Shown here: positions 1-39,279 of the stretch, piece after piece | Layout: every line of letters starts with the position of its first letter | Position numbering within the stretch: position 1 is the first letter of the stretch | Source of the DNA: Acidobacteriota bacterium | GTDB lineage: Bacteria > Acidobacteriota > UBA6911 > RPQK01 > JAJDTT01 | NCBI GenBank assembly: GCA_047514575.1 | Contig: JAKZYH010000181.1 | Location: 1-39,279 of the forward strand | Direction of reading: 5' to 3' | DNA length: 39,279 bases | Translations under genes and position numbers: made by a program | Notes under the pieces: model-generated | The model's database searches: none | The model's input: only the letters and a program-made list of their open reading frames with translations | Told to the model about the DNA's origin: nothing

Positions 1-59
1 CTCGCTAACGATTCAAGTCGTTCGCGGCTCTGTTGGACTGGGTTTTCTGTTGTTGGCAT
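1..59 (-). CDS. 5' fragment of an unknown gene running off the window (MPTTENPVQQSRERLESLA...)
   Basis: ATG at 59 and open frame to the window edge. Co-oriented with the upstream minus-strand genes. Too short to identify. Confidence 0.35.
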   Translation of the reverse strand, partial: MPTTENPVQQSRERLESLA

Positions 60-94
60 TCGGCCCCGTTTCGCCGCACTGGCCCGGGAGTGGA

Positions 95-120
95 GACCTG
101 CGACCTGCGACTTGCGACCT
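95..120. repeat. Short heptamer tandem repeat (GCGACCT-like, ~3.5 copies)
   Basis: gacct-gcgacct-gcgactt-gcgacct seen in the intergenic DNA. Confidence 0.6.
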
Positions 121-125
121 CTTGT

Positions 126-1145
126 TCAAGCCACCGAAAGATATGCCCTGATATTGCACAGGTGCTGGACGAATTCTGCCGTGATCAGGATGTTGTCGCC
201 GACCGTGGGTTCAGGACTCCAGAATTTGGTGTTTTCCCAGTGGCCGTCCTCCAGTTGGTGCTCCACGAACCAATCTCCCAGGCGAATCGTCCATTCTCGG
301 AACTGTTCTTCTCGTGTGGCGACATAGAGGAGGCCCGATCCCCATCCTGACTTGCAAAGCTGCTTGGAGTCGAACTGACATTCGTCGCTGGTCATTGAGA
401 ATCTCTGGTATTCCCGAGCCAGGTCGAGCCACTGGGTGTCGCCGGTGGCCATGTAAAGCTGGGAGAGAAAGGCGGCGGCGATGCCCCCGTTGAAGTGGTG
501 TTGCCAGGGTTCGTCCTTCTTGGTGACGTAGAAGGCCTCCTGGTCTTCTGGGTAATTCTGAACCAAGCCCTGGGAGCGGCTGTAGACGGCATAGAGTCTC
601 TTCTCCGGTTCCGGCTGCAGGTCCCAGAGCCGTTGGAACCACTCGCCAGCCTTGATGGAGGCCTCCACCCGACCCGTGAGCGCAAAGCTCATACCCGCCT
701 GAGCGGTGGGGAAGAGCTCCTGCTCAGCGTCCTCACTCCGGTCAGAGCGGGTGGCGTAGAACCCTCCGGTCTGGGGGTCCTGCCAGGTCGACAGCTGCTC
801 GGTGCCGCGGCGCACCAGATCGATCCGTCCCAGCAGGCTGGAGCCGAAGATCAGACAGGCGAGTGGATAGGAGCCATAGCGTGGATCCTCGGGGCCTTGT
901 GTCGAGATTCCCTCCAGGCGACCCTCCGGGGTCATCATGTTGTGATCGATCCAATCCAGCAGGCAGTGGCCCGCCGAGACTTCCCCCATAAGCGCGAAGG
1001 CCCAGGGTACCCGGTAGTAGAAGATTCGTTCTTCGACGGGTCCCACTGAGCCGTCTGGATTGATGTGATTCAGAATCCAGTCAGTCCCAATACGGCACGC
1101 CTTTGCGTAGGTCTCGAGCTTGGCGTCGATGTCAATTGTCAGCAT
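126..1145 (-). CDS. Hypothetical protein, probable (alpha/alpha)-barrel (prenyltransferase/six-hairpin glycosidase-like) fold
   Basis: Long ORF with GGAGG RBS before ATG 1145 (MLTIDID). Repeated W/Q-x-x-D/T-G motifs (WQDPQTGGF, HQLEDGHW) and LYxATGD-x-x-WL motifs. The fold is an inference. Confidence 0.6.
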   Translation of the reverse strand: MLTIDIDAKLETYAKACRIGTDWILNHINPDGSVGPVEERIFYYRVPWAFALMGEVSAGHCLLDWIDHNMMTPEGRLEGISTQGPEDPRYGSYPLACLIFGSSLLGRIDLVRRGTEQLSTWQDPQTGGFYATRSDRSEDAEQELFPTAQAGMSFALTGRVEASIKAGEWFQRLWDLQPEPEKRLYAVYSRSQGLVQNYPEDQEAFYVTKKDEPWQHHFNGGIAAAFLSQLYMATGDTQWLDLAREYQRFSMTSDECQFDSKQLCKSGWGSGLLYVATREEQFREWTIRLGDWFVEHQLEDGHWENTKFWSPEPTVGDNILITAEFVQHLCNIRAYLSVA

Positions 1146-1225
1146 GGCTCCTCCCGTTACCAGCGAATATACTCGAAGCGATGGAAGAGACACAACATCT
1201 AGCCGCTCACTGTTTTTTGGCCTAC

Positions 1226-1302
1226 GTAGCTTTGGCCTCCAGGCCGAAGTTCTCCTGTCGAGCCGTTGGCTCGAAAGACGGCGGCCTGGAGCCCACCGCC
1301 AC
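1226..1302. repeat. Inverted pair of REP-like hairpins (REPIN/BIME-like)
   Basis: GTAG+ctttggcct-cc-aggccgaag at 1226-1249 (+). GTGG+cggtgggctccaggccgccg at 1279-1302 (-). Central hairpin tcgagcc-gtt-ggctcga at 1258-1274. Confidence 0.65.
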
Positions 1303-1320
1303 TAGTGGGCTTCACAAAAC

Positions 1321-3117
1321 CTACCATCCCAGCGCGTAGCAGCATCTGCGAGGATCCGATCCGGTAGCCATAACGCCAGTTTCGGGATCGCGGCGAGCGA
1401 TGGTGGCTCCCATTCCACAGACCGTGGAGGGTACCAACCGATGTCCCAGGGCCCGGAGCTGCTCCCAGGTGGACTCGGAGAATCCGTCTTCCAGGGAGAG
1501 TTGACCCGGCAGACACTCATGCGGATGGAAGGAGTTGGGAGCAGAGTCGCAGCCGAAGCGCGGAGCTTCGATGGCCTGCTGGGGATCCATGTCGAAGACC
1601 AGGGTATTGAGCATCAGCTGGAGGTTGGCCTGGGCTTGATGATCTCCTCCAGGACAACCGAAGGTGATGACCGGAGTTCCGCCTTTGAGCACCAGGTAAT
1701 TGACCAGAGTGGTGCGAGGGCGCTTGCCCGGGACCAGCACGTTGGGATGCCCTTCCGCCAACTGGAACATCTCGATCCGGGTGCTGAGAGCGAAACCCAG
1801 CTCCGGGAAGAAAACTGATTTCCCGAAAGAGCCCCCACTGGGCGTAGCGCAGACTAGGTTGCCCTCCCGATCGACAGCTGCGATGTGAGTGGTGCCCTGC
1901 TCCTGCGAGGAGGGGGCTCCCGGTGCGCCCGCTGGTCTGGAGCTGTTTGGAAGAGGAGCCGGAGGCCGATCTTCTTCGGAATGCAACCAGGGGTCTCCGG
2001 GCGGAGGCAGCTGCGGCTGTGCGCGATCGGGATCGATGAGGCGGGAGCGACGCAAGGCGTATTCCTTGGAGAGGAGGCCGTCCAGGGGGATCGCCGCGAA
2101 CTCGGGGTCGCCGAAGTGGGCTTCGCGGTCGGCCAGCGCCAACTTGAGGGCTTCCACCACCGTGTGAACGTAGGTCGGCGAATTGTGTCCCATGGACTTC
2201 AGGTCCAAGTGCTCGAGCATGTTGAGTGTCAGTTGGAGTACCGAGGCCTGAGACCAGGTGCTTTGGCCACAGATTTCGTATCCCAGGAAACTCGTGCGTG
2301 CGGGATCCTCGAACCGGGCCTGGTATGTGTCCAAGTCTTCCAGCTCTAGAACACCACCAACTCTTTTCGAGGACTCCACCAGAGTCCGAGCCAGGTCGCC
2401 CCGGTAGAAGTCGTCCCGGGCCGACCGAATGCCGTCGAGTCTTTGACCCGAAGCCCCACATGCCGCCAGGCTCTCGAGGGTCGTTGCCAGGCCTGGCTGC
2501 CGCAACAGTGCCCCGGGTCGGGGAAGGGATCCTCGATCGTAGAAAATCTCTGAGCCTCCTGGGGGATACAGCGCAAACTGCTCGCGGGTCGCCTGGGAGT
2601 CGAGGGCGTCGATCATGTACTCGTAGTGCGGAAATCCACCCCTGGCCAGCCGAATGGCCGGCTCCAGAACGCGCGGTAGACTCAAGGTCCCGTACCGCTC
2701 CAGCAGTGAAAAATAGGCACCAACTGCTCCCGGAACGGTGAAGGACAGGTGGGCCAGGGAACCGGGTCCTGTAGGGATACAATCGAGTCCCTGGTCCTGG
2801 TAGAAGTCAACCGTGGCCCGAGCCGGAGCCTGGCCCTGACCGCTCAAGGAGAGAAGGTCGCCACTGGCGGCGTGGTGAAACATGAACACTGACTCGGCAC
2901 CTAGCGAGTAGGACGCGATTGGCTCGGTGACCGCAGCGGCGAAGCTCGCGGCAACCACCGCGTCAAAGGCATTTCCACCGGCGAGCAGCATCTGCATTCC
3001 AGCCATCGAGGTCAGGTAATGACCGCTGGAAATCAGTCCCTCGGTGGCGTAGATAACGGGTCGCCCGGTGAGAGGGCGTCCCCCGGCATCGGTCTGAGCT
3101 TTGAGTGGTTTTTCCAT
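1321..3117 (-). CDS. ggt: Gamma-glutamyltransferase family protein
   Basis: GGNAFDAVVA, VPGAV, nucleophile motif GTTHIAAVD, PGKRPRTTL, GCPGGDHQ and terminal DPRR. Confidence 0.9.
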   Translation of the reverse strand: MEKPLKAQTDAGGRPLTGRPVIYATEGLISSGHYLTSMAGMQMLLAGGNAFDAVVAASFAAAVTEPIASYSLGAESVFMFHHAASGDLLSLSGQGQAPARATVDFYQDQGLDCIPTGPGSLAHLSFTVPGAVGAYFSLLERYGTLSLPRVLEPAIRLARGGFPHYEYMIDALDSQATREQFALYPPGGSEIFYDRGSLPRPGALLRQPGLATTLESLAACGASGQRLDGIRSARDDFYRGDLARTLVESSKRVGGVLELEDLDTYQARFEDPARTSFLGYEICGQSTWSQASVLQLTLNMLEHLDLKSMGHNSPTYVHTVVEALKLALADREAHFGDPEFAAIPLDGLLSKEYALRRSRLIDPDRAQPQLPPPGDPWLHSEEDRPPAPLPNSSRPAGAPGAPSSQEQGTTHIAAVDREGNLVCATPSGGSFGKSVFFPELGFALSTRIEMFQLAEGHPNVLVPGKRPRTTLVNYLVLKGGTPVITFGCPGGDHQAQANLQLMLNTLVFDMDPQQAIEAPRFGCDSAPNSFHPHECLPGQLSLEDGFSESTWEQLRALGHRLVPSTVCGMGATIARRDPETGVMATGSDPRRCCYALGW

Positions 3118-3158
3118 GGCGACGAATCCTACTGAATATGCTCCGAAAAGGGGAGTCG

Positions 3159-5399
3159 TTACCGTTTAGGGTGGCGGCTCAAGGCAGCAATTTCCTCACC
3201 GCTGAGGACCCTCCTCACCACCAGGATGTCGTCGACCCATCCCCGGAGCTGATTGTCGGGCGGCGCCGTAACCTTGTCCCGGTAGGTGATTAAGCGGCCT
3301 CCTTGATCCTCTCCTACCCTGAGATTGGCTGCCAGATGGATCCCCGCCTCTGAGGAAGAACCTGGAGGCCGGCGCAGATCGATGATCGAACCGTCATAGT
3401 AGAGGTGCATCGTCCCCGCACTGATGCGTTTCGAAGCAACCTCGTATCCGTCGAGATAGAGCTTCACTTCCCCCCGATCGTGAGTCGCCGCAAAATGGTG
3501 GTAGCGTCCATCACGGAAGAAGCGCGGTCTTGACTGCACCCTTTGTCCGTTGAGGGTGAGGGAAAGGGTGCCGACACTTGGGTTCACGTCGAAGATCAGC
3601 TCGCCGCTAACGGGAGTGCCGCTGCCGCGATGGGTGCTGAACAGTCGAGCCATTTTCTGTTCTTCGGTGCGCATCCGGGCCGCCAGGCTGAACTGGGTTC
3701 CCAGGTGGGAGGTGCCCAGGATTTCGAACGTATCTAGGGTGTTTCCGTCTCCCCTGAAATGCAGGGCCGATCCCCCTCGCGCCGATGGATCGGGATCGGG
3801 AGCCACGAGAACCCGGTTGTGGAAACGGGCCTGCTGTAGACCGTCCTCCGCCTCCTCATCGGTAGCCGTGGTCCCTTCGTCCTTTTCGAAGGTGAAAGAG
3901 ACCTCCAAGGGAGACTTCGGAGTCTTCAACAGCACCTTCTCTCCGGCTCTAAAGGAGTACAGGGCGGCATTGACCAGCAGAAAGCGAAATCGGATGCTGT
4001 CTTGCGTCTTGGGCAGGTCGCTTCGAGAGCCCCAGGTTACCTTTTGATCGACGGAGTCGACTGCAACCGGATCGCAGTCGTCCCGGGAGTATCCGTCGAT
4101 GACGTTGCCCTCGCGATCCAGCACCTCGACCTTCACCCAACCCCCACTAGCATCGGTGTTCAGGTGCAACTCGCCGTCGCTCCCGATGAGGGGCCTGGTG
4201 GTGACTGTCCCCATTTGGTCGCCGGCGTCGAGCGAGGCGAAGCCATCCTTCCTCAGCGTCGCCAATCCGATGGCGCCCTGGCCTTTCCCGGTGTGATACT
4301 CGTTGAAACCACCGTAGTAGAGGCGGATCTTGTCCCCTTCAACCAGAGGCTGATTCAAGGTCGCGATCGTACCCTCATCCCAGCTGCCGGCCTCGCCTAA
4401 GGGCAGGATAGGCGGTCGATCACCCTCCTGCCTCGTCCAGTGAACTCTGTCATGGCTGCTGACGAGTTCGGTGAAGATTCGACCCTCGTTCTTGCCATCC
4501 TCGATTCTGAAGATCCACAAAAATCCCAGATAGCTGGACTCGTAGGCAAAGGCACTGAGACCATAGAGATCGGTGTGCTGCCCGTCCTTCGTCACCCAAC
4601 GGTCGTCTACTTCGTCAGGAACCAGAATCAACTCCGCTGGAGGCCATTCTTCGAAGTCGGTGGTGCTGGTGAAGCCTATGCAACGCCGGCGATAGCCTCG
4701 CACTGGAGCAAAGGTCTTCGGATAGCCCAGGTAGCGTTCGGTATGAGGATCCCAGACGAAGTTCCCGACATCACCCGGATCCACCAGGACGGGGTTTTCT
4801 TTTACTTCGGTCCAGCGGATGCCGTCCGGCGAATAGGCCGCCCAGAAACCGCTAGTCACGTGATCGGGCGGCGTGCGACCGTAGTCATAGTTGATCAACT
4901 TATAGCGTTTCTGCGGATCCGGTTCCCAGGGAGTGTGAATAACCTGGGGCATGTGATCTTCCTTGGATCGCCAGAAGATGAGGTTGTTTTCGGTCGTCCC
5001 GTCCCATTCCACCAGCCCCAGGTTGGGTTTGTCCCAGTTGATGCCATCCTGGCTGGTGGCATACAGGTTGAGATATCCGTCGGCCGAAGCGTGATACCAG
5101 AGGCGGTAGCCCAGGCCCTCCTCATGAGGCAGAACGGTTCCGTAGACGAATACACGATTCTCTTCCCAGGGCTTGTCTCCCGTGAGCACCGGATTGCCGG
5201 AGTACTTCTCGAAGGGATGATAAGTCCTGGTCAGCCCCTCCCTGGTCTCCACCAGATGGTCATCGACGAACAGCTGCCAGGGGCCGCTGAGGTCTCCAAG
5301 AGACCGGGATTCAAGCGGGGCCTCTAGAGCTTTCTCGGAAGCTGTACAAGCACCATAGATGAGCAAGAAGAGCGCAAGGAATCCCAGGCGATTTTTCAT
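3159..5399 (-). CDS. Putative lipoprotein glycoside hydrolase (five-bladed beta-propeller, GH32/43-like) with C-terminal LamG/ConA-like domain
   Basis: Signal/lipobox MKNRLGFLALFLLIYGAC. QLFVDDHLV, YATSQDGINWDKPNLG, SPDGIRW and GLATLRKDGFASL motifs. C-terminal HFAATHDRGEVKLYLDG...GWVDDILVVRRVLS is LamG-like. Confidence 0.7.
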   Translation of the reverse strand: MKNRLGFLALFLLIYGACTASEKALEAPLESRSLGDLSGPWQLFVDDHLVETREGLTRTYHPFEKYSGNPVLTGDKPWEENRVFVYGTVLPHEEGLGYRLWYHASADGYLNLYATSQDGINWDKPNLGLVEWDGTTENNLIFWRSKEDHMPQVIHTPWEPDPQKRYKLINYDYGRTPPDHVTSGFWAAYSPDGIRWTEVKENPVLVDPGDVGNFVWDPHTERYLGYPKTFAPVRGYRRRCIGFTSTTDFEEWPPAELILVPDEVDDRWVTKDGQHTDLYGLSAFAYESSYLGFLWIFRIEDGKNEGRIFTELVSSHDRVHWTRQEGDRPPILPLGEAGSWDEGTIATLNQPLVEGDKIRLYYGGFNEYHTGKGQGAIGLATLRKDGFASLDAGDQMGTVTTRPLIGSDGELHLNTDASGGWVKVEVLDREGNVIDGYSRDDCDPVAVDSVDQKVTWGSRSDLPKTQDSIRFRFLLVNAALYSFRAGEKVLLKTPKSPLEVSFTFEKDEGTTATDEEAEDGLQQARFHNRVLVAPDPDPSARGGSALHFRGDGNTLDTFEILGTSHLGTQFSLAARMRTEEQKMARLFSTHRGSGTPVSGELIFDVNPSVGTLSLTLNGQRVQSRPRFFRDGRYHHFAATHDRGEVKLYLDGYEVASKRISAGTMHLYYDGSIIDLRRPPGSSSEAGIHLAANLRVGEDQGGRLITYRDKVTAPPDNQLRGWVDDILVVRRVLSGEEIAALSRHPKR

Positions 5400-5666
5400 G
5401 ATCTTTCCCCCCTGGCCCCTCATTTGATGACATTCCGGGTCCCACTATCAAGCGTCCGACGATCGGGAGGCGCGCTGAGAGAGCTCGCGGCGCAACACCG
5501 ATACGGCCACAGAGGTGTTCCAAGCTAGAGCGGAAAGGGGATCTTGCGCCGCGGGCCGATTCGAAATACCCTACCTCAGCCTGATCCGAAGGCCCCGGTT
5601 TTTAACGTATATCGGGTGAGAAGACCCATTTTAGATGTTCTTGTTCTTCCAGGATTTGAGGGCAAG

Positions 5667-7230
5667 ATGTTCGACCTGATCATAAAGAATGGCACCCTGA
5701 TCGATGGTAGCGGAGCCCCTCGTTATCGAGCGGACGTGGGAATAGATAAGGATCGCGTTCAGCAAATCGGCGATTTGAAGGAGGCCGAAGCCGGGCGCAT
5801 GATTGATGCAGGCGGCAAGATCGTTGCTCCAGGGTTCGTGGATGTCCACAATCACTCGGATGCCTGGTTGCTGAAGAAACCCCACATGTTTTCCAAGACC
5901 AGTCAGGGGTTTACGTCCGAAGTCATCATGGCGGACGGGATTTCCTATGCCCCCGTCAATAGGCACACCGCCCATCATTGGATCTACTATCTACGGTCAC
6001 TCAACGCACTGCGTTTCGAAGAGTACCAGGGCTGGGAGACCCTGGCCGATTACATGTCGTTGTTGGATGGTAGCAATGTGCAGAACAGCATCCCCCACAT
6101 ACCCTACGCCAACGTGCGGGCCCTCGCCTGTGGGTTTGGCTCGCGCCGTCCCGATGACAAGCAAGATGGAGCTAATCCAGGGGGAAATCGAAAAGGGTAT
6201 GGAAGCCGGCGCGGTGGGGATCTCGCCTGGATTGGACTACATCGTTGAATGCTTCGCTAGCACCGACGAACTCGTGGAGGCCTGTCAGGTTATGTCACCC
6301 GTGAGAGGCCTCTACGTGACGCACATGCGCTACAAGAAAGGGATTATGAGGGCTCTCGCAGAAGCGGTCGAGATCGGGAAGCGAGCCGATGTCCCCGTCC
6401 ATATCTCGCACCTGAAGGCCTCCGACGCTCGAGAGGCGGAAGAGATATTGACCTATGTAGACAGCGTTGCGACCCAGGAGGTCGACTTCTCTTTCGATGT
6501 CTACCCCTACCTGGCCGGCTCCACAATGCTGAACTTCTTTTTACCCTACGAAGTCTGGGAGGAGGGCCCTTTGTTTGCTCTCGCTAGACTCCAGGAGCCG
6601 CTCATCCGGGACAAGATTTTCACCAGCCCAGGTCGCTTTTCGCTGGAGAAGTTGGTGATTGCGTGGGTCGCCAGCAAAGAGAACAGTCACTACCAGGGGA
6701 TGACGCTTGGAGAGTATTTCTCCAGCACGAAGCTCCCGCCAGTCGATGCCTTCTGCGATCTACTGATCGAGGAGGGTCTGGCCGTTCTTGCGGTAAGCCC
6801 GGGCAGTGAGGAGGGCGTAATCGCACCTTTGCTCGCTCATCCTTGCTACATGCTGGGCTCCGACGGTATCTATCAGGAAGGCGGAGTCATTCACCCCAGA
6901 CAGTATGGTTCGGCGACTCGACTTCTCGGACCCTGCGTCCGAGATGAGAAGCTGTTTTCCCTGGAGCAGGCGGTGCAAAAGCTGAGTGGTATCCCGGCAC
7001 GGCGGTTCGGTCTTCGCCAGCGGGGAACCGTCGAAGAAGGAAACTACGCCGATCTGGTTGTTTTTGACGAAGCCCAGGTTTGCGATCAAGCCAGCTTCGA
7101 AGACCCCCATCAGTATTCGGTCGGCATCGAACATGTCCTGGTTAACGGTGTGCCCATCATCGAAGGGAGTCAGCCTGTCCCCAACCTCTCCACACCCCTG
7201 CCAGGCCGGGCGCTCAGTTTTGGCGGCTGA
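5667..7230 (+). pseudogene. N-acyl-D-amino-acid deacylase (D-aminoacylase) family amidohydrolase, frameshifted near 6158-6165
   Basis: N-part [16 protein letters not shown]...[11 protein letters not shown] in one frame. C-part (THMR, VHISHLK, GSDG, ADLVVFD, GIEHVLVNG) continues in the +1 frame from ATG 6166. Confidence 0.8.
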
Positions 7231-7439
7231 AGAGGAGCCGGTGCGATCTTCTTGTGCTTCGTAGGCTCCTCTCCTTGTAGCTCTGATGCAACAGGTTGTG
7301 GCTTTCGGTTCACACTCAAGGCTCTGCCCAAGCCGGAGAGTGCCCGCTAGGAACGGGTCTTCGGTCTGGTTGTGTTCTTGCATCAAGAAAAGTCCTTCGG
7401 ATTCTCGAAGTCTTCGAAACGGGGAGCTGGAAAGCAGAG

Positions 7440-8312
7440 ATGCAAACCACGATCAAGGGTCCTGTCAAGGTCTCGGGAGTGGGTCTTCATACGGGTTGTC
7501 AGGTCTCACTGGAGTTGAAGCCGGCTCCACAGAACACTGGCATCGTTTTTCGGCGGATCGATCTTCAGAACTTCGAGATCGAGGCCTTACGCAACCACGT
7601 CTCACGCGTGGTACTTGCCACGACGCTGATGAAGCGAGGCGTGATGCTCTCGACAGTAGAGCATATTCTGTCAGCCCTGTACGGGCTCGGACTGGACAAT
7701 GTTTACCTGGATATTGACTCGCTGGAAGTCCCGATTCTGGATGGTTCGGCACTTCCCTTTGTCGAAGCCGTGCTCTCCGTGGGCATCGAGGAGCAGTCGG
7801 ATGAGCGGGTCCTTCTGAAAGTAGACAAGCCGATTCGTCTGGAGGATGGTGAGAAGTTCATCTCGATCGAGCCCTTCCCCACATTTCGGATCTCCTATGA
7901 GATAGAGTTCGCCCATCCGGCCATCGGTCGCCAGGAGATCGACCTGGAAATGAGTCCGGAGAGCTACGCCCGAGAGATTGCCTTTGCCCGAACCTTCGGC
8001 TTCTATGCGGAGGTCAAGCAGCTCCAGGACAAAGGGCTGATTCGGGGCGGATCGTTCGACAACGCCGTGGTCTTAAGTGATGATGGGATCATGAATGGCG
8101 AGCTGAGGGCGCCGGACGAGTTTGTCCGCCACAAGATGTTGGATTTGATCGGTGACGTTTCCCTTTGTGGATGGCCGATTATTGGTCACGTCAAGGCACA
8201 CAAGGCCGGTCACGCCTTGCACACCGCCCTGGCGACGGCCATCTTCCGCAATCCTTCCTTTTTCTCCAGAGTCAAACAGACAGACCCAATCGGGTGCACG
8301 ACACGAAAGTGA
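7440..8312 (+). CDS. lpxC: UDP-3-O-acyl-N-acetylglucosamine deacetylase; last codons replaced by IS sequence
   Basis: MQTTIK..SGVGLHTG, STVEHILSAL, EVPILDGSA, ARTFGF, EFVRHKMLDLIGD and KAGH motifs. Confidence 0.95.
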   Translation: MQTTIKGPVKVSGVGLHTGCQVSLELKPAPQNTGIVFRRIDLQNFEIEALRNHVSRVVLATTLMKRGVMLSTVEHILSALYGLGLDNVYLDIDSLEVPILDGSALPFVEAVLSVGIEEQSDERVLLKVDKPIRLEDGEKFISIEPFPTFRISYEIEFAHPAIGRQEIDLEMSPESYAREIAFARTFGFYAEVKQLQDKGLIRGGSFDNAVVLSDDGIMNGELRAPDEFVRHKMLDLIGDVSLCGWPIIGHVKAHKAGHALHTALATAIFRNPSFFSRVKQTDPIGCTTRK

Positions 8313-8396
8313 TGTTGTTGGTAAAGGCCAGAGAACGTCAGGGATTGCAGCTAGACTGTCTGACAGTTATATTAACTGTCAGACAGGAGGATTCCC

Positions 8397-8816
8397 ATGT
8401 CCCCAGAGGCTTCCCCTCAGAGCCCACTGGAACCACGGCGCCAACAGTTGAAACAGGCCTTGCTCGAGCTGGGCGATCTGCGTCCCGGATGCCTGGTGGC
8501 ACGCTACCGCCGCTGCGGCAAGGCCAACTGTCACTGTGCCCAGTCCGGGGACCCCGGCCACGGGCCCAGCTTCTCCTTGACCCGTCGCGTGGGCGACAAA
8601 ACCATCACCAAGATCATTCCACCGGGGCCCGCGGTCGAACAGACTCAGGAGCAGATCGCGGAATATCATCGATTGCGGAGCCTGCTCCAGGAGCTGGTGG
8701 AGGTCAGCGAGCAGATTTGTCAGGCCAAACTGGAGGCTCTGCCGGCCCCTACGGGCGAAAAAAAGGGCTCCAAAAGACGCTCGCGCAGGAGGTCCGGCGA
8801 GAAGTCCAGGTCCTGA
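8397..8816 (+). CDS. ISKra4 upstream ORF (Cys/His-rich, DUF6788-like); likely the N-terminus of a frameshift fusion with the transposase
   Basis: GGAGG RBS. RRCGKANCHC...GHGP motif. A_AAA_AAG at 8759-8765. Confidence 0.75.
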   Translation: MSPEASPQSPLEPRRQQLKQALLELGDLRPGCLVARYRRCGKANCHCAQSGDPGHGPSFSLTRRVGDKTITKIIPPGPAVEQTQEQIAEYHRLRSLLQELVEVSEQICQAKLEALPAPTGEKKGSKRRSRRRSGEKSRS

Positions 8817-10108
8817 TGGGGCCAGCGGCGGCCGAGGCCCTGGACTTTGAAGCCCTGGAGACCGCGGTTCGGCGCCAAGTCTTGGAGGTGGCGGCCCGGA
8901 CGGTGGAAGATCATCTCAACCAGGATCATACGGATACCGTCACCGGACTCAGCTGCCCCTGTGGAGGACGAGCCCGGCACGCGGGTCGGCGAGAGAAGCA
9001 GTTTACGACCGTGCTGGGGCCGATGCGATTGCAGCGGGCGTACTATCACTGCCCGGATTGCGGCGAAGGCTTTTGTCCCCGGGACCGAGAGCTGGGACTG
9101 GAGGACCGCTCCTTGTCTCCCGCCCTGGTACGGATGGTGGGGGCGGCCGCCTCCATGGTCAGCTTTCAAGAAAGCAGCGAGCTGTTGGACGAATTAGCCG
9201 GGGTTGAGGTGGGGGCCAAACAAGTGGAACGGTGTGCGGAGTCCCTGGGAGAGGACATCGCTCACTATGAGCGCGAGGTGGTCGAGCCGGACTCGCGGGT
9301 CTCTCTTCCTGCGACGCTCTATCTGGGGATAGACGGCACGGGCGTGCCCATGCGAGCGCCCGAACTACAAGGGCGAGCAGGCAAACAACCGGAGGGCTCG
9401 GCCCGGACCCGAGAGGCCAAGCTCTGCACGGTTTGGAGTGCGGAGAAACGGGATGAGCAGGGCCGGCCCCTGCGAGATCCGGACTCGGTAACCTACACCG
9501 CCGCGATCGAAAGCGCCGCCTCCTTGGACACCGATCATCAGCTTTCGGACTTCGCCCAGCGGGTGGAGCGGGAAGCCCAGCGCCGCCGCTTTGAACAAGC
9601 GCCCCGACAAGTCCTCTTAGGCGACGGAGCGAAATGGATCTGGAACCTGGCCGGGGAACTGTTCCCGGAGGCGGTACAGATTCTCGATCGCTTCCACGCC
9701 AAAGAGCGACTTCATGAGCTGTCCAAGAGTTTGTATGGAGATCGCGACTTGAGCCAAGACTGGGCCGAACAACGTTGCCGGGAACTCGATGCCGGTCGGA
9801 TCGAGGCGATCCTTTCGGCCCTCGCCACCGAGACGCAGCATCACGAAGAGGCTCGAGCGGCCTATGGCTACTTTCAAGAGAACGGCCATCGGATGCGCTA
9901 CGCTCGATTCGAGGCGCTCGGGCTGTGCACCTCTACCGGAGTGGTGGAAGCCGGCTGCAAGAACGCGATCGGCGCTCGACTCAAACGATCCGGAATGCAT
10001 TGGAGCGTGCGGGGAGCCAACGCCATCATGGCCCTTCGTTGCGCTCGCCTCAGTGGACGCTTTGAGGATTTTTGGGAGTGGAAGGCCGACCATAAAGCTG
10101 CAGCATGA
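8759..10108 (+). CDS. ISKra4-family DDE transposase (-1 frame relative to upstream ORF)
   Basis: CPCG and YYHCPDC Zn motifs, YLGIDGTGVPM, LGDGAKWIWN, ILDRFHA, TGVVEAGCK, RLKRSGMHW. Confidence 0.9.
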   Translation, partial: KKGLQKTLAQEVRREVQVLMGPAAAEALDFEALETAVRRQVLEVAARTVEDHLNQDHTDTVTGLSCPCGGRARHAGRREKQFTTVLGPMRLQRAYYHCPDCGEGFCPRDRELGLEDRSLSPALVRMVGAAASMVSFQESSELLDELAGVEVGAKQVERCAESLGEDIAHYEREVVEPDSRVSLPATLYLGIDGTGVPMRAPELQGRAGKQPEGSARTREAKLCTVWSAEKRDEQGRPLRDPDSVTYTAAIESAASLDTDHQLSDFAQRVEREAQRRRFEQAPRQVLLGDGAKWIWNLAGELFPEAVQILDRFHAKERLHELSKSLYGDRDLSQDWAEQRCRELDAGRIEAILSALATETQHHEEARAAYGYFQENGHRMRYARFEALGLCTSTGVVEAGCKNAIGARLKRSGMHWSVRGANAIMALRCARLSGRFEDFWEWKADHKAAA

Positions 10109-10219
10109 CTCCAATCATCACTTTTTTGTCGTGCACCCGACCCAATCTCCTCTCAGGCACCCAGCCTTTCCGCCTGAACTGGGCTTGAAATTTAACGTAG
10201 CGTCAGTCTCCGGGCCCAC

Positions 10220-10875
10220 GTCTGTCCCCAGCAGCCTCTCGCTAACGCCAGCCTCAGAACTCCTGATCTCCTGTGACTCTCTCGCAAGTCTTTTATCCTT
10301 GTCTGAAGAGTAGTTAACGCGTTATTCGAGTCCGAAGGCCGGGCCTCAGACCGGAATATTCAGTGGATCGACTCACGCTGATGGTCCCAGGAATAACTCT
10401 TTGGCGACCCTGGATGGATCTGAGTAACTGTCACGGTGTCAATCAGTTGCGCCGATTCGAGCGATCGACGTGGGAGAACTTTCCTGGGCCCAAACTGGGT
10501 TGAGCGGCTTCAACCCGCTGTAATGGGGCCAGATTAGTTTCCCAGAGATCAGGAGTTCTGAGCCTCTCGTTGACGTCATTCAGGCTCTCGTTGTTCAGGC
10601 TCTCGTTGACGTCTGTCCCCAGCGATGTGTCTACAACGATGATCTCCAAGGATGCAAAGATGACCTCTGTCCCCAATCGGCATGTCCAGTCAGCCCCGTG
10701 TTAACGTCTGTCCCCAACGAGGTCTCCCAACAATGACTTCAAGAATGTCAAGAATGATCTCTGTCCCCAGTCGGTACCCGTTGGGGTCAATGGTGCCCGT
10801 TGAAATCGATCCCCGTTGACCTCTGTCCCCAGTAGATGACCGCTGTCCTGTCCCCAGTAGATGACCGCTGTCCCT
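10220..10875 (-). repeat. Cluster of TGGGGACAGA motifs with local tandem duplications (interrupted by a MITE)
   Basis: TCTGTCCCCA at 10221, 10612, 10666, 10707, 10760 and 10822, plus degenerate copies at ~10847 and ~10867. Confidence 0.85.
10255..10560. mobile_element. Non-autonomous MITE, 306 bp, 16-bp perfect TIR CAGAACTCCTGATCTC, 5-bp TSD AGCCT
   Basis: TIRs at 10255-10270 and 10545-10560. AGCCT at 10250-10254 and 10561-10565. No transposase inside. Confidence 0.75.
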
Positions 10876-10961
10876 AGTCCTCCGGTGTGACATCGAAGAG
10901 TGCCAACGACTTTCCCGGGTGAGCAATCCGGTCGGGTAGCAGACCACCCAGCTAGACTATA

Positions 10962-12503
10962 ATGCGAAAGATGCGGTCAGTTCGTTTGTTTTTACCCTTG
11001 ACTGTTTCAATGGCGTTGCTTGCCGGTTGGCACGCTCTTGGTTGCGGTGAAACTGCGCTAGCAGCCCAGCGATCTCTCGACTTCCAGGTCGGCGGCAGGA
11101 CGAAGTCCCTGCGTTTGCAGGAGCGCGAAGGAAAGCTTCTCTATAGCGTCAAGGACCTCGTTGGTGCGCTGGGTCTTCAGGCGCGCGACGAGGCGGGCCG
11201 GCTCACGATCCAGGGTCCTGCGGGGAAACTCGAATTGATGGAGGATCGAACGTTGGTCAGGTTTCGACAGGGATACGTTCTCATCTCGACTCCCTGTTGG
11301 AGAAAGGGGAAGTCCGACTGGTACGTTCCGGAGGATTTCATAGCCAAGGTTCTTCCTAACATCCTGACGGGGAGACTGGTGCAAATGCGGGGCGGATACC
11401 GTTTCGACGGCCTGGCTGTGAATCGGGTTCAGGTAGAAGTCGTCAATCACCCAGATCACGTCACCATCACTTTCCTTCCCAGTCAGGCGGGCTCGATTCG
11501 AGTGAGAGAGCAGGAGGAGAATATCGAGGTGGAGTTGGGTGAGTTTCTGATTCGCCCCGATCTTCCACACAACAAACCCCAGACCAAATTGGTTTCGTCC
11601 CTGGCATTTGATTCTCAGGGTCCCTACGGAACCTTTCGGATCCAGAAGGGCCAAAGCTTCGGGTTCATGAGGCAGCGGGAATTGCCCCGGCCCGATCGAA
11701 CCGTCATCGAGATCTACCCGCCGTTAGGAGCTGAAACGTCTAGGACTCCAGTGCGTCGAGCCATTCCGGGAAAGGCTTCGCCTGACTTTGCTGATTTCGG
11801 TTCTCAGGTCCGCAGTGTTGGCGTCGTCACCCTCGATCCAGGACACGGAGGGGAAGACGTGGGCGCAAACTGGGCTGAGGAGTTACTGGAGAAGAACTTG
11901 GTTCTACAGCTTGCCAGTCAGGTAGAGGATCGCCTAAAGGAAGGACCCCATCGGCCCCAATTGACTCGAACGCGCGATACAGCCCTTTCGCCGACCCAGA
12001 GAAGTTCCTTTGCCAACTATCACAGCTGTCAGGCATTCGTTAGTCTCCATGCAGGGGGGGCACCGCATCAGGACAGCCACGGGGGAGTTGTCTACGTCCA
12101 CGACTACTTGGATACGTCGGCCCCACCGAATCCCGAGTCTGAAAAAGAATTGATTTTCTGGGAGGACGGACAGCGCTCGCACCGGTCGGAGAGCCTGCGC
12201 CTTGCCGAACTCATTCAGGCAGAGCTGAACCGGCTCTACGAGACCCGGAACTCGGTCGTGAAGATTCCACTCACCGTGCTTGCTCCTGTGGCAGCGCCGG
12301 CCGTGTTGGTTGAGGTGGGATTCCTGACCCATGAGGGCGATAGGGAGAAGCTGGCCTCGATTGAATTCCAGGAGGAACTCGCTGGCGCTATTTCGAGAGC
12401 CGTGGGCACATTTCTTCAAGGCGACCAAGCCGCCCGCCGTCAGAGTACAAAAGATAGATTGGCTTGGGCTCCCACTACTTCCGGGCAACGCAGAGAGAGA
12501 TAG
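10962..12503 (+). CDS. N-acetylmuramoyl-L-alanine amidase (Amidase_3) with N-terminal signal and beta-rich domains
   Basis: TLDPGHGGED, EKNLVL, LTRTRD, FVSLHAG and VLVEVGFLT motifs. Confidence 0.85.
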   Translation: MRKMRSVRLFLPLTVSMALLAGWHALGCGETALAAQRSLDFQVGGRTKSLRLQEREGKLLYSVKDLVGALGLQARDEAGRLTIQGPAGKLELMEDRTLVRFRQGYVLISTPCWRKGKSDWYVPEDFIAKVLPNILTGRLVQMRGGYRFDGLAVNRVQVEVVNHPDHVTITFLPSQAGSIRVREQEENIEVELGEFLIRPDLPHNKPQTKLVSSLAFDSQGPYGTFRIQKGQSFGFMRQRELPRPDRTVIEIYPPLGAETSRTPVRRAIPGKASPDFADFGSQVRSVGVVTLDPGHGGEDVGANWAEELLEKNLVLQLASQVEDRLKEGPHRPQLTRTRDTALSPTQRSSFANYHSCQAFVSLHAGGAPHQDSHGGVVYVHDYLDTSAPPNPESEKELIFWEDGQRSHRSESLRLAELIQAELNRLYETRNSVVKIPLTVLAPVAAPAVLVEVGFLTHEGDREKLASIEFQEELAGAISRAVGTFLQGDQAARRQSTKDRLAWAPTTSGQRRER

Positions 12504-12510
12504 GGCCACG

Positions 12511-13089
12511 ATGAAGGAGTATCGGATTGCCCTGTTCGTTTTCGTTCTGGTTGGGGGTGCTCTCATCGCCGCGATCTACTTCTTCGAGTCCGAACGCGAA
12601 CGTCATCAACAGATCGAAGAAACCGAACATGAGGTACTCGATGTCGAGTCGAGTGTGGTGGAGGTAAAAGGAGCGGGTGAACTGCCGGTCAAGCTATTCT
12701 TCTGCACGGTGGGAGCGAAGGGGCCGAGTACGAGAGCCTTCGAGATTGAAGAGCGGACCATTCTACAGACTGAAGATTCGGTCCTGGATGCACGGCAGAT
12801 TGTAAACGAGATCATGAAGAGCAGGGGAGAGGAGTTCCCCCGAATATTCCCGGAGGAAGCGAGGCTGCGGCAGATCTATCTGCTCGAGGACGGGACGGCT
12901 CTTGTGGATCTGGCACAGGAGACTACCCAGCGCCTGACTGGGGGAATCACCTCGGAGCTTTGTGCTATCCGCTCGATCACCCGTTCTTTGAAGGAGAACT
13001 TGGCTCAGATCAGGAGGGTCAAGTTCCTGGTTGAAGGGGAGGAGCGAGCGACCCTCGCTGGTCATGTTTCCATTGATAGACCCTTTTAG
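12511..13089 (+). CDS. GerMN domain-containing membrane-anchored protein
   Basis: N-terminal TM helix. GTALVDL, SELCAIRSITRSL, VKFLVEGEERATLAGHV. Typical position after the amidase. Confidence 0.85.
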   Translation: MKEYRIALFVFVLVGGALIAAIYFFESERERHQQIEETEHEVLDVESSVVEVKGAGELPVKLFFCTVGAKGPSTRAFEIEERTILQTEDSVLDARQIVNEIMKSRGEEFPRIFPEEARLRQIYLLEDGTALVDLAQETTQRLTGGITSELCAIRSITRSLKENLAQIRRVKFLVEGEERATLAGHVSIDRPF

Positions 13090-13101
13090 TAGAATTGAGA
13101 A

Positions 13102-13902
13102 ATGTCTTTTCGAGGTGACGGCCGTCAAGTTGACGAGTTGAGATCTGTTTCCATTGTCCCCGATTACAACAGGCATGCCGAGGGGTCCGCACTCATCGAA
13201 TGTGGGAATACCCGAGTCATTTGCACCGCGAGCGTTGAGAACAAAGTGCCTCCCTTTCTGAGAGGGACGGGCCAGGGATGGATAACATCCGAGTATGGGA
13301 TGATTCCCAGGTCGACCTCCACCCGGATGATTAGGGAGTCCTCGAAAGGAAAGCCCTCGGGTCGGACTCAGGAGATCCAGCGGTTGATTGGGCGCTCTCT
13401 TCGTTCCGTCGTGGACATGGACAGCATGGGTGAGCGTACGATCTGGGTGGATTGCGATGTCATCCAGGCAGATGGGGGGACGCGTACTGCGGCCATCACA
13501 GGGTCTTTTGTGGCTCTTGCTCTTGCCGTAGCTGGCTTAAGGCGTCACCGCGTTCTTTCCAAGGGCATTCTCTTTGACCTGGTTGCTGCGGTTAGCGTCG
13601 GTATCGTGGATAAAGAGGCTCTTCTCGACCTCAACTACGAGGAGGATTCTGCTGCAGAAGTAGACATGAATGTGGTCATGACCGGTAGGGATTTGTTCGT
13701 CGAGGTTCAGGGGACCGCTGAAGGCCAGCCTTATTCCCAGGACGAACTAAGCCAGCTCTTGCAGCTGGCCCAAGGTGGAATTCAACAGCTCATCGAGAAG
13801 CAGAGGGAGATACTGGAGCAGAGCATTGAAGACACGTCGCTGCTGTTTCAGGAAGAGGTTGAGACTGTCCAAGTTGCGGCTCCTTCTGGCGACAAAGAAT
13901 AA
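13102..13902 (+). CDS. rph: Ribonuclease PH
   Basis: [51 protein letters not shown]. Confidence 0.97.
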
Positions 13903-14467
13903 AGGGAAGCTGATAGAGGTCCGGGACGCGCTACGCGGACTGCCCTTTACACTAGAGACTCTCGTCCAATATTCCGACCTTCCTGAACCGTTGGAAGACG
14001 GTACAACCTTTGCTGCAAATGCCAGGCTGAAAGCGGCGCATTACCGCGATCTGACCGGGCTACCAACTCTCGCAGATGATTCGGGGCTTGCCGTCGAGGC
14101 GCTCGGTGGGGCACCGGGGATCCACTCGGCTCGTTTCGCCTCCGACGACGATGCCAGGATCCGGAAGCTACTGTCCACACTTGATCAGGTCGATCCCGAC
14201 TGGTCCAACACCAAGGCATCGGCTCACTTCGTCTGCGCACTCTGTCTCTCGAGGTCGAGCAAGCAGATCGAGGTAGAAGGCGAGGTTGCGGGGGAAATCA
14301 TCCCAACTCCCCGGGGCAGCAATGGATTCGGATACGACCCGGTCTTCTACTACCCACCCTTGGGCAAGACCTTTGCCGAGCTCACCTTGGCTCAGAAGAA
14401 CCGGATATCGCACCGCGCCCAAGCTTTGGATTTGCTGCGATCGGGCCTGGAAGCTTGGACACCATGA
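13859..14467 (+). CDS. rdgB: RdgB/HAM1 non-canonical purine NTP pyrophosphatase (start approximate, TTG)
   Basis: [41 protein letters not shown]. Follows rph. Confidence 0.93.
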
Positions 14468-14488
14468 TCATGGGGAACGCCAGGTGGT

Positions 14489-16558
14489 TCATTCGCGCGC
14501 GGTCAGGAGCTCGTCCAACTCGGCGCGGGTAGTTACGGGCCTCTGACAAGCGTAGTCCTGGCAAACATACGCGGTTGCCCTACCTTCCAAGGCCACTTTT
14601 CCCGCCAGCAGGGGGACCTTGAGTCCCAGAGTCTCGTCGATTGTTTCCGAGCAAGCGAGCACCCTGTTGGGTAGAAAGCGTGCCCTGATCGCGGGCAGCA
14701 GGTGCTCCTGTTCCGTCCGGGGACCAACTAGTGCCAACTCCCGAACAGGTCCCAGATAGAAATCGAGGGCCTGAAGCCAATAACCGAAAGCGAGCGGGTG
14801 GCGCGATAGAGCTCGATTGACCCGTCCGAGCATGTGCTCAGCCTTCTCGTTGTAGTCCTTCTTACCTAGGATTTTCGCCAGCCTCAGCAGGTTGAAGCAG
14901 GCAACGGCATTCCCACTGGGGGTGGCGTTGTCCATGTACTCCTTGTGTCTTACCAGGAGTCGTTCGTGGTCAGAGGGAGTGAAGTAGAAGTCTCTGTTTT
15001 CGGAATCCCAGAACAGCCGGATCTGAGCCTCTGTCAGTTCAGCCGCATCGTCCAGCCATCGAATGTCTCCAGTTGCCTGATAGGTTGCGATCCAGCCCTC
15101 GACGACAAGGGCATAGTCTTCCAGGTAGCCGTTGAGCTTGGCATGGCCATCCTTCCAGGTTCGGAAGAGGTGGTTTCCAGAGACCATCTGGGATGAGAGG
15201 AATTCGGCATTACTGACGGCGATTTCCAGATAGTCGGGGCGATCCAGGGTGAAGGCCGCCTCCGCGAAAGCCGTCAGCATCAGACCATTCCACGAAGCCA
15301 GGACCTTGTCGTCCAGTCCGGGCTTGATTCGTGTTTCCCTGACCTGGAACAGTTTTCGGCGAGCCTGGTTTAAGAGATCTGTCAGATTCTCTGGGGAAAC
15401 GCCTACATTCCTGGCGTGAACGGCCAGTTCGAGTCGAGGGTGGAGAACGTTGCTTCCTTCGAAATTACCAGTAGAGGTAACGTCGAAATAGTCGTTGAAG
15501 ATCTTCGCATCTGCTTCCCCAAGGACCTCGACGATTTCATCTGGGGTCCAGGCGTAAAACTTACCCTCCTCACCTTCGCTGTCGGCATCTTGAGCCGAGT
15601 AGAACCCTCCTTCCGGGTGACGCATCTCACGCCCGACGTAGTCGAGTGTTTCCTCAACCACAGTGCGATAGAAGGGATTTCCCGTGAACTGATGCGCTTC
15701 CAGATAGACTCGTGCCAATAAGGCATTGTCATACAGCATCTTTTCGAAGTGGGGGATCAGCCAGCGCTCATCGACCGAGTAGCGGTGGAAGCCTCCACCC
15801 AGCTGATCGTAGATACCACCTCGAGCCATCTCATCCAGGGTCAGGCTGGCCATATCCAGAGCCGACGCGTTGTTCCTACGCATCGAATACCGAAGCAGGG
15901 CGGCAAGGACCATGGCACTGGGAAACTTGGGGGCACCGCCGAATCCGCCGTGGTGTGAGTCGAATTGTCGCCGGCACCCGTTATAGGCGTCATCCAGGAC
16001 CGTCTCCTGAATCACTTCTTCGGCGATGCTCCATTGCGAGGCTTCCTGGAGTTTCCGGATGGTCTCAGCTTGACCGGCCTCAATCTCGCCACGGCGCAGT
16101 CGGTAAGCCTCCTTGATCTGCTCGATCAGACGTTTGAATCCGGGTCGGCCGTAACGGTCATCAGGCGGGAAGTAGGTGCCGCCGTAGAAGGGCACCAGGT
16201 CGGGAGTCAGGAAAACGGTCAAGGGCCAACCGCCGCTGCCAGTGGTCATTTGGACGAAGTTCATGTAGATGGCGTCCAGGTCGGGCCGCTCTTCGCGGTC
16301 CACCTTGATATTGATGAACTCGTCGTTCATCACCCGAGCGATTTCCTCGTTTTCGAACGATTCATGCTCCATCACATGGCACCAGTGGCAGGCAGAGTAA
16401 CCAATGCTCAGGAGGATAGGTTTATCCTGGTCGCGGGAGGCCGCCAGTGCCTCTTCCCCCCAGGGATTCCAGTCCACCGGGTTGGAGGCGTGCTGAAGTA
16501 GATAGGGACTGCTTTCCTGGGAAAGGCGATTGGTATTCTGCGCCGGTTCCTTGGCCAT
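14489..16558 (-). CDS. YyaL/SSP411-like thioredoxin-domain protein
   Basis: [57 protein letters not shown] before ATG 16558. Confidence 0.92.
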
Positions 16559-16665
16559 GGGTCCTCCTCCTTGCACATTCTAGCGAAACCGAGACGCTTG
16601 TGCCCGCGGGCACGTAGACTCACGAAAAAGGGGCAGGCTAGCGCAGGGTGTTAGAGGTGTAGGTG

Positions 16666-17343
16666 CTAGTCGATCTGATAAGGGGCGGCATAGTGTGTAG
16701 GGTCCGGCACGCTGGAGGCTAGAAAAGCCTTTGCCCTCTGCTGACAGGTGCCGCAGGTTCCGCAGTGAAGTGTTTCGCCCTTGTAACAGCTCCAGGTAAG
16801 GTGAAATGGGACACATAGCTTGCTGCCGATGCTGACAATCTCGGCCTTGCTCATGCCGATGAAAGGAGACAGGATCTCGATGGGTTCAAAATCGCATAGT
16901 TCGGCTGTCTGGGCGAGGGCCTCCACGAATTCATGTCGGCAGTCGGGGTAGACGGCACGATCCCCGGCATGGGCCGCATATGCTACTGTTCTGAATCCCG
17001 AGCCTATCGCCCAGCTGATTGCGACAGCGAACATCAACATGTTGCGATTGGGGACGACTGTCGCCTTCATGTTCTCCACATCGTAGGCCCCGTCAGGCAC
17101 GTCGACGCTGGTGTCGGTCAGTGCGCTATGGCCGAACAGAGCCTTTATTGTGGATAGGTCAGCGATCTGGAATTCTATCCGCAGTGATTCACAGATCGCT
17201 CGAGCTGAGTCCAGCTCCTTCCGGTGACGCTGTCCGTAGTCGACCCCCAGGGCTTTTACCAGGTAGCCCTCCGAAATCAGGGAGTACAGCAGGGTTGTGG
17301 AATCTATGCCGCCGCTGTAGATAAGCACGACCTTGCGCCTCAT
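16666..17343 (-). CDS. queC: 7-cyano-7-deazaguanine synthase
   Basis: SGGIDSTT, YGQRH, VVPNRN, YPDCR, TWSCY and HCGTCGTC motifs. Confidence 0.95.
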   Translation of the reverse strand: MRRKVVLIYSGGIDSTTLLYSLISEGYLVKALGVDYGQRHRKELDSARAICESLRIEFQIADLSTIKALFGHSALTDTSVDVPDGAYDVENMKATVVPNRNMLMFAVAISWAIGSGFRTVAYAAHAGDRAVYPDCRHEFVEALAQTAELCDFEPIEILSPFIGMSKAEIVSIGSKLCVPFHLTWSCYKGETLHCGTCGTCQQRAKAFLASSVPDPTHYAAPYQID

Positions 17344-17431
17344 GCCCGGTTCCTAGCTTCCGTCACGCGTTTGTCTCGTTTACCTGGCTATCGGGCCTGA
17401 CCAACCTGGAACCCGGTTGAGACTCTCCTAG

Positions 17432-17589
17432 GAGTCTGTGCGGTAGAAACTGATCTACTGCGGAAACGTAAAATCGGCCCATATTTCCCCGATTTCTCGA
17501 CGAATAGAACAACTATGCACCTAAAAATCGAGAAAATCTGGCCTCGATTTCCCGCTTTCTCGCTACGATCATTTCTACCGCGCAGACCC
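17432..17589. mobile_element. MITE-like element (158 bp) with imperfect ~23-bp TIRs flanked by CTAG
   Basis: Left end CTAG-GAGTCTGTGCGGTAGAAACTGATC. Right end GATCATTTCTACCGCGCAGACCC-CTAG. Internal repeats AAAATC...ATTTCCC..TTTCTCG. Confidence 0.7.
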
Positions 17590-18237
17590 CTAGGGCGAAA
17601 GTCGCTGCCGAGTCCAGCTGCCGTGGCCTGAAAGCTGATAGCGTAGGCGATCGTTGAGGCGATTGGGACGACCCTGCCAGAACTCGATCATCTGCGCGAT
17701 CAACCGATAACCTCCCCAGTGAGGCGGGCGTGGGATTGGCTGATCCTTATAGCGTCGGTCGAGGTCGTTCATCCGGACCTCCAGCACCTCGCGATTGGCT
17801 ACGACCTGACTTTGATGTGAAGTCCAGGCGGCGAGCTGGGCTCCCCGGGGACGGCTCTGAAAATAGGTGTCGGAGACCTCCGGTGAGGTTCGTTCGGTCT
17901 TTCCCTCAATTCGTATTTGTCTCTCAAGACTCGACCACAGGCAAACCAGGGCCCCGTGAGGATTGCGGCTGAGTTCTTCACTCTTGGTACTCCGATAATC
18001 GGTGAAGAAGGTGAATCCGTTTTCACCGAAGTCCTTGAAGAGGACGATTCGGGCAGAGGGTTTTCCTTCCGAAGATACGGTAGCCAGCGTCATTGCGTTC
18101 GCGTGTGGGACACCTGCTTCGAGGGATTCCTCGAACCAGCGTTTGAAGAGGACGAAGGGATTCAGCCCGGCCTCTTCCTCCAACAAGGAGTCCTGCTCAT
18201 ACTCACGACGCTGGCGCAGGTAGCGAACCGTTTCCAT
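17590..18237 (-). CDS. pdxH: Pyridoxamine 5'-phosphate oxidase
   Basis: NAMTLAT, PSARIVLFK, RQIRIEG, YFQSRPRG, RPPHWGGY, EFWQGRPNRL, RLSP. Confidence 0.96.
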   Translation of the reverse strand: METVRYLRQRREYEQDSLLEEEAGLNPFVLFKRWFEESLEAGVPHANAMTLATVSSEGKPSARIVLFKDFGENGFTFFTDYRSTKSEELSRNPHGALVCLWSSLERQIRIEGKTERTSPEVSDTYFQSRPRGAQLAAWTSHQSQVVANREVLEVRMNDLDRRYKDQPIPRPPHWGGYRLIAQMIEFWQGRPNRLNDRLRYQLSGHGSWTRQRLSP

Positions 18238-18265
18238 GATTGAAAATCCGTCGCAACGGACGCTG

Positions 18266-21200
18266 CTAGTTGAGCAGGTCTTCGCCCTGGATGAAGGCGA
18301 TGACGTCGGCCAGATCCTGTGTTTTTAGATCTTGCTCAAGTCCGTCGGGCATCAAGGAGACGCTCGAAGCACGAATCTCTACGATCTGCGACCTGAGAAT
18401 CGCCGTTTCCTCTCCTTTGCCTCGCCTCATTGTAAGGGTACCAGGTGCCTCCGAGACGATTAGACCGTCATGCATTTGGCCGTCCTTTGTGATGATGACA
18501 TAGTTGGTATAGAAGGGCGAGACGACGCCACTGGGATCGAGAATGGCTTCTAACAGCTCCCTCTTGCTCTTGCCTTTTACCCGGCCTAGATCCGGGGCGA
18601 CCCCTTTGCCCTGTTGCCTGAGGTGGCAGCTGGCGCAGTGTTTTTCGGACAGTCTGCGACCGCGAGCGGGACTCGAGGGCAAGTCGAGTGCTGCCTGATG
18701 CTCCGTCACCACATTTGTCCGGTGGCTCTCGCGGTCCTTGAAGACTCGGGCGGCCGATTCACGAATCTGGGGGGATGGGTTTTCCAGAAGTTTCACCTTG
18801 CGCGGAAGGTCCAGAACAGACTCTTCGATTCTCCCAGCCTCAACTGCATCTAACAGTGGCTGCAAGTGTTGACGCCGGCTCAAAAGAACGTCGACTGCGG
18901 GCTGACGGATCTCGGGTCCAAAGATTCTCCAGCGGTCGATCAACAGTTCGCCAACCTGAGGCTCGTCGAAGAGGCCAAGGGTCCGGATGGTGTCTTTCAG
19001 CAGGTCTGGGTGCTGCTGGGGGGACAGAAGTTGATCGAACACCGGGAGCAGTTGCTGGAACCGGCCGCCTGCTAGAGATCGAATAGCTTCCCTTCTCTTC
19101 TTGGTCGACAGCATCGGTTCCAGTGCCTGTTGTGCGGAAACTTTGATCAGTTGCGCCAGTTCGAAGTGTTGTGCGACGGATCGGGCAGCTGACTGAACGG
19201 ATTCGGAGGAATCAACAAGCAGCGAGCCCAACAGACGCTCGGCTTCCGGGATCCTGAGTCCTCTGACCCCAGCCAGCTTGAGCCCGCTAGAGAGTCCGCT
19301 CAGTAGTGAGGTCTGACGGTCCCTGTTCTGGAGCGCGTTCACGCTAGCCATGAGTTCAAGCAGAGTGGAAACTTCCCTTCGGTCATTGCGCGCTCCGATG
19401 ATTGTTCCGATTTCCGTGAGGAACTTCGCTATGGGTGGTTCGGCCTCCCCGGGTAGCAGGGCTTTGAGTAGTTCAATGGAAGAGCCGCTTTTCGAACTCA
19501 ATACAGCAGCGCGAAGCCAACCATCCTGTGGGTGTCGCGAGAGCAGGGAGGCAAGAGCCTTGGTGATTGTGTGTCCTGAGAATTGGCCTAGAGTCAAAGC
19601 CAGTTGAAAGCGCACGCGCGCGGATGGGTCGTCGATCATACCGACAAGATGTTGCTGAAGTTCCTGGAAACCCTCCGCCAAACGCAGAGCATGCTCCCGG
19701 ACGTGAGGGCTGGCGTCCCGCAAGACCCTTCGGATCAAGGTGGCATTGAGAGCTGACAGTCCTTCCAGTGTGTACAGTGAGTGGAGACGCCCGTCGGCTC
19801 TCAGGCTTCCCAGACCCGTCTCCATCAACCACGGAATTGCCTGCCTATCCTGTCGTTCCAGTAGCAGACGCTGAGCGGTAAGTCTCCACCATGAGTTGCC
19901 GTGGGAAAGCAGTTTCACCAAGTCGTAGGTAGAAGCCCGACCAAGGTCGGGAGTGTCTCTGTCTCTGGGGACAGAGGTCTTGGGAAGCACACTGGGGACA
20001 GACGTCTTGGGAAGTACACGGTAGATACGTCCCCGATCGCCTCCTGCATAGAAATCCATACCTTCTTTCAGAGCATCTGGAATGAACTCGGGTCCCTCGA
20101 TGACTTCGCGATACATATCGACCACGTACAGATTTCCGTCAGGTCCGTTGGCCAGGTTGCATGGGCGGAACCATGGGTCGCTGGAAGCCAGGAACTCCGT
20201 CTCCTCTGCCACGCTACCTCGACTTGCAACGAAGGTACTGCCTCGAGGCCTCAGAGTATCCCTGTGTACAAGGTGGCCAGCCACATCTCCGGTGAACAGA
20301 TTCCCTCTATACTCCTCGGGAAATGTATCGCCGCCATAGACTGTGCCTCCAGAGGCGCCGGTGAAGAATCCAGAGGCCTCCTCCTTCCGATCCAGCTGCA
20401 GCTCTTGGAAGCGCCGCTGCCGGATCCTGGTCCGCTTTTCACGCCAGGACTCGGGAGGAGTCAGCTGAAATACACGCTCACCGTGGTCCGAGATGCTTTC
20501 CGAGGGTTGAGACACAGTGAAGAAGGGATTCCTTGCAAGATAGCGGCGCGGCATGACAGAGTAGCTTACATGACGGGAGTTGTGGGTAGAAAAGCGGTTT
20601 CCCCAGGAGTCCAAAGCCAGGCCATATTGAGTGGGACCCGAGGCTGCCTCGAAGAGTCCACGGTCGAGACGGAAGCGGAAATCGGCTCCAAGAACAGAAA
20701 CTGTCCGAGCCTTGGGACGCTCCGAGAACGTGATATCCCCCATTTGTCCACTGTTTGCAGCGTAGATCCAATTGTCGATGCAAAAGCGCAGGTTTGTGAT
20801 TCTGCCCTCCGGATGGGCCAGTCTGAATCCTGTGAATAGCACTCTCCGTATGTCAGCCTTTCCATCGCCGTTCGTATCTTTCAGGTACAGAATGTTGGGT
20901 GCCGCCGTAACCAACAACCCGCCCTTCCAGGGAAGCAGACCAGCTACTTGAAGAAGCTTGTCCGCGAAGATGGTAGAGTGATCCACCCTGCCATCGCGGT
21001 TTCTGTCTTCAAGTAGTTTGATTCTGCCCCGAGGAGATTTTCCCGGCGATGGATCGAACGGGTAGTCCAGCATCTCAGCCACAAAGGCCTGACCACGCTC
21101 GTCGAAGACTAGCTCGACCGGATCGACCACGTGGGGTTCAGCGGCAAACAACTCTACCCTGAAGTGATCCGCAATCTGCAGGCTCTTTAGTCCGTCCTCG

Positions 21201-21289
21201 GGTGAGAGCGCAGCGGTAGAAGGGGAGCACCCGATAGGGGAGAGCAGCGCAATGATTCCTAATACGGATCTCGTTACTGGAGGTACCAC
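18266..21289 (-). CDS. PVC-type heme-binding CxxCH protein (GSDH-like propeller + HEAT repeats + c-type cytochrome), putative lipoprotein
   Basis: VELFAAEPHVVDPV, FLASSDPWFRP, GPDGNLYVVDMYR, HEAT-like repeats, CASCH and SLMPDGLE. GAGGA RBS before GTG 21289. Confidence 0.88.
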   Translation of the reverse strand: MVPPVTRSVLGIIALLSPIGCSPSTAALSPEDGLKSLQIADHFRVELFAAEPHVVDPVELVFDERGQAFVAEMLDYPFDPSPGKSPRGRIKLLEDRNRDGRVDHSTIFADKLLQVAGLLPWKGGLLVTAAPNILYLKDTNGDGKADIRRVLFTGFRLAHPEGRITNLRFCIDNWIYAANSGQMGDITFSERPKARTVSVLGADFRFRLDRGLFEAASGPTQYGLALDSWGNRFSTHNSRHVSYSVMPRRYLARNPFFTVSQPSESISDHGERVFQLTPPESWREKRTRIRQRRFQELQLDRKEEASGFFTGASGGTVYGGDTFPEEYRGNLFTGDVAGHLVHRDTLRPRGSTFVASRGSVAEETEFLASSDPWFRPCNLANGPDGNLYVVDMYREVIEGPEFIPDALKEGMDFYAGGDRGRIYRVLPKTSVPSVLPKTSVPRDRDTPDLGRASTYDLVKLLSHGNSWWRLTAQRLLLERQDRQAIPWLMETGLGSLRADGRLHSLYTLEGLSALNATLIRRVLRDASPHVREHALRLAEGFQELQQHLVGMIDDPSARVRFQLALTLGQFSGHTITKALASLLSRHPQDGWLRAAVLSSKSGSSIELLKALLPGEAEPPIAKFLTEIGTIIGARNDRREVSTLLELMASVNALQNRDRQTSLLSGLSSGLKLAGVRGLRIPEAERLLGSLLVDSSESVQSAARSVAQHFELAQLIKVSAQQALEPMLSTKKRREAIRSLAGGRFQQLLPVFDQLLSPQQHPDLLKDTIRTLGLFDEPQVGELLIDRWRIFGPEIRQPAVDVLLSRRQHLQPLLDAVEAGRIEESVLDLPRKVKLLENPSPQIRESAARVFKDRESHRTNVVTEHQAALDLPSSPARGRRLSEKHCASCHLRQQGKGVAPDLGRVKGKSKRELLEAILDPSGVVSPFYTNYVIITKDGQMHDGLIVSEAPGTLTMRRGKGEETAILRSQIVEIRASSVSLMPDGLEQDLKTQDLADVIAFIQGEDLLN
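19965..20018 (+). repeat. In-frame 27-bp tandem duplication carrying two TGGGGACAGA motifs
   Basis: ctggggacagaggtcttgggaagcaca / ctggggacagacgtcttgggaagtaca. The protein reads VLPKTSVPS-VLPKTSVPR. Confidence 0.9.
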
Positions 21290-21392
21290 AGAATCCTCCT
21301 CAACCGGTGCCAGATCGGCGCAACATCTTAGCATAGAGGCTTTATGACGTCTTGCCTGAAGCTACCGGAGCTACAGGGGCCGCTAAGGCTAA

Positions 21393-21540
21393 GAGGAACA
21401 ATTGAGGAATAATTGGAAATAGTTGTGGAAAGAAATAGTTGGGGAAGAAATAGTTGGGGACAGACTTCAGTCGACACAGGCACCACTCTGTCGAGGACCG
21501 ACTCCGTGGTGCAGAATAGTGCGAGGTTGTGGGGACAGGG
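21393..21540 (+). repeat. Stuttered repeat region with TGGGGACAG motifs downstream of the HUH gene
   Basis: aagaaatagttgggg x2 plus degenerate copies. TGGGGACAGACTTCA at 21455-21469. Partial copy at 21530. Confidence 0.8.
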
Positions 21541-21641
21541 AGGCTATGCGGACAGGCGTCTTCTCTGAAGTTGTTTTCTGTGGGGCAGAATATGGAGAGG
21601 GTCTTCGATTTGTTGTAGGAGAACCTGAGTTTTCTCGAGCG

Positions 21642-22568
21642 TCAGGAAGGCGCTGAACTCCTGGATGTGCGCTGCTCGCGAAGAGTGAAGGCCAGACCTT
21701 CTAGGTGAGGGATCGGTTGGCGTGGCCGCGAGTAGCGTCCCTGTAGTTGAAAGAGCGTGATCCACTCCTCGATTTTCTCCTCACTTCCCAGAACGAGCCC
21801 GTCGACGAAATAGCGAAGCCGCTTTCGGTAAACCCCTTGACCTTGAAATCCCCGTTTCTGCTCCTGCTGCATCGTAGAGGCTGAGATCCTCGCCCCCTCT
21901 TTTCCCCCTCCTTCAAAGCCTCGGTAGTAGAGCAGGCTACGGTAGTTGAGCCTGTGATCCGGTCCGTCGAACAGTTTCGACAACGACATCAACCCTCCAT
22001 CGGCTCCGATCTGCCGCAAATAGGCCGAACTGGACCCATAGTCTTCGGGTCTTTCTACCAGATTCGCTCGCACCGGATTGAGCTCGATGTATGCCAACGT
22101 CTCCCGGATCGCTTGCGATCCCAGGACGACGGTGGAGTTGAAGCGCTCAGCCCACAGAGACCCGCGACGCCCGTAGTTGCGATTGTACCACCTGGCGTAG
22201 GAGCTCTGAATATTCCGCATAAGCTCGGAAAGGTCAAACAGACGACGATTGAAGCGCTCCCAATCGCGATCTGTCACTAGAATCTTCTCAGGCTTCGAGT
22301 ACATCAAGGCCGCACGTTTTTCAAGCTCACTTCGGCCTAGCTGACGGAAGGTTTCGAACTGCACCTCTACGTGGTAATGGTTGCTCATGAGGCTAAAGGA
22401 GGCCACTTCGCAAGAGTAGGCCTTGGTGTAGAAGCCAATCAGCTCCTCCAGTTTGTGGCGGGCAACTGGATCTTCAAAGGGAAACCACTTGGGTGGACCG
22501 GCCACGCGCGCGCTGATGTGGTAGAAGGTGTCCTCATCTTCGATCTTGATTCGTGGGATTCGTGCCAT
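21642..22568 (-). CDS. RAYT-like HUH/Y1 tyrosine transposase (IS200/IS605 TnpA superfamily)
   Basis: YHISAR, LMSNHYHV (HUH), RGSLWAERF and YIELNPVRANLVERPEDYGSSS (catalytic Tyr + NPV motif). No tnpB nearby. Confidence 0.9.
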   Translation of the reverse strand: MARIPRIKIEDEDTFYHISARVAGPPKWFPFEDPVARHKLEELIGFYTKAYSCEVASFSLMSNHYHVEVQFETFRQLGRSELEKRAALMYSKPEKILVTDRDWERFNRRLFDLSELMRNIQSSYARWYNRNYGRRGSLWAERFNSTVVLGSQAIRETLAYIELNPVRANLVERPEDYGSSSAYLRQIGADGGLMSLSKLFDGPDHRLNYRSLLYYRGFEGGGKEGARISASTMQQEQKRGFQGQGVYRKRLRYFVDGLVLGSEEKIEEWITLFQLQGRYSRPRQPIPHLEGLAFTLREQRTSRSSAPS

Positions 22569-22787
22569 TTCGCTAAGGCCTTTCGTCTGAGGGTCAATGC
22601 TCCCTGTCGGAGAGCCCTGTTCAGGGTAGTCTGTTACACAGTTCCTCTCTGATAACGATCTTGCTCGTGGATCTGCGAAGGGAGATTGGATCTTCGTGGA
22701 AGTTTTTTACAAGGGCCAGATGAAGAGGAAACTGTAAGGTCCGACTGGGAAATCCTCGTTTGGATGTTCCCGTTTTTCCGGCAAAGA

Positions 22788-22916
22788 GTTGCCATTTGCC
22801 TTTGCCTTTGCCTTTGCCCCAGTTGCCCCCGGTTAAAGTCTGTCCCCAGTTGCCGTCCGCTAAGAGTTGCCGTCCCAGTTGCCCCCGATTGAAGTCTGTC
22901 CCCACTTGTCCCCACT
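22788..22916 (-). repeat. Stuttered repeat region with TGGGGACAG motifs upstream of the HUH gene
   Basis: (TTTGCC)x4. Imperfect ~32-bp duplication ccagttgccccc.....aagtctgtcccca at ~22817-22848 and ~22873-22904. Extra tgtcccca at ~22907. Confidence 0.85.
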
Positions 22917-23170
22917 TCTCTGAAGGAGGCTCGGAGAGATGCCAACCCTGAAACTAGGGAAGGAAGCATTTTCCGGGACACGTTTTTTATTCTCAGGGCG
23001 TTAATGTAGAGTACTTCAGGCGCTACCTCGGAAGGCCGAAAGAGTTGCAGTCGGCTCTTGCGTCCGAATGTTCGCTTCTTGGCTTATCGCGCTAAGGCTT
23101 CAATCGGCGGAAGGGAGCACCGGGGCCGGATCTGCTCTTGAGTCGACTGTTTCTTTCTACATCGTCGAGA

Positions 23171-25312
23171 ATGGCCAGCAGAATCGATCTTGAGGACAAT
23201 GACCTTCAGGCTGCTCTCCAAGAGCACTTCGGGTTCTCCGAATTCCTTCAGGGACAGGAAGAAACAATACGCAACGCCTTGAAGGGCCGCGATATGGTGG
23301 TGGTGATGCCCACAGGCTCGGGTAAATCCCTCTGCTACCAGCTCTTGTCTTTGGTGTTGCCGGGGATCTCAATCGTCGTATCCCCCTTGATCGCCCTGAT
23401 GAAAGACCAGGTAGACGGACTCGAGGCACGAGGGCTGCCTGCGACCTACATCAACTCCTCACTCCCGGCCCTGGAAATGAGGGAGCGCATCGAGGCGCTA
23501 CGGTCCGGAAGTTACAAGCTAGTCTACGTCGCTCCGGAGCGATTCCGGGACCGGCGTTTCTTGGATGCGGTGGGCCGGAACCAGATTTCCCTCATGGCGA
23601 TTGATGAGGCCCATTGCATCAGCCAGTGGGGACATGATTTTCGTCCCGAATATCTTCGTCTGCGAGAGGTTCTGGCCGATCAGCCGTCGACCCGAGTGAT
23701 GGCGATGACGGCTACGGCTACTCCCTACGTCCGCTACGACATCATCAAGCAGATCGGACTCGGCGAGGACGGGAGAGGTGAGCCGCTAGTCCTGGTCTAT
23801 GGTTTTTCACGCCCGAATCTAAAGCTGGTTGTTTCACGGGTCTCCAGCCACGCTGAAAAGATGGACCATGTTCGTCAGGCAATTGAGCGATATCAGACTG
23901 GAATCGTCTACTGCGCCACCCGCAAGCAGACGGAAAAGGTGAACGGACTCCTGAAGGCAGCTGGTCATAACTGCGGTCTCTACCATGGAGGACTACTAGA
24001 TAGCCAACGCAAGGAAGTTCAGGACGAGTTCATGAATGGCGATACTCCTGTTGCGGTGGCGACCAATGCCTTTGGCATGGGGGTGGATCGACGTGATCTC
24101 CGCTTTGTGGTGCATTGGGACGTTCCCGGAAGCATCGAGGCCTACTATCAGGAGATAGGACGTTCTGGAAGAGACGGCCAGGAATCCTTGTGCAAGTTGC
24201 TTTACAGCTATGCCGATGTCCGGACCCAGGAATTCTTTCTGGACGGTGCCAATCCCAGCCGAGAGGAGGTCGAAACCCTTTGGAGCAGGGTCCGCGAATG
24301 CTGTTCGCAGGGACCCGCGGTATGTGATCTCTCGAAGTGGGTTGGGTCGATCAGCAAGAATGAGATGACCGTTCGAACTGTTTTGTCAATCCTGGAACGG
24401 GCGGGCCTTATCCGATGCGAAAGGGTGCCTCGTGGTTCCAGCCTACTGATCTCGATCGTGGCAGGAGCTGATCTTGGAGTACTGGAGCAGCAGTTTGTCT
24501 ATCTGAGTGAGAAACGGAATCGGGACAAGCGCAAGCTCCAGGACATGTTGCGCTACGCTGGCACTCCAAGCTGTCGGCAAGCCTACATTCTTAGCTATTT
24601 CGGTGAGAGTGACGTCGCTGCGGAGTGTAATAATTGCGATCGCTGTCGACCTATCAAGGGCGAGGAGGTTCGTGAGCCGTTCGAGGAAGAATGGCCTGTC
24701 CTACAGAAAGTCTTGAGTTGTGTGGCCCGAATGAGAACCAGCTTCGGTTGTGCCCGGGTGGTTCAGGTCTTAACGGGATCGAGAGCCAAGCCTGTCCTGG
24801 AACGGGGCTTGGACCACCTCTCCACCTACGGTCTGCTGAAGGATCATGGCGAGGGCTACGTCCGCCGCATTCTGGATGAGCTGGTTCAAGAGGGATGCGT
24901 CCGGATTACTACCGGGGACTATCCCCTGGTCGATATCACAGAGCTGGGCAGGAGAGTCATGTGGAGGAAAGAGACGGTGGCCATTACCTGGCCCTCCGTG
25001 AAGCCCCAGTCGAAGACTCGATCCGAAAACAAGGAGTGGCCCGTGTCCTCTTACGATGCCGAGCTTTTCCGGGAATTGAAATCCTGGCGGTTGGCGGAAG
25101 CGCAAGCCAAAAGGGTCCCGGCCTTCGCTGTCCTGCACGATGCCACTTTGAAGGGTGTCGCAGCCTTTTGTCCGCAGAACCTCTCCGAATTAGAAAGAGT
25201 CAAGGGAATCGGCCCGACGAAGGTGGCCAAGTATGGCGATGCCCTGCTTGGTATCATCGACGATTGGGTTAAGAAACAAGAGGGCACTGATCTCGAACAG
25301 AGCGCAGAATAG
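23171..25312 (+). CDS. recQ: RecQ-family ATP-dependent DNA helicase with Zn-binding, RQC and HRDC domains
   Basis: MPTGSGKSLCYQ, DEAHCISQWGHDFRP, ATNAFGMG, YYQEIGRSGRDG, CNNCDRC and an HRDC domain (VPAFAVLHDATL..GIGPTK). Confidence 0.93.
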   Translation: MASRIDLEDNDLQAALQEHFGFSEFLQGQEETIRNALKGRDMVVVMPTGSGKSLCYQLLSLVLPGISIVVSPLIALMKDQVDGLEARGLPATYINSSLPALEMRERIEALRSGSYKLVYVAPERFRDRRFLDAVGRNQISLMAIDEAHCISQWGHDFRPEYLRLREVLADQPSTRVMAMTATATPYVRYDIIKQIGLGEDGRGEPLVLVYGFSRPNLKLVVSRVSSHAEKMDHVRQAIERYQTGIVYCATRKQTEKVNGLLKAAGHNCGLYHGGLLDSQRKEVQDEFMNGDTPVAVATNAFGMGVDRRDLRFVVHWDVPGSIEAYYQEIGRSGRDGQESLCKLLYSYADVRTQEFFLDGANPSREEVETLWSRVRECCSQGPAVCDLSKWVGSISKNEMTVRTVLSILERAGLIRCERVPRGSSLLISIVAGADLGVLEQQFVYLSEKRNRDKRKLQDMLRYAGTPSCRQAYILSYFGESDVAAECNNCDRCRPIKGEEVREPFEEEWPVLQKVLSCVARMRTSFGCARVVQVLTGSRAKPVLERGLDHLSTYGLLKDHGEGYVRRILDELVQEGCVRITTGDYPLVDITELGRRVMWRKETVAITWPSVKPQSKTRSENKEWPVSSYDAELFRELKSWRLAEAQAKRVPAFAVLHDATLKGVAAFCPQNLSELERVKGIGPTKVAKYGDALLGIIDDWVKKQEGTDLEQSAE

Positions 25313-25393
25313 GATGTCTTTGGGCCCTCAGATGTTGCAGGCAGCTTCCAGCTTGGTTTCGCGAGACAGCGGTTTTCCCAAGCGGAGGAGACG

Positions 25394-26188
25394 ATGATGG
25401 TGTGCGCTGTATTGATCGCCATAGTAATGGGCCTTGTCGGTCAAGACGTGTGGTGCCACGACTTCTGGATAGAACCCTCGACCTTCATGCCGAAGCTGGG
25501 CTCGCCTGCCCACATTCGTCTGATGATTGGCGAAGACTTCAAAGGCGATTCCCTTCCACGCGATCCATCCCATATCAAGAGGTTCTTGCTCGCCGGACCC
25601 GGTGGAGAATCTCCGATCGTGGGTCTTTCGGGCTCTGAACCCGCTGGCTACGTTCGCTTCGAGTCGCCGGGTCTCCACGTGATCGGCTATCGTAGTAGAG
25701 AGAGGTCTATCACCCTGGAAGCAGAGCAGTTTGAGAGCTATCTTGCAGAGGAGGGGCTGGAGGAGATCGTTCGTTTGCGGGCCCATAAGGGCAAGACCCA
25801 GCAACCTGCCAGGGAGATTTTCTCCCGCTGTGCAAAGTCCCTCCTGGTCGCAAGTCAGTTGGACTCGGAAATAGTCGATCTTCAGCTGGGCTTCACACTG
25901 GAACTGATGGCCGAGAAGAACCCCTATTCTTTGGCTGAGGGTCAGACCCTGCCCGTTCGTCTACTGTATAGAGACGAGCCTTTAGAGGGAGCCAGGATCG
26001 TGGCGCTCAGCAAAGAGAAGCCGGACAAGAAACTGATGCTGCGCTCCGACCAGGAAGGGCGCGTCCTCCTTCAACTTTCTCGTAGGCGAACCTGGCTGGT
26101 GAAAGCGGTCCACATGATTCCTGTGCCCGAGGGTGCCGGAGCCGACTGGGAGAGCATCTGGGCTTCTTTGACCTTCAGGATTCCCTAG
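25394..26188 (+). CDS. DUF4198-family exported protein
   Basis: Signal peptide then HDFWIEP. EKNPYSL, WLVKAVHM and ADWESIWASLTF motifs. Confidence 0.8.
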   Translation: MMVCAVLIAIVMGLVGQDVWCHDFWIEPSTFMPKLGSPAHIRLMIGEDFKGDSLPRDPSHIKRFLLAGPGGESPIVGLSGSEPAGYVRFESPGLHVIGYRSRERSITLEAEQFESYLAEEGLEEIVRLRAHKGKTQQPAREIFSRCAKSLLVASQLDSEIVDLQLGFTLELMAEKNPYSLAEGQTLPVRLLYRDEPLEGARIVALSKEKPDKKLMLRSDQEGRVLLQLSRRRTWLVKAVHMIPVPEGAGADWESIWASLTFRIP

Positions 26189-27399
26189 TGTCATGTCACG
26201 TGTGATATGTCGGTATAGTAAGATACGCTTCTCCTTACGAAAGGAGGATCGTGATGCCGCAGATCCGTTACAAGGTGACCTTGACTGGGGAAGAGCGGGA
26301 CCGGTTACGGGAGATGACCACGCGAGGCAAGCACAGCAGCCAAAGCGTATTGAACGCCTTGATCCTGCTGGGTTGCGACGAAGGGCCGTTTCAGGAGCGC
26401 AAACTGACAACCGAAGAGATCGCCAACGTGCTGCCGGTGAGCTTGAAGAAGATCGAGCGAACCAAGCGCCGTTTTGTCGAGCAAGGTCTGGAGGTGGCGT
26501 TGGAAAAACAGCCGCCCCGCCGCGAGTACAGGCGCAAGGCAGACGGAGACTTCGAGGCTCATTTGGTGGCGCTCTCTTGTAGCCAGCCACCGAAGGGGCA
26601 TGCGCGCTGGTCGCTACGCGTGCTGGCCGACAAGATGGTGGAGTTGGAATACGTGGATTCGGTGTCCTACGAAACCGTACGGCGGGTTCTAAAAAAACGC
26701 TTTAAAACCCTGGAAGCGGCTGCGATGGGTCATCCCACCCGCCCATAACGGGTACTTTGTCGCCCACATGGAGCAGGTGCTCGAGATCTACAAGCGGCCC
26801 TACGATCCGGTTCGCCCTTTGATCTGCATGGATGAAACACCCCGGCAACTGATTCGGGAGACGCGACTGCCGCGGCCGACTGCGCCCGGTCGAATAGTCC
26901 GCTACGACTACGAGTACGAACGCTGCGGGGTCTGCAACGTCTTCCTGGCGGTCGAACCGCTGGCCGGTCGACGAGTCGCGCAGGTGACCCAACGCAGGAC
27001 CAAGAGCGATTGGGCAGGGTTCGTCGAGCGCCTCGCCCGCCTTCACCCGGAGGCGGAGAAGATCACTTTGGTGATGGACAATCTCAATACGCATGGCCCC
27101 GGCGCACTCTACGAGACCTTCCCGCCGACGATTGCCAAGGCGCTGTGGGACCGTTTCGAGTTTGTTTACACACCGAAACACGGTTCCTGGCTGAACATGG
27201 CCGAAATCGAACTCAGCGTGCTGGCTCGCCAGTGTCTGAATCGACGCATCGACAACCTCGAGGAGATGCGGGCCGAGGTGGATGCCTGGCAGGACCAAAG
27301 AAACAACCTCGACGCCAAGATCGACTGGCAGTTCACATCCGAAAATGCGCGCATCAAACTGAAGCGTCTATACCCGACACTTAAAGAGTGACATGATAC
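26188..27399 (+). mobile_element. IS630-family insertion sequence (1212 bp), TA target duplication
   Basis: TA-GTGTCATGTCAC ... GTGACATGATAC-TA. Two-ORF transposase inside. Confidence 0.9.
26254..27391 (+). CDS. IS630 transposase split into HTH (orfA) and DDE (orfB) parts joined at an A7 run (26691-26697)
   Basis: orfA PPKGHARWSLR..VSYETVRRVLKK. orfB NALKPW..CMDE..DYEYER..VMDNLNTH..YTPKHGSWLNMAEIE. Confidence 0.9.
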
Positions 27400-27468
27400 T
27401 AGTACCAGGTCACATGGTTTCCAGTGATGATTGGGGTGGAGAAAAATGGGCTGCCTGCTCCCTTGAGA

Positions 27469-28632
27469 TCAGATGCTCGCATCGTATACCACTTGGCCCC
27501 CGACCACGGTCTGTTGAATCTGAATGCCCGTTTCGGTCCACTCGAAGCGGATAATGTTCGCTTTTTTGCCAGGCTCCAGCGTCCCCAGTTCTCTTTCTTT
27601 CGATAGAAGTTGTGCAGGGTGTAGGCTTGCCATGTGGATGGCTTCCGAGAGAGATGTCCCAGCAAATCGAACTACGTTGGCGACACCCTGATCAATGCTG
27701 GCTCCGGCTCCGAAGAGATACGGTGTTCCGGCGAGCGAGATACGTCCCTCAGGCCCTACTTCGACTGTCTGGGACCCCACTGGATAGAAGCCTGATGGCA
27801 GTCCCGCCATGACGACTGCGTCGCTGATCAAGATGCTTCGGTGAGTTTCTTTGCTTCGGAGCATCGATTTGACTACGGACGGAGGCAGGTGGTGTCCGTC
27901 GACGATAAAACTCGCCATCAGATTGTCGTTGGCCAACTGATCCCAGATATAGTTGGGATGTCGCTTAAGTGAGGCATGTGCCCCGTTGCCGAGGTGTGTA
28001 GACAGGCGCGCTCCCGCACGGGCGGCTTCGGTAATGTCTCGGGTCTCAGCGTTAGCGTGTCCCAGTGAGACGACGATCTGTTGGTCCACTAATCTCTCGA
28101 TGAACTGGATTGCCCCTTCCGTCTCAGGGGCAAGTGTGACCAGGCGGATACGGCCTTCTGCAGCCTCCTGAAAGCGGCAAAACTCATCCCAATTGGGAGG
28201 CCTCACGTGCTCGATTGGATGGGCTCCTCGGGGGCCGTCGACCGCCGAAATGTAGGGGCCCTCCAGATGGATACCCAGAACAGATCGCTCGATCTGCGGA
28301 TCACGGCAGGCCTCGCTCACATACCTCAAGGAGGCCAGCATAGCTTTCGGAGCCGCGGTGACAACGGTTGGACACAAAGTCCCAACACCACATCCCCACT
28401 GCGATTCGACCATGCTCGCGATCGAGTTGGGGGTCGCATCGGGTCCGTTGACAGCATGTCCTCTGAAGCCATTGATGTGGAGGTCTATCAGCGCAGGAGC
28501 GATCCATGTTTTGGGTGTATGTGGAGCCTCCTCGACCTTGCTGATGAGTCCGCGCTCGACCTTCACTAGAACAGGTTTTCCAGAGAGGTAGTTCTTGCCG
28601 AGAAGTTGTCTGTCCTGCGCCGATGCTGGCAT
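27469..28632 (-). CDS. nagA: N-acetylhexosamine-6-phosphate deacetylase (NagA-like)
   Basis: IDLHING, GIHLEGPYIS..GAH, VTLAPE, SLGH, THLGN, DGHHL, ISDA. Confidence 0.8.
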   Translation of the reverse strand: MPASAQDRQLLGKNYLSGKPVLVKVERGLISKVEEAPHTPKTWIAPALIDLHINGFRGHAVNGPDATPNSIASMVESQWGCGVGTLCPTVVTAAPKAMLASLRYVSEACRDPQIERSVLGIHLEGPYISAVDGPRGAHPIEHVRPPNWDEFCRFQEAAEGRIRLVTLAPETEGAIQFIERLVDQQIVVSLGHANAETRDITEAARAGARLSTHLGNGAHASLKRHPNYIWDQLANDNLMASFIVDGHHLPPSVVKSMLRSKETHRSILISDAVVMAGLPSGFYPVGSQTVEVGPEGRISLAGTPYLFGAGASIDQGVANVVRFAGTSLSEAIHMASLHPAQLLSKERELGTLEPGKKANIIRFEWTETGIQIQQTVVGGQVVYDASI

Positions 28633-28647
28633 TTTGCCTCTGTTGGC

Positions 28648-31125
28648 TCAGACCGCTGGGAGGGCGCCACTGCCCCCAACCGGCCGAAAGATGTGAACAT
28701 CAGCGCTCAGGCCTCGCGGCTCGTAGTAGTGGTTTCGGAGGGTCTCCGTCAGGGTCTCAACGGCCTGGTCCTCGGCAAAGATCATGGCACATCCCCCCAG
28801 TCCGGCACCTGCGAGCTGTGCCCCGATGACGTTGGGAAGCGGAAGCGCCAGATCAACGATGTAATCGATTTCCGGCGTAGAACAGGCATATCGTCCGCTC
28901 TGGGCCCAGAAATCGGCCGCTTGGCGTCTCGCTGGATCCTCCGACATCGAGGAAAGAATCAGACGATCCAGCTTCTGATTGCTGTAGGAAACAACGTAGG
29001 GGGCAGCATCTCCGTTCCGATGACGAAGAAGTCTGTCCCCATCGTGGCTGAGCCGCATTAGCTCTCCAATCATGTCCAGTCGACGCCGGCGCAGAAGGTC
29101 GGCGAACATTTCGCTACGTTGACATTCTGCAATGCCGTAGATGGCCACTTCGCGAAGCGGATAGTGTCCGAGGTCGCGATGGGTTGAAAGGATTTGCTCC
29201 AACTGGTCCTTCATACCCGGCAAGAGCCGTCGGAGATAGGCGCGACTGGCGCGTTTGGGTAGCTGCTTGAGAATCCGGTGCAGCTCGCCTGTTGAAATTC
29301 CCAAGTGAGCTGGGCTCAGGTCGCGGAAGTGCTTCAGGCCCTTGAGAGCGGCGACATTCTTCTTGAGCAATAGTTCCAGAAGGTCATAACAGGCAACCCG
29401 ATGATTGAACGTATCACGCGCATCGGCACTCTTCGAAACGCGAACCTTGCTATTGGCGACTACCAGTGACAGTCCATCGGGGAAGGGGATCGCTTCCTCG
29501 ATGCGGAAAGGGAAGAAGCCTACGCGTACCACCCGACCTCTTTCCCCGCTTCTGATTGCGGCGTGATCGGCACTCCCCCCCCGGGATCCGACGAACCACT
29601 CTCCCTCTCCACAGAGGTCGACGAACTGCTGCATTGTAATCTGCAGCCCGTTGAGTGCTACCGAAGCTTCGGTCACCGCGACGACGATGGCCGAACTGCT
29701 TGAAAGACCCGCTCCAACTGGTATGTTCCCCGAGACCACGCAGTCCATACCTGCCAGTCTGTGGTCTGGGCAGGCATGCTGAAGCCGCAGTACGGCAGCC
29801 TTGGCGTAGTTACTCCAATCACCTCGCGAGCCCTCCATCACCTGTTGAACGGTGACAGAGTTGATGAAATCCATCCAATCGCACCAGTCGGCGGTTTTTA
29901 GCAGGCTGCCGATGTGAAATTGGCGCTCCGGGAACTCGTCCGAGTCAAGGTTTGTTAAACTGACTACATCGTCGTCTCGAGCTGCAGCGGCCAGGACGAT
30001 TTCCCGACTGATGGCCATGACATTCACGTAGCCACCTCGGTGGTCCACGTGCCGACCCATCAGATTGATCCGCCCCGGAGCCCGTGTGAGTACCACCGGA
30101 CGCCTGGGACCGTAGCGTCGTGTGAACTCCTCGAGAACCCTGAGAAAGGCACGTCGGCGCTCCTCAAGAAGCTCTTGGTCGCTTCCATAGATCTGGGTCA
30201 GAGTCTGACGCAAACTCGATGAATTAGTCTCAAGGATTCCTATCCACTCTTCAGCTGGCCGTACACAGGGTGCTGGCCCCGTTGGCGCCCTCACCGAGAT
30301 ACGACGACGTCGAGCCAGCCGCCGACTGAAGACCTCCTCCGCGAACAAGAGCTCCTCGGGGGTATTGAAGGCCAACAGATCTTCCGGGTTGGGGACGTCG
30401 ACCACGCAGATCCGGGCTTTCTCAGCCACCAGGATAGCCAGCGTGTCGGTCAAGTAGAGTTCGCCTTGGGCATTGCTGGCTTGAAGTTTTCCCAGTGCAC
30501 GATAGAGAGCAGCCGTTTCAAACAGATAGAGGGATGCGTTGACCGATGGGCTCTGCTTTTCAATCTGCTCGGCCCTAAGGCTCCTGCGTCCGACCTTTAT
30601 CGGAGTCCCCTGTTCAGCAGCTTGCTTCAGGTCTGCCACCTCCACGATTGCGACTGCTTCCTGACTAGGGTTGTAGACGATGCGACCGGCCGTAGTGGTT
30701 GGGGTTTTGGGAAGTGCCGTCAACGTCATATCTGCGGCTGTTTGTCGGTGCTGGCTGACCAGATCCGTCAGAATAGAGGGCTGAATTACCTTATCTCCCA
30801 TCGTGATGATGACTTCCCCCTCAAAGCCAGCAGACTGTAGAAACTGCGCGGCACAGGCGGCAGCATGGCCGGTACCCCGTGCTTCTGGCTGGTAGATGAA
30901 GGCAACGCCGGGATGCTCAGCAGTGATCGTGGCCATGACCTGGGCAGCCATCTGTCCTACCACAATGAGAAATCGCTCGAGACCCACGGACCTGAGCATG
31001 GACAGAGTACGTACGATGGCCGGGACTCCTGCTAGCGAAAAACAGACCTTGTGCTGCTCGGAGGACCCCATACGGGACCCCTGACCGCCGCACAAGACCA
31101 CGCACATCGTGTCGTGGTATTCCAT
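28648..31125 (-). CDS. Bifunctional nucleotidyltransferase (GlmU N-terminal-like) / GHMP sugar-1-kinase (GalK-like)
   Basis: N-half LCGGQGSRM..K, QPEARGTGHA, NAQGELYLTD. C-half RAPGRINLMGRHVDH, PVGAGLSSSS, GAQLAGAGLGGC. Confidence 0.85.
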   Translation of the reverse strand: MEYHDTMCVVLCGGQGSRMGSSEQHKVCFSLAGVPAIVRTLSMLRSVGLERFLIVVGQMAAQVMATITAEHPGVAFIYQPEARGTGHAAACAAQFLQSAGFEGEVIITMGDKVIQPSILTDLVSQHRQTAADMTLTALPKTPTTTAGRIVYNPSQEAVAIVEVADLKQAAEQGTPIKVGRRSLRAEQIEKQSPSVNASLYLFETAALYRALGKLQASNAQGELYLTDTLAILVAEKARICVVDVPNPEDLLAFNTPEELLFAEEVFSRRLARRRRISVRAPTGPAPCVRPAEEWIGILETNSSSLRQTLTQIYGSDQELLEERRRAFLRVLEEFTRRYGPRRPVVLTRAPGRINLMGRHVDHRGGYVNVMAISREIVLAAAARDDDVVSLTNLDSDEFPERQFHIGSLLKTADWCDWMDFINSVTVQQVMEGSRGDWSNYAKAAVLRLQHACPDHRLAGMDCVVSGNIPVGAGLSSSSAIVVAVTEASVALNGLQITMQQFVDLCGEGEWFVGSRGGSADHAAIRSGERGRVVRVGFFPFRIEEAIPFPDGLSLVVANSKVRVSKSADARDTFNHRVACYDLLELLLKKNVAALKGLKHFRDLSPAHLGISTGELHRILKQLPKRASRAYLRRLLPGMKDQLEQILSTHRDLGHYPLREVAIYGIAECQRSEMFADLLRRRRLDMIGELMRLSHDGDRLLRHRNGDAAPYVVSYSNQKLDRLILSSMSEDPARRQAADFWAQSGRYACSTPEIDYIVDLALPLPNVIGAQLAGAGLGGCAMIFAEDQAVETLTETLRNHYYEPRGLSADVHIFRPVGGSGALPAV

Positions 31126-31261
31126 GGACCGACTCCAACCCTTTTCGAGAGAAGCCGAAGATAGCGTGGGGCTTTGAGACAGTCAAGAAGGGGCAGTTCT
31201 ATTCGTATCTGTGTCCTTGATCACCGAGAAGCAACCCTCCCATTTGTTTCAATTAGAGCAA

Positions 31262-31381
31262 ATGAATACCTGGGTAATCTTCGTGCTGCTGATGGGCGTC
31301 GTCGCCTTCTATTTTTTTCTGTCGGTCCACCTCTTGTTCAGCTTTGCAAGTCAGTTCTTCTTCAGAGCACGCAGGAAGTGA
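31262..31381 (+). CDS. Putative small membrane protein, 39 aa (MNTWVIFVLLMGVVAFYFFLSVHLLFSFASQFFFRARRK)
   Basis: Manually translated ATG-TGA ORF below the ORF-track cutoff. One long hydrophobic segment and a basic tail. RBS is weak. Confidence 0.45.
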   Translation: MNTWVIFVLLMGVVAFYFFLSVHLLFSFASQFFFRARRK

Positions 31382-31448
31382 ACATCACGATCCGCGAGAA
31401 GCTCTTGGTTGAGGTTCTCGAATTCGTTGCCCACAAAAAAGGTTACCA

Positions 31449-31635
31449 AGCTGGGAGCGAGCCGGGGGAGCGAGCTGGGGACAGAGACCGAGCTCGAGAC
31501 AGAGGACTGGAGGACGAGCGGAGGCCTGGGGACAGAGGTCTGCACCGAGTTGAGGTCTGCACCGAGCTGCTTGCGAGCTGGGGACAGAGGTCAGAGGGAA
31601 GAAGAGAGGGAAGAAGTGTGTGGGGGACAGAGGTT
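31449..31635 (+). repeat. Cluster of TGGGGACAGAG motifs with local duplications
   Basis: Motifs at 31476, 31527, 31579 and ~31622. Duplications gggagcgagc x2, gaggtctgcaccgag x2 and agagggaagaag x2. Confidence 0.85.
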
Positions 31636-31756
31636 GTTTTTCCGAGAGGTTCCCCTGTTGGGCGGGAAGGGGAAATCTGTCTTGACCTGAGTGAGTGACC
31701 TCCGCCAGCGAGGCCGAAGGGCGGAGCAGGCGACGACCCCGGACAGCCCTCGGCCG

Positions 31757-32452
31757 TCAGGGCCGCTCGACGGAGAAGCGAAACTCTACCCGACGGTTCT
31801 TCTCTCGATTTTCACGGCCGTCGTTGGCAGCGATGGGGCGGGTGTCGGCGTATCCTCCGGCGACCAGCCTATCCGCGGGGACTTCGCATTCCTCAACCAA
31901 GAAACGGATGACGGCCGTCGCTCGAGCTGCCGATAGCTCCCAGTTGGAGGCGTAGCTAGTTGTCTTGATGGGAATGTCATCGGTATGTCCATCTACTCGA
32001 AGTGTCATCGAGGGTTTGCGTTTTACGAGTTCCGCAATCTTTTTCAAATGATCGTGCATTTCAGGTTTTAACCTGGCCTCTCCCGATTCATGGAGGACTT
32101 TTCCCGGCACGATGAGGAGCACGACTTTTCCCTTACTTGATTCGCTACGGGGGAAGGAGTTGGGTATCAGCGACTGGAGCTCTTTCATCAGCGTATTCTG
32201 ACCGCTTTGGTCCACCAGGACGGGAGTCCCCTGGCCGGGGACAGTCGTCAATTTTGAGTCCATGGTCGTGCCAAAGGCATCCTTGATCGAACCGATGAAA
32301 AGCCGGTACTTGGTAGCGTCCACCTGGGAAAAGGAGAGTAGCAGGGCAAAGAAGCAGAGCAGCAGCGTCATCATATCGGCGAACGTCACCATCCAAGCGG
32401 GAGCACCGGCTTCCTCTTCTTTCGGTGGTGGTTTGGGACGATCAAAAGGCAT
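31757..32452 (-). CDS. motB: MotB/OmpA-family stator-like protein
   Basis: PAWMVTFADMMTLLLCFF TM motif, GHTDDIPI, SNWELSAARA, NRRVE. Confidence 0.85.
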   Translation of the reverse strand: MPFDRPKPPPKEEEAGAPAWMVTFADMMTLLLCFFALLLSFSQVDATKYRLFIGSIKDAFGTTMDSKLTTVPGQGTPVLVDQSGQNTLMKELQSLIPNSFPRSESSKGKVVLLIVPGKVLHESGEARLKPEMHDHLKKIAELVKRKPSMTLRVDGHTDDIPIKTTSYASNWELSAARATAVIRFLVEECEVPADRLVAGGYADTRPIAANDGRENREKNRRVEFRFSVERP

Positions 32453-32666
32453 AAGGCTCCCCTCGGGGCGCGAGCAAGTTCAACCTGGCCTTTTGGAGTC
32501 TCTCCTTCAGACCGGGTCTTATCGCTCCTAGATCGCGAATCCTGGGCGTCTGTCTTGTGGGCCTACGGTTTCGCTCAGCCGCGTCGGCCTCCGAATCTGC
32601 GCAAATCCACGCAAGCATTCCTGAGCCGGCTCTATTCTATGGTTTCGGTAAAAACCTGTGAGCCCT

Positions 32667-33068
32667 TTAGGGCTTCGGCAAGGAGTCGGGATGTTGGACC
32701 AGAATGGAGCCCTTCTGGACCCGAAGGGGAAAGGTCGAAACCTGAGCTCGAGTGTCCACAAGGCAGCGGCCGGTTTTGATATCGAACTCCCACAAATGCC
32801 AGGGGCAGCGGATCACCTCACCATCGCGTTCATAAATCAAGGGCTGATCCTGGGTGCCAAGGGGACGAAGGGCTACCATACGGCCACTGACCCTTCCCGT
32901 GCAGAGTGGACCTCCCTTGTGAGGACAAATGTTGCGAAGCGCATAGAATCTTCCGTGAATGTTGAAGATTCCAATGCCTGACTTGCCTCGAAAAGGAACG
33001 ACGATCTTTCGATGTCCCGGAGGGATCTCGCTGGTTCTAACAACTTCGACCCACTTGACCCCGCGCAC
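32667..33068 (-). CDS. Rieske [2Fe-2S] ferredoxin-like protein
   Basis: CPHKGGPL and CPWHLWEFD motifs. AGGAGG RBS before GTG. Confidence 0.9.
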   Translation of the reverse strand: MRGVKWVEVVRTSEIPPGHRKIVVPFRGKSGIGIFNIHGRFYALRNICPHKGGPLCTGRVSGRMVALRPLGTQDQPLIYERDGEVIRCPWHLWEFDIKTGRCLVDTRAQVSTFPLRVQKGSILVQHPDSLPKP

Positions 33069-33101
33069 ACTGTCCTCCTTAAGAAGTCGCCCCGGGAGAG
33101 C

Positions 33102-34247
33102 TCACGAATCATGCCCTAGGCCAAACAGCTCGCGTGCGTTTTCGGCAAAGATCCTCTGATGGAGCTTCGGAGATAGCCTAGGCAGCGTTGTGACGGGGTC
33201 GTCCCAGTCGAAATGAGGCCAGTCGGAACAATAGAGGAGTGTCTCTTCGGCGTGCATTTCTTCGAGCAGTCCCATCAAATCAGCGTGCCGCTCGGGCTCG
33301 GCGAAGGGTTGGGATCCCACTCGAATGTGCTGGCGGAAGTACTCACTTGGTAGCTTTTTGACCCAAGGGGTTTGCTCCCGGAGGGACTTCCAATCGGCGT
33401 CCATCTTCCAGAGGAAGCCTGGAACCCAAAACTGATCCACCTCCAGGAGGGCGAACTTGAGCCTGGGAAATCTCTCAAAGACGCCCTCACAGATCAGGGA
33501 TGCGCAGTGGGCCATGGTCATAGAGGAACGGGCGGCGCGGTTTTCTAGGTAGTAAGTAGGGTAACCCACCCCGGTAGGTGATCCCGCCATCCCCGTGCCT
33601 TCGGCTCCGGGGTGGATGCAAACCACCAGGGAGTGCTCTTGGCAGGCCTGCCAGATAGGACGATAGAATCGGTTGCCGTAGGGTCTCTGGGAACCGGTGG
33701 GTAGAACGATTGCGACCACATCGGAGTGATCTCCCAGGCGGTGGATCTCTTGAACGGCCAGCTCAGGGTCTGAACAGGAGGTTGCCAGCGCGAGTTTCAG
33801 TCGCTTGTCGCGGTTGGTCCAGTTCTCCCGAGACCAATCGTTGGTGGCGCTGCAAAGGGCGCTGGCAAAATCCGGGTCTGGAATTACTGAGGCTGTATAC
33901 ATAGTCTCGCCGGTCAGCAGAGCGTACTCAATATTCCAGACATCGAGGTGATACTCTCTCAATCTTTGGTAGTCCCAGTTTTGATTACCACCATGGTGTC
34001 CCTCCTGATTGAACTCTTCCGCCAGATCGGTTCGTGCCGCCCTCCCTGCCACGTTGAGGTAGCCTGAATTGACCAGGGGGAAACCGTAGTCCGCGACGCG
34101 CTCCTGGTACACCCGGGGGAGATACGGCACCAAGTCTTCTCGATTGCGGGGTACCTGATGAACATCAGAGTCGATAAGACCTATGGACTGCTTGGGTTTG
34201 GCTGTCCACCCCGGTGCGGCGACCGGCTTTGACCCAGGAAGGTTCAT
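33102..34247 (-). CDS. Amidohydrolase_2 family metal-dependent hydrolase
   Basis: IDSDVH, YRPIWQAC..VCIHPG, GVFERFPRLK, SDWPHFDWD, IFAENARELF. Confidence 0.88.
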   Translation of the reverse strand: MNLPGSKPVAAPGWTAKPKQSIGLIDSDVHQVPRNREDLVPYLPRVYQERVADYGFPLVNSGYLNVAGRAARTDLAEEFNQEGHHGGNQNWDYQRLREYHLDVWNIEYALLTGETMYTASVIPDPDFASALCSATNDWSRENWTNRDKRLKLALATSCSDPELAVQEIHRLGDHSDVVAIVLPTGSQRPYGNRFYRPIWQACQEHSLVVCIHPGAEGTGMAGSPTGVGYPTYYLENRAARSSMTMAHCASLICEGVFERFPRLKFALLEVDQFWVPGFLWKMDADWKSLREQTPWVKKLPSEYFRQHIRVGSQPFAEPERHADLMGLLEEMHAEETLLYCSDWPHFDWDDPVTTLPRLSPKLHQRIFAENARELFGLGHDS

Positions 34248-34669
34248 GGTGGTCTCCGGATTGCTCGTGTGCTCTCCAGCTCTGAAAGCTAAGACTACAC
34301 CCGGTGGGCATGAGCTTCAAGACAGGGGTCCCAACGGTCCCGACTGCATGTCAAGAGTGATTTCGCGGCGATCGGAGAAACAGAGATTCGACTTTTCAGA
34401 GCAAGAGGAATCACTTAGAGACGAGGTCGACGATTGTGCAGTTGATCAGAGTCCTGGACAGGGGGAATGGACAGCGGCAGAGTTGGTCTTACTTTCGACT
34501 GCTCCTGAGTGGTCTTGCGTACGTAGCTTCAGTCCTACCAATGCGTTATGATAAATCAGGGATCGCGATGGAGCTCAGGCAGGGCACCTCACGAGGGTGG
34601 TTCAGGTGGGCCACTTTCCCGGTGGATTCGAGGTCGATGGCACATCCGAATGGCTTGCTTGCTTTGATC

Positions 34670-35362
34670 ATGCGCTCGGTCTTGATCCTTCTGGTTTATC
34701 TGAACGTCTCTGTGCCCCTGATGGCGGTGGAAACGGTCCTGGAAAAAGATTTTCAGGATTGGACGCTTGCCGAGGCGGTTGAAATACTCAACCAATCCTC
34801 CTGGGCCCAGCAGCGCACATTCACCCGGGTAGTGGCTGGAATCGGCAGCGGGGTCCTTGGCGAAAAGGAAATCTTCAATACCTTTTTCGTGCGGTTTCTG
34901 TCAGCCGAGCCGATACGGAAGGCCTTCTTTCGAGTGCAGCAGATCCAACAGGGGTACGACCAGATGGATGAAGTCGAGCGGAAGCGTTTCGAGGCTCTGG
35001 TGTCTCCCGGCCTAGAGCTAGATGTGAGTCAGTGGATCGTTGTGAGCATGAGTTTCCGCTCCAACAATCCCCGTCAGGAGCGTCGAGTAGAGAGTTTTTT
35101 GGACGCCCAGACGGTAGAAACCATGAAAGCAAGAGCGTTTCTTTCCACCGATCGACTCAGCCAAGTGGAGCTGGCGGCCTATTTCCCACCGCGACGGGAT
35201 GGGGTCGGGGCTAAATTCGTGTTTCCACGGCAACTTTCTGGAGAGCCGATTTTATCGAAAGAAGAGAGTTCCGTGACCTTCGAAGCAAATCTCCCAACTC
35301 AGCGGCTTCGGATTACTTTTCCAGTGCCAGAAATGCTTTTAGATGGCGAGTTGGCCCTTTGA
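34670..35362 (+). CDS. Exported hypothetical protein (start uncertain, 34637 or 34670), translationally coupled to the TBDR
   Basis: Signal-like MRSVLILLVYLNVSVPLMA. Stop overlaps the TBDR start. Confidence 0.65.
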   Translation: MRSVLILLVYLNVSVPLMAVETVLEKDFQDWTLAEAVEILNQSSWAQQRTFTRVVAGIGSGVLGEKEIFNTFFVRFLSAEPIRKAFFRVQQIQQGYDQMDEVERKRFEALVSPGLELDVSQWIVVSMSFRSNNPRQERRVESFLDAQTVETMKARAFLSTDRLSQVELAAYFPPRRDGVGAKFVFPRQLSGEPILSKEESSVTFEANLPTQRLRITFPVPEMLLDGELAL

Positions 35363-38328
35363 AAATGGGATCTGGAAGACTCTTGCTGGAGCTGCTGATT
35401 CTCGGGATCTTGACTTGTGCCTTGGGCTTCGGCGGAGCTACTGGCACAGTCATTGGCAGAGTTCTCGACGCTGCGGGGCAGCCGGTAGGTGAGGTCAATG
35501 TCAGCATTGTCCAGGACGAGACGGAGCAACGCATTAACACCCGTACGAATGACGATGGCCGCTTCCGGGTTGAGCTTGATGCCGGCGGATATGCTATTTC
35601 AGTTGAGGAGGGCAAACAGTCATCGACTCCGACCAGGGTCATCCTCAGAGCCGGTGAGGAGCGCCGACTGGTTGTCCACCTTGCAGCGACGCAGGATGGA
35701 GCTGCCAGCCGGACCGCTGAAGAACCAGCAGTTGGCTTCGGCTCCCGCGCCAACACTACAGGACGGGGTTTGGACAGCCAGAAGTTTTCTCTAGCGGCCA
35801 TCCGGGACTATCAGATCGGTCTGGGTGGTTTCCAACCGACGGCATCTTCAGGAAAGACCCTGGCCGAGATCGTCAATCCGTTTCCTGCCAGGAAGCAAGG
35901 TAGGTTCCACGGAGCGCTTTACGAGTTCCACCGAAACGACAATTTCGACGCTCGAAACTTTTTCGATCCGCTGGGCCAGCGGCTTCCAGAATACAAGCGC
36001 AACCAGTTCGGAGTGAGCCTCGGTACTACCGTAAGGGAGAATCTGAGCTTTTTCGGATCGTACGAGGGGCTGAGGATCATCAAGGGGTCGACGCTGCTTT
36101 CTCACGTGCCAACCGCGGACATGAAGCGAGGGGATTTCAGTGCTCTGGGGACCGAATTGAGGGACCCGTTTAGCGGCGAGCTCCTCCCGGGAAATCGGAT
36201 TCCAGCGGACCGGATCCACCCTGTCGCCACCAGGCTTTTGGCAGTGCTACCTGATCCCAACCAGGCCGACCCCGATCGAAATTTTCTCAACAACCAGCCG
36301 AGTGTCCGTCAACAGGATAGGTACTCCTTCAGATTCGACTATCAGACGAATGAAGATGCGAAGATCTATTTCCAGTACGCCTTGACCGATTCCGATCGAG
36401 TCGAAGCTCACCCTTTGCCCGATTTTGGCACTGATCAGACGGTTTTCAGCCAGTACACAACCCTCACTTACAACCGTACGGTCGGCAGCCGACTGGTGAC
36501 TGAGGGCCGACTGACCTTTAGTCGGTACTTGAGCCGGATGCTCTCCAAGAACTCGGGCCGGGAAGGACTCCTCAACTCCCTCGGTATCGCAGGTCTGGAT
36601 ACCGATGATCCGATTCAAGAGGGCTACCCAGAGTTTTCGTTGAACGAATACGCCTCGTTCGGGGATCAGCGCTCTCCCTACAAGTGGCTTAGCAACCGAT
36701 TTTCCTTCGACGGTTCGGCAACCTATGCCACCGGGAGGCATACTCTCAGGATGGGAGGCGATGTCGTAGCGCGTCAGCTCAACGACACTCGGATCGAAGG
36801 GATGGGACGGGGGAAACTGGTCTTCAATGGCTACTATACCGGAGATGCCTTCGCCGATTTTCTTTTCGGTCTTCCGGACACAGCCGATCGACCGGTGGGC
36901 TCTGAGCGGACGGATCTACGAAAGCAGAGCTGGCGGTTGTCACTACGGGACCAGTGGAGGGTGAATTCCCAGTTTTCCTTGACGATTGGGGTGGCCTATC
37001 GCTACAGCCCTCCTTATCGATCCGTGTCCGATAATGTCTCAGGGTTCTTTCCGCTCCTCTTCGAGCCGCCTACGGATGGCGAAATCGTTATTGCTGGCAG
37101 CCAGGAGGCCCAACGGCTAGGCTTGGACCGGGCGGGAGATGGAGGGCTGGTTTTCCCGGATCGGAACGATTGGTCTCCCGAGCTGGGGTTGGCATTCAGT
37201 CCCTTCGGAAACAGCCAACTGGTTCTTCGAAGTTCCTATACCATCCACTACGGGTCGGTCAATTCGAGCCACTACGCTCGCTACCTGAGTAAGAACTTTC
37301 CCTTCTACTACATCGAGAGCGCCGAGGCCCCCATAGATAGTCCCGATCTGGATCTGGGCAATCCCTTTGCCTACATTGCTCCGACGGAACTCACGGTTCG
37401 GGGGTTGGAGACCACTCTAAGAAACCCCTATGTACAGCGGTGGCTGCTGACGATGCAGGGCGAGATCAATCAGTACTGGAATCTGGAAGCGTCCTACAGG
37501 GGGCGCAAAGGCAGCCGTATGCTGCGGACTCTGGTGAGCAATGTTCCTCTGCCCGATTCGGGCCCACTGCAACCCCGGCGGCCGAACCCTGAGTTCGGAC
37601 TCTTCAGGATCCTGACGAGTGGAGGTAGCCTGAGCAGTCACCAACTTGATCTGGCCGCCGAGCGTCGACTCAGCGAGGGGCTGTCCCTGAAGTCCGGCTT
37701 TACCTGGACTCGTTCTCTAGATGATGTCTTCCGTGATCCGTCCAATCCGCGCAATCTTCGTGCGGAAAAGGCTCGCACCGGCTACATCCCAGAGCGGCGG
37801 TTCTTCCTCAACTACATCATTGAGCTTCCACCTGGGCGGAGTCGCAGTCTCGATGCAGAAGGCGGCAGCCTGACTCGTCAATTACTGCAAGGCTGGCGTC
37901 TCTCGGGTATTACCTACATTCAGGATGGGACTCCTTTTAGCGCTCTGTTGGCGGGAGATGCGAACAACGATGGTGTGGATCAAGATCGACCTGATCTCCT
38001 GGGCCCGACTTCCCTGGATTCCTCGGATCAAACCGTCGACCGCTGGTTTCTCGCGGAAGCCTTCGCCCAACCAGATCCCTTTTCCTTCGGAGACGCCGGC
38101 CGCAACATTCTGACGGGTCCGGGATATCAGAAATGGGATGTCAGCATGATCAAACAGACTCGGCTCTCGAACGGCGATTTCGTTGAGCTGAGAGTGCAGC
38201 TCTTCAACGCCTTCAATCACGCGAATTTTCTCAGGCCGAATGCGGTGTACGGGAACACCCTCTTCGGCAAGATTTTCGGAGCACGCCACGCCCGCGAAAT
38301 CGAAGTGGCCCTCAAGTACTCCTTCTGA
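35359..38328 (+). CDS. Oar-like TonB-dependent receptor with N-terminal carboxypeptidase-regulatory-like domain
   Basis: FHGALYEFHRNDNFDARNFF, KRNQFG, PELGLAFSP, GRNILTGPG, FNAFNHANF and C-terminal LKYSF. Confidence 0.9.
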   Translation: MKMGSGRLLLELLILGILTCALGFGGATGTVIGRVLDAAGQPVGEVNVSIVQDETEQRINTRTNDDGRFRVELDAGGYAISVEEGKQSSTPTRVILRAGEERRLVVHLAATQDGAASRTAEEPAVGFGSRANTTGRGLDSQKFSLAAIRDYQIGLGGFQPTASSGKTLAEIVNPFPARKQGRFHGALYEFHRNDNFDARNFFDPLGQRLPEYKRNQFGVSLGTTVRENLSFFGSYEGLRIIKGSTLLSHVPTADMKRGDFSALGTELRDPFSGELLPGNRIPADRIHPVATRLLAVLPDPNQADPDRNFLNNQPSVRQQDRYSFRFDYQTNEDAKIYFQYALTDSDRVEAHPLPDFGTDQTVFSQYTTLTYNRTVGSRLVTEGRLTFSRYLSRMLSKNSGREGLLNSLGIAGLDTDDPIQEGYPEFSLNEYASFGDQRSPYKWLSNRFSFDGSATYATGRHTLRMGGDVVARQLNDTRIEGMGRGKLVFNGYYTGDAFADFLFGLPDTADRPVGSERTDLRKQSWRLSLRDQWRVNSQFSLTIGVAYRYSPPYRSVSDNVSGFFPLLFEPPTDGEIVIAGSQEAQRLGLDRAGDGGLVFPDRNDWSPELGLAFSPFGNSQLVLRSSYTIHYGSVNSSHYARYLSKNFPFYYIESAEAPIDSPDLDLGNPFAYIAPTELTVRGLETTLRNPYVQRWLLTMQGEINQYWNLEASYRGRKGSRMLRTLVSNVPLPDSGPLQPRRPNPEFGLFRILTSGGSLSSHQLDLAAERRLSEGLSLKSGFTWTRSLDDVFRDPSNPRNLRAEKARTGYIPERRFFLNYIIELPPGRSRSLDAEGGSLTRQLLQGWRLSGITYIQDGTPFSALLAGDANNDGVDQDRPDLLGPTSLDSSDQTVDRWFLAEAFAQPDPFSFGDAGRNILTGPGYQKWDVSMIKQTRLSNGDFVELRVQLFNAFNHANFLRPNAVYGNTLFGKIFGARHAREIEVALKYSF

Positions 38329-38476
38329 GGACGCCTCGATTCACGGCTGGTTCCGCCCAGAATCGGCCAACCAACCCGCTCCAACCAGCCAGGAGAGATA
38401 CCGGTTTACCGACGCCGCGAACAGCGCACATCGCATCGCCAGTCGCATGAAGCGAAGTGTGTAGGAGAGAGCGGCC

Positions 38477-38573
38477 ACCCAGGGAAAGAAGTCGGGGAAA
38501 GAAGTCAGTCGGGGAAAGAAGTCTGTCCCCACCCAGGGAAAGAAGTCTACCCAGGGAAAGAAGTCTGTCCCCA
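38477..38573 (-). repeat. Mosaic repeat: GGGAAAGAAGTC x5 with two TCTGTCCCCA motifs
   Basis: acccagggaaagaagtc/ggggaaagaagtc units. Motifs at 38522 and 38564. Confidence 0.9.
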
Positions 38574-38628
38574 ACCAACGAGTCCTGTCGGATGCGACTC
38601 GCCGTGATACACTCGACCGGGACTGAAA

Positions 38629-39279
38629 ATGAGGTGCTTTTCCCGATTCTGGTGCCTATCCCTTCTGACTCTGCCCTCATTGTTGGTTGTCTCATGTGTT
38701 CTATCTACCCCGGGCGAAGCATCCCAGGGCGAGCTGGAATACGGACGCCTTCGAGAGGAAATGGTTACCACCCAGTTGGAAGCCCGTGACATCTGGGACC
38801 ATGGCGTGTTAAAGGCGATGCGGGCGGTTCCACGTCACCTGTTTGTGCCCCAGAGAATCCAGCCTCATGCTTACCAGGACCACCCCCTACCCATCGGTGA
38901 AGAGCAGACCATTTCTCAACCCTACATCGTGGCCCTGATGACTCAGCTTGCTGCTCCCAAGAAGCACCATCGAGCTCTGGAGATCGGTACTGGATCGGGA
39001 TATCAGGCCGCAGTCCTGGCTGAACTGGTCAAGGAGGTCTACACCATCGAGATCGTACCCAAACTTGCCGAACGCTCGTGGAAGGTTCTGACGGACCTGG
39101 GCTACGCTAATGTCCATGGACGGCAGGGGGATGGCTATCGGGGCTGGCCAGAAAAGGCTCCTTTTGACTTGATTCTGGTCACGGCCGCACCGGGGACGAT
39201 CCCTGAGCCCCTGAAGGAACAGCTTGCCGAAGGAGGTAGGTTGGTGATCCCCGTGGGAAAGACCTGGGGAATCCAGCAG
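38629..39279 (+). CDS. pcm: Protein-L-isoaspartate O-methyltransferase (partial, runs off window)
   Basis: Manual translation: MRAVPRHLFVP, AYQDHPLPIGEEQTISQPYIVA, LEIGTGSGYQAAVLA, GDGYRGWPEKAPFD. Confidence 0.93.
   Translation, partial: MRCFSRFWCLSLLTLPSLLVVSCVLSTPGEASQGELEYGRLREEMVTTQLEARDIWDHGVLKAMRAVPRHLFVPQRIQPHAYQDHPLPIGEEQTISQPYIVALMTQLAAPKKHHRALEIGTGSGYQAAVLAELVKEVYTIEIVPKLAERSWKVLTDLGYANVHGRQGDGYRGWPEKAPFDLILVTAAPGTIPEPLKEQLAEGGRLVIPVGKTWGIQQ

Follow-up and report, generated by a model that had tools for sequence, protein, structure and literature searches.

An in-frame tandem duplication centred on a TIRYT-type motif in the linker of an acidobacterial heme-protein gene

Within a 39,279-nt contig of an Acidobacteriota bacterium (JAKZYH010000181.1, assembly GCA_047514575.1; the whole stretch is hereafter the window), a heme-protein gene carries two adjacent 27-bp units, each holding a 14-nt motif that also flanks a neighboring HUH gene. 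On balance, we think that this is a recent, lineage-specific, in-frame tandem duplication affecting an intragenic copy of the repeat of that TIRYT-type HUH gene. What is new here is the ancestral linker motif, the length variation across six species, the constancy of the paralogues, and the genome-wide association with duplication. Coordinates are collected in Table 1.

Table 1. Features of the window, with the strand and the sequence or evidence for each
Feature	Position	Strand	Sequence or evidence
PVC-type heme-binding CxxCH protein gene, 1022 aa	18266-21334	minus	Pfam, NCBIfam, AlphaFold2 model
Copy A (second unit read by the gene)	19965-19991	minus for gene	CTGGGGACAGAGGTCTTGGGAAGCACA
Copy B (first unit read by the gene)	19992-20018	minus for gene	CTGGGGACAGACGTCTTGGGAAGTACA
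HUH/Y1 gene of TIRYT type, 308 aa (P0002)	21642-22568	minus	Signatures NHYH, YIELNP, SSS
Two motif copies downstream of HUH gene, upstream of heme gene	21455-21538	plus	TGGGGACAGACTTC at 21455, GTGGGGACAGG at 21529
Motif copies upstream of HUH gene, in its sense orientation	22840-22917	minus	In 27-bp-period repeat 22817-22913 and 10-bp x 2.1 repeat
Intergenic direct array, 6-7 motif copies, upstream of amidase gene	10608-10877	minus	Nested 9-, 15-, and 25-bp tandem duplications
Intergenic direct array, 4 motif copies	31475-31631	plus	12-, 13-, and 17-bp duplications
Intergenic array, 2 motif copies in ~5 repeats of GACTTCTTTCCC	38518-38574	minus	Tandem Repeats Finder and motif scan

The duplication and its host gene

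Direct reading placed a 27-bp tandem duplication at 19965-20018, with 25 of 27 bases identical between units, and Tandem Repeats Finder reported the same repeat (19965-20019, period 27, 2.0 copies, 92% matches, score 96). By our own calculation, chance would produce adjacent units with at least 25 of 27 matches only ~3e-7 times in 39 kb across ~50 periods. Both units lie in frame within the open reading frame. The first unit read by the gene (GTA CTT CCC AAG ACG TCT GTC CCC AGT) encodes residues 440-448, VLPKTSVPS, and the second (GTG CTT CCC AAG ACC TCT GTC CCC AGA) encodes residues 449-457, VLPKTSVPR. The two mismatches, GTA/GTG and ACG/ACC, are both synonymous. Each unit contains the motif TGGGGACAGASKTC (core GGGGACAG), which appears on the plus strand as TGGGGACAGACGTC at 19993-20006 and as TGGGGACAGAGGTC at 19966-19979. 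A preliminary description of this DNA had reported a 27-bp duplication with two mismatches and a full consensus motif per copy, and both points were confirmed. Its suggestion that an upstream ctctgtctc could pair imperfectly with gggacagag also held, in that CTCTGTC at 19957-19963 and GACAGAG at 19970-19976 are fully complementary. Together they form a 7-bp perfect inverted repeat with a 6-nt loop, overlapping the motif and the AGAGAC x2 (RDRD) codons, though the fold energy at this site is unexceptional (z of -1.7 and -2.0). The duplication ends 1,437 bp from the nearest HUH-flanking motif (21455), matching the 1.4 kb claimed earlier, and 1,624 bp from the stop codon of the HUH gene (21642).

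We considered whether the second copy could derive from a mis-assembled short repeat, given that the bin is fragmented (819 contigs, 7.87% contamination) and that low-depth contigs in two runs, X2 and X4, end at the repeat. Against this, both copies are crossed, with neither gap nor mismatch, by contigs from two different studies. These are X13, possibly the source itself, and X1, which shows 0 differences and 0 gaps relative to the window over 19400-20069. Moreover, the reading frame is kept, and comparable duplications occupy this position in sister genomes whose assemblies consist of few contigs. An assembly artefact is therefore very improbable.

The host gene has the sequence hallmarks of a PVC-type heme-binding CxxCH protein, as judged by scores of 279.5 bits to the TIGR02604 N-terminal domain (cut-off 122.2) and 95.6 bits to the TIGR02603 heme-binding domain (cut-off 68.15), as well as a CASCH motif at residues 900-904 that is invariant across 32 sequences. 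Its architecture consists of a propeller-like DUF7133 (44-443), a linker, HEAT-type helical repeats, and a cytochrome c domain. The duplication had been assigned to the linker between propeller and HEAT regions, and this was supported by Pfam, where DUF7133 runs to residue 443 and HEAT_2 begins at 532. The AlphaFold2 model agreed (mean pLDDT 80.7), with the last propeller strand at 436-442 and the first helix at 469-475. Residues 449-460 have pLDDT below 50, and the duplicated nine-residue units are predicted to fall in an unstructured, low-confidence linker. The nine extra residues are probably neutral for the heme protein.

Linker variation among orthologues and paralogues

Our comparison set comprised six species of the genus (G000-G005), that is, the window gene and five same-genus orthologues. 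The 27-bp duplication of the window was absent from all five. Alignment nevertheless showed that copy number varies in the linker, as the preliminary description had asked: the five orthologues carry 1, 2, or 3 motif copies along with other microduplications. The linkers of G003 and G005 have one motif and a 12-bp duplication, that of G001 has two copies (one degenerate), and that of G004 has three. Of the three copies in the G002 linker, one is intact and two are degenerate, and this linker also has a 15-bp duplication starting right after GGGGACA. Accordingly, the segment DRGRIYR..WWRxTAQ spans 56, 64, 48, 72, 48, and 50 residues in the six species of this motif-bearing orthogroup (80-88% identity), and the three longest linkers are those of the genomes in which an HUH gene lies next to the heme gene. 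In four paralogous groups from the same genomes (74-92% identity), the segment spans 45-47 residues (47 in 6/6; 45 in 4/5 and 46 in 1/5; 45 in 5/5; 45 in 6/6).

Neither a TSVP sequence nor such a duplication was present at the aligned place in 12 more distant orthologues and paralogues. Seven of these (47-48% identity) have a conserved IVPR linker of unchanged length, and the motif was absent from the linker DNA of L007, the sole one of the 12 read as DNA. Taken together, these alignments indicate that the motif is ancestral in the heme-protein linker across the genus, and that the length differences among the six species likely arose via separate motif-centred microduplications. The single-copy linkers of G003 and G005 have 48 residues including a 4-aa duplication, and motif-free paralogues and outgroup orthologues have 45-47. 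The basal motif copy thus adds no length, with extra sequence consisting of duplicated units only. We rejected in-frame insertion of a mobile element (RPE or intragenic REP type) because single-copy linkers are no longer than motif-free ones.

Wider sampling added little to this set. A scan of genome contigs returned only the five known orthologues, and a metagenome scan added one G002-like contig, 99.3% identical to the G002 gene, with an identical linker. Hence, linker change is not fast. Phase-variable or contingency repeats are expected to change copy number rapidly and reversibly within a population. Here, a single linker allele was seen in two runs, albeit among assembled contigs only, where minor variants stay hidden. 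Contigs from X2 and X4, representing strains a few per cent diverged, stop on each side of the repeat (19968/20028 and 19929/20090) and are therefore uninformative on copy number.

Bacterial surface and linker in-frame tandem repeats expand by slipped-strand mispairing, and our case shares with them units in multiples of three, disordered segments, and copy number that varies between relatives. It differs in that the unit is centred on a motif common to unlinked intergenic arrays and to the flanks of a transposase-like gene. It is conceivable, although we regard it as unlikely, that ordinary replication slippage in an unconstrained low-complexity linker explains the variation, with the motif present by descent or chance and playing no role, in which case similar variation would be expected of any disordered linker. 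The unchanged linker in the G002-like contig is compatible with slippage. However, slippage does not readily explain why four paralogous orthogroups with the same architecture, genomes, and similar divergence keep 45-47 residues, or why the shortest motif-bearing linkers show a paralogue-like ancestral length. Furthermore, internal indels among the six whole-gene orthologues occur at only two places in the 1022-aa gene, and both adjoin motif-like sequence: the linker, and a position where G005 has gained 6 aa immediately 5' to another motif-like site, GGGGACAGAGTTC.

The motif, its arrays, and the HUH gene

Exact copies of TGGGGACAGASKTC occurred 21 times in the genome, versus once for the reversed control and ~0.27 times expected by chance from our own base-composition estimate. 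This contig held 12 of the 21, including two in the linker and 10 elsewhere, and relatives outside the genus had 0-1. Allowing at most one mismatch, CTGGGGACAG occurred 28 times in the window versus 4.3 +/- 2.05 in shuffled sequence, and 0 of 100 shuffles reached 28. GGGGACAGA had 123 sites in the genome, with 73 expected from base composition. Over its 39 kb, the window contained 24 copies of GGGGACAG. The syntenic DNA of G004 (46 kb), which includes the HUH gene, contained 22, and that of G003 (42 kb), with an unrelated ORF at the HUH position, contained 7. Motif load thus follows the presence of the HUH gene.

The arrays have syntenic counterparts. The one at 10608-10877 corresponds to 6 copies in G004 and 2 in G003, that at 31475-31631 to 6 copies in G004, and that at 38518-38574 to 2 copies in G004, with the GGGGACA core absent from G003 at both of the latter sites. 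The pair at 21455-21538 is antisense to the HUH gene and adjoins a 15-bp x 2.9 tandem repeat at 21416-21460. Rfam gave 0 matches in the window. DNA folds of 74-nt segments at all 21 exact sites had a mean z of -0.007 relative to dinucleotide shuffles, and we rejected a REP/REPIN identity given the lack of a palindromic stem-loop signal, the copy number of 21, and the direct arrays rather than inverted doublets. A resemblance of TGTCCCCA to DnaA boxes was dropped; the TIR consensus is unlike DnaA boxes (Quentin et al. 2018, PMC6006769). Pfam assigned the array-adjacent genes to amidase, heme protein, RecQ, sugar kinase fusion, and PCMT, and a regulon was rejected because these functions are unrelated.

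It is improbable, in our view, that the motif is a binding site for the TIRYT C-terminal domain or another DNA-binding protein, with selection favoring side-by-side sites, duplication as the mutational route, and the intragenic pair as a functional array. Several observations fit this explanation. The five intergenic arrays of the window and the linker copies are all oriented alike, with TCTGTCCCCA on the strand that is sense for the downstream gene, and arrays are kept at syntenic sites in G004 although their spacers and 3' halves differ. In addition, the TCT GTC codons of the first linker motif are identical in six orthologues, while 7 neighboring conserved 4-/6-fold residues vary in codon (gene-wide baseline 124/416, or 30%). 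However, this codon evidence amounts to two codons, the array-adjacent genes are functionally unrelated, 2 of 3 arrays are missing in G003 with no visible consequence, and searching the C-terminal half of P0002 turned up no DNA-binding domain.

P0002 itself carries signatures that would place it in TnpA-Y1 subclass 2.1, or group 1 RAYTs. This subclass is described as having a HuH motif of NHVH or NH[YF]H, a Y motif of YIELNP or Y[IV]HLNP, and SS in the tail (PMC6006769). Across 12 homologues, the HuH motif of P0002 (SNHYHVEV at 62-69) has invariant N63 and H64 and nearly invariant H66, the Y motif AYIELNPVRANLV has invariant Y160, and the GSSSAY that follows has invariant S181. Pfam Y1_Tnp matched at E 1.2e-7 (32.3 bits, cut-off 23), covering only residues 112-162, and NCBIfam REP_Tyr_transpos scored 47 bits, under its 80-bit cut-off. 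A PDB sequence search returned 0 hits, and the best Foldseek match was 4ER8, TnpA-REP (E 8e-4), from a poor model with mean pLDDT 61. A C-terminal extension is present (308 aa versus a subclass median of 238). In the subclass, this extension has HTH-like similarity to Bac_DnaA_C, HTH_23, and HTH_28 (PMC6006769), but Pfam gave no HTH or other C-terminal domain in P0002 at E up to 10, and the model is low-confidence there.

Inverted motif copies border the HUH gene in G000, G004, and G002, from -334 to -224 in sense and from +107 to +237 in antisense orientation. In G000, the sense copies of GGGGACAG are at -334 and -278 and the antisense copies at +107 and +182, and the layout is the same in G004 and G002. 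Two more diverged HUH copies, in G005 and on another G000 contig (C540), have GGGGACAGA within 350 bp, and in the sister genus GGGGACAG-type copies occur in the flanks of 7 of 8 HUH loci. The adjacent copies in G004 and G002 look inactive, to judge by an HUH motif reading NHYR in G004 and, in G002, replacement of the Tyr by His plus a TAG stop.

TIRYT genes are flanked by inverted repeats sharing GGGGWSAS (Di Nocera et al. 2013, PMC3733652), and such copies appear on both sides of the Y1 gene here. This motif system is not new: its core fits the published GGGG[AT][CG]A[CG] repeats, and it is already in the literature as TIRYT/TIRtron (PMC3733652; PMC6006769). With TIRtrons our locus shares an HUH/Y1 gene that bears the NHYH, YIELNP, and SS signatures and extends far at its C-terminus; inverted, non-palindromic GGGGACAG copies on both sides; copies grouped in dimers or clusters; an acidobacterial host, as in the most sharply defined TIRYT group; and a low-copy repeat family, with 21 copies here and ~12 occurrences reported for group 1 flanking 16-mers (Bertels et al. 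2017, PMC5581495). It differs in that the subclass HTH-like similarity is undetectable in P0002 by Pfam, and in three features that are not described in the available text of PMC3733652, PMC6006769, and PMC5581495: TIR copies inside protein-coding genes, tandem microduplication about the motif, and a protein linker whose length varies between species.

REP/REPIN-RAYT systems likewise combine a domesticated Y1 transposase with inverted cognate repeats, repeat abundance that follows gene presence, and ordered tandem-repeat clusters including flanking sequence, for which their authors infer a second mechanism of cluster formation (Nunvar 2010, PMC2817692; Bertels and Rainey 2011, PMC3116915). Yet REPs form palindromic hairpins, typically number above 100 per genome, and come in inverted doublets, whereas we observed 21 copies in direct arrays with no hairpin signal. 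Intragenic REPs and Rickettsia palindromic elements also place a short in-frame repeat in genes for known proteins, adding a peptide that is tolerated at modular or surface positions (PMC3733652; PMC10969869). They are, however, whole palindromic insertions of 20-50 residues, whereas the gain here is a tandem 27-bp unit around a 14-nt non-palindromic motif.

Duplication near the motif and its possible source

Genome-wide, 17 of 123 GGGGACAGA sites were inside Tandem Repeats Finder repeats of period 9-60, as compared with 0.42 expected (11 regions, Poisson P 1e-12). A 9-30-bp tandem duplication was nearby at 38 of 121 motif-core sites. Among controls the share was ~4-5%, at 821 of 20,000 for positions drawn at random, 26 of 643 for a set of eight other 9-mers, and 435 of 8,000 for intergenic-like DNA. 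This represents a 6-8 times enrichment even against intergenic-like controls, which argues against slippage, although part of it is circular, in that a motif array is by its nature a tandem repeat. We dropped a split of motif sites into coding and intergenic: a mask over open frames of 120 aa or longer took in 92.6% of the genome, which is GC-rich, and put arrays in the wrong class. The mask was used only for drawing the intergenic-like positions. An unbiased ranking of k-mers in tandem repeats was topped by another dispersed element with a 17-bp unit, for which reason we tested the motif on its own. The arrays of relatives have the same nested duplications as those of the window.

Other results are more in keeping with slippage. 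Duplication boundaries are poorly phased to the motif: a duplication started 3-13 nt after the core start at 12 of 121 sites, versus 0.5-1% of controls, and we treated this phase as a hint only because the +3 to +13 cluster is weak, with no sharp peak. In ribosomal protein L9, the length of the acidic C-terminal tail varies across all six species (202-215 aa), implying that disordered segments of the genus change units without the motif; only G000 has a full motif there, and small duplications occur elsewhere without one, such as EVPT EVPT in G005. Outside the heme gene, no duplication accompanied exact-motif sites in structured coding regions, comprising the site at 29028, in a GalK-like gene, and two further coding sites found in relatives (one in two genomes). 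The expectation of a duplication excess at intragenic motifs in general was therefore not upheld.

How might the motif give rise to duplications? The results show that the repeat TGGGGACAGASKTC flanks the HUH gene in inverted orientation and forms direct arrays in nearby intergenic DNA, that one copy already lay in the linker in the ancestor of the genus, and that 9-30-bp tandem duplications accumulate around the repeat wherever it is placed. In the linker, the disorder of the segment and unit lengths divisible by three allow duplications to persist, and six species therefore carry 1-3 motif copies and differing linker lengths. We infer that the duplications are generated at or beside the motif, which could occur by two routes. 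One would be TIRYT cleavage and rejoining, or nick-primed resynthesis, of single-stranded DNA. The other would be replication slippage, made easier once two motif copies lie close.

The first route can be made more specific, if only tentatively: the target of TIRYT may be its non-palindromic motif when single-stranded, with action close to the GGGGACA | GASKTC junction generating local tandem microduplications by nick-primed resynthesis or by excision and re-insertion beside the same motif. Several duplications start just after GGGGACA, which suggests where the enzyme might cut. Against our main explanation, the adjacent HUH copies of G004 and G002 look inactive, yet these species have the longest linkers. 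It also faces the objections that the effect is clear in one gene only, that a linker this short leaves no room for a duplication clear of the motif, and that six species provide at most two or three independent contrasts. The earlier proposal that the same process remodels protein sequence was thus upheld in part. The shared motif, variable orthologues, constant paralogues, and genome-wide association speak for it, while a single shared process and a driving role of the HUH enzyme are candidates.

Should the enzyme link fail, the case would be one of ordinary slippage, in which a transposase-associated motif happens to lie within a tolerant linker. The same linker in six states across six species, with four paralogues fixed, is a clean natural case of repeat DNA altering a protein. 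No RAYT group is larger than group 1 (TIRYTs), which occurs in 150 bacterial species and in more bacterial classes than any other (Bertels et al., PMC5581495), and the available text of the TIRYT and RAYT papers cited here reports no activity for group 1 RAYTs. Our locus offers a concrete, testable lead, namely that their cognate motif marks hot spots of short tandem duplication. If the enzyme-driven view is true, a domesticated HUH enzyme would be a site-specific generator of minisatellite-like length variation, with TIRYT building intergenic arrays and, where frame and fold permit, lengthening protein linkers.

The duplication and its gene

The gene of a heme-binding protein contains a 27-bp unit doubled head-to-tail. 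The two units differ by 2 mismatches, both synonymous, and the reading frame is kept through the duplication, which encodes ...GRIYR VLPKTSVPS VLPKTSVPR DRDTPDLG... (residues 440–457). The in-frame duplication claimed in the preliminary description was therefore borne out. Both units were spanned without any difference by contigs from two studies, one of which may be the source of the assembly. The inverted repeat claimed at this site is real as well, with an unremarkable fold energy.

The gene product is a PVC-type heme-binding CxxCH protein that scored above the cut-offs of TIGR02604 and TIGR02603, with Pfam matches to DUF7133 (residues 44–443), HEAT repeats (from 532) and cytochrome c (890–931). 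We modeled the protein with AlphaFold2 using an alignment of 32 relatives (mean pLDDT 80.7, pTM 0.80). Residues 449–460 had pLDDT < 50 and fall between the final beta-strand of the propeller-like domain (436–442) and the first helix (469–475), so the second unit lies in a disordered interdomain linker. Together with the Pfam bounds, this confirms for the second unit the proposed location between the propeller and HEAT regions.

In 5 of 5 same-genus relatives (G001 to G005), the heme frame opens only past a TAA at the position of codon 6 in the window's genome (DVAPVEED...), so translation may begin elsewhere than at the ATG at 21334. About 20 codons beyond that position lies a signal-peptide-like stretch.

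Coordinates of the features discussed, in the window unless a contig (C) or genome (G) is named
Feature	Location	Strand	Remark
27-bp unit, doubled	19965-20018
Inverted repeat CTCTGTC / GACAGAG	19957-19963 / 19970-19976
Heme gene ORF	18266-21334	-	1022 codons
Heme gene start with ATG at 21334	21317-21334
Second motif-like stretch of heme gene	~20190-20210		codons ~376-381
HUH gene ORF	21642-22568	-	308 aa
Intergenic motif array	10608-10877
Intergenic motif array	21455-21538
Intergenic motif array	22840-22905
Intergenic motif array	31475-31631
Intergenic motif array	38518-38574
Exact 14-mer in GalK-like fusion gene	29028-29041		sense orientation
UPF0236 transposase-like ORF	8165-10108		adjoins 10.6-kb array
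IS630-type pair	26251-27391		HTH_32 + DDE_3
Amidohydrolase ORF, N-terminal part	5544-6248
Amidohydrolase ORF, C-terminal part	5947-7230
Full motif in ribosomal protein L9 tail	C484:3871-3884		oriented as in heme linker
[GGGGACA][U][U] examples	31528, 38530, 38572; C660, C663; G004 HUH flanks; G002 linker
Examples of ATAGGCGATATCGTGCGTCACTCCGTGGGGAAG element	C457:1-100, C510:9362-9430, C163:6136-6170

Linker length among orthologues and paralogues

Heme orthologues were found in the five same-genus relatives (80–86% identity) and in more distant organisms. The codons ...CCC AAG ACS TCT GTC... end the propeller domain in all five, so the motif, a 14-nt repeat with a GGGGACA-type core, is ancestral in the linker. 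The preliminary description had looked to orthologues for differences in linker copy number, and the states do differ among the five relatives, none of which has the 27-bp duplication. The duplication is real and young. G003 and G005 have a common 12-bp duplication adjoining the motif (KETPKET / RETPRET), G001 carries another motif copy that is partly degenerate, G004 has three TCTGTCCCCA copies, and G002 combines one intact copy and two degenerate ones with a 15-bp duplication starting right after GGGGACA. The linkers of seven sister-genus orthologues (47–48% identity) were constant in length and IVPRDSASSPYVRPEL-like, with TSVP missing from all seven. An outgroup linker (L007, from the unpublished genome G016, 53% identity) is without the motif, and no conclusion rests on it.

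As a control, we used four paralogous orthogroups of the heme-protein family having the same architecture in the same six genomes and a comparable divergence (74–92% identity), and measured linker length in residues from DRGRIYR to WWRxTAQ. Paralogous linkers were 47 residues in 6 of 6 genomes, 45 in four of five (46 in the other), 45 in 5 of 5, and 45 in 6 of 6, versus 56, 64, 48, 72, 48, and 50 residues in the motif-bearing orthogroup. Plain slippage with an incidental motif is an unlikely explanation of such changes; these controls speak against it, and ribosomal protein L9 speaks for it. The acidic low-complexity C-terminal tail of L9 varies in length in 6 of 6 species (202–215 aa), while the full motif occurs there in the window's genome only, oriented as in the heme linker and encoding ENSVPT; in the five relatives, no more than GTC CCC ACA is present at the site. 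Disordered tails in these genomes can therefore vary without the motif.

When all six heme orthologues were aligned over the whole 1022 residues, internal indels occurred at two places only: the motif-bearing linker and a 6-aa insertion in G005. The insertion is located in the last propeller blade, just 5' of the second motif-like stretch, GGGGACAGAGTTC (EGTEF). This stretch is found in sense orientation in G001, G002, and G005, encoding (E/S)GTEF, and the window's genome has GAGGAGACGGAGTTC in its place.

The motif and its HUH gene

Allowing at most one mismatch, CTGGGGACAG occurs 28 times in the window versus 4.3 expected. Reading the window clusters gave a longer consensus, TGGGGACAGASKTC, which the 6.74-Mb bin contains in 21 exact copies (12 of them on the window's contig), versus 1 for the reversed control. 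The 8-mer core alone showed no genome-wide enrichment (362 versus 346 expected). The motif is a low-copy family and not a genome-wide word. Copies of the 14-mer number 2, 4, 7, 10, and 7 in the five other species of the genus and 0–1 in each of 35 more distant relatives; it is specific to the genus. For each of the five intergenic window arrays, TCTGTCCCCA is read on the sense strand of whichever gene starts downstream, so orientation tracks the direction of transcription across four strand switches. The rule extends to the linker copies and is broken by the coding match at 29028.

The HUH gene encodes an HUH/Y1 protein with a Pfam Y1_Tnp match. Its best NCBIfam match, REP_Tyr_transpos, was below cut-off, and its best fold match, obtained from a low-confidence model, was E. 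coli TnpA-REP (4ER8). The aligned protein contains NHYH, YIELNP, and SSS, which are key motifs of TnpA-Y1 subclass 2.1 (Bertels' group 1) as listed by Quentin et al. (PMC6006769, Table 1). The motif flanks the gene in inverted orientation, and G004 and G002 are arranged alike. Di Nocera et al. (PMC3733652) named TIRtrons (units) and TIRYTs (enzymes), the best-defined TIRYT group being acidobacterial, and described GGGGWSAS as common to many TIRtron inverted repeats, some of which make up families of moderate abundance arranged as dimers or clusters. GGGGACAG matches this consensus exactly. Quentin et al. equated TIRYTs with subclass 2.1 and reported finding no REP-like hairpins near subclass 2.1 genes; likewise, there was no hairpin signal at our 21 exact motif sites (mean z -0.007). 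This copy number is of the same order as the about 12 genomic occurrences given by Bertels et al. (PMC5581495) for 16-mers flanking group 1 RAYTs. Given the signatures, the inverted flanking motif, and the fit to GGGGWSAS, the "HUH locus" and "motif system" of the preliminary description belong to a published kind, a class of domesticated HUH transposases already in the literature, whose cognate repeat is this motif. Related HUH genes of the sister genus are flanked by AAGGGGACAGTCTGTT, which has an identical core and a different 3' half.

Both G004 and G003 have DNA syntenic with the window (77–90% nucleotide identity). G004 has the HUH gene and arrays at 3 of 3 syntenic intergenic sites (6, 6, and 2 copies), whereas G003 has an unrelated 301-aa ORF where the gene would be and an array at one site (2 copies). 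Counts of GGGGACAG were 24 in 39 kb of the window, 22 in 46 kb of G004, and 7 in 42 kb of G003; the genome average predicts ~2 for DNA of this length. Linkers are longest in those three genomes where an HUH gene lies adjacent (56, 64, and 72 residues, versus 48, 48, and 50 in the others). The species are non-independent samples, and the link is no more than suggestive. Only in the window's genome is the adjacent gene intact. The G004 copy (L023) has NHYR instead of the HUH motif, and the G002 copy (L024) has HIELHP for YIELNP, with His replacing the catalytic Tyr, and an in-frame TAG stop. Both look inactivated.

The UPF0236 ORF and IS630-type pair are without counterpart in syntenic G004 and G003 and look like lineage insertions. 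The two overlapping amidohydrolase ORFs match the N- and C-terminal parts of one profile, as would be seen if the gene were frameshifted or the assembly wrong at this place.

Duplication at motif sites

Tandem repeats of period 9–60 identified by TRF comprised 554 regions (22,847 bp), which included 17 of 123 GGGGACAGA sites versus 0.42 expected. Using a purpose-made detector, we found 9–30-bp tandem duplications near 38/121 GGGGACAGA sites, 821/20,000 random genome positions, 26/643 sites of eight control 9-mers, and 435/8,000 intergenic-like positions. A motif array is itself a tandem repeat, which makes the enrichment circular in part. Duplications started 3–13 nt past the core start at 12 of 121 sites versus 0.5–1% of controls, and no single sharp boundary relative to the motif was seen. 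Many arrays follow the pattern [GGGGACA][U][U], with U beginning GASKTC. Unit periods range from 9 to 42 bp among arrays in the window and elsewhere, and the units are unlike from array to array, so the arrays arose separately around a common core. A precedent in hairpin-type systems comes from Bertels and Rainey (PMC3116915), who described REPIN clusters repeated in tandem along with their flanking sequence and inferred a second cluster-forming mechanism.

A different dispersed element, ending ...ATAGGCGATATCGTGCGTCACTCCGTGGGGAAG..., is found on ~35 contigs outside the window. The number of tandem copies of its 17-bp unit, GTCACTCCGTGGGGAAG, ranges from 2 to 6 among copies of the element, whose k-mers dominate the tandem repeats of the genome.

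Support for the proposed excess of duplications at intragenic motifs came from the heme gene alone, and coding matches in structured domains showed no duplication. An exact 14-mer, encoding HDGDRL, lies in a conserved part (SHDGDRLL) of a GalK-like kinase / nucleotidyl-transferase fusion. G001 and G003 have the identical 14-mer at a matching distance, and in G004 it was read within the gene; no duplication was seen there. Among relatives, single exact 14-mers occur at two orthologous sites within a PLP-enzyme motif and in another enzyme, likewise without duplication. Hence, in structured protein nothing happens or nothing survives. That a second coding match lies < 7 kb from the HUH gene is odd, as ~0.27 chance matches are expected per genome.

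In the literature searched, no account was found of a protein gene in which TIR-type motif copies expand. The 27-bp duplication is one episode among genus-wide, motif-centred length changes of one linker. We lean toward a reading in which the motif renders its place duplication-prone, whatever the mechanism, a putative enzyme-driven mechanism being the bolder half of that reading.

What the first reader, a model, noticed from the sequence alone, without database searches (positions are those of the whole stretch)
21393..22916. HUH/Y1 nuclease bracketed by the same motif that seeds stutter arrays across the window: candidate motif-directed local duplication system
Seen: the RAYT-like gene is flanked by a perfect 15-bp inverted pair, TGGGGACAGACTTCA (21455-21469 on +, 22890-22904 on -). 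I count 17 exact TGGGGACAGA copies in the window, against ~0.07 expected under a uniform-base model. The extended consensus is TGGGGACAGA[CG][GT]T[CT]W. Sixteen copies lie in six clusters (10.2-10.9k, 19.97k, 21.4k, 22.8k, 31.5k, 38.5k). Unlike classical REPs, the copies are generally not self-contained hairpins, are co-oriented within a cluster, and sit among imperfect duplications of locus-specific sequence. Known: HUH Y1 enzymes nick and rejoin ssDNA at short motifs. From memory, short GGGG-W-CAG motifs near some RAYT-like genes have been noted in surveys (verify). Inference: this enzyme acts in trans at the motif and produces iterative local copy/rejoin events, creating hypervariable loci rather than transposing itself.
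Basis: partly seen in the sequence, partly recalled or inferred. Interest (0 to 1): 0.9.

Follow-up and report, generated by a model that had tools for sequence, protein, structure and literature searches.

The report
Tyrosine nuclease gene with hypervariable motif arrays
A transposase-like DNA-cutting enzyme gene sits between inverted copies of a short motif already described for its class, and extra copies of that motif nearby mark small, fast-changing stretches of stuttered DNA, which points to a local mutating activity not yet described for these enzymes.

Summary
There are 17 exact TGGGGACAGA copies (0.10 expected). A perfect 15-bp inverted pair brackets a 308-aa Y1 HUH gene. The copies form co-oriented arrays without hairpins, full of short tandem duplications.

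The gene and motif are not new as a kind. GGGGACAG fits the published GGGGWSAS inverted-repeat motif of TIRYT/"TIRtron" tyrosine transposases (Di Nocera 2013). The protein's motifs and length match subclass 2.3/2.1 of Quentin 2018. Its model is closest to E. coli TnpA_REP (4ER8).

I did not find the following behaviour in print:
- Motif copies are about 20-fold concentrated around the gene.
- Arrays sit at the same intergenic sites in sister species, but with species-specific stutters.
- Tandem duplications are 4-10 fold enriched within 60 bp of the motif, in this genome, a sister genus and distant metagenomic relatives.
- Duplication edges cluster at the motif's 3' edge.
- In contigs of four public runs, 11 of 12 listed length differences over 20 kb fall in or beside three motif arrays.
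- One array lies in frame inside a conserved gene.

That the enzyme causes this by nicking and rejoining is plausible but untested. One relative with a dead copy of this gene still shows stutters.

The parts
21642..22568 (-). 308-aa Y1 HUH tyrosine nuclease gene, of the TIRYT type and like RAYT subclass 2.3/2.1. It has the HUH triad H64-Y65-H66, a catalytic Tyr160 in YIELNP, an insertion of about 40 aa after the HUH strand, and a conserved C-terminal tail (about residues 180-308) with no Pfam match.
   Evidence: ORF. Pfam Y1_Tnp scores 32.3 bits against a cut-off of 23. The AF2 model has pLDDT 82.4, and its best PDB match is 4ER8 TnpA_REP at E 2e-6. dN/dS is 0.17 against the G004 ortholog.
22890..22904 (-). 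Upstream terminal inverted repeat, TGGGGACAGACTTCA read in gene orientation, 322 nt before the start codon.
   Evidence: The same placement is seen in orthologs and paralogs.
21455..21469 (+). Downstream terminal inverted repeat. It is the reverse complement in gene orientation and lies 173 nt after the stop codon.
22789..22917 (-). Array D, upstream of the gene. It holds two motif copies (22839, 22895), a 27-nt stutter, a 10-nt stutter and a TTGCCT hexamer run. This is the only place where two otherwise identical 4.3-kb public contigs differ from the window.
   Evidence: Tandem repeat rows. Indels at 22795, 22805 and 22825.
21393..21469 (+). Array C, downstream of the gene. An 11-nt x2.1 stutter and a 15-nt x2.9 stutter end in the motif. 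One 15-nt unit is missing in a roughly 3%-diverged strain.
10579..10878 (-). Array A. It has five exact 10-mer motif copies (10612-10831) plus degenerate ones, and each unit carries its own 9-25 nt stutter. A further single copy lies at 10221-10230. The array is at the orthologous intergenic site in G004 (5 copies), G001 (3) and G003 (2).
19965..20019 (+). Array B, a 27-nt x2 in-frame motif array inside the 1022-aa DUF7133/HEAT/cytochrome c gene (18266..21334, minus strand). It encodes the repeat VLPKTSVP. The linker differs in length and sequence in G004 and G002.
31453..31640 (+). Array E. It has three exact 10-mers plus a fourth GGGGACAGA, with 12-17 nt stutters that start right after GGGGACAG. 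G004 has six copies here. A related strain lacks exactly two units (103 nt).
38482..38577 (-). Array F. It has two motif copies with 17/18-nt stutters. The orthologous site in G004 has two motif copies with entirely different stutter sequence. In a related strain 137 nt here are replaced by 3 nt.

Best explanation
The gene encodes a Y1 HUH single-strand DNA endonuclease of the TIR-associated branch of the RAYT lineage (TIRYT; motifs as in Quentin's subclass 2.3/2.1). GGGGACAG(A) is its cognate recognition motif and is an instance of the published GGGGWSAS.

Besides the two inverted copies that bound the gene, the motif marks a set of secondary sites concentrated within tens of kb of the gene. 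These sites are mutation hot spots. Short (6-45 nt) tandem duplications and unit gains or losses arise beside the motif, typically with one edge at the 3' side of GGGGACAG. Arrays therefore stay in place over speciation while their content turns over.

Inferred mechanism, not shown: the enzyme binds and nicks one strand at or next to GGGGACAG^ when the DNA is single-stranded. Two routes could then create or remove copies of the adjoining sequence. One is imprecise resealing or strand transfer between neighbouring motif copies. The other is repair or replication restart from the free 3'-OH.

Shown: enzyme class, motif pairing, co-occurrence, duplication enrichment, edge clustering, and length polymorphism. 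Inferred: cleavage at the motif, causality, and the preference for sites near the gene.
For: Enzyme class:
- Pfam Y1_Tnp is above its cut-off.
- H64, Y160 and N164 are invariant or nearly invariant in 30 homologs.
- The AF2 model (pLDDT 82.4) matches 4ER8 TnpA_REP at E 2e-6 with target TM 0.75, then the IS608, IS200 and ISDra2 transposases.
- dN/dS is 0.17, like its neighbours at 0.12-0.31.

Cognate motif:
- There is a perfect 15-bp inverted pair.
- Among the 11 further fetched loci, a forward motif lies upstream and/or a reverse motif downstream in 8 of them, from relatives at 45-83% identity. G004 and G002 have both. L007 has only the 7-mer GGGACAG, and L004 and L010 deviate.
- Of 52 metagenomic loci at 26-43% identity with both flanks, 8 have an exact inverted repeat of at least 11 nt, and 5 of these 8 contain GGGACAG or GGGGTCAG.
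- GGGGWSAS is published for TIRYT inverted repeats.

Co-occurrence:
- Motif excess over the reversed control is about 2.3-4x (GGGGACAGA) in the genus and about 6-14x (GGGGACAGT) in the sister genus, with 10x in G023, which also carries the protein.
- In the 12 genomes without the protein the ratios are 0.8-1.7x for GGGGACAGT and 0.9-3.2x for GGGGACAGA.

Local concentration:
- 19 of 123 GGGGACAGA copies lie in this 39 kb.
- 23 of 119 lie in 76.5 kb around the G004 ortholog.
- 12 of 163 lie in 40 kb around the non-syntenic G005 ortholog.
- The same syntenic span without the gene holds only 4, 8 and 6 copies in G003, G001 and G005.

Duplications:
- 28 of 52 motif sites have a tandem repeat within 60 bp. 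Eleven control words give 43 of 904, and random non-coding positions give 506 of 5000.
- 8 of 10 multi-copy clusters have a motif-free repeat within 60 bp (4 of 5 outside the window). Random non-coding 200-bp spans give 921 of 5000.
- GGGG-containing control words do not show the effect.
- Replicated in G005 (10 of 18 repeats in 4.7% of the sequence), G004 (5 of 34 in 2.6%) and G002 (5 of 9 in 4.4%).
- Replicated in sister-genus G007 (11 of 51 in 5.1%; control 1 of 51 in 1.5%).
- Replicated in 80 metagenomic loci (35 of 186 in 3.9% for GGGACAG; control 2 of 186 in 0.8%).

Edges: 31 of 75 perfect duplications within 100 bp of a motif have an edge within 5 nt of the 3' end of GGGGACAG, and 17 are within 2 nt. 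My rough uniform expectation is about 10%.

Turnover:
- Arrays sit at orthologous sites, but their stutters are species-specific and perfect.
- 11 of 12 listed indels over 20 kb lie in or beside arrays C, D and F. The one credible joint removes exactly two motif units in array E, with 17 nt of overlap.
- 0 of 29 array spacers match elsewhere in the genome, so their origin is local.
Against: - No biochemical evidence exists for any TIRYT in the two papers that mention them. Cleavage at the motif is inference.
- In G002 the ortholog has lost the catalytic Tyr (Y160H) and carries a stop, and the other two copies look split or stopped. Even so, 5 of 9 of its tandem repeats still lie beside motifs. 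Either the loss is recent, the 94%-complete assembly hides an intact copy, or the enzyme is not needed.
- Arrays persist at the same sites in G001, G003 and G005, which have no copy at this locus.
- In a 40-kb motif-rich region of G007 most copies are single and show no stutter.
- The first 100 of 183 sites in complete genome G007 show no simple two-replichore strand pattern of the kind known for IS200/IS605 elements.
- Edge clustering could come from microhomology at the G-run.
- The polymorphism evidence rests on short-read contigs, and repeats are where assemblers err.
- The species compared are kin. G000 and G004 may count as one event.
- The assembly is fragmented, so the genome-wide denominator is uncertain.
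Confidence: 0.5

Rival explanations
1. The motif is a real binding site for the protein (or another factor), but the duplications are a passive by-product. Ordinary replication slippage or template switching would be provoked by a tightly bound protein or by the G-rich sequence. No enzyme-made nick or strand transfer would be involved.
For: Duplication edges fall in or beside a G-run, where microhomology favours slippage. Stutters persist in G002, whose ortholog lacks the catalytic Tyr. The conserved C-terminal tail of about 125 aa could bind DNA on its own.
Against: Control words that contain GGGG (GGGGAGAGA, GGGGTCAGA, GGGGACACA, GGGGAGACA) show 3 of 32 non-coding sites with a nearby repeat, against 21 of 31 for GGGGACAGA, so a G-run alone is not enough. 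The HUH and Tyr residues are conserved under purifying selection, which argues that catalysis matters.
Confidence: 0.25
2. The arrays are built by classical transposition of tiny non-autonomous units, as in REP/BIME or REPIN. The enzyme would insert each unit next to an existing motif copy, in the way IS200/IS605 elements insert beside their target word.
For: RAYT-type enzymes are held to spread REPs. [quoted passage not shown] The co-oriented head-to-tail order fits insertion beside a target.
Against: Units share nothing beyond about 15 nt, and spacers are locus-specific: 0 of 29 match elsewhere in the genome. There are no hairpins or inverted doublets. Many duplicated units do not contain the motif at all.
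Confidence: 0.15
3. The arrays serve the host, for example as regulatory, terminator or nucleoid-organising sites. The nuclease gene would merely share the motif at its ends.
For: Arrays are kept at the same intergenic sites across six species. In all 6 multi-copy arrays that lie inside or between co-directional genes, the G-rich strand is antisense to those genes.
Against: Content and copy number turn over quickly. One array lies inside a coding sequence. Single copies show the opposite orientation trend, 6 of 7 sense. There is no Rfam match in the window. No expression data were examined.
Confidence: 0.07
4. The pattern is due to chance, base composition or an assembly artefact.
For: The assembly is a fragmented metagenome bin with 819 contigs and 7.9% contamination.
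Against: 0 of 100 shuffles reach 17 copies. The same arrays occur in independent assemblies of sister species with 4 to 310 contigs (30 in G004) and in contigs of public runs from several studies.
Confidence: 0.01

Closest known systems
TIRYT / TIRtron (Di Nocera et al. 2013, BMC Genomics 14:522; I read section 16 and passages)
   Same: A RAYT-like Y1 gene is flanked by terminal inverted repeats instead of REP hairpins. The repeats carry GGGGWSAS, which GGGGACAG fits exactly. Extra repeat copies occur in modest numbers, often in dimers or clusters.
   Different: The passages I read do not mention motif-anchored micro-duplications, concentration near the gene, conservation of array position with turnover of content, or in-frame arrays inside genes. 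I could not see their Figure 9 or additional files.
TnpA_Y1 subclass 2.3, embedded in subclass 2.1 (Quentin et al. 2018, BMC Genomics 19:475; I read Table 1 and sections 20 and 22)
   Same: The length is about 310-325 aa with an NHYH HUH motif. The Y motif is YIELNP in the query and YVELNP or YVDLNP in the family. There is a large insertion between beta3 and alphaC and a long subclass-specific C-terminal tail. Several divergent copies occur per genome, and there are no REP-like hairpins.
   Different: They report the subclass mainly in Chromatiales and Alteromonadales and found no flanking repeats. Here the flanks carry the GGGGWSAS-type motif. I built no tree, so placement rests on signatures only.
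E. coli TnpA_REP with REP/BIME (PDB 4ER8)
   Same: This is the best structural match to the N-terminal 180 residues. It shares the Y---NP class-2 signature and a single-copy, vertically kept gene flanked by its own targets in inverted orientation.
   Different: TnpA_REP recognises a GTAG-tagged hairpin, whereas here there is no hairpin and no GTAG. NCBIfam REP_Tyr_transpos scores 47 against a cut-off of 80. The protein is almost twice as long.
IS200/IS605 TnpA (IS608, ISDra2)
   Same: The HUH/Y1 fold and chemistry are shared, and the structures are the next-best matches. The action is on single strands at short words beside the element's ends.
   Different: Those are true insertion sequences with near-identical copies, subterminal hairpins and a lagging-strand bias. 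None of these features is seen here.
REPIN-RAYT systems (Bertels and Rainey 2011; Bertels et al. 2017)
   Same: An enzyme gene inherited vertically at one locus is tied to a short repeat population in the same genome.
   Different: REPINs are hairpin-forming inverted doublets dispersed genome-wide in hundreds of copies. Here the arrays are direct and non-palindromic, locally concentrated, with only tens of copies. In Bertels's Group 1, which Quentin's Table 1 equates with subclass 2.1 (the subclass that 2.3 is nested in), flanking 16-mers are only modestly repeated.

Membership tests
Y1 HUH endonucleases (Pfam PF01797, IS200/IS605 TnpA superfamily) | Profile match above the curated cut-off | tested here: met
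   32.3 bits against a cut-off of 23. 30 of 30 aligned homologs match.
Y1 HUH endonucleases (Pfam PF01797, IS200/IS605 TnpA superfamily) | HUH metal-binding triad and a single catalytic tyrosine | tested here: met
   H64-Y65-H66 is present, with H64 invariant and H66 at least 90% conserved. Y160 is at least 90% conserved, in YIELNP with N164 invariant.
Y1 HUH endonucleases (Pfam PF01797, IS200/IS605 TnpA superfamily) | HUH fold | tested here: met
   The AF2 model has pLDDT 82.4. Foldseek against the PDB gives 4ER8 at E 2e-6 and target TM 0.75, then 2A6O, 2F4F and 2XQC. The sequence profile alone finds no PDB chain at E<=1.
RAYT / TnpA_REP in the strict sense | NCBIfam equivalog REP_Tyr_transpos above its cut-off | tested here: not met
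   47 bits against a cut-off of 80, and only residues 112-177 match.
RAYT / TnpA_REP in the strict sense | Gene flanked by REP hairpins with a GTAG-type foot | tested here: not met
   The flanks are 15-bp inverted repeats without stable hairpins, with z-scores from -0.81 to +1.89 for the four flank folds.
RAYT / TnpA_REP in the strict sense | Class-2 signature Y---NP | tested here: met
   Y160-I-E-L-N-P.
TIRYT / TIRtron (Di Nocera 2013) | Y1 gene bounded by terminal inverted repeats rather than REPs | tested here: met
   A perfect 15-bp pair lies at 21455-21469 and 22890-22904.
TIRYT / TIRtron (Di Nocera 2013) | Inverted repeat carries GGGGWSAS | tested here: met
   GGGGACAG = GGGG-A-C-A-G. 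The consensus was read.
TIRYT / TIRtron (Di Nocera 2013) | Further copies of the repeat in the genome, singly, in dimers or in groups | tested here: met
   There are 52 exact 10-mers in 32 clusters, 10 of them multi-copy.
TnpA_Y1 subclass 2.3 (Quentin 2018) | Length about 325 aa, NHYH, and a roughly 55-aa insertion between beta3 and alphaC | tested here: met
   The protein is 308 aa with S-N-H-Y-H. Helices 79-109 lie between strand 64-71 and helix 113-132. Table 1 was read.
TnpA_Y1 subclass 2.3 (Quentin 2018) | W motif 'WE' and Y motif 'YVDLNP' | tested here: inconclusive
   The query has LWAERF and YIELNP, and the latter is listed for subclass 2.1. Family members have W[AEDSG] and YVELNP or YVDLNP.
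TnpA_Y1 subclass 2.3 (Quentin 2018) | Placement inside the subclass on a tree or by their clustering | not tested
   Their sequences are in supplements I could not open, and I built no tree.
TnpA_Y1 subclass 2.1.2 (Quentin 2018) | C-terminal Bac_DnaA_C, HTH_23 or HTH_28 similarity | tested here: not met
   No such Pfam hit at E<=1 in any of the 30 family members.

The most novel reading that the evidence does not exclude
TIR-associated Y1 nucleases would be site-directed local mutators rather than transposases. A nick at GGGGACAG^ would prime short re-synthesis or mis-rejoining, and so write templated micro-duplications next to each motif copy. This would act preferentially within tens of kb of the gene. 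It would keep a set of fixed-position, fast-changing arrays in intergenic DNA, and even inside genes, where the arrays diversify protein linkers. The footprint appears family-wide, from this genus to relatives at 26-43% identity.
Probability: 0.3. Interest if true: 0.8.

Novelty: new variant of a known kind. Interest (0 to 1): 0.6.

Why it matters
TIRYTs, the large RAYT group without REPs, have no known activity or role. The two papers that name them leave their function open.

A reproducible genomic footprint gives the first concrete hypothesis to test about what these enzymes do in cells. The footprint has three parts: motif-anchored micro-duplications, arrays that keep their position while their content turns over, and length differences between near-identical populations. 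It also suggests where the enzyme cuts.

If the link is causal, this would be a protein-directed, sequence-addressed source of local hypervariability in bacteria. It would be distinct from slippage at simple repeats, from diversity-generating retroelements and from transposition.

Tried and rejected
Replication-strand bias. The first 100 of 183 GGGGACAGT sites of complete genome G007 show alternating blocks of orientation, not a two-replichore pattern. The remaining 83 sites were not listed, and I had no GC-skew data, so this is left open.

Orientation relative to genes. In all 6 multi-copy arrays that lie inside or between co-directional genes the G-rich strand is antisense, but 6 of 7 single copies are sense (using crude ORF-based gene calls). 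I draw no conclusion.

Distant loci from genome contigs. The four hits are short classical RAYT-like genes at 29-40% identity over part of the protein. They have no GGGGWSAS flanks except one stray match, so they were uninformative.

GGGGWSAS in metagenomic loci. Upstream, 12 of 65 loci have a forward copy and 2 of 65 a reverse copy. Downstream there is no orientation preference: 5 of 60 have a reverse copy and 9 of 60 a forward copy. Only 4 of 49 loci have both. The exact-repeat search found inverted repeats of at least 11 nt in only 8 of 52 loci, so most distant relatives either use other ends or my extrapolated gene ends were off.

C-terminal tail. There is no Pfam domain. The Atlas part-search gave only unnamed clusters at 0.87-0.88, which is below the level at which a hit counts.

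Other searches. The PDB sequence search with the family profile gave 0 hits. Rfam gave 0 matches in the window. A literature search for RAYT with tandem duplication, slippage or hypervariable returned nothing relevant among the 12 listed of 1,484.

Read laying. Run X1 covered the stretch too thinly to say anything about its arrays. Joints with fewer than 30 letters on a side, mostly in RecQ and the IS630-like element, were disregarded as the tool advises.

I did not use complex prediction, the search of protein representatives or the look-up of encoding contigs (the last is closed). Supplements of Di Nocera 2013 (Figure 9 list, Additional file 5) and Quentin 2018 (Additional files 1-2) could not be opened. 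They may already list relatives of this protein or their flanks.

Unpublished genome. G016 is one of the 41 genomes in the tallies. No conclusion depends on it.
Full report
**What is there**

The window holds 17 exact copies of TGGGGACAGA, against 0.10 expected from dinucleotide shuffles. Two of them are extended to a perfect 15-bp inverted pair, at 21455-21469 on the plus strand and 22890-22904 on the minus strand. The pair brackets a 308-aa ORF at 21642..22568 on the minus strand. In gene orientation the motif reads forward 322 nt upstream and as its reverse complement 173 nt downstream.

The other copies form co-oriented clusters:
- 10.6-10.8 kb, five copies, plus one at 10221
- 19.97 kb, two copies
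- 22.84 kb, one copy beside the upstream terminal repeat
- 31.5 kb, three copies, plus a fourth GGGGACAGA
- 38.5 kb, two copies
- a lone copy at 29032

Seven array stretches folded as single-stranded DNA are no more structured than shuffles, with z from -1.83 to +1.89. Sixteen of the 21 Tandem Repeats Finder rows for the whole window fall in these clusters.

**The protein**

- Pfam Y1_Tnp is matched above its cut-off. NCBI's REP_Tyr_transpos equivalog is matched below its cut-off, 47 against 80.
- A database search found 326 relatives, mostly about 310 aa. Some are named 'REP element-mobilizing transposase RayT' by JGI.
- In an alignment of 30 relatives, the HUH triad (H64-Y65-H66) and the tyrosine of YIELNP (Y160, N164) are conserved.
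- Also conserved are an insertion of about 40 aa after the HUH strand and a C-terminal tail of about 125 aa. The tail has no Pfam match in any of the 30 members.
- The AlphaFold model (pLDDT 82.4) is closest to E. coli TnpA_REP bound to a REP hairpin (4ER8, E 2e-6), then to the IS608, IS200 and ISDra2 transposases.
- Against the G004 ortholog, dN/dS is 0.17, like its neighbours. The gene is therefore under purifying selection.

**What is already known**

Di Nocera et al. 2013 described RAYT-like genes flanked by terminal inverted repeats instead of REPs ('TIRtrons', enzymes 'TIRYT'). Many of these repeats share GGGGWSAS, and their extra copies occur in modest numbers, often in dimers or clusters. 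GGGGACAG fits that consensus exactly.

Quentin et al. 2018 equate most TIRYTs with their subclass 2.1. They also describe a nested subclass 2.3. It has a median length of 325 aa, NHYH, YVDLNP, a 55-aa insertion between beta3 and alphaC, a long specific tail, several divergent copies per genome and no REP-like hairpins.

This protein matches the subclass 2.3 signature in length, NHYH, insertion and tail. Its Y motif, YIELNP, is the one listed for subclass 2.1. I built no tree.

Only these two papers in the searchable library mention TIRYT. Neither reports an activity in the parts I read.

**Motif and protein travel together**

- The protein family was found in 29 of 41 related genomes, including all 14 other genomes of the same family. 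Eight of the nine sister-genus genomes have 4-12 divergent copies each, and one fragmented genome has 2.
- In most of the 12 fetched loci a motif lies forward upstream of the gene, reverse downstream, or both. The sister-genus variant reads about AAAAGGGGACAGTCT. L007 has only the 7-mer, and L004 and L010 deviate.
- GGGGACAGA is 2.3-4 fold over its reversed control in the window's genus. GGGGACAGT is about 6-14 fold over in the sister genus, and 10 fold in G023, which also has the protein.
- In the 12 genomes without the protein the ratios are 0.8-1.7 for GGGGACAGT and 0.9-3.2 for GGGGACAGA.
- Among 52 metagenomic loci of relatives at 26-43% identity with both flanks available, 8 have an exact inverted repeat of at least 11 nt. 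Five of those 8 contain GGGACAG or GGGGTCAG.
- These genomes are kin, so the counts are not independent.

**Scale and place**

The repeat is not abundant. There are 52 exact 10-mers in 6.74 Mb (15.5 expected), and 17 of them lie in this contig.

| Region | GGGGACAGA copies | Span | Genome total |
|---|---|---|---|
| This window (G000) | 19 | 39 kb | 123 |
| Around the G004 ortholog | 23 | 76.5 kb | 119 |
| Around the G005 ortholog (not syntenic) | 12 | 40 kb | 163 |

The window is syntenic with G004 and G002. The gene sits in the same slot between a DUF7133/HEAT/cytochrome c gene and recQ. In G001, G003 and G005 that slot holds unrelated genes and no copy of the nuclease.

The arrays lie at the same intergenic positions in all six species, but with different copy numbers. 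The counts below are GGGGACAG copies.

| Array | G000 | G004 | G001 | G003 | G005 |
|---|---|---|---|---|---|
| A | 7 | 5 | 3 | 2 | 0 |
| E | 4 | 6 | 1 | 0 | 2 |

The syntenic span holds 19 and 21 GGGGACAGA copies in G000 and G004, against 8, 4 and 6 in G001, G003 and G005. This fits an effect of proximity to the gene, but it may be a single evolutionary event.

**The stutters**

Genome-wide, 28 of 52 motif sites have a tandem repeat (period at least 6) within 60 bp. Eleven control words give 43 of 904, and random non-coding positions give 506 of 5000. Control words that contain GGGG behave like background.

Counted by cluster, and using only repeats that do not themselves contain the motif core, 8 of 10 multi-copy clusters have one within 60 bp. 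Four of the five clusters outside this window do. Random non-coding 200-bp spans give 921 of 5000.

The pattern repeats elsewhere. In each row the share of tandem repeats near a motif far exceeds the share of sequence near a motif.

| Source | Repeats within 60 bp of a motif | Share of sequence that near a motif |
|---|---|---|
| G005, non-syntenic neighbourhood | 10 of 18 | 4.7% |
| G004 | 5 of 34 | 2.6% |
| G002 | 5 of 9 | 4.4% |
| G007, sister genus, 100 kb | 11 of 51 | 5.1% |
| G007, reversed-word control | 1 of 51 | 1.5% |
| 80 metagenomic loci of distant relatives (GGGACAG) | 35 of 186 | 3.9% |
| 80 metagenomic loci, reversed-word control | 2 of 186 | 0.8% |

Of 75 perfect duplications within 100 bp of a GGGGACAG, 31 have an edge within 5 nt of the motif's 3' end, and 17 are within 2 nt. 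A uniform spread would give roughly 10% by my estimate. Typical forms are a unit that ends in GGGGAC(AG), repeated upstream, or a unit that starts right after GGGGACAG, repeated downstream.

Array spacers are local sequence. None of 29 matches elsewhere in the assembly.

**Turnover**

With dS about 0.45-0.55 between G000 and G004, neutral intergenic DNA is expected to be hard to align. Divergent spacers are therefore not in themselves remarkable. What matters is that each species has its own perfect, and so recent, duplications at the same sites.

I laid contigs of four public runs on window 19280-39279.
- Two runs give contigs of about 4.3 kb with no substitution at all. They differ from the window only in array D: minus 6 nt at 22795 in one, and minus 2 nt at 22805 with plus 18 nt behind 22825 in the other.
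- A strain at roughly 3% divergence lacks one 15-nt stutter unit at 21430.
- The same strain lacks exactly two motif units of array E (31469 to 31573, with 17 nt of overlap).
- It also has 137 nt of array F replaced by 3 nt.
- In all, 11 of the 12 listed indels lie in or beside arrays C, D and F. The twelfth is in an IS630-like element covered by foreign high-depth contigs.
- These are short-read contigs, so long reads are needed to exclude assembly effects.

**An array inside a gene**

Array B is a 27-nt in-frame duplication in the 1022-aa gene. The motif's complementary strand encodes Ser-Val-Pro, and the linker reads differently in the three species compared.

**How it most likely works**

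The enzyme class cuts and rejoins single-stranded DNA through a 5'-phosphotyrosine link. That is established for IS608, ISDra2 and TnpA_REP, whose structures are the matches. Several observations point to the motif as the enzyme's in-vivo target:
- conserved catalytic residues
- the conserved pairing of gene and motif
- the enrichment of duplications at the motif
- the clustering of their edges at one side of it

They also point to the arrays as scars of its activity. I consider nick-primed re-synthesis, or mis-rejoining between neighbouring copies, the best reading, at about 0.5.

The main rival, at 0.25, is passive slippage at a protein-bound or G-rich site. It is favoured by G002. Its ortholog has Y160H, further substitutions at positions invariant in the family alignment (N164, R167, C53) and a stop. 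Its two other copies look broken, yet stutters remain beside its motifs. Its motif copies in arrays B and E are partly degenerate, which would fit decay after loss of the enzyme, but this is one lineage.

Iterated insertion of tiny elements (0.15) fits poorly, because units share only the motif. A host function for the arrays (0.07) is not excluded.

**Verdict**

This is a known kind of element, a TIRYT with its GGGGWSAS inverted repeats. It shows a behaviour I did not find described: motif-anchored micro-duplication arrays that keep their place, change fast, cluster around the gene and can sit inside genes. Causation by the enzyme is untested.

Noticed in passing
window 19965-20019, inside CDS 18266..21334 (-): A motif array lies in frame inside a conserved DUF7133/HEAT/cytochrome c gene. 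The linker it encodes differs between species: VLPKTSVPSVLPKTSVPRD here, and longer, different versions in G004 and G002. A short repeat tied to a mobile-type enzyme is thus generating protein length variation.
   Followed up: partly
G002:C92:13162-14076 (locus L003): The ortholog in relative G002 is a pseudogene. The catalytic Tyr160 is His, three positions invariant in the family alignment are substituted (N164, R167, C53), and there is an in-frame TAG. The two other copies in that genome also look split or stopped. Some motif copies in its arrays are degenerate. This is a natural loss-of-function case worth checking in a complete assembly.
   Followed up: partly
window 26189-27418: An IS630-like element (HTH_32 plus DDE_3 ORFs) is absent from G004, G002, G003 and G001 at this place. 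It is 97.5% identical to a copy in G005, against about 82% for the surrounding genes, and public runs cover it at very high depth. It looks like a recently spread insertion sequence, unrelated to the finding.
   Followed up: partly
window 8291-10814: A UPF0236 transposase-like ORF (8165..10108) and the left part of array A have no counterpart in G004, G003, G001 or G005. This may be an insertion next to or into array A.
   Followed up: no
slot between window 21334 and 23138, compared with G001, G003 and G005: The gap between the cytochrome c gene and recQ is a variable slot. It holds the nuclease gene in G000, G004 and G002, and unrelated ORFs of 1.5-5.8 kb in G003, G001 and G005. G001 keeps a lone GGGGACAGAC at the position of the downstream terminal repeat.
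   Followed up: partly
G007:C1:2297000-2336999 (L111, L112): A 40-kb region of a sister-genus genome carries 31 GGGACAG cores. Many are single copies of a roughly 20-nt word, about GGAGAAGGGGACAGTCACCTT when read motif-forward, and most are on one strand. No nuclease gene was listed within the region. A REP-like local dispersal mode therefore coexists with the array mode.
   Followed up: partly
G000 contigs C172, C372, C507 and window arrays A, B, E, F: In all 6 multi-copy arrays that lie inside or between co-directional genes, the G-rich motif strand is antisense to those genes. In contrast, 6 of 7 single copies in such positions are sense (crude gene calls). Unexplained.
   Followed up: no
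G000:C540:3341-4488: A second, 42%-identical paralog sits on a 4.6-kb contig. It has GGGGACAGAC and a stutter about 200 nt upstream, and the contig ends 150 nt after the gene. G001 and G003 have only this paralog type yet carry the highest motif counts in the genus.
   Followed up: no
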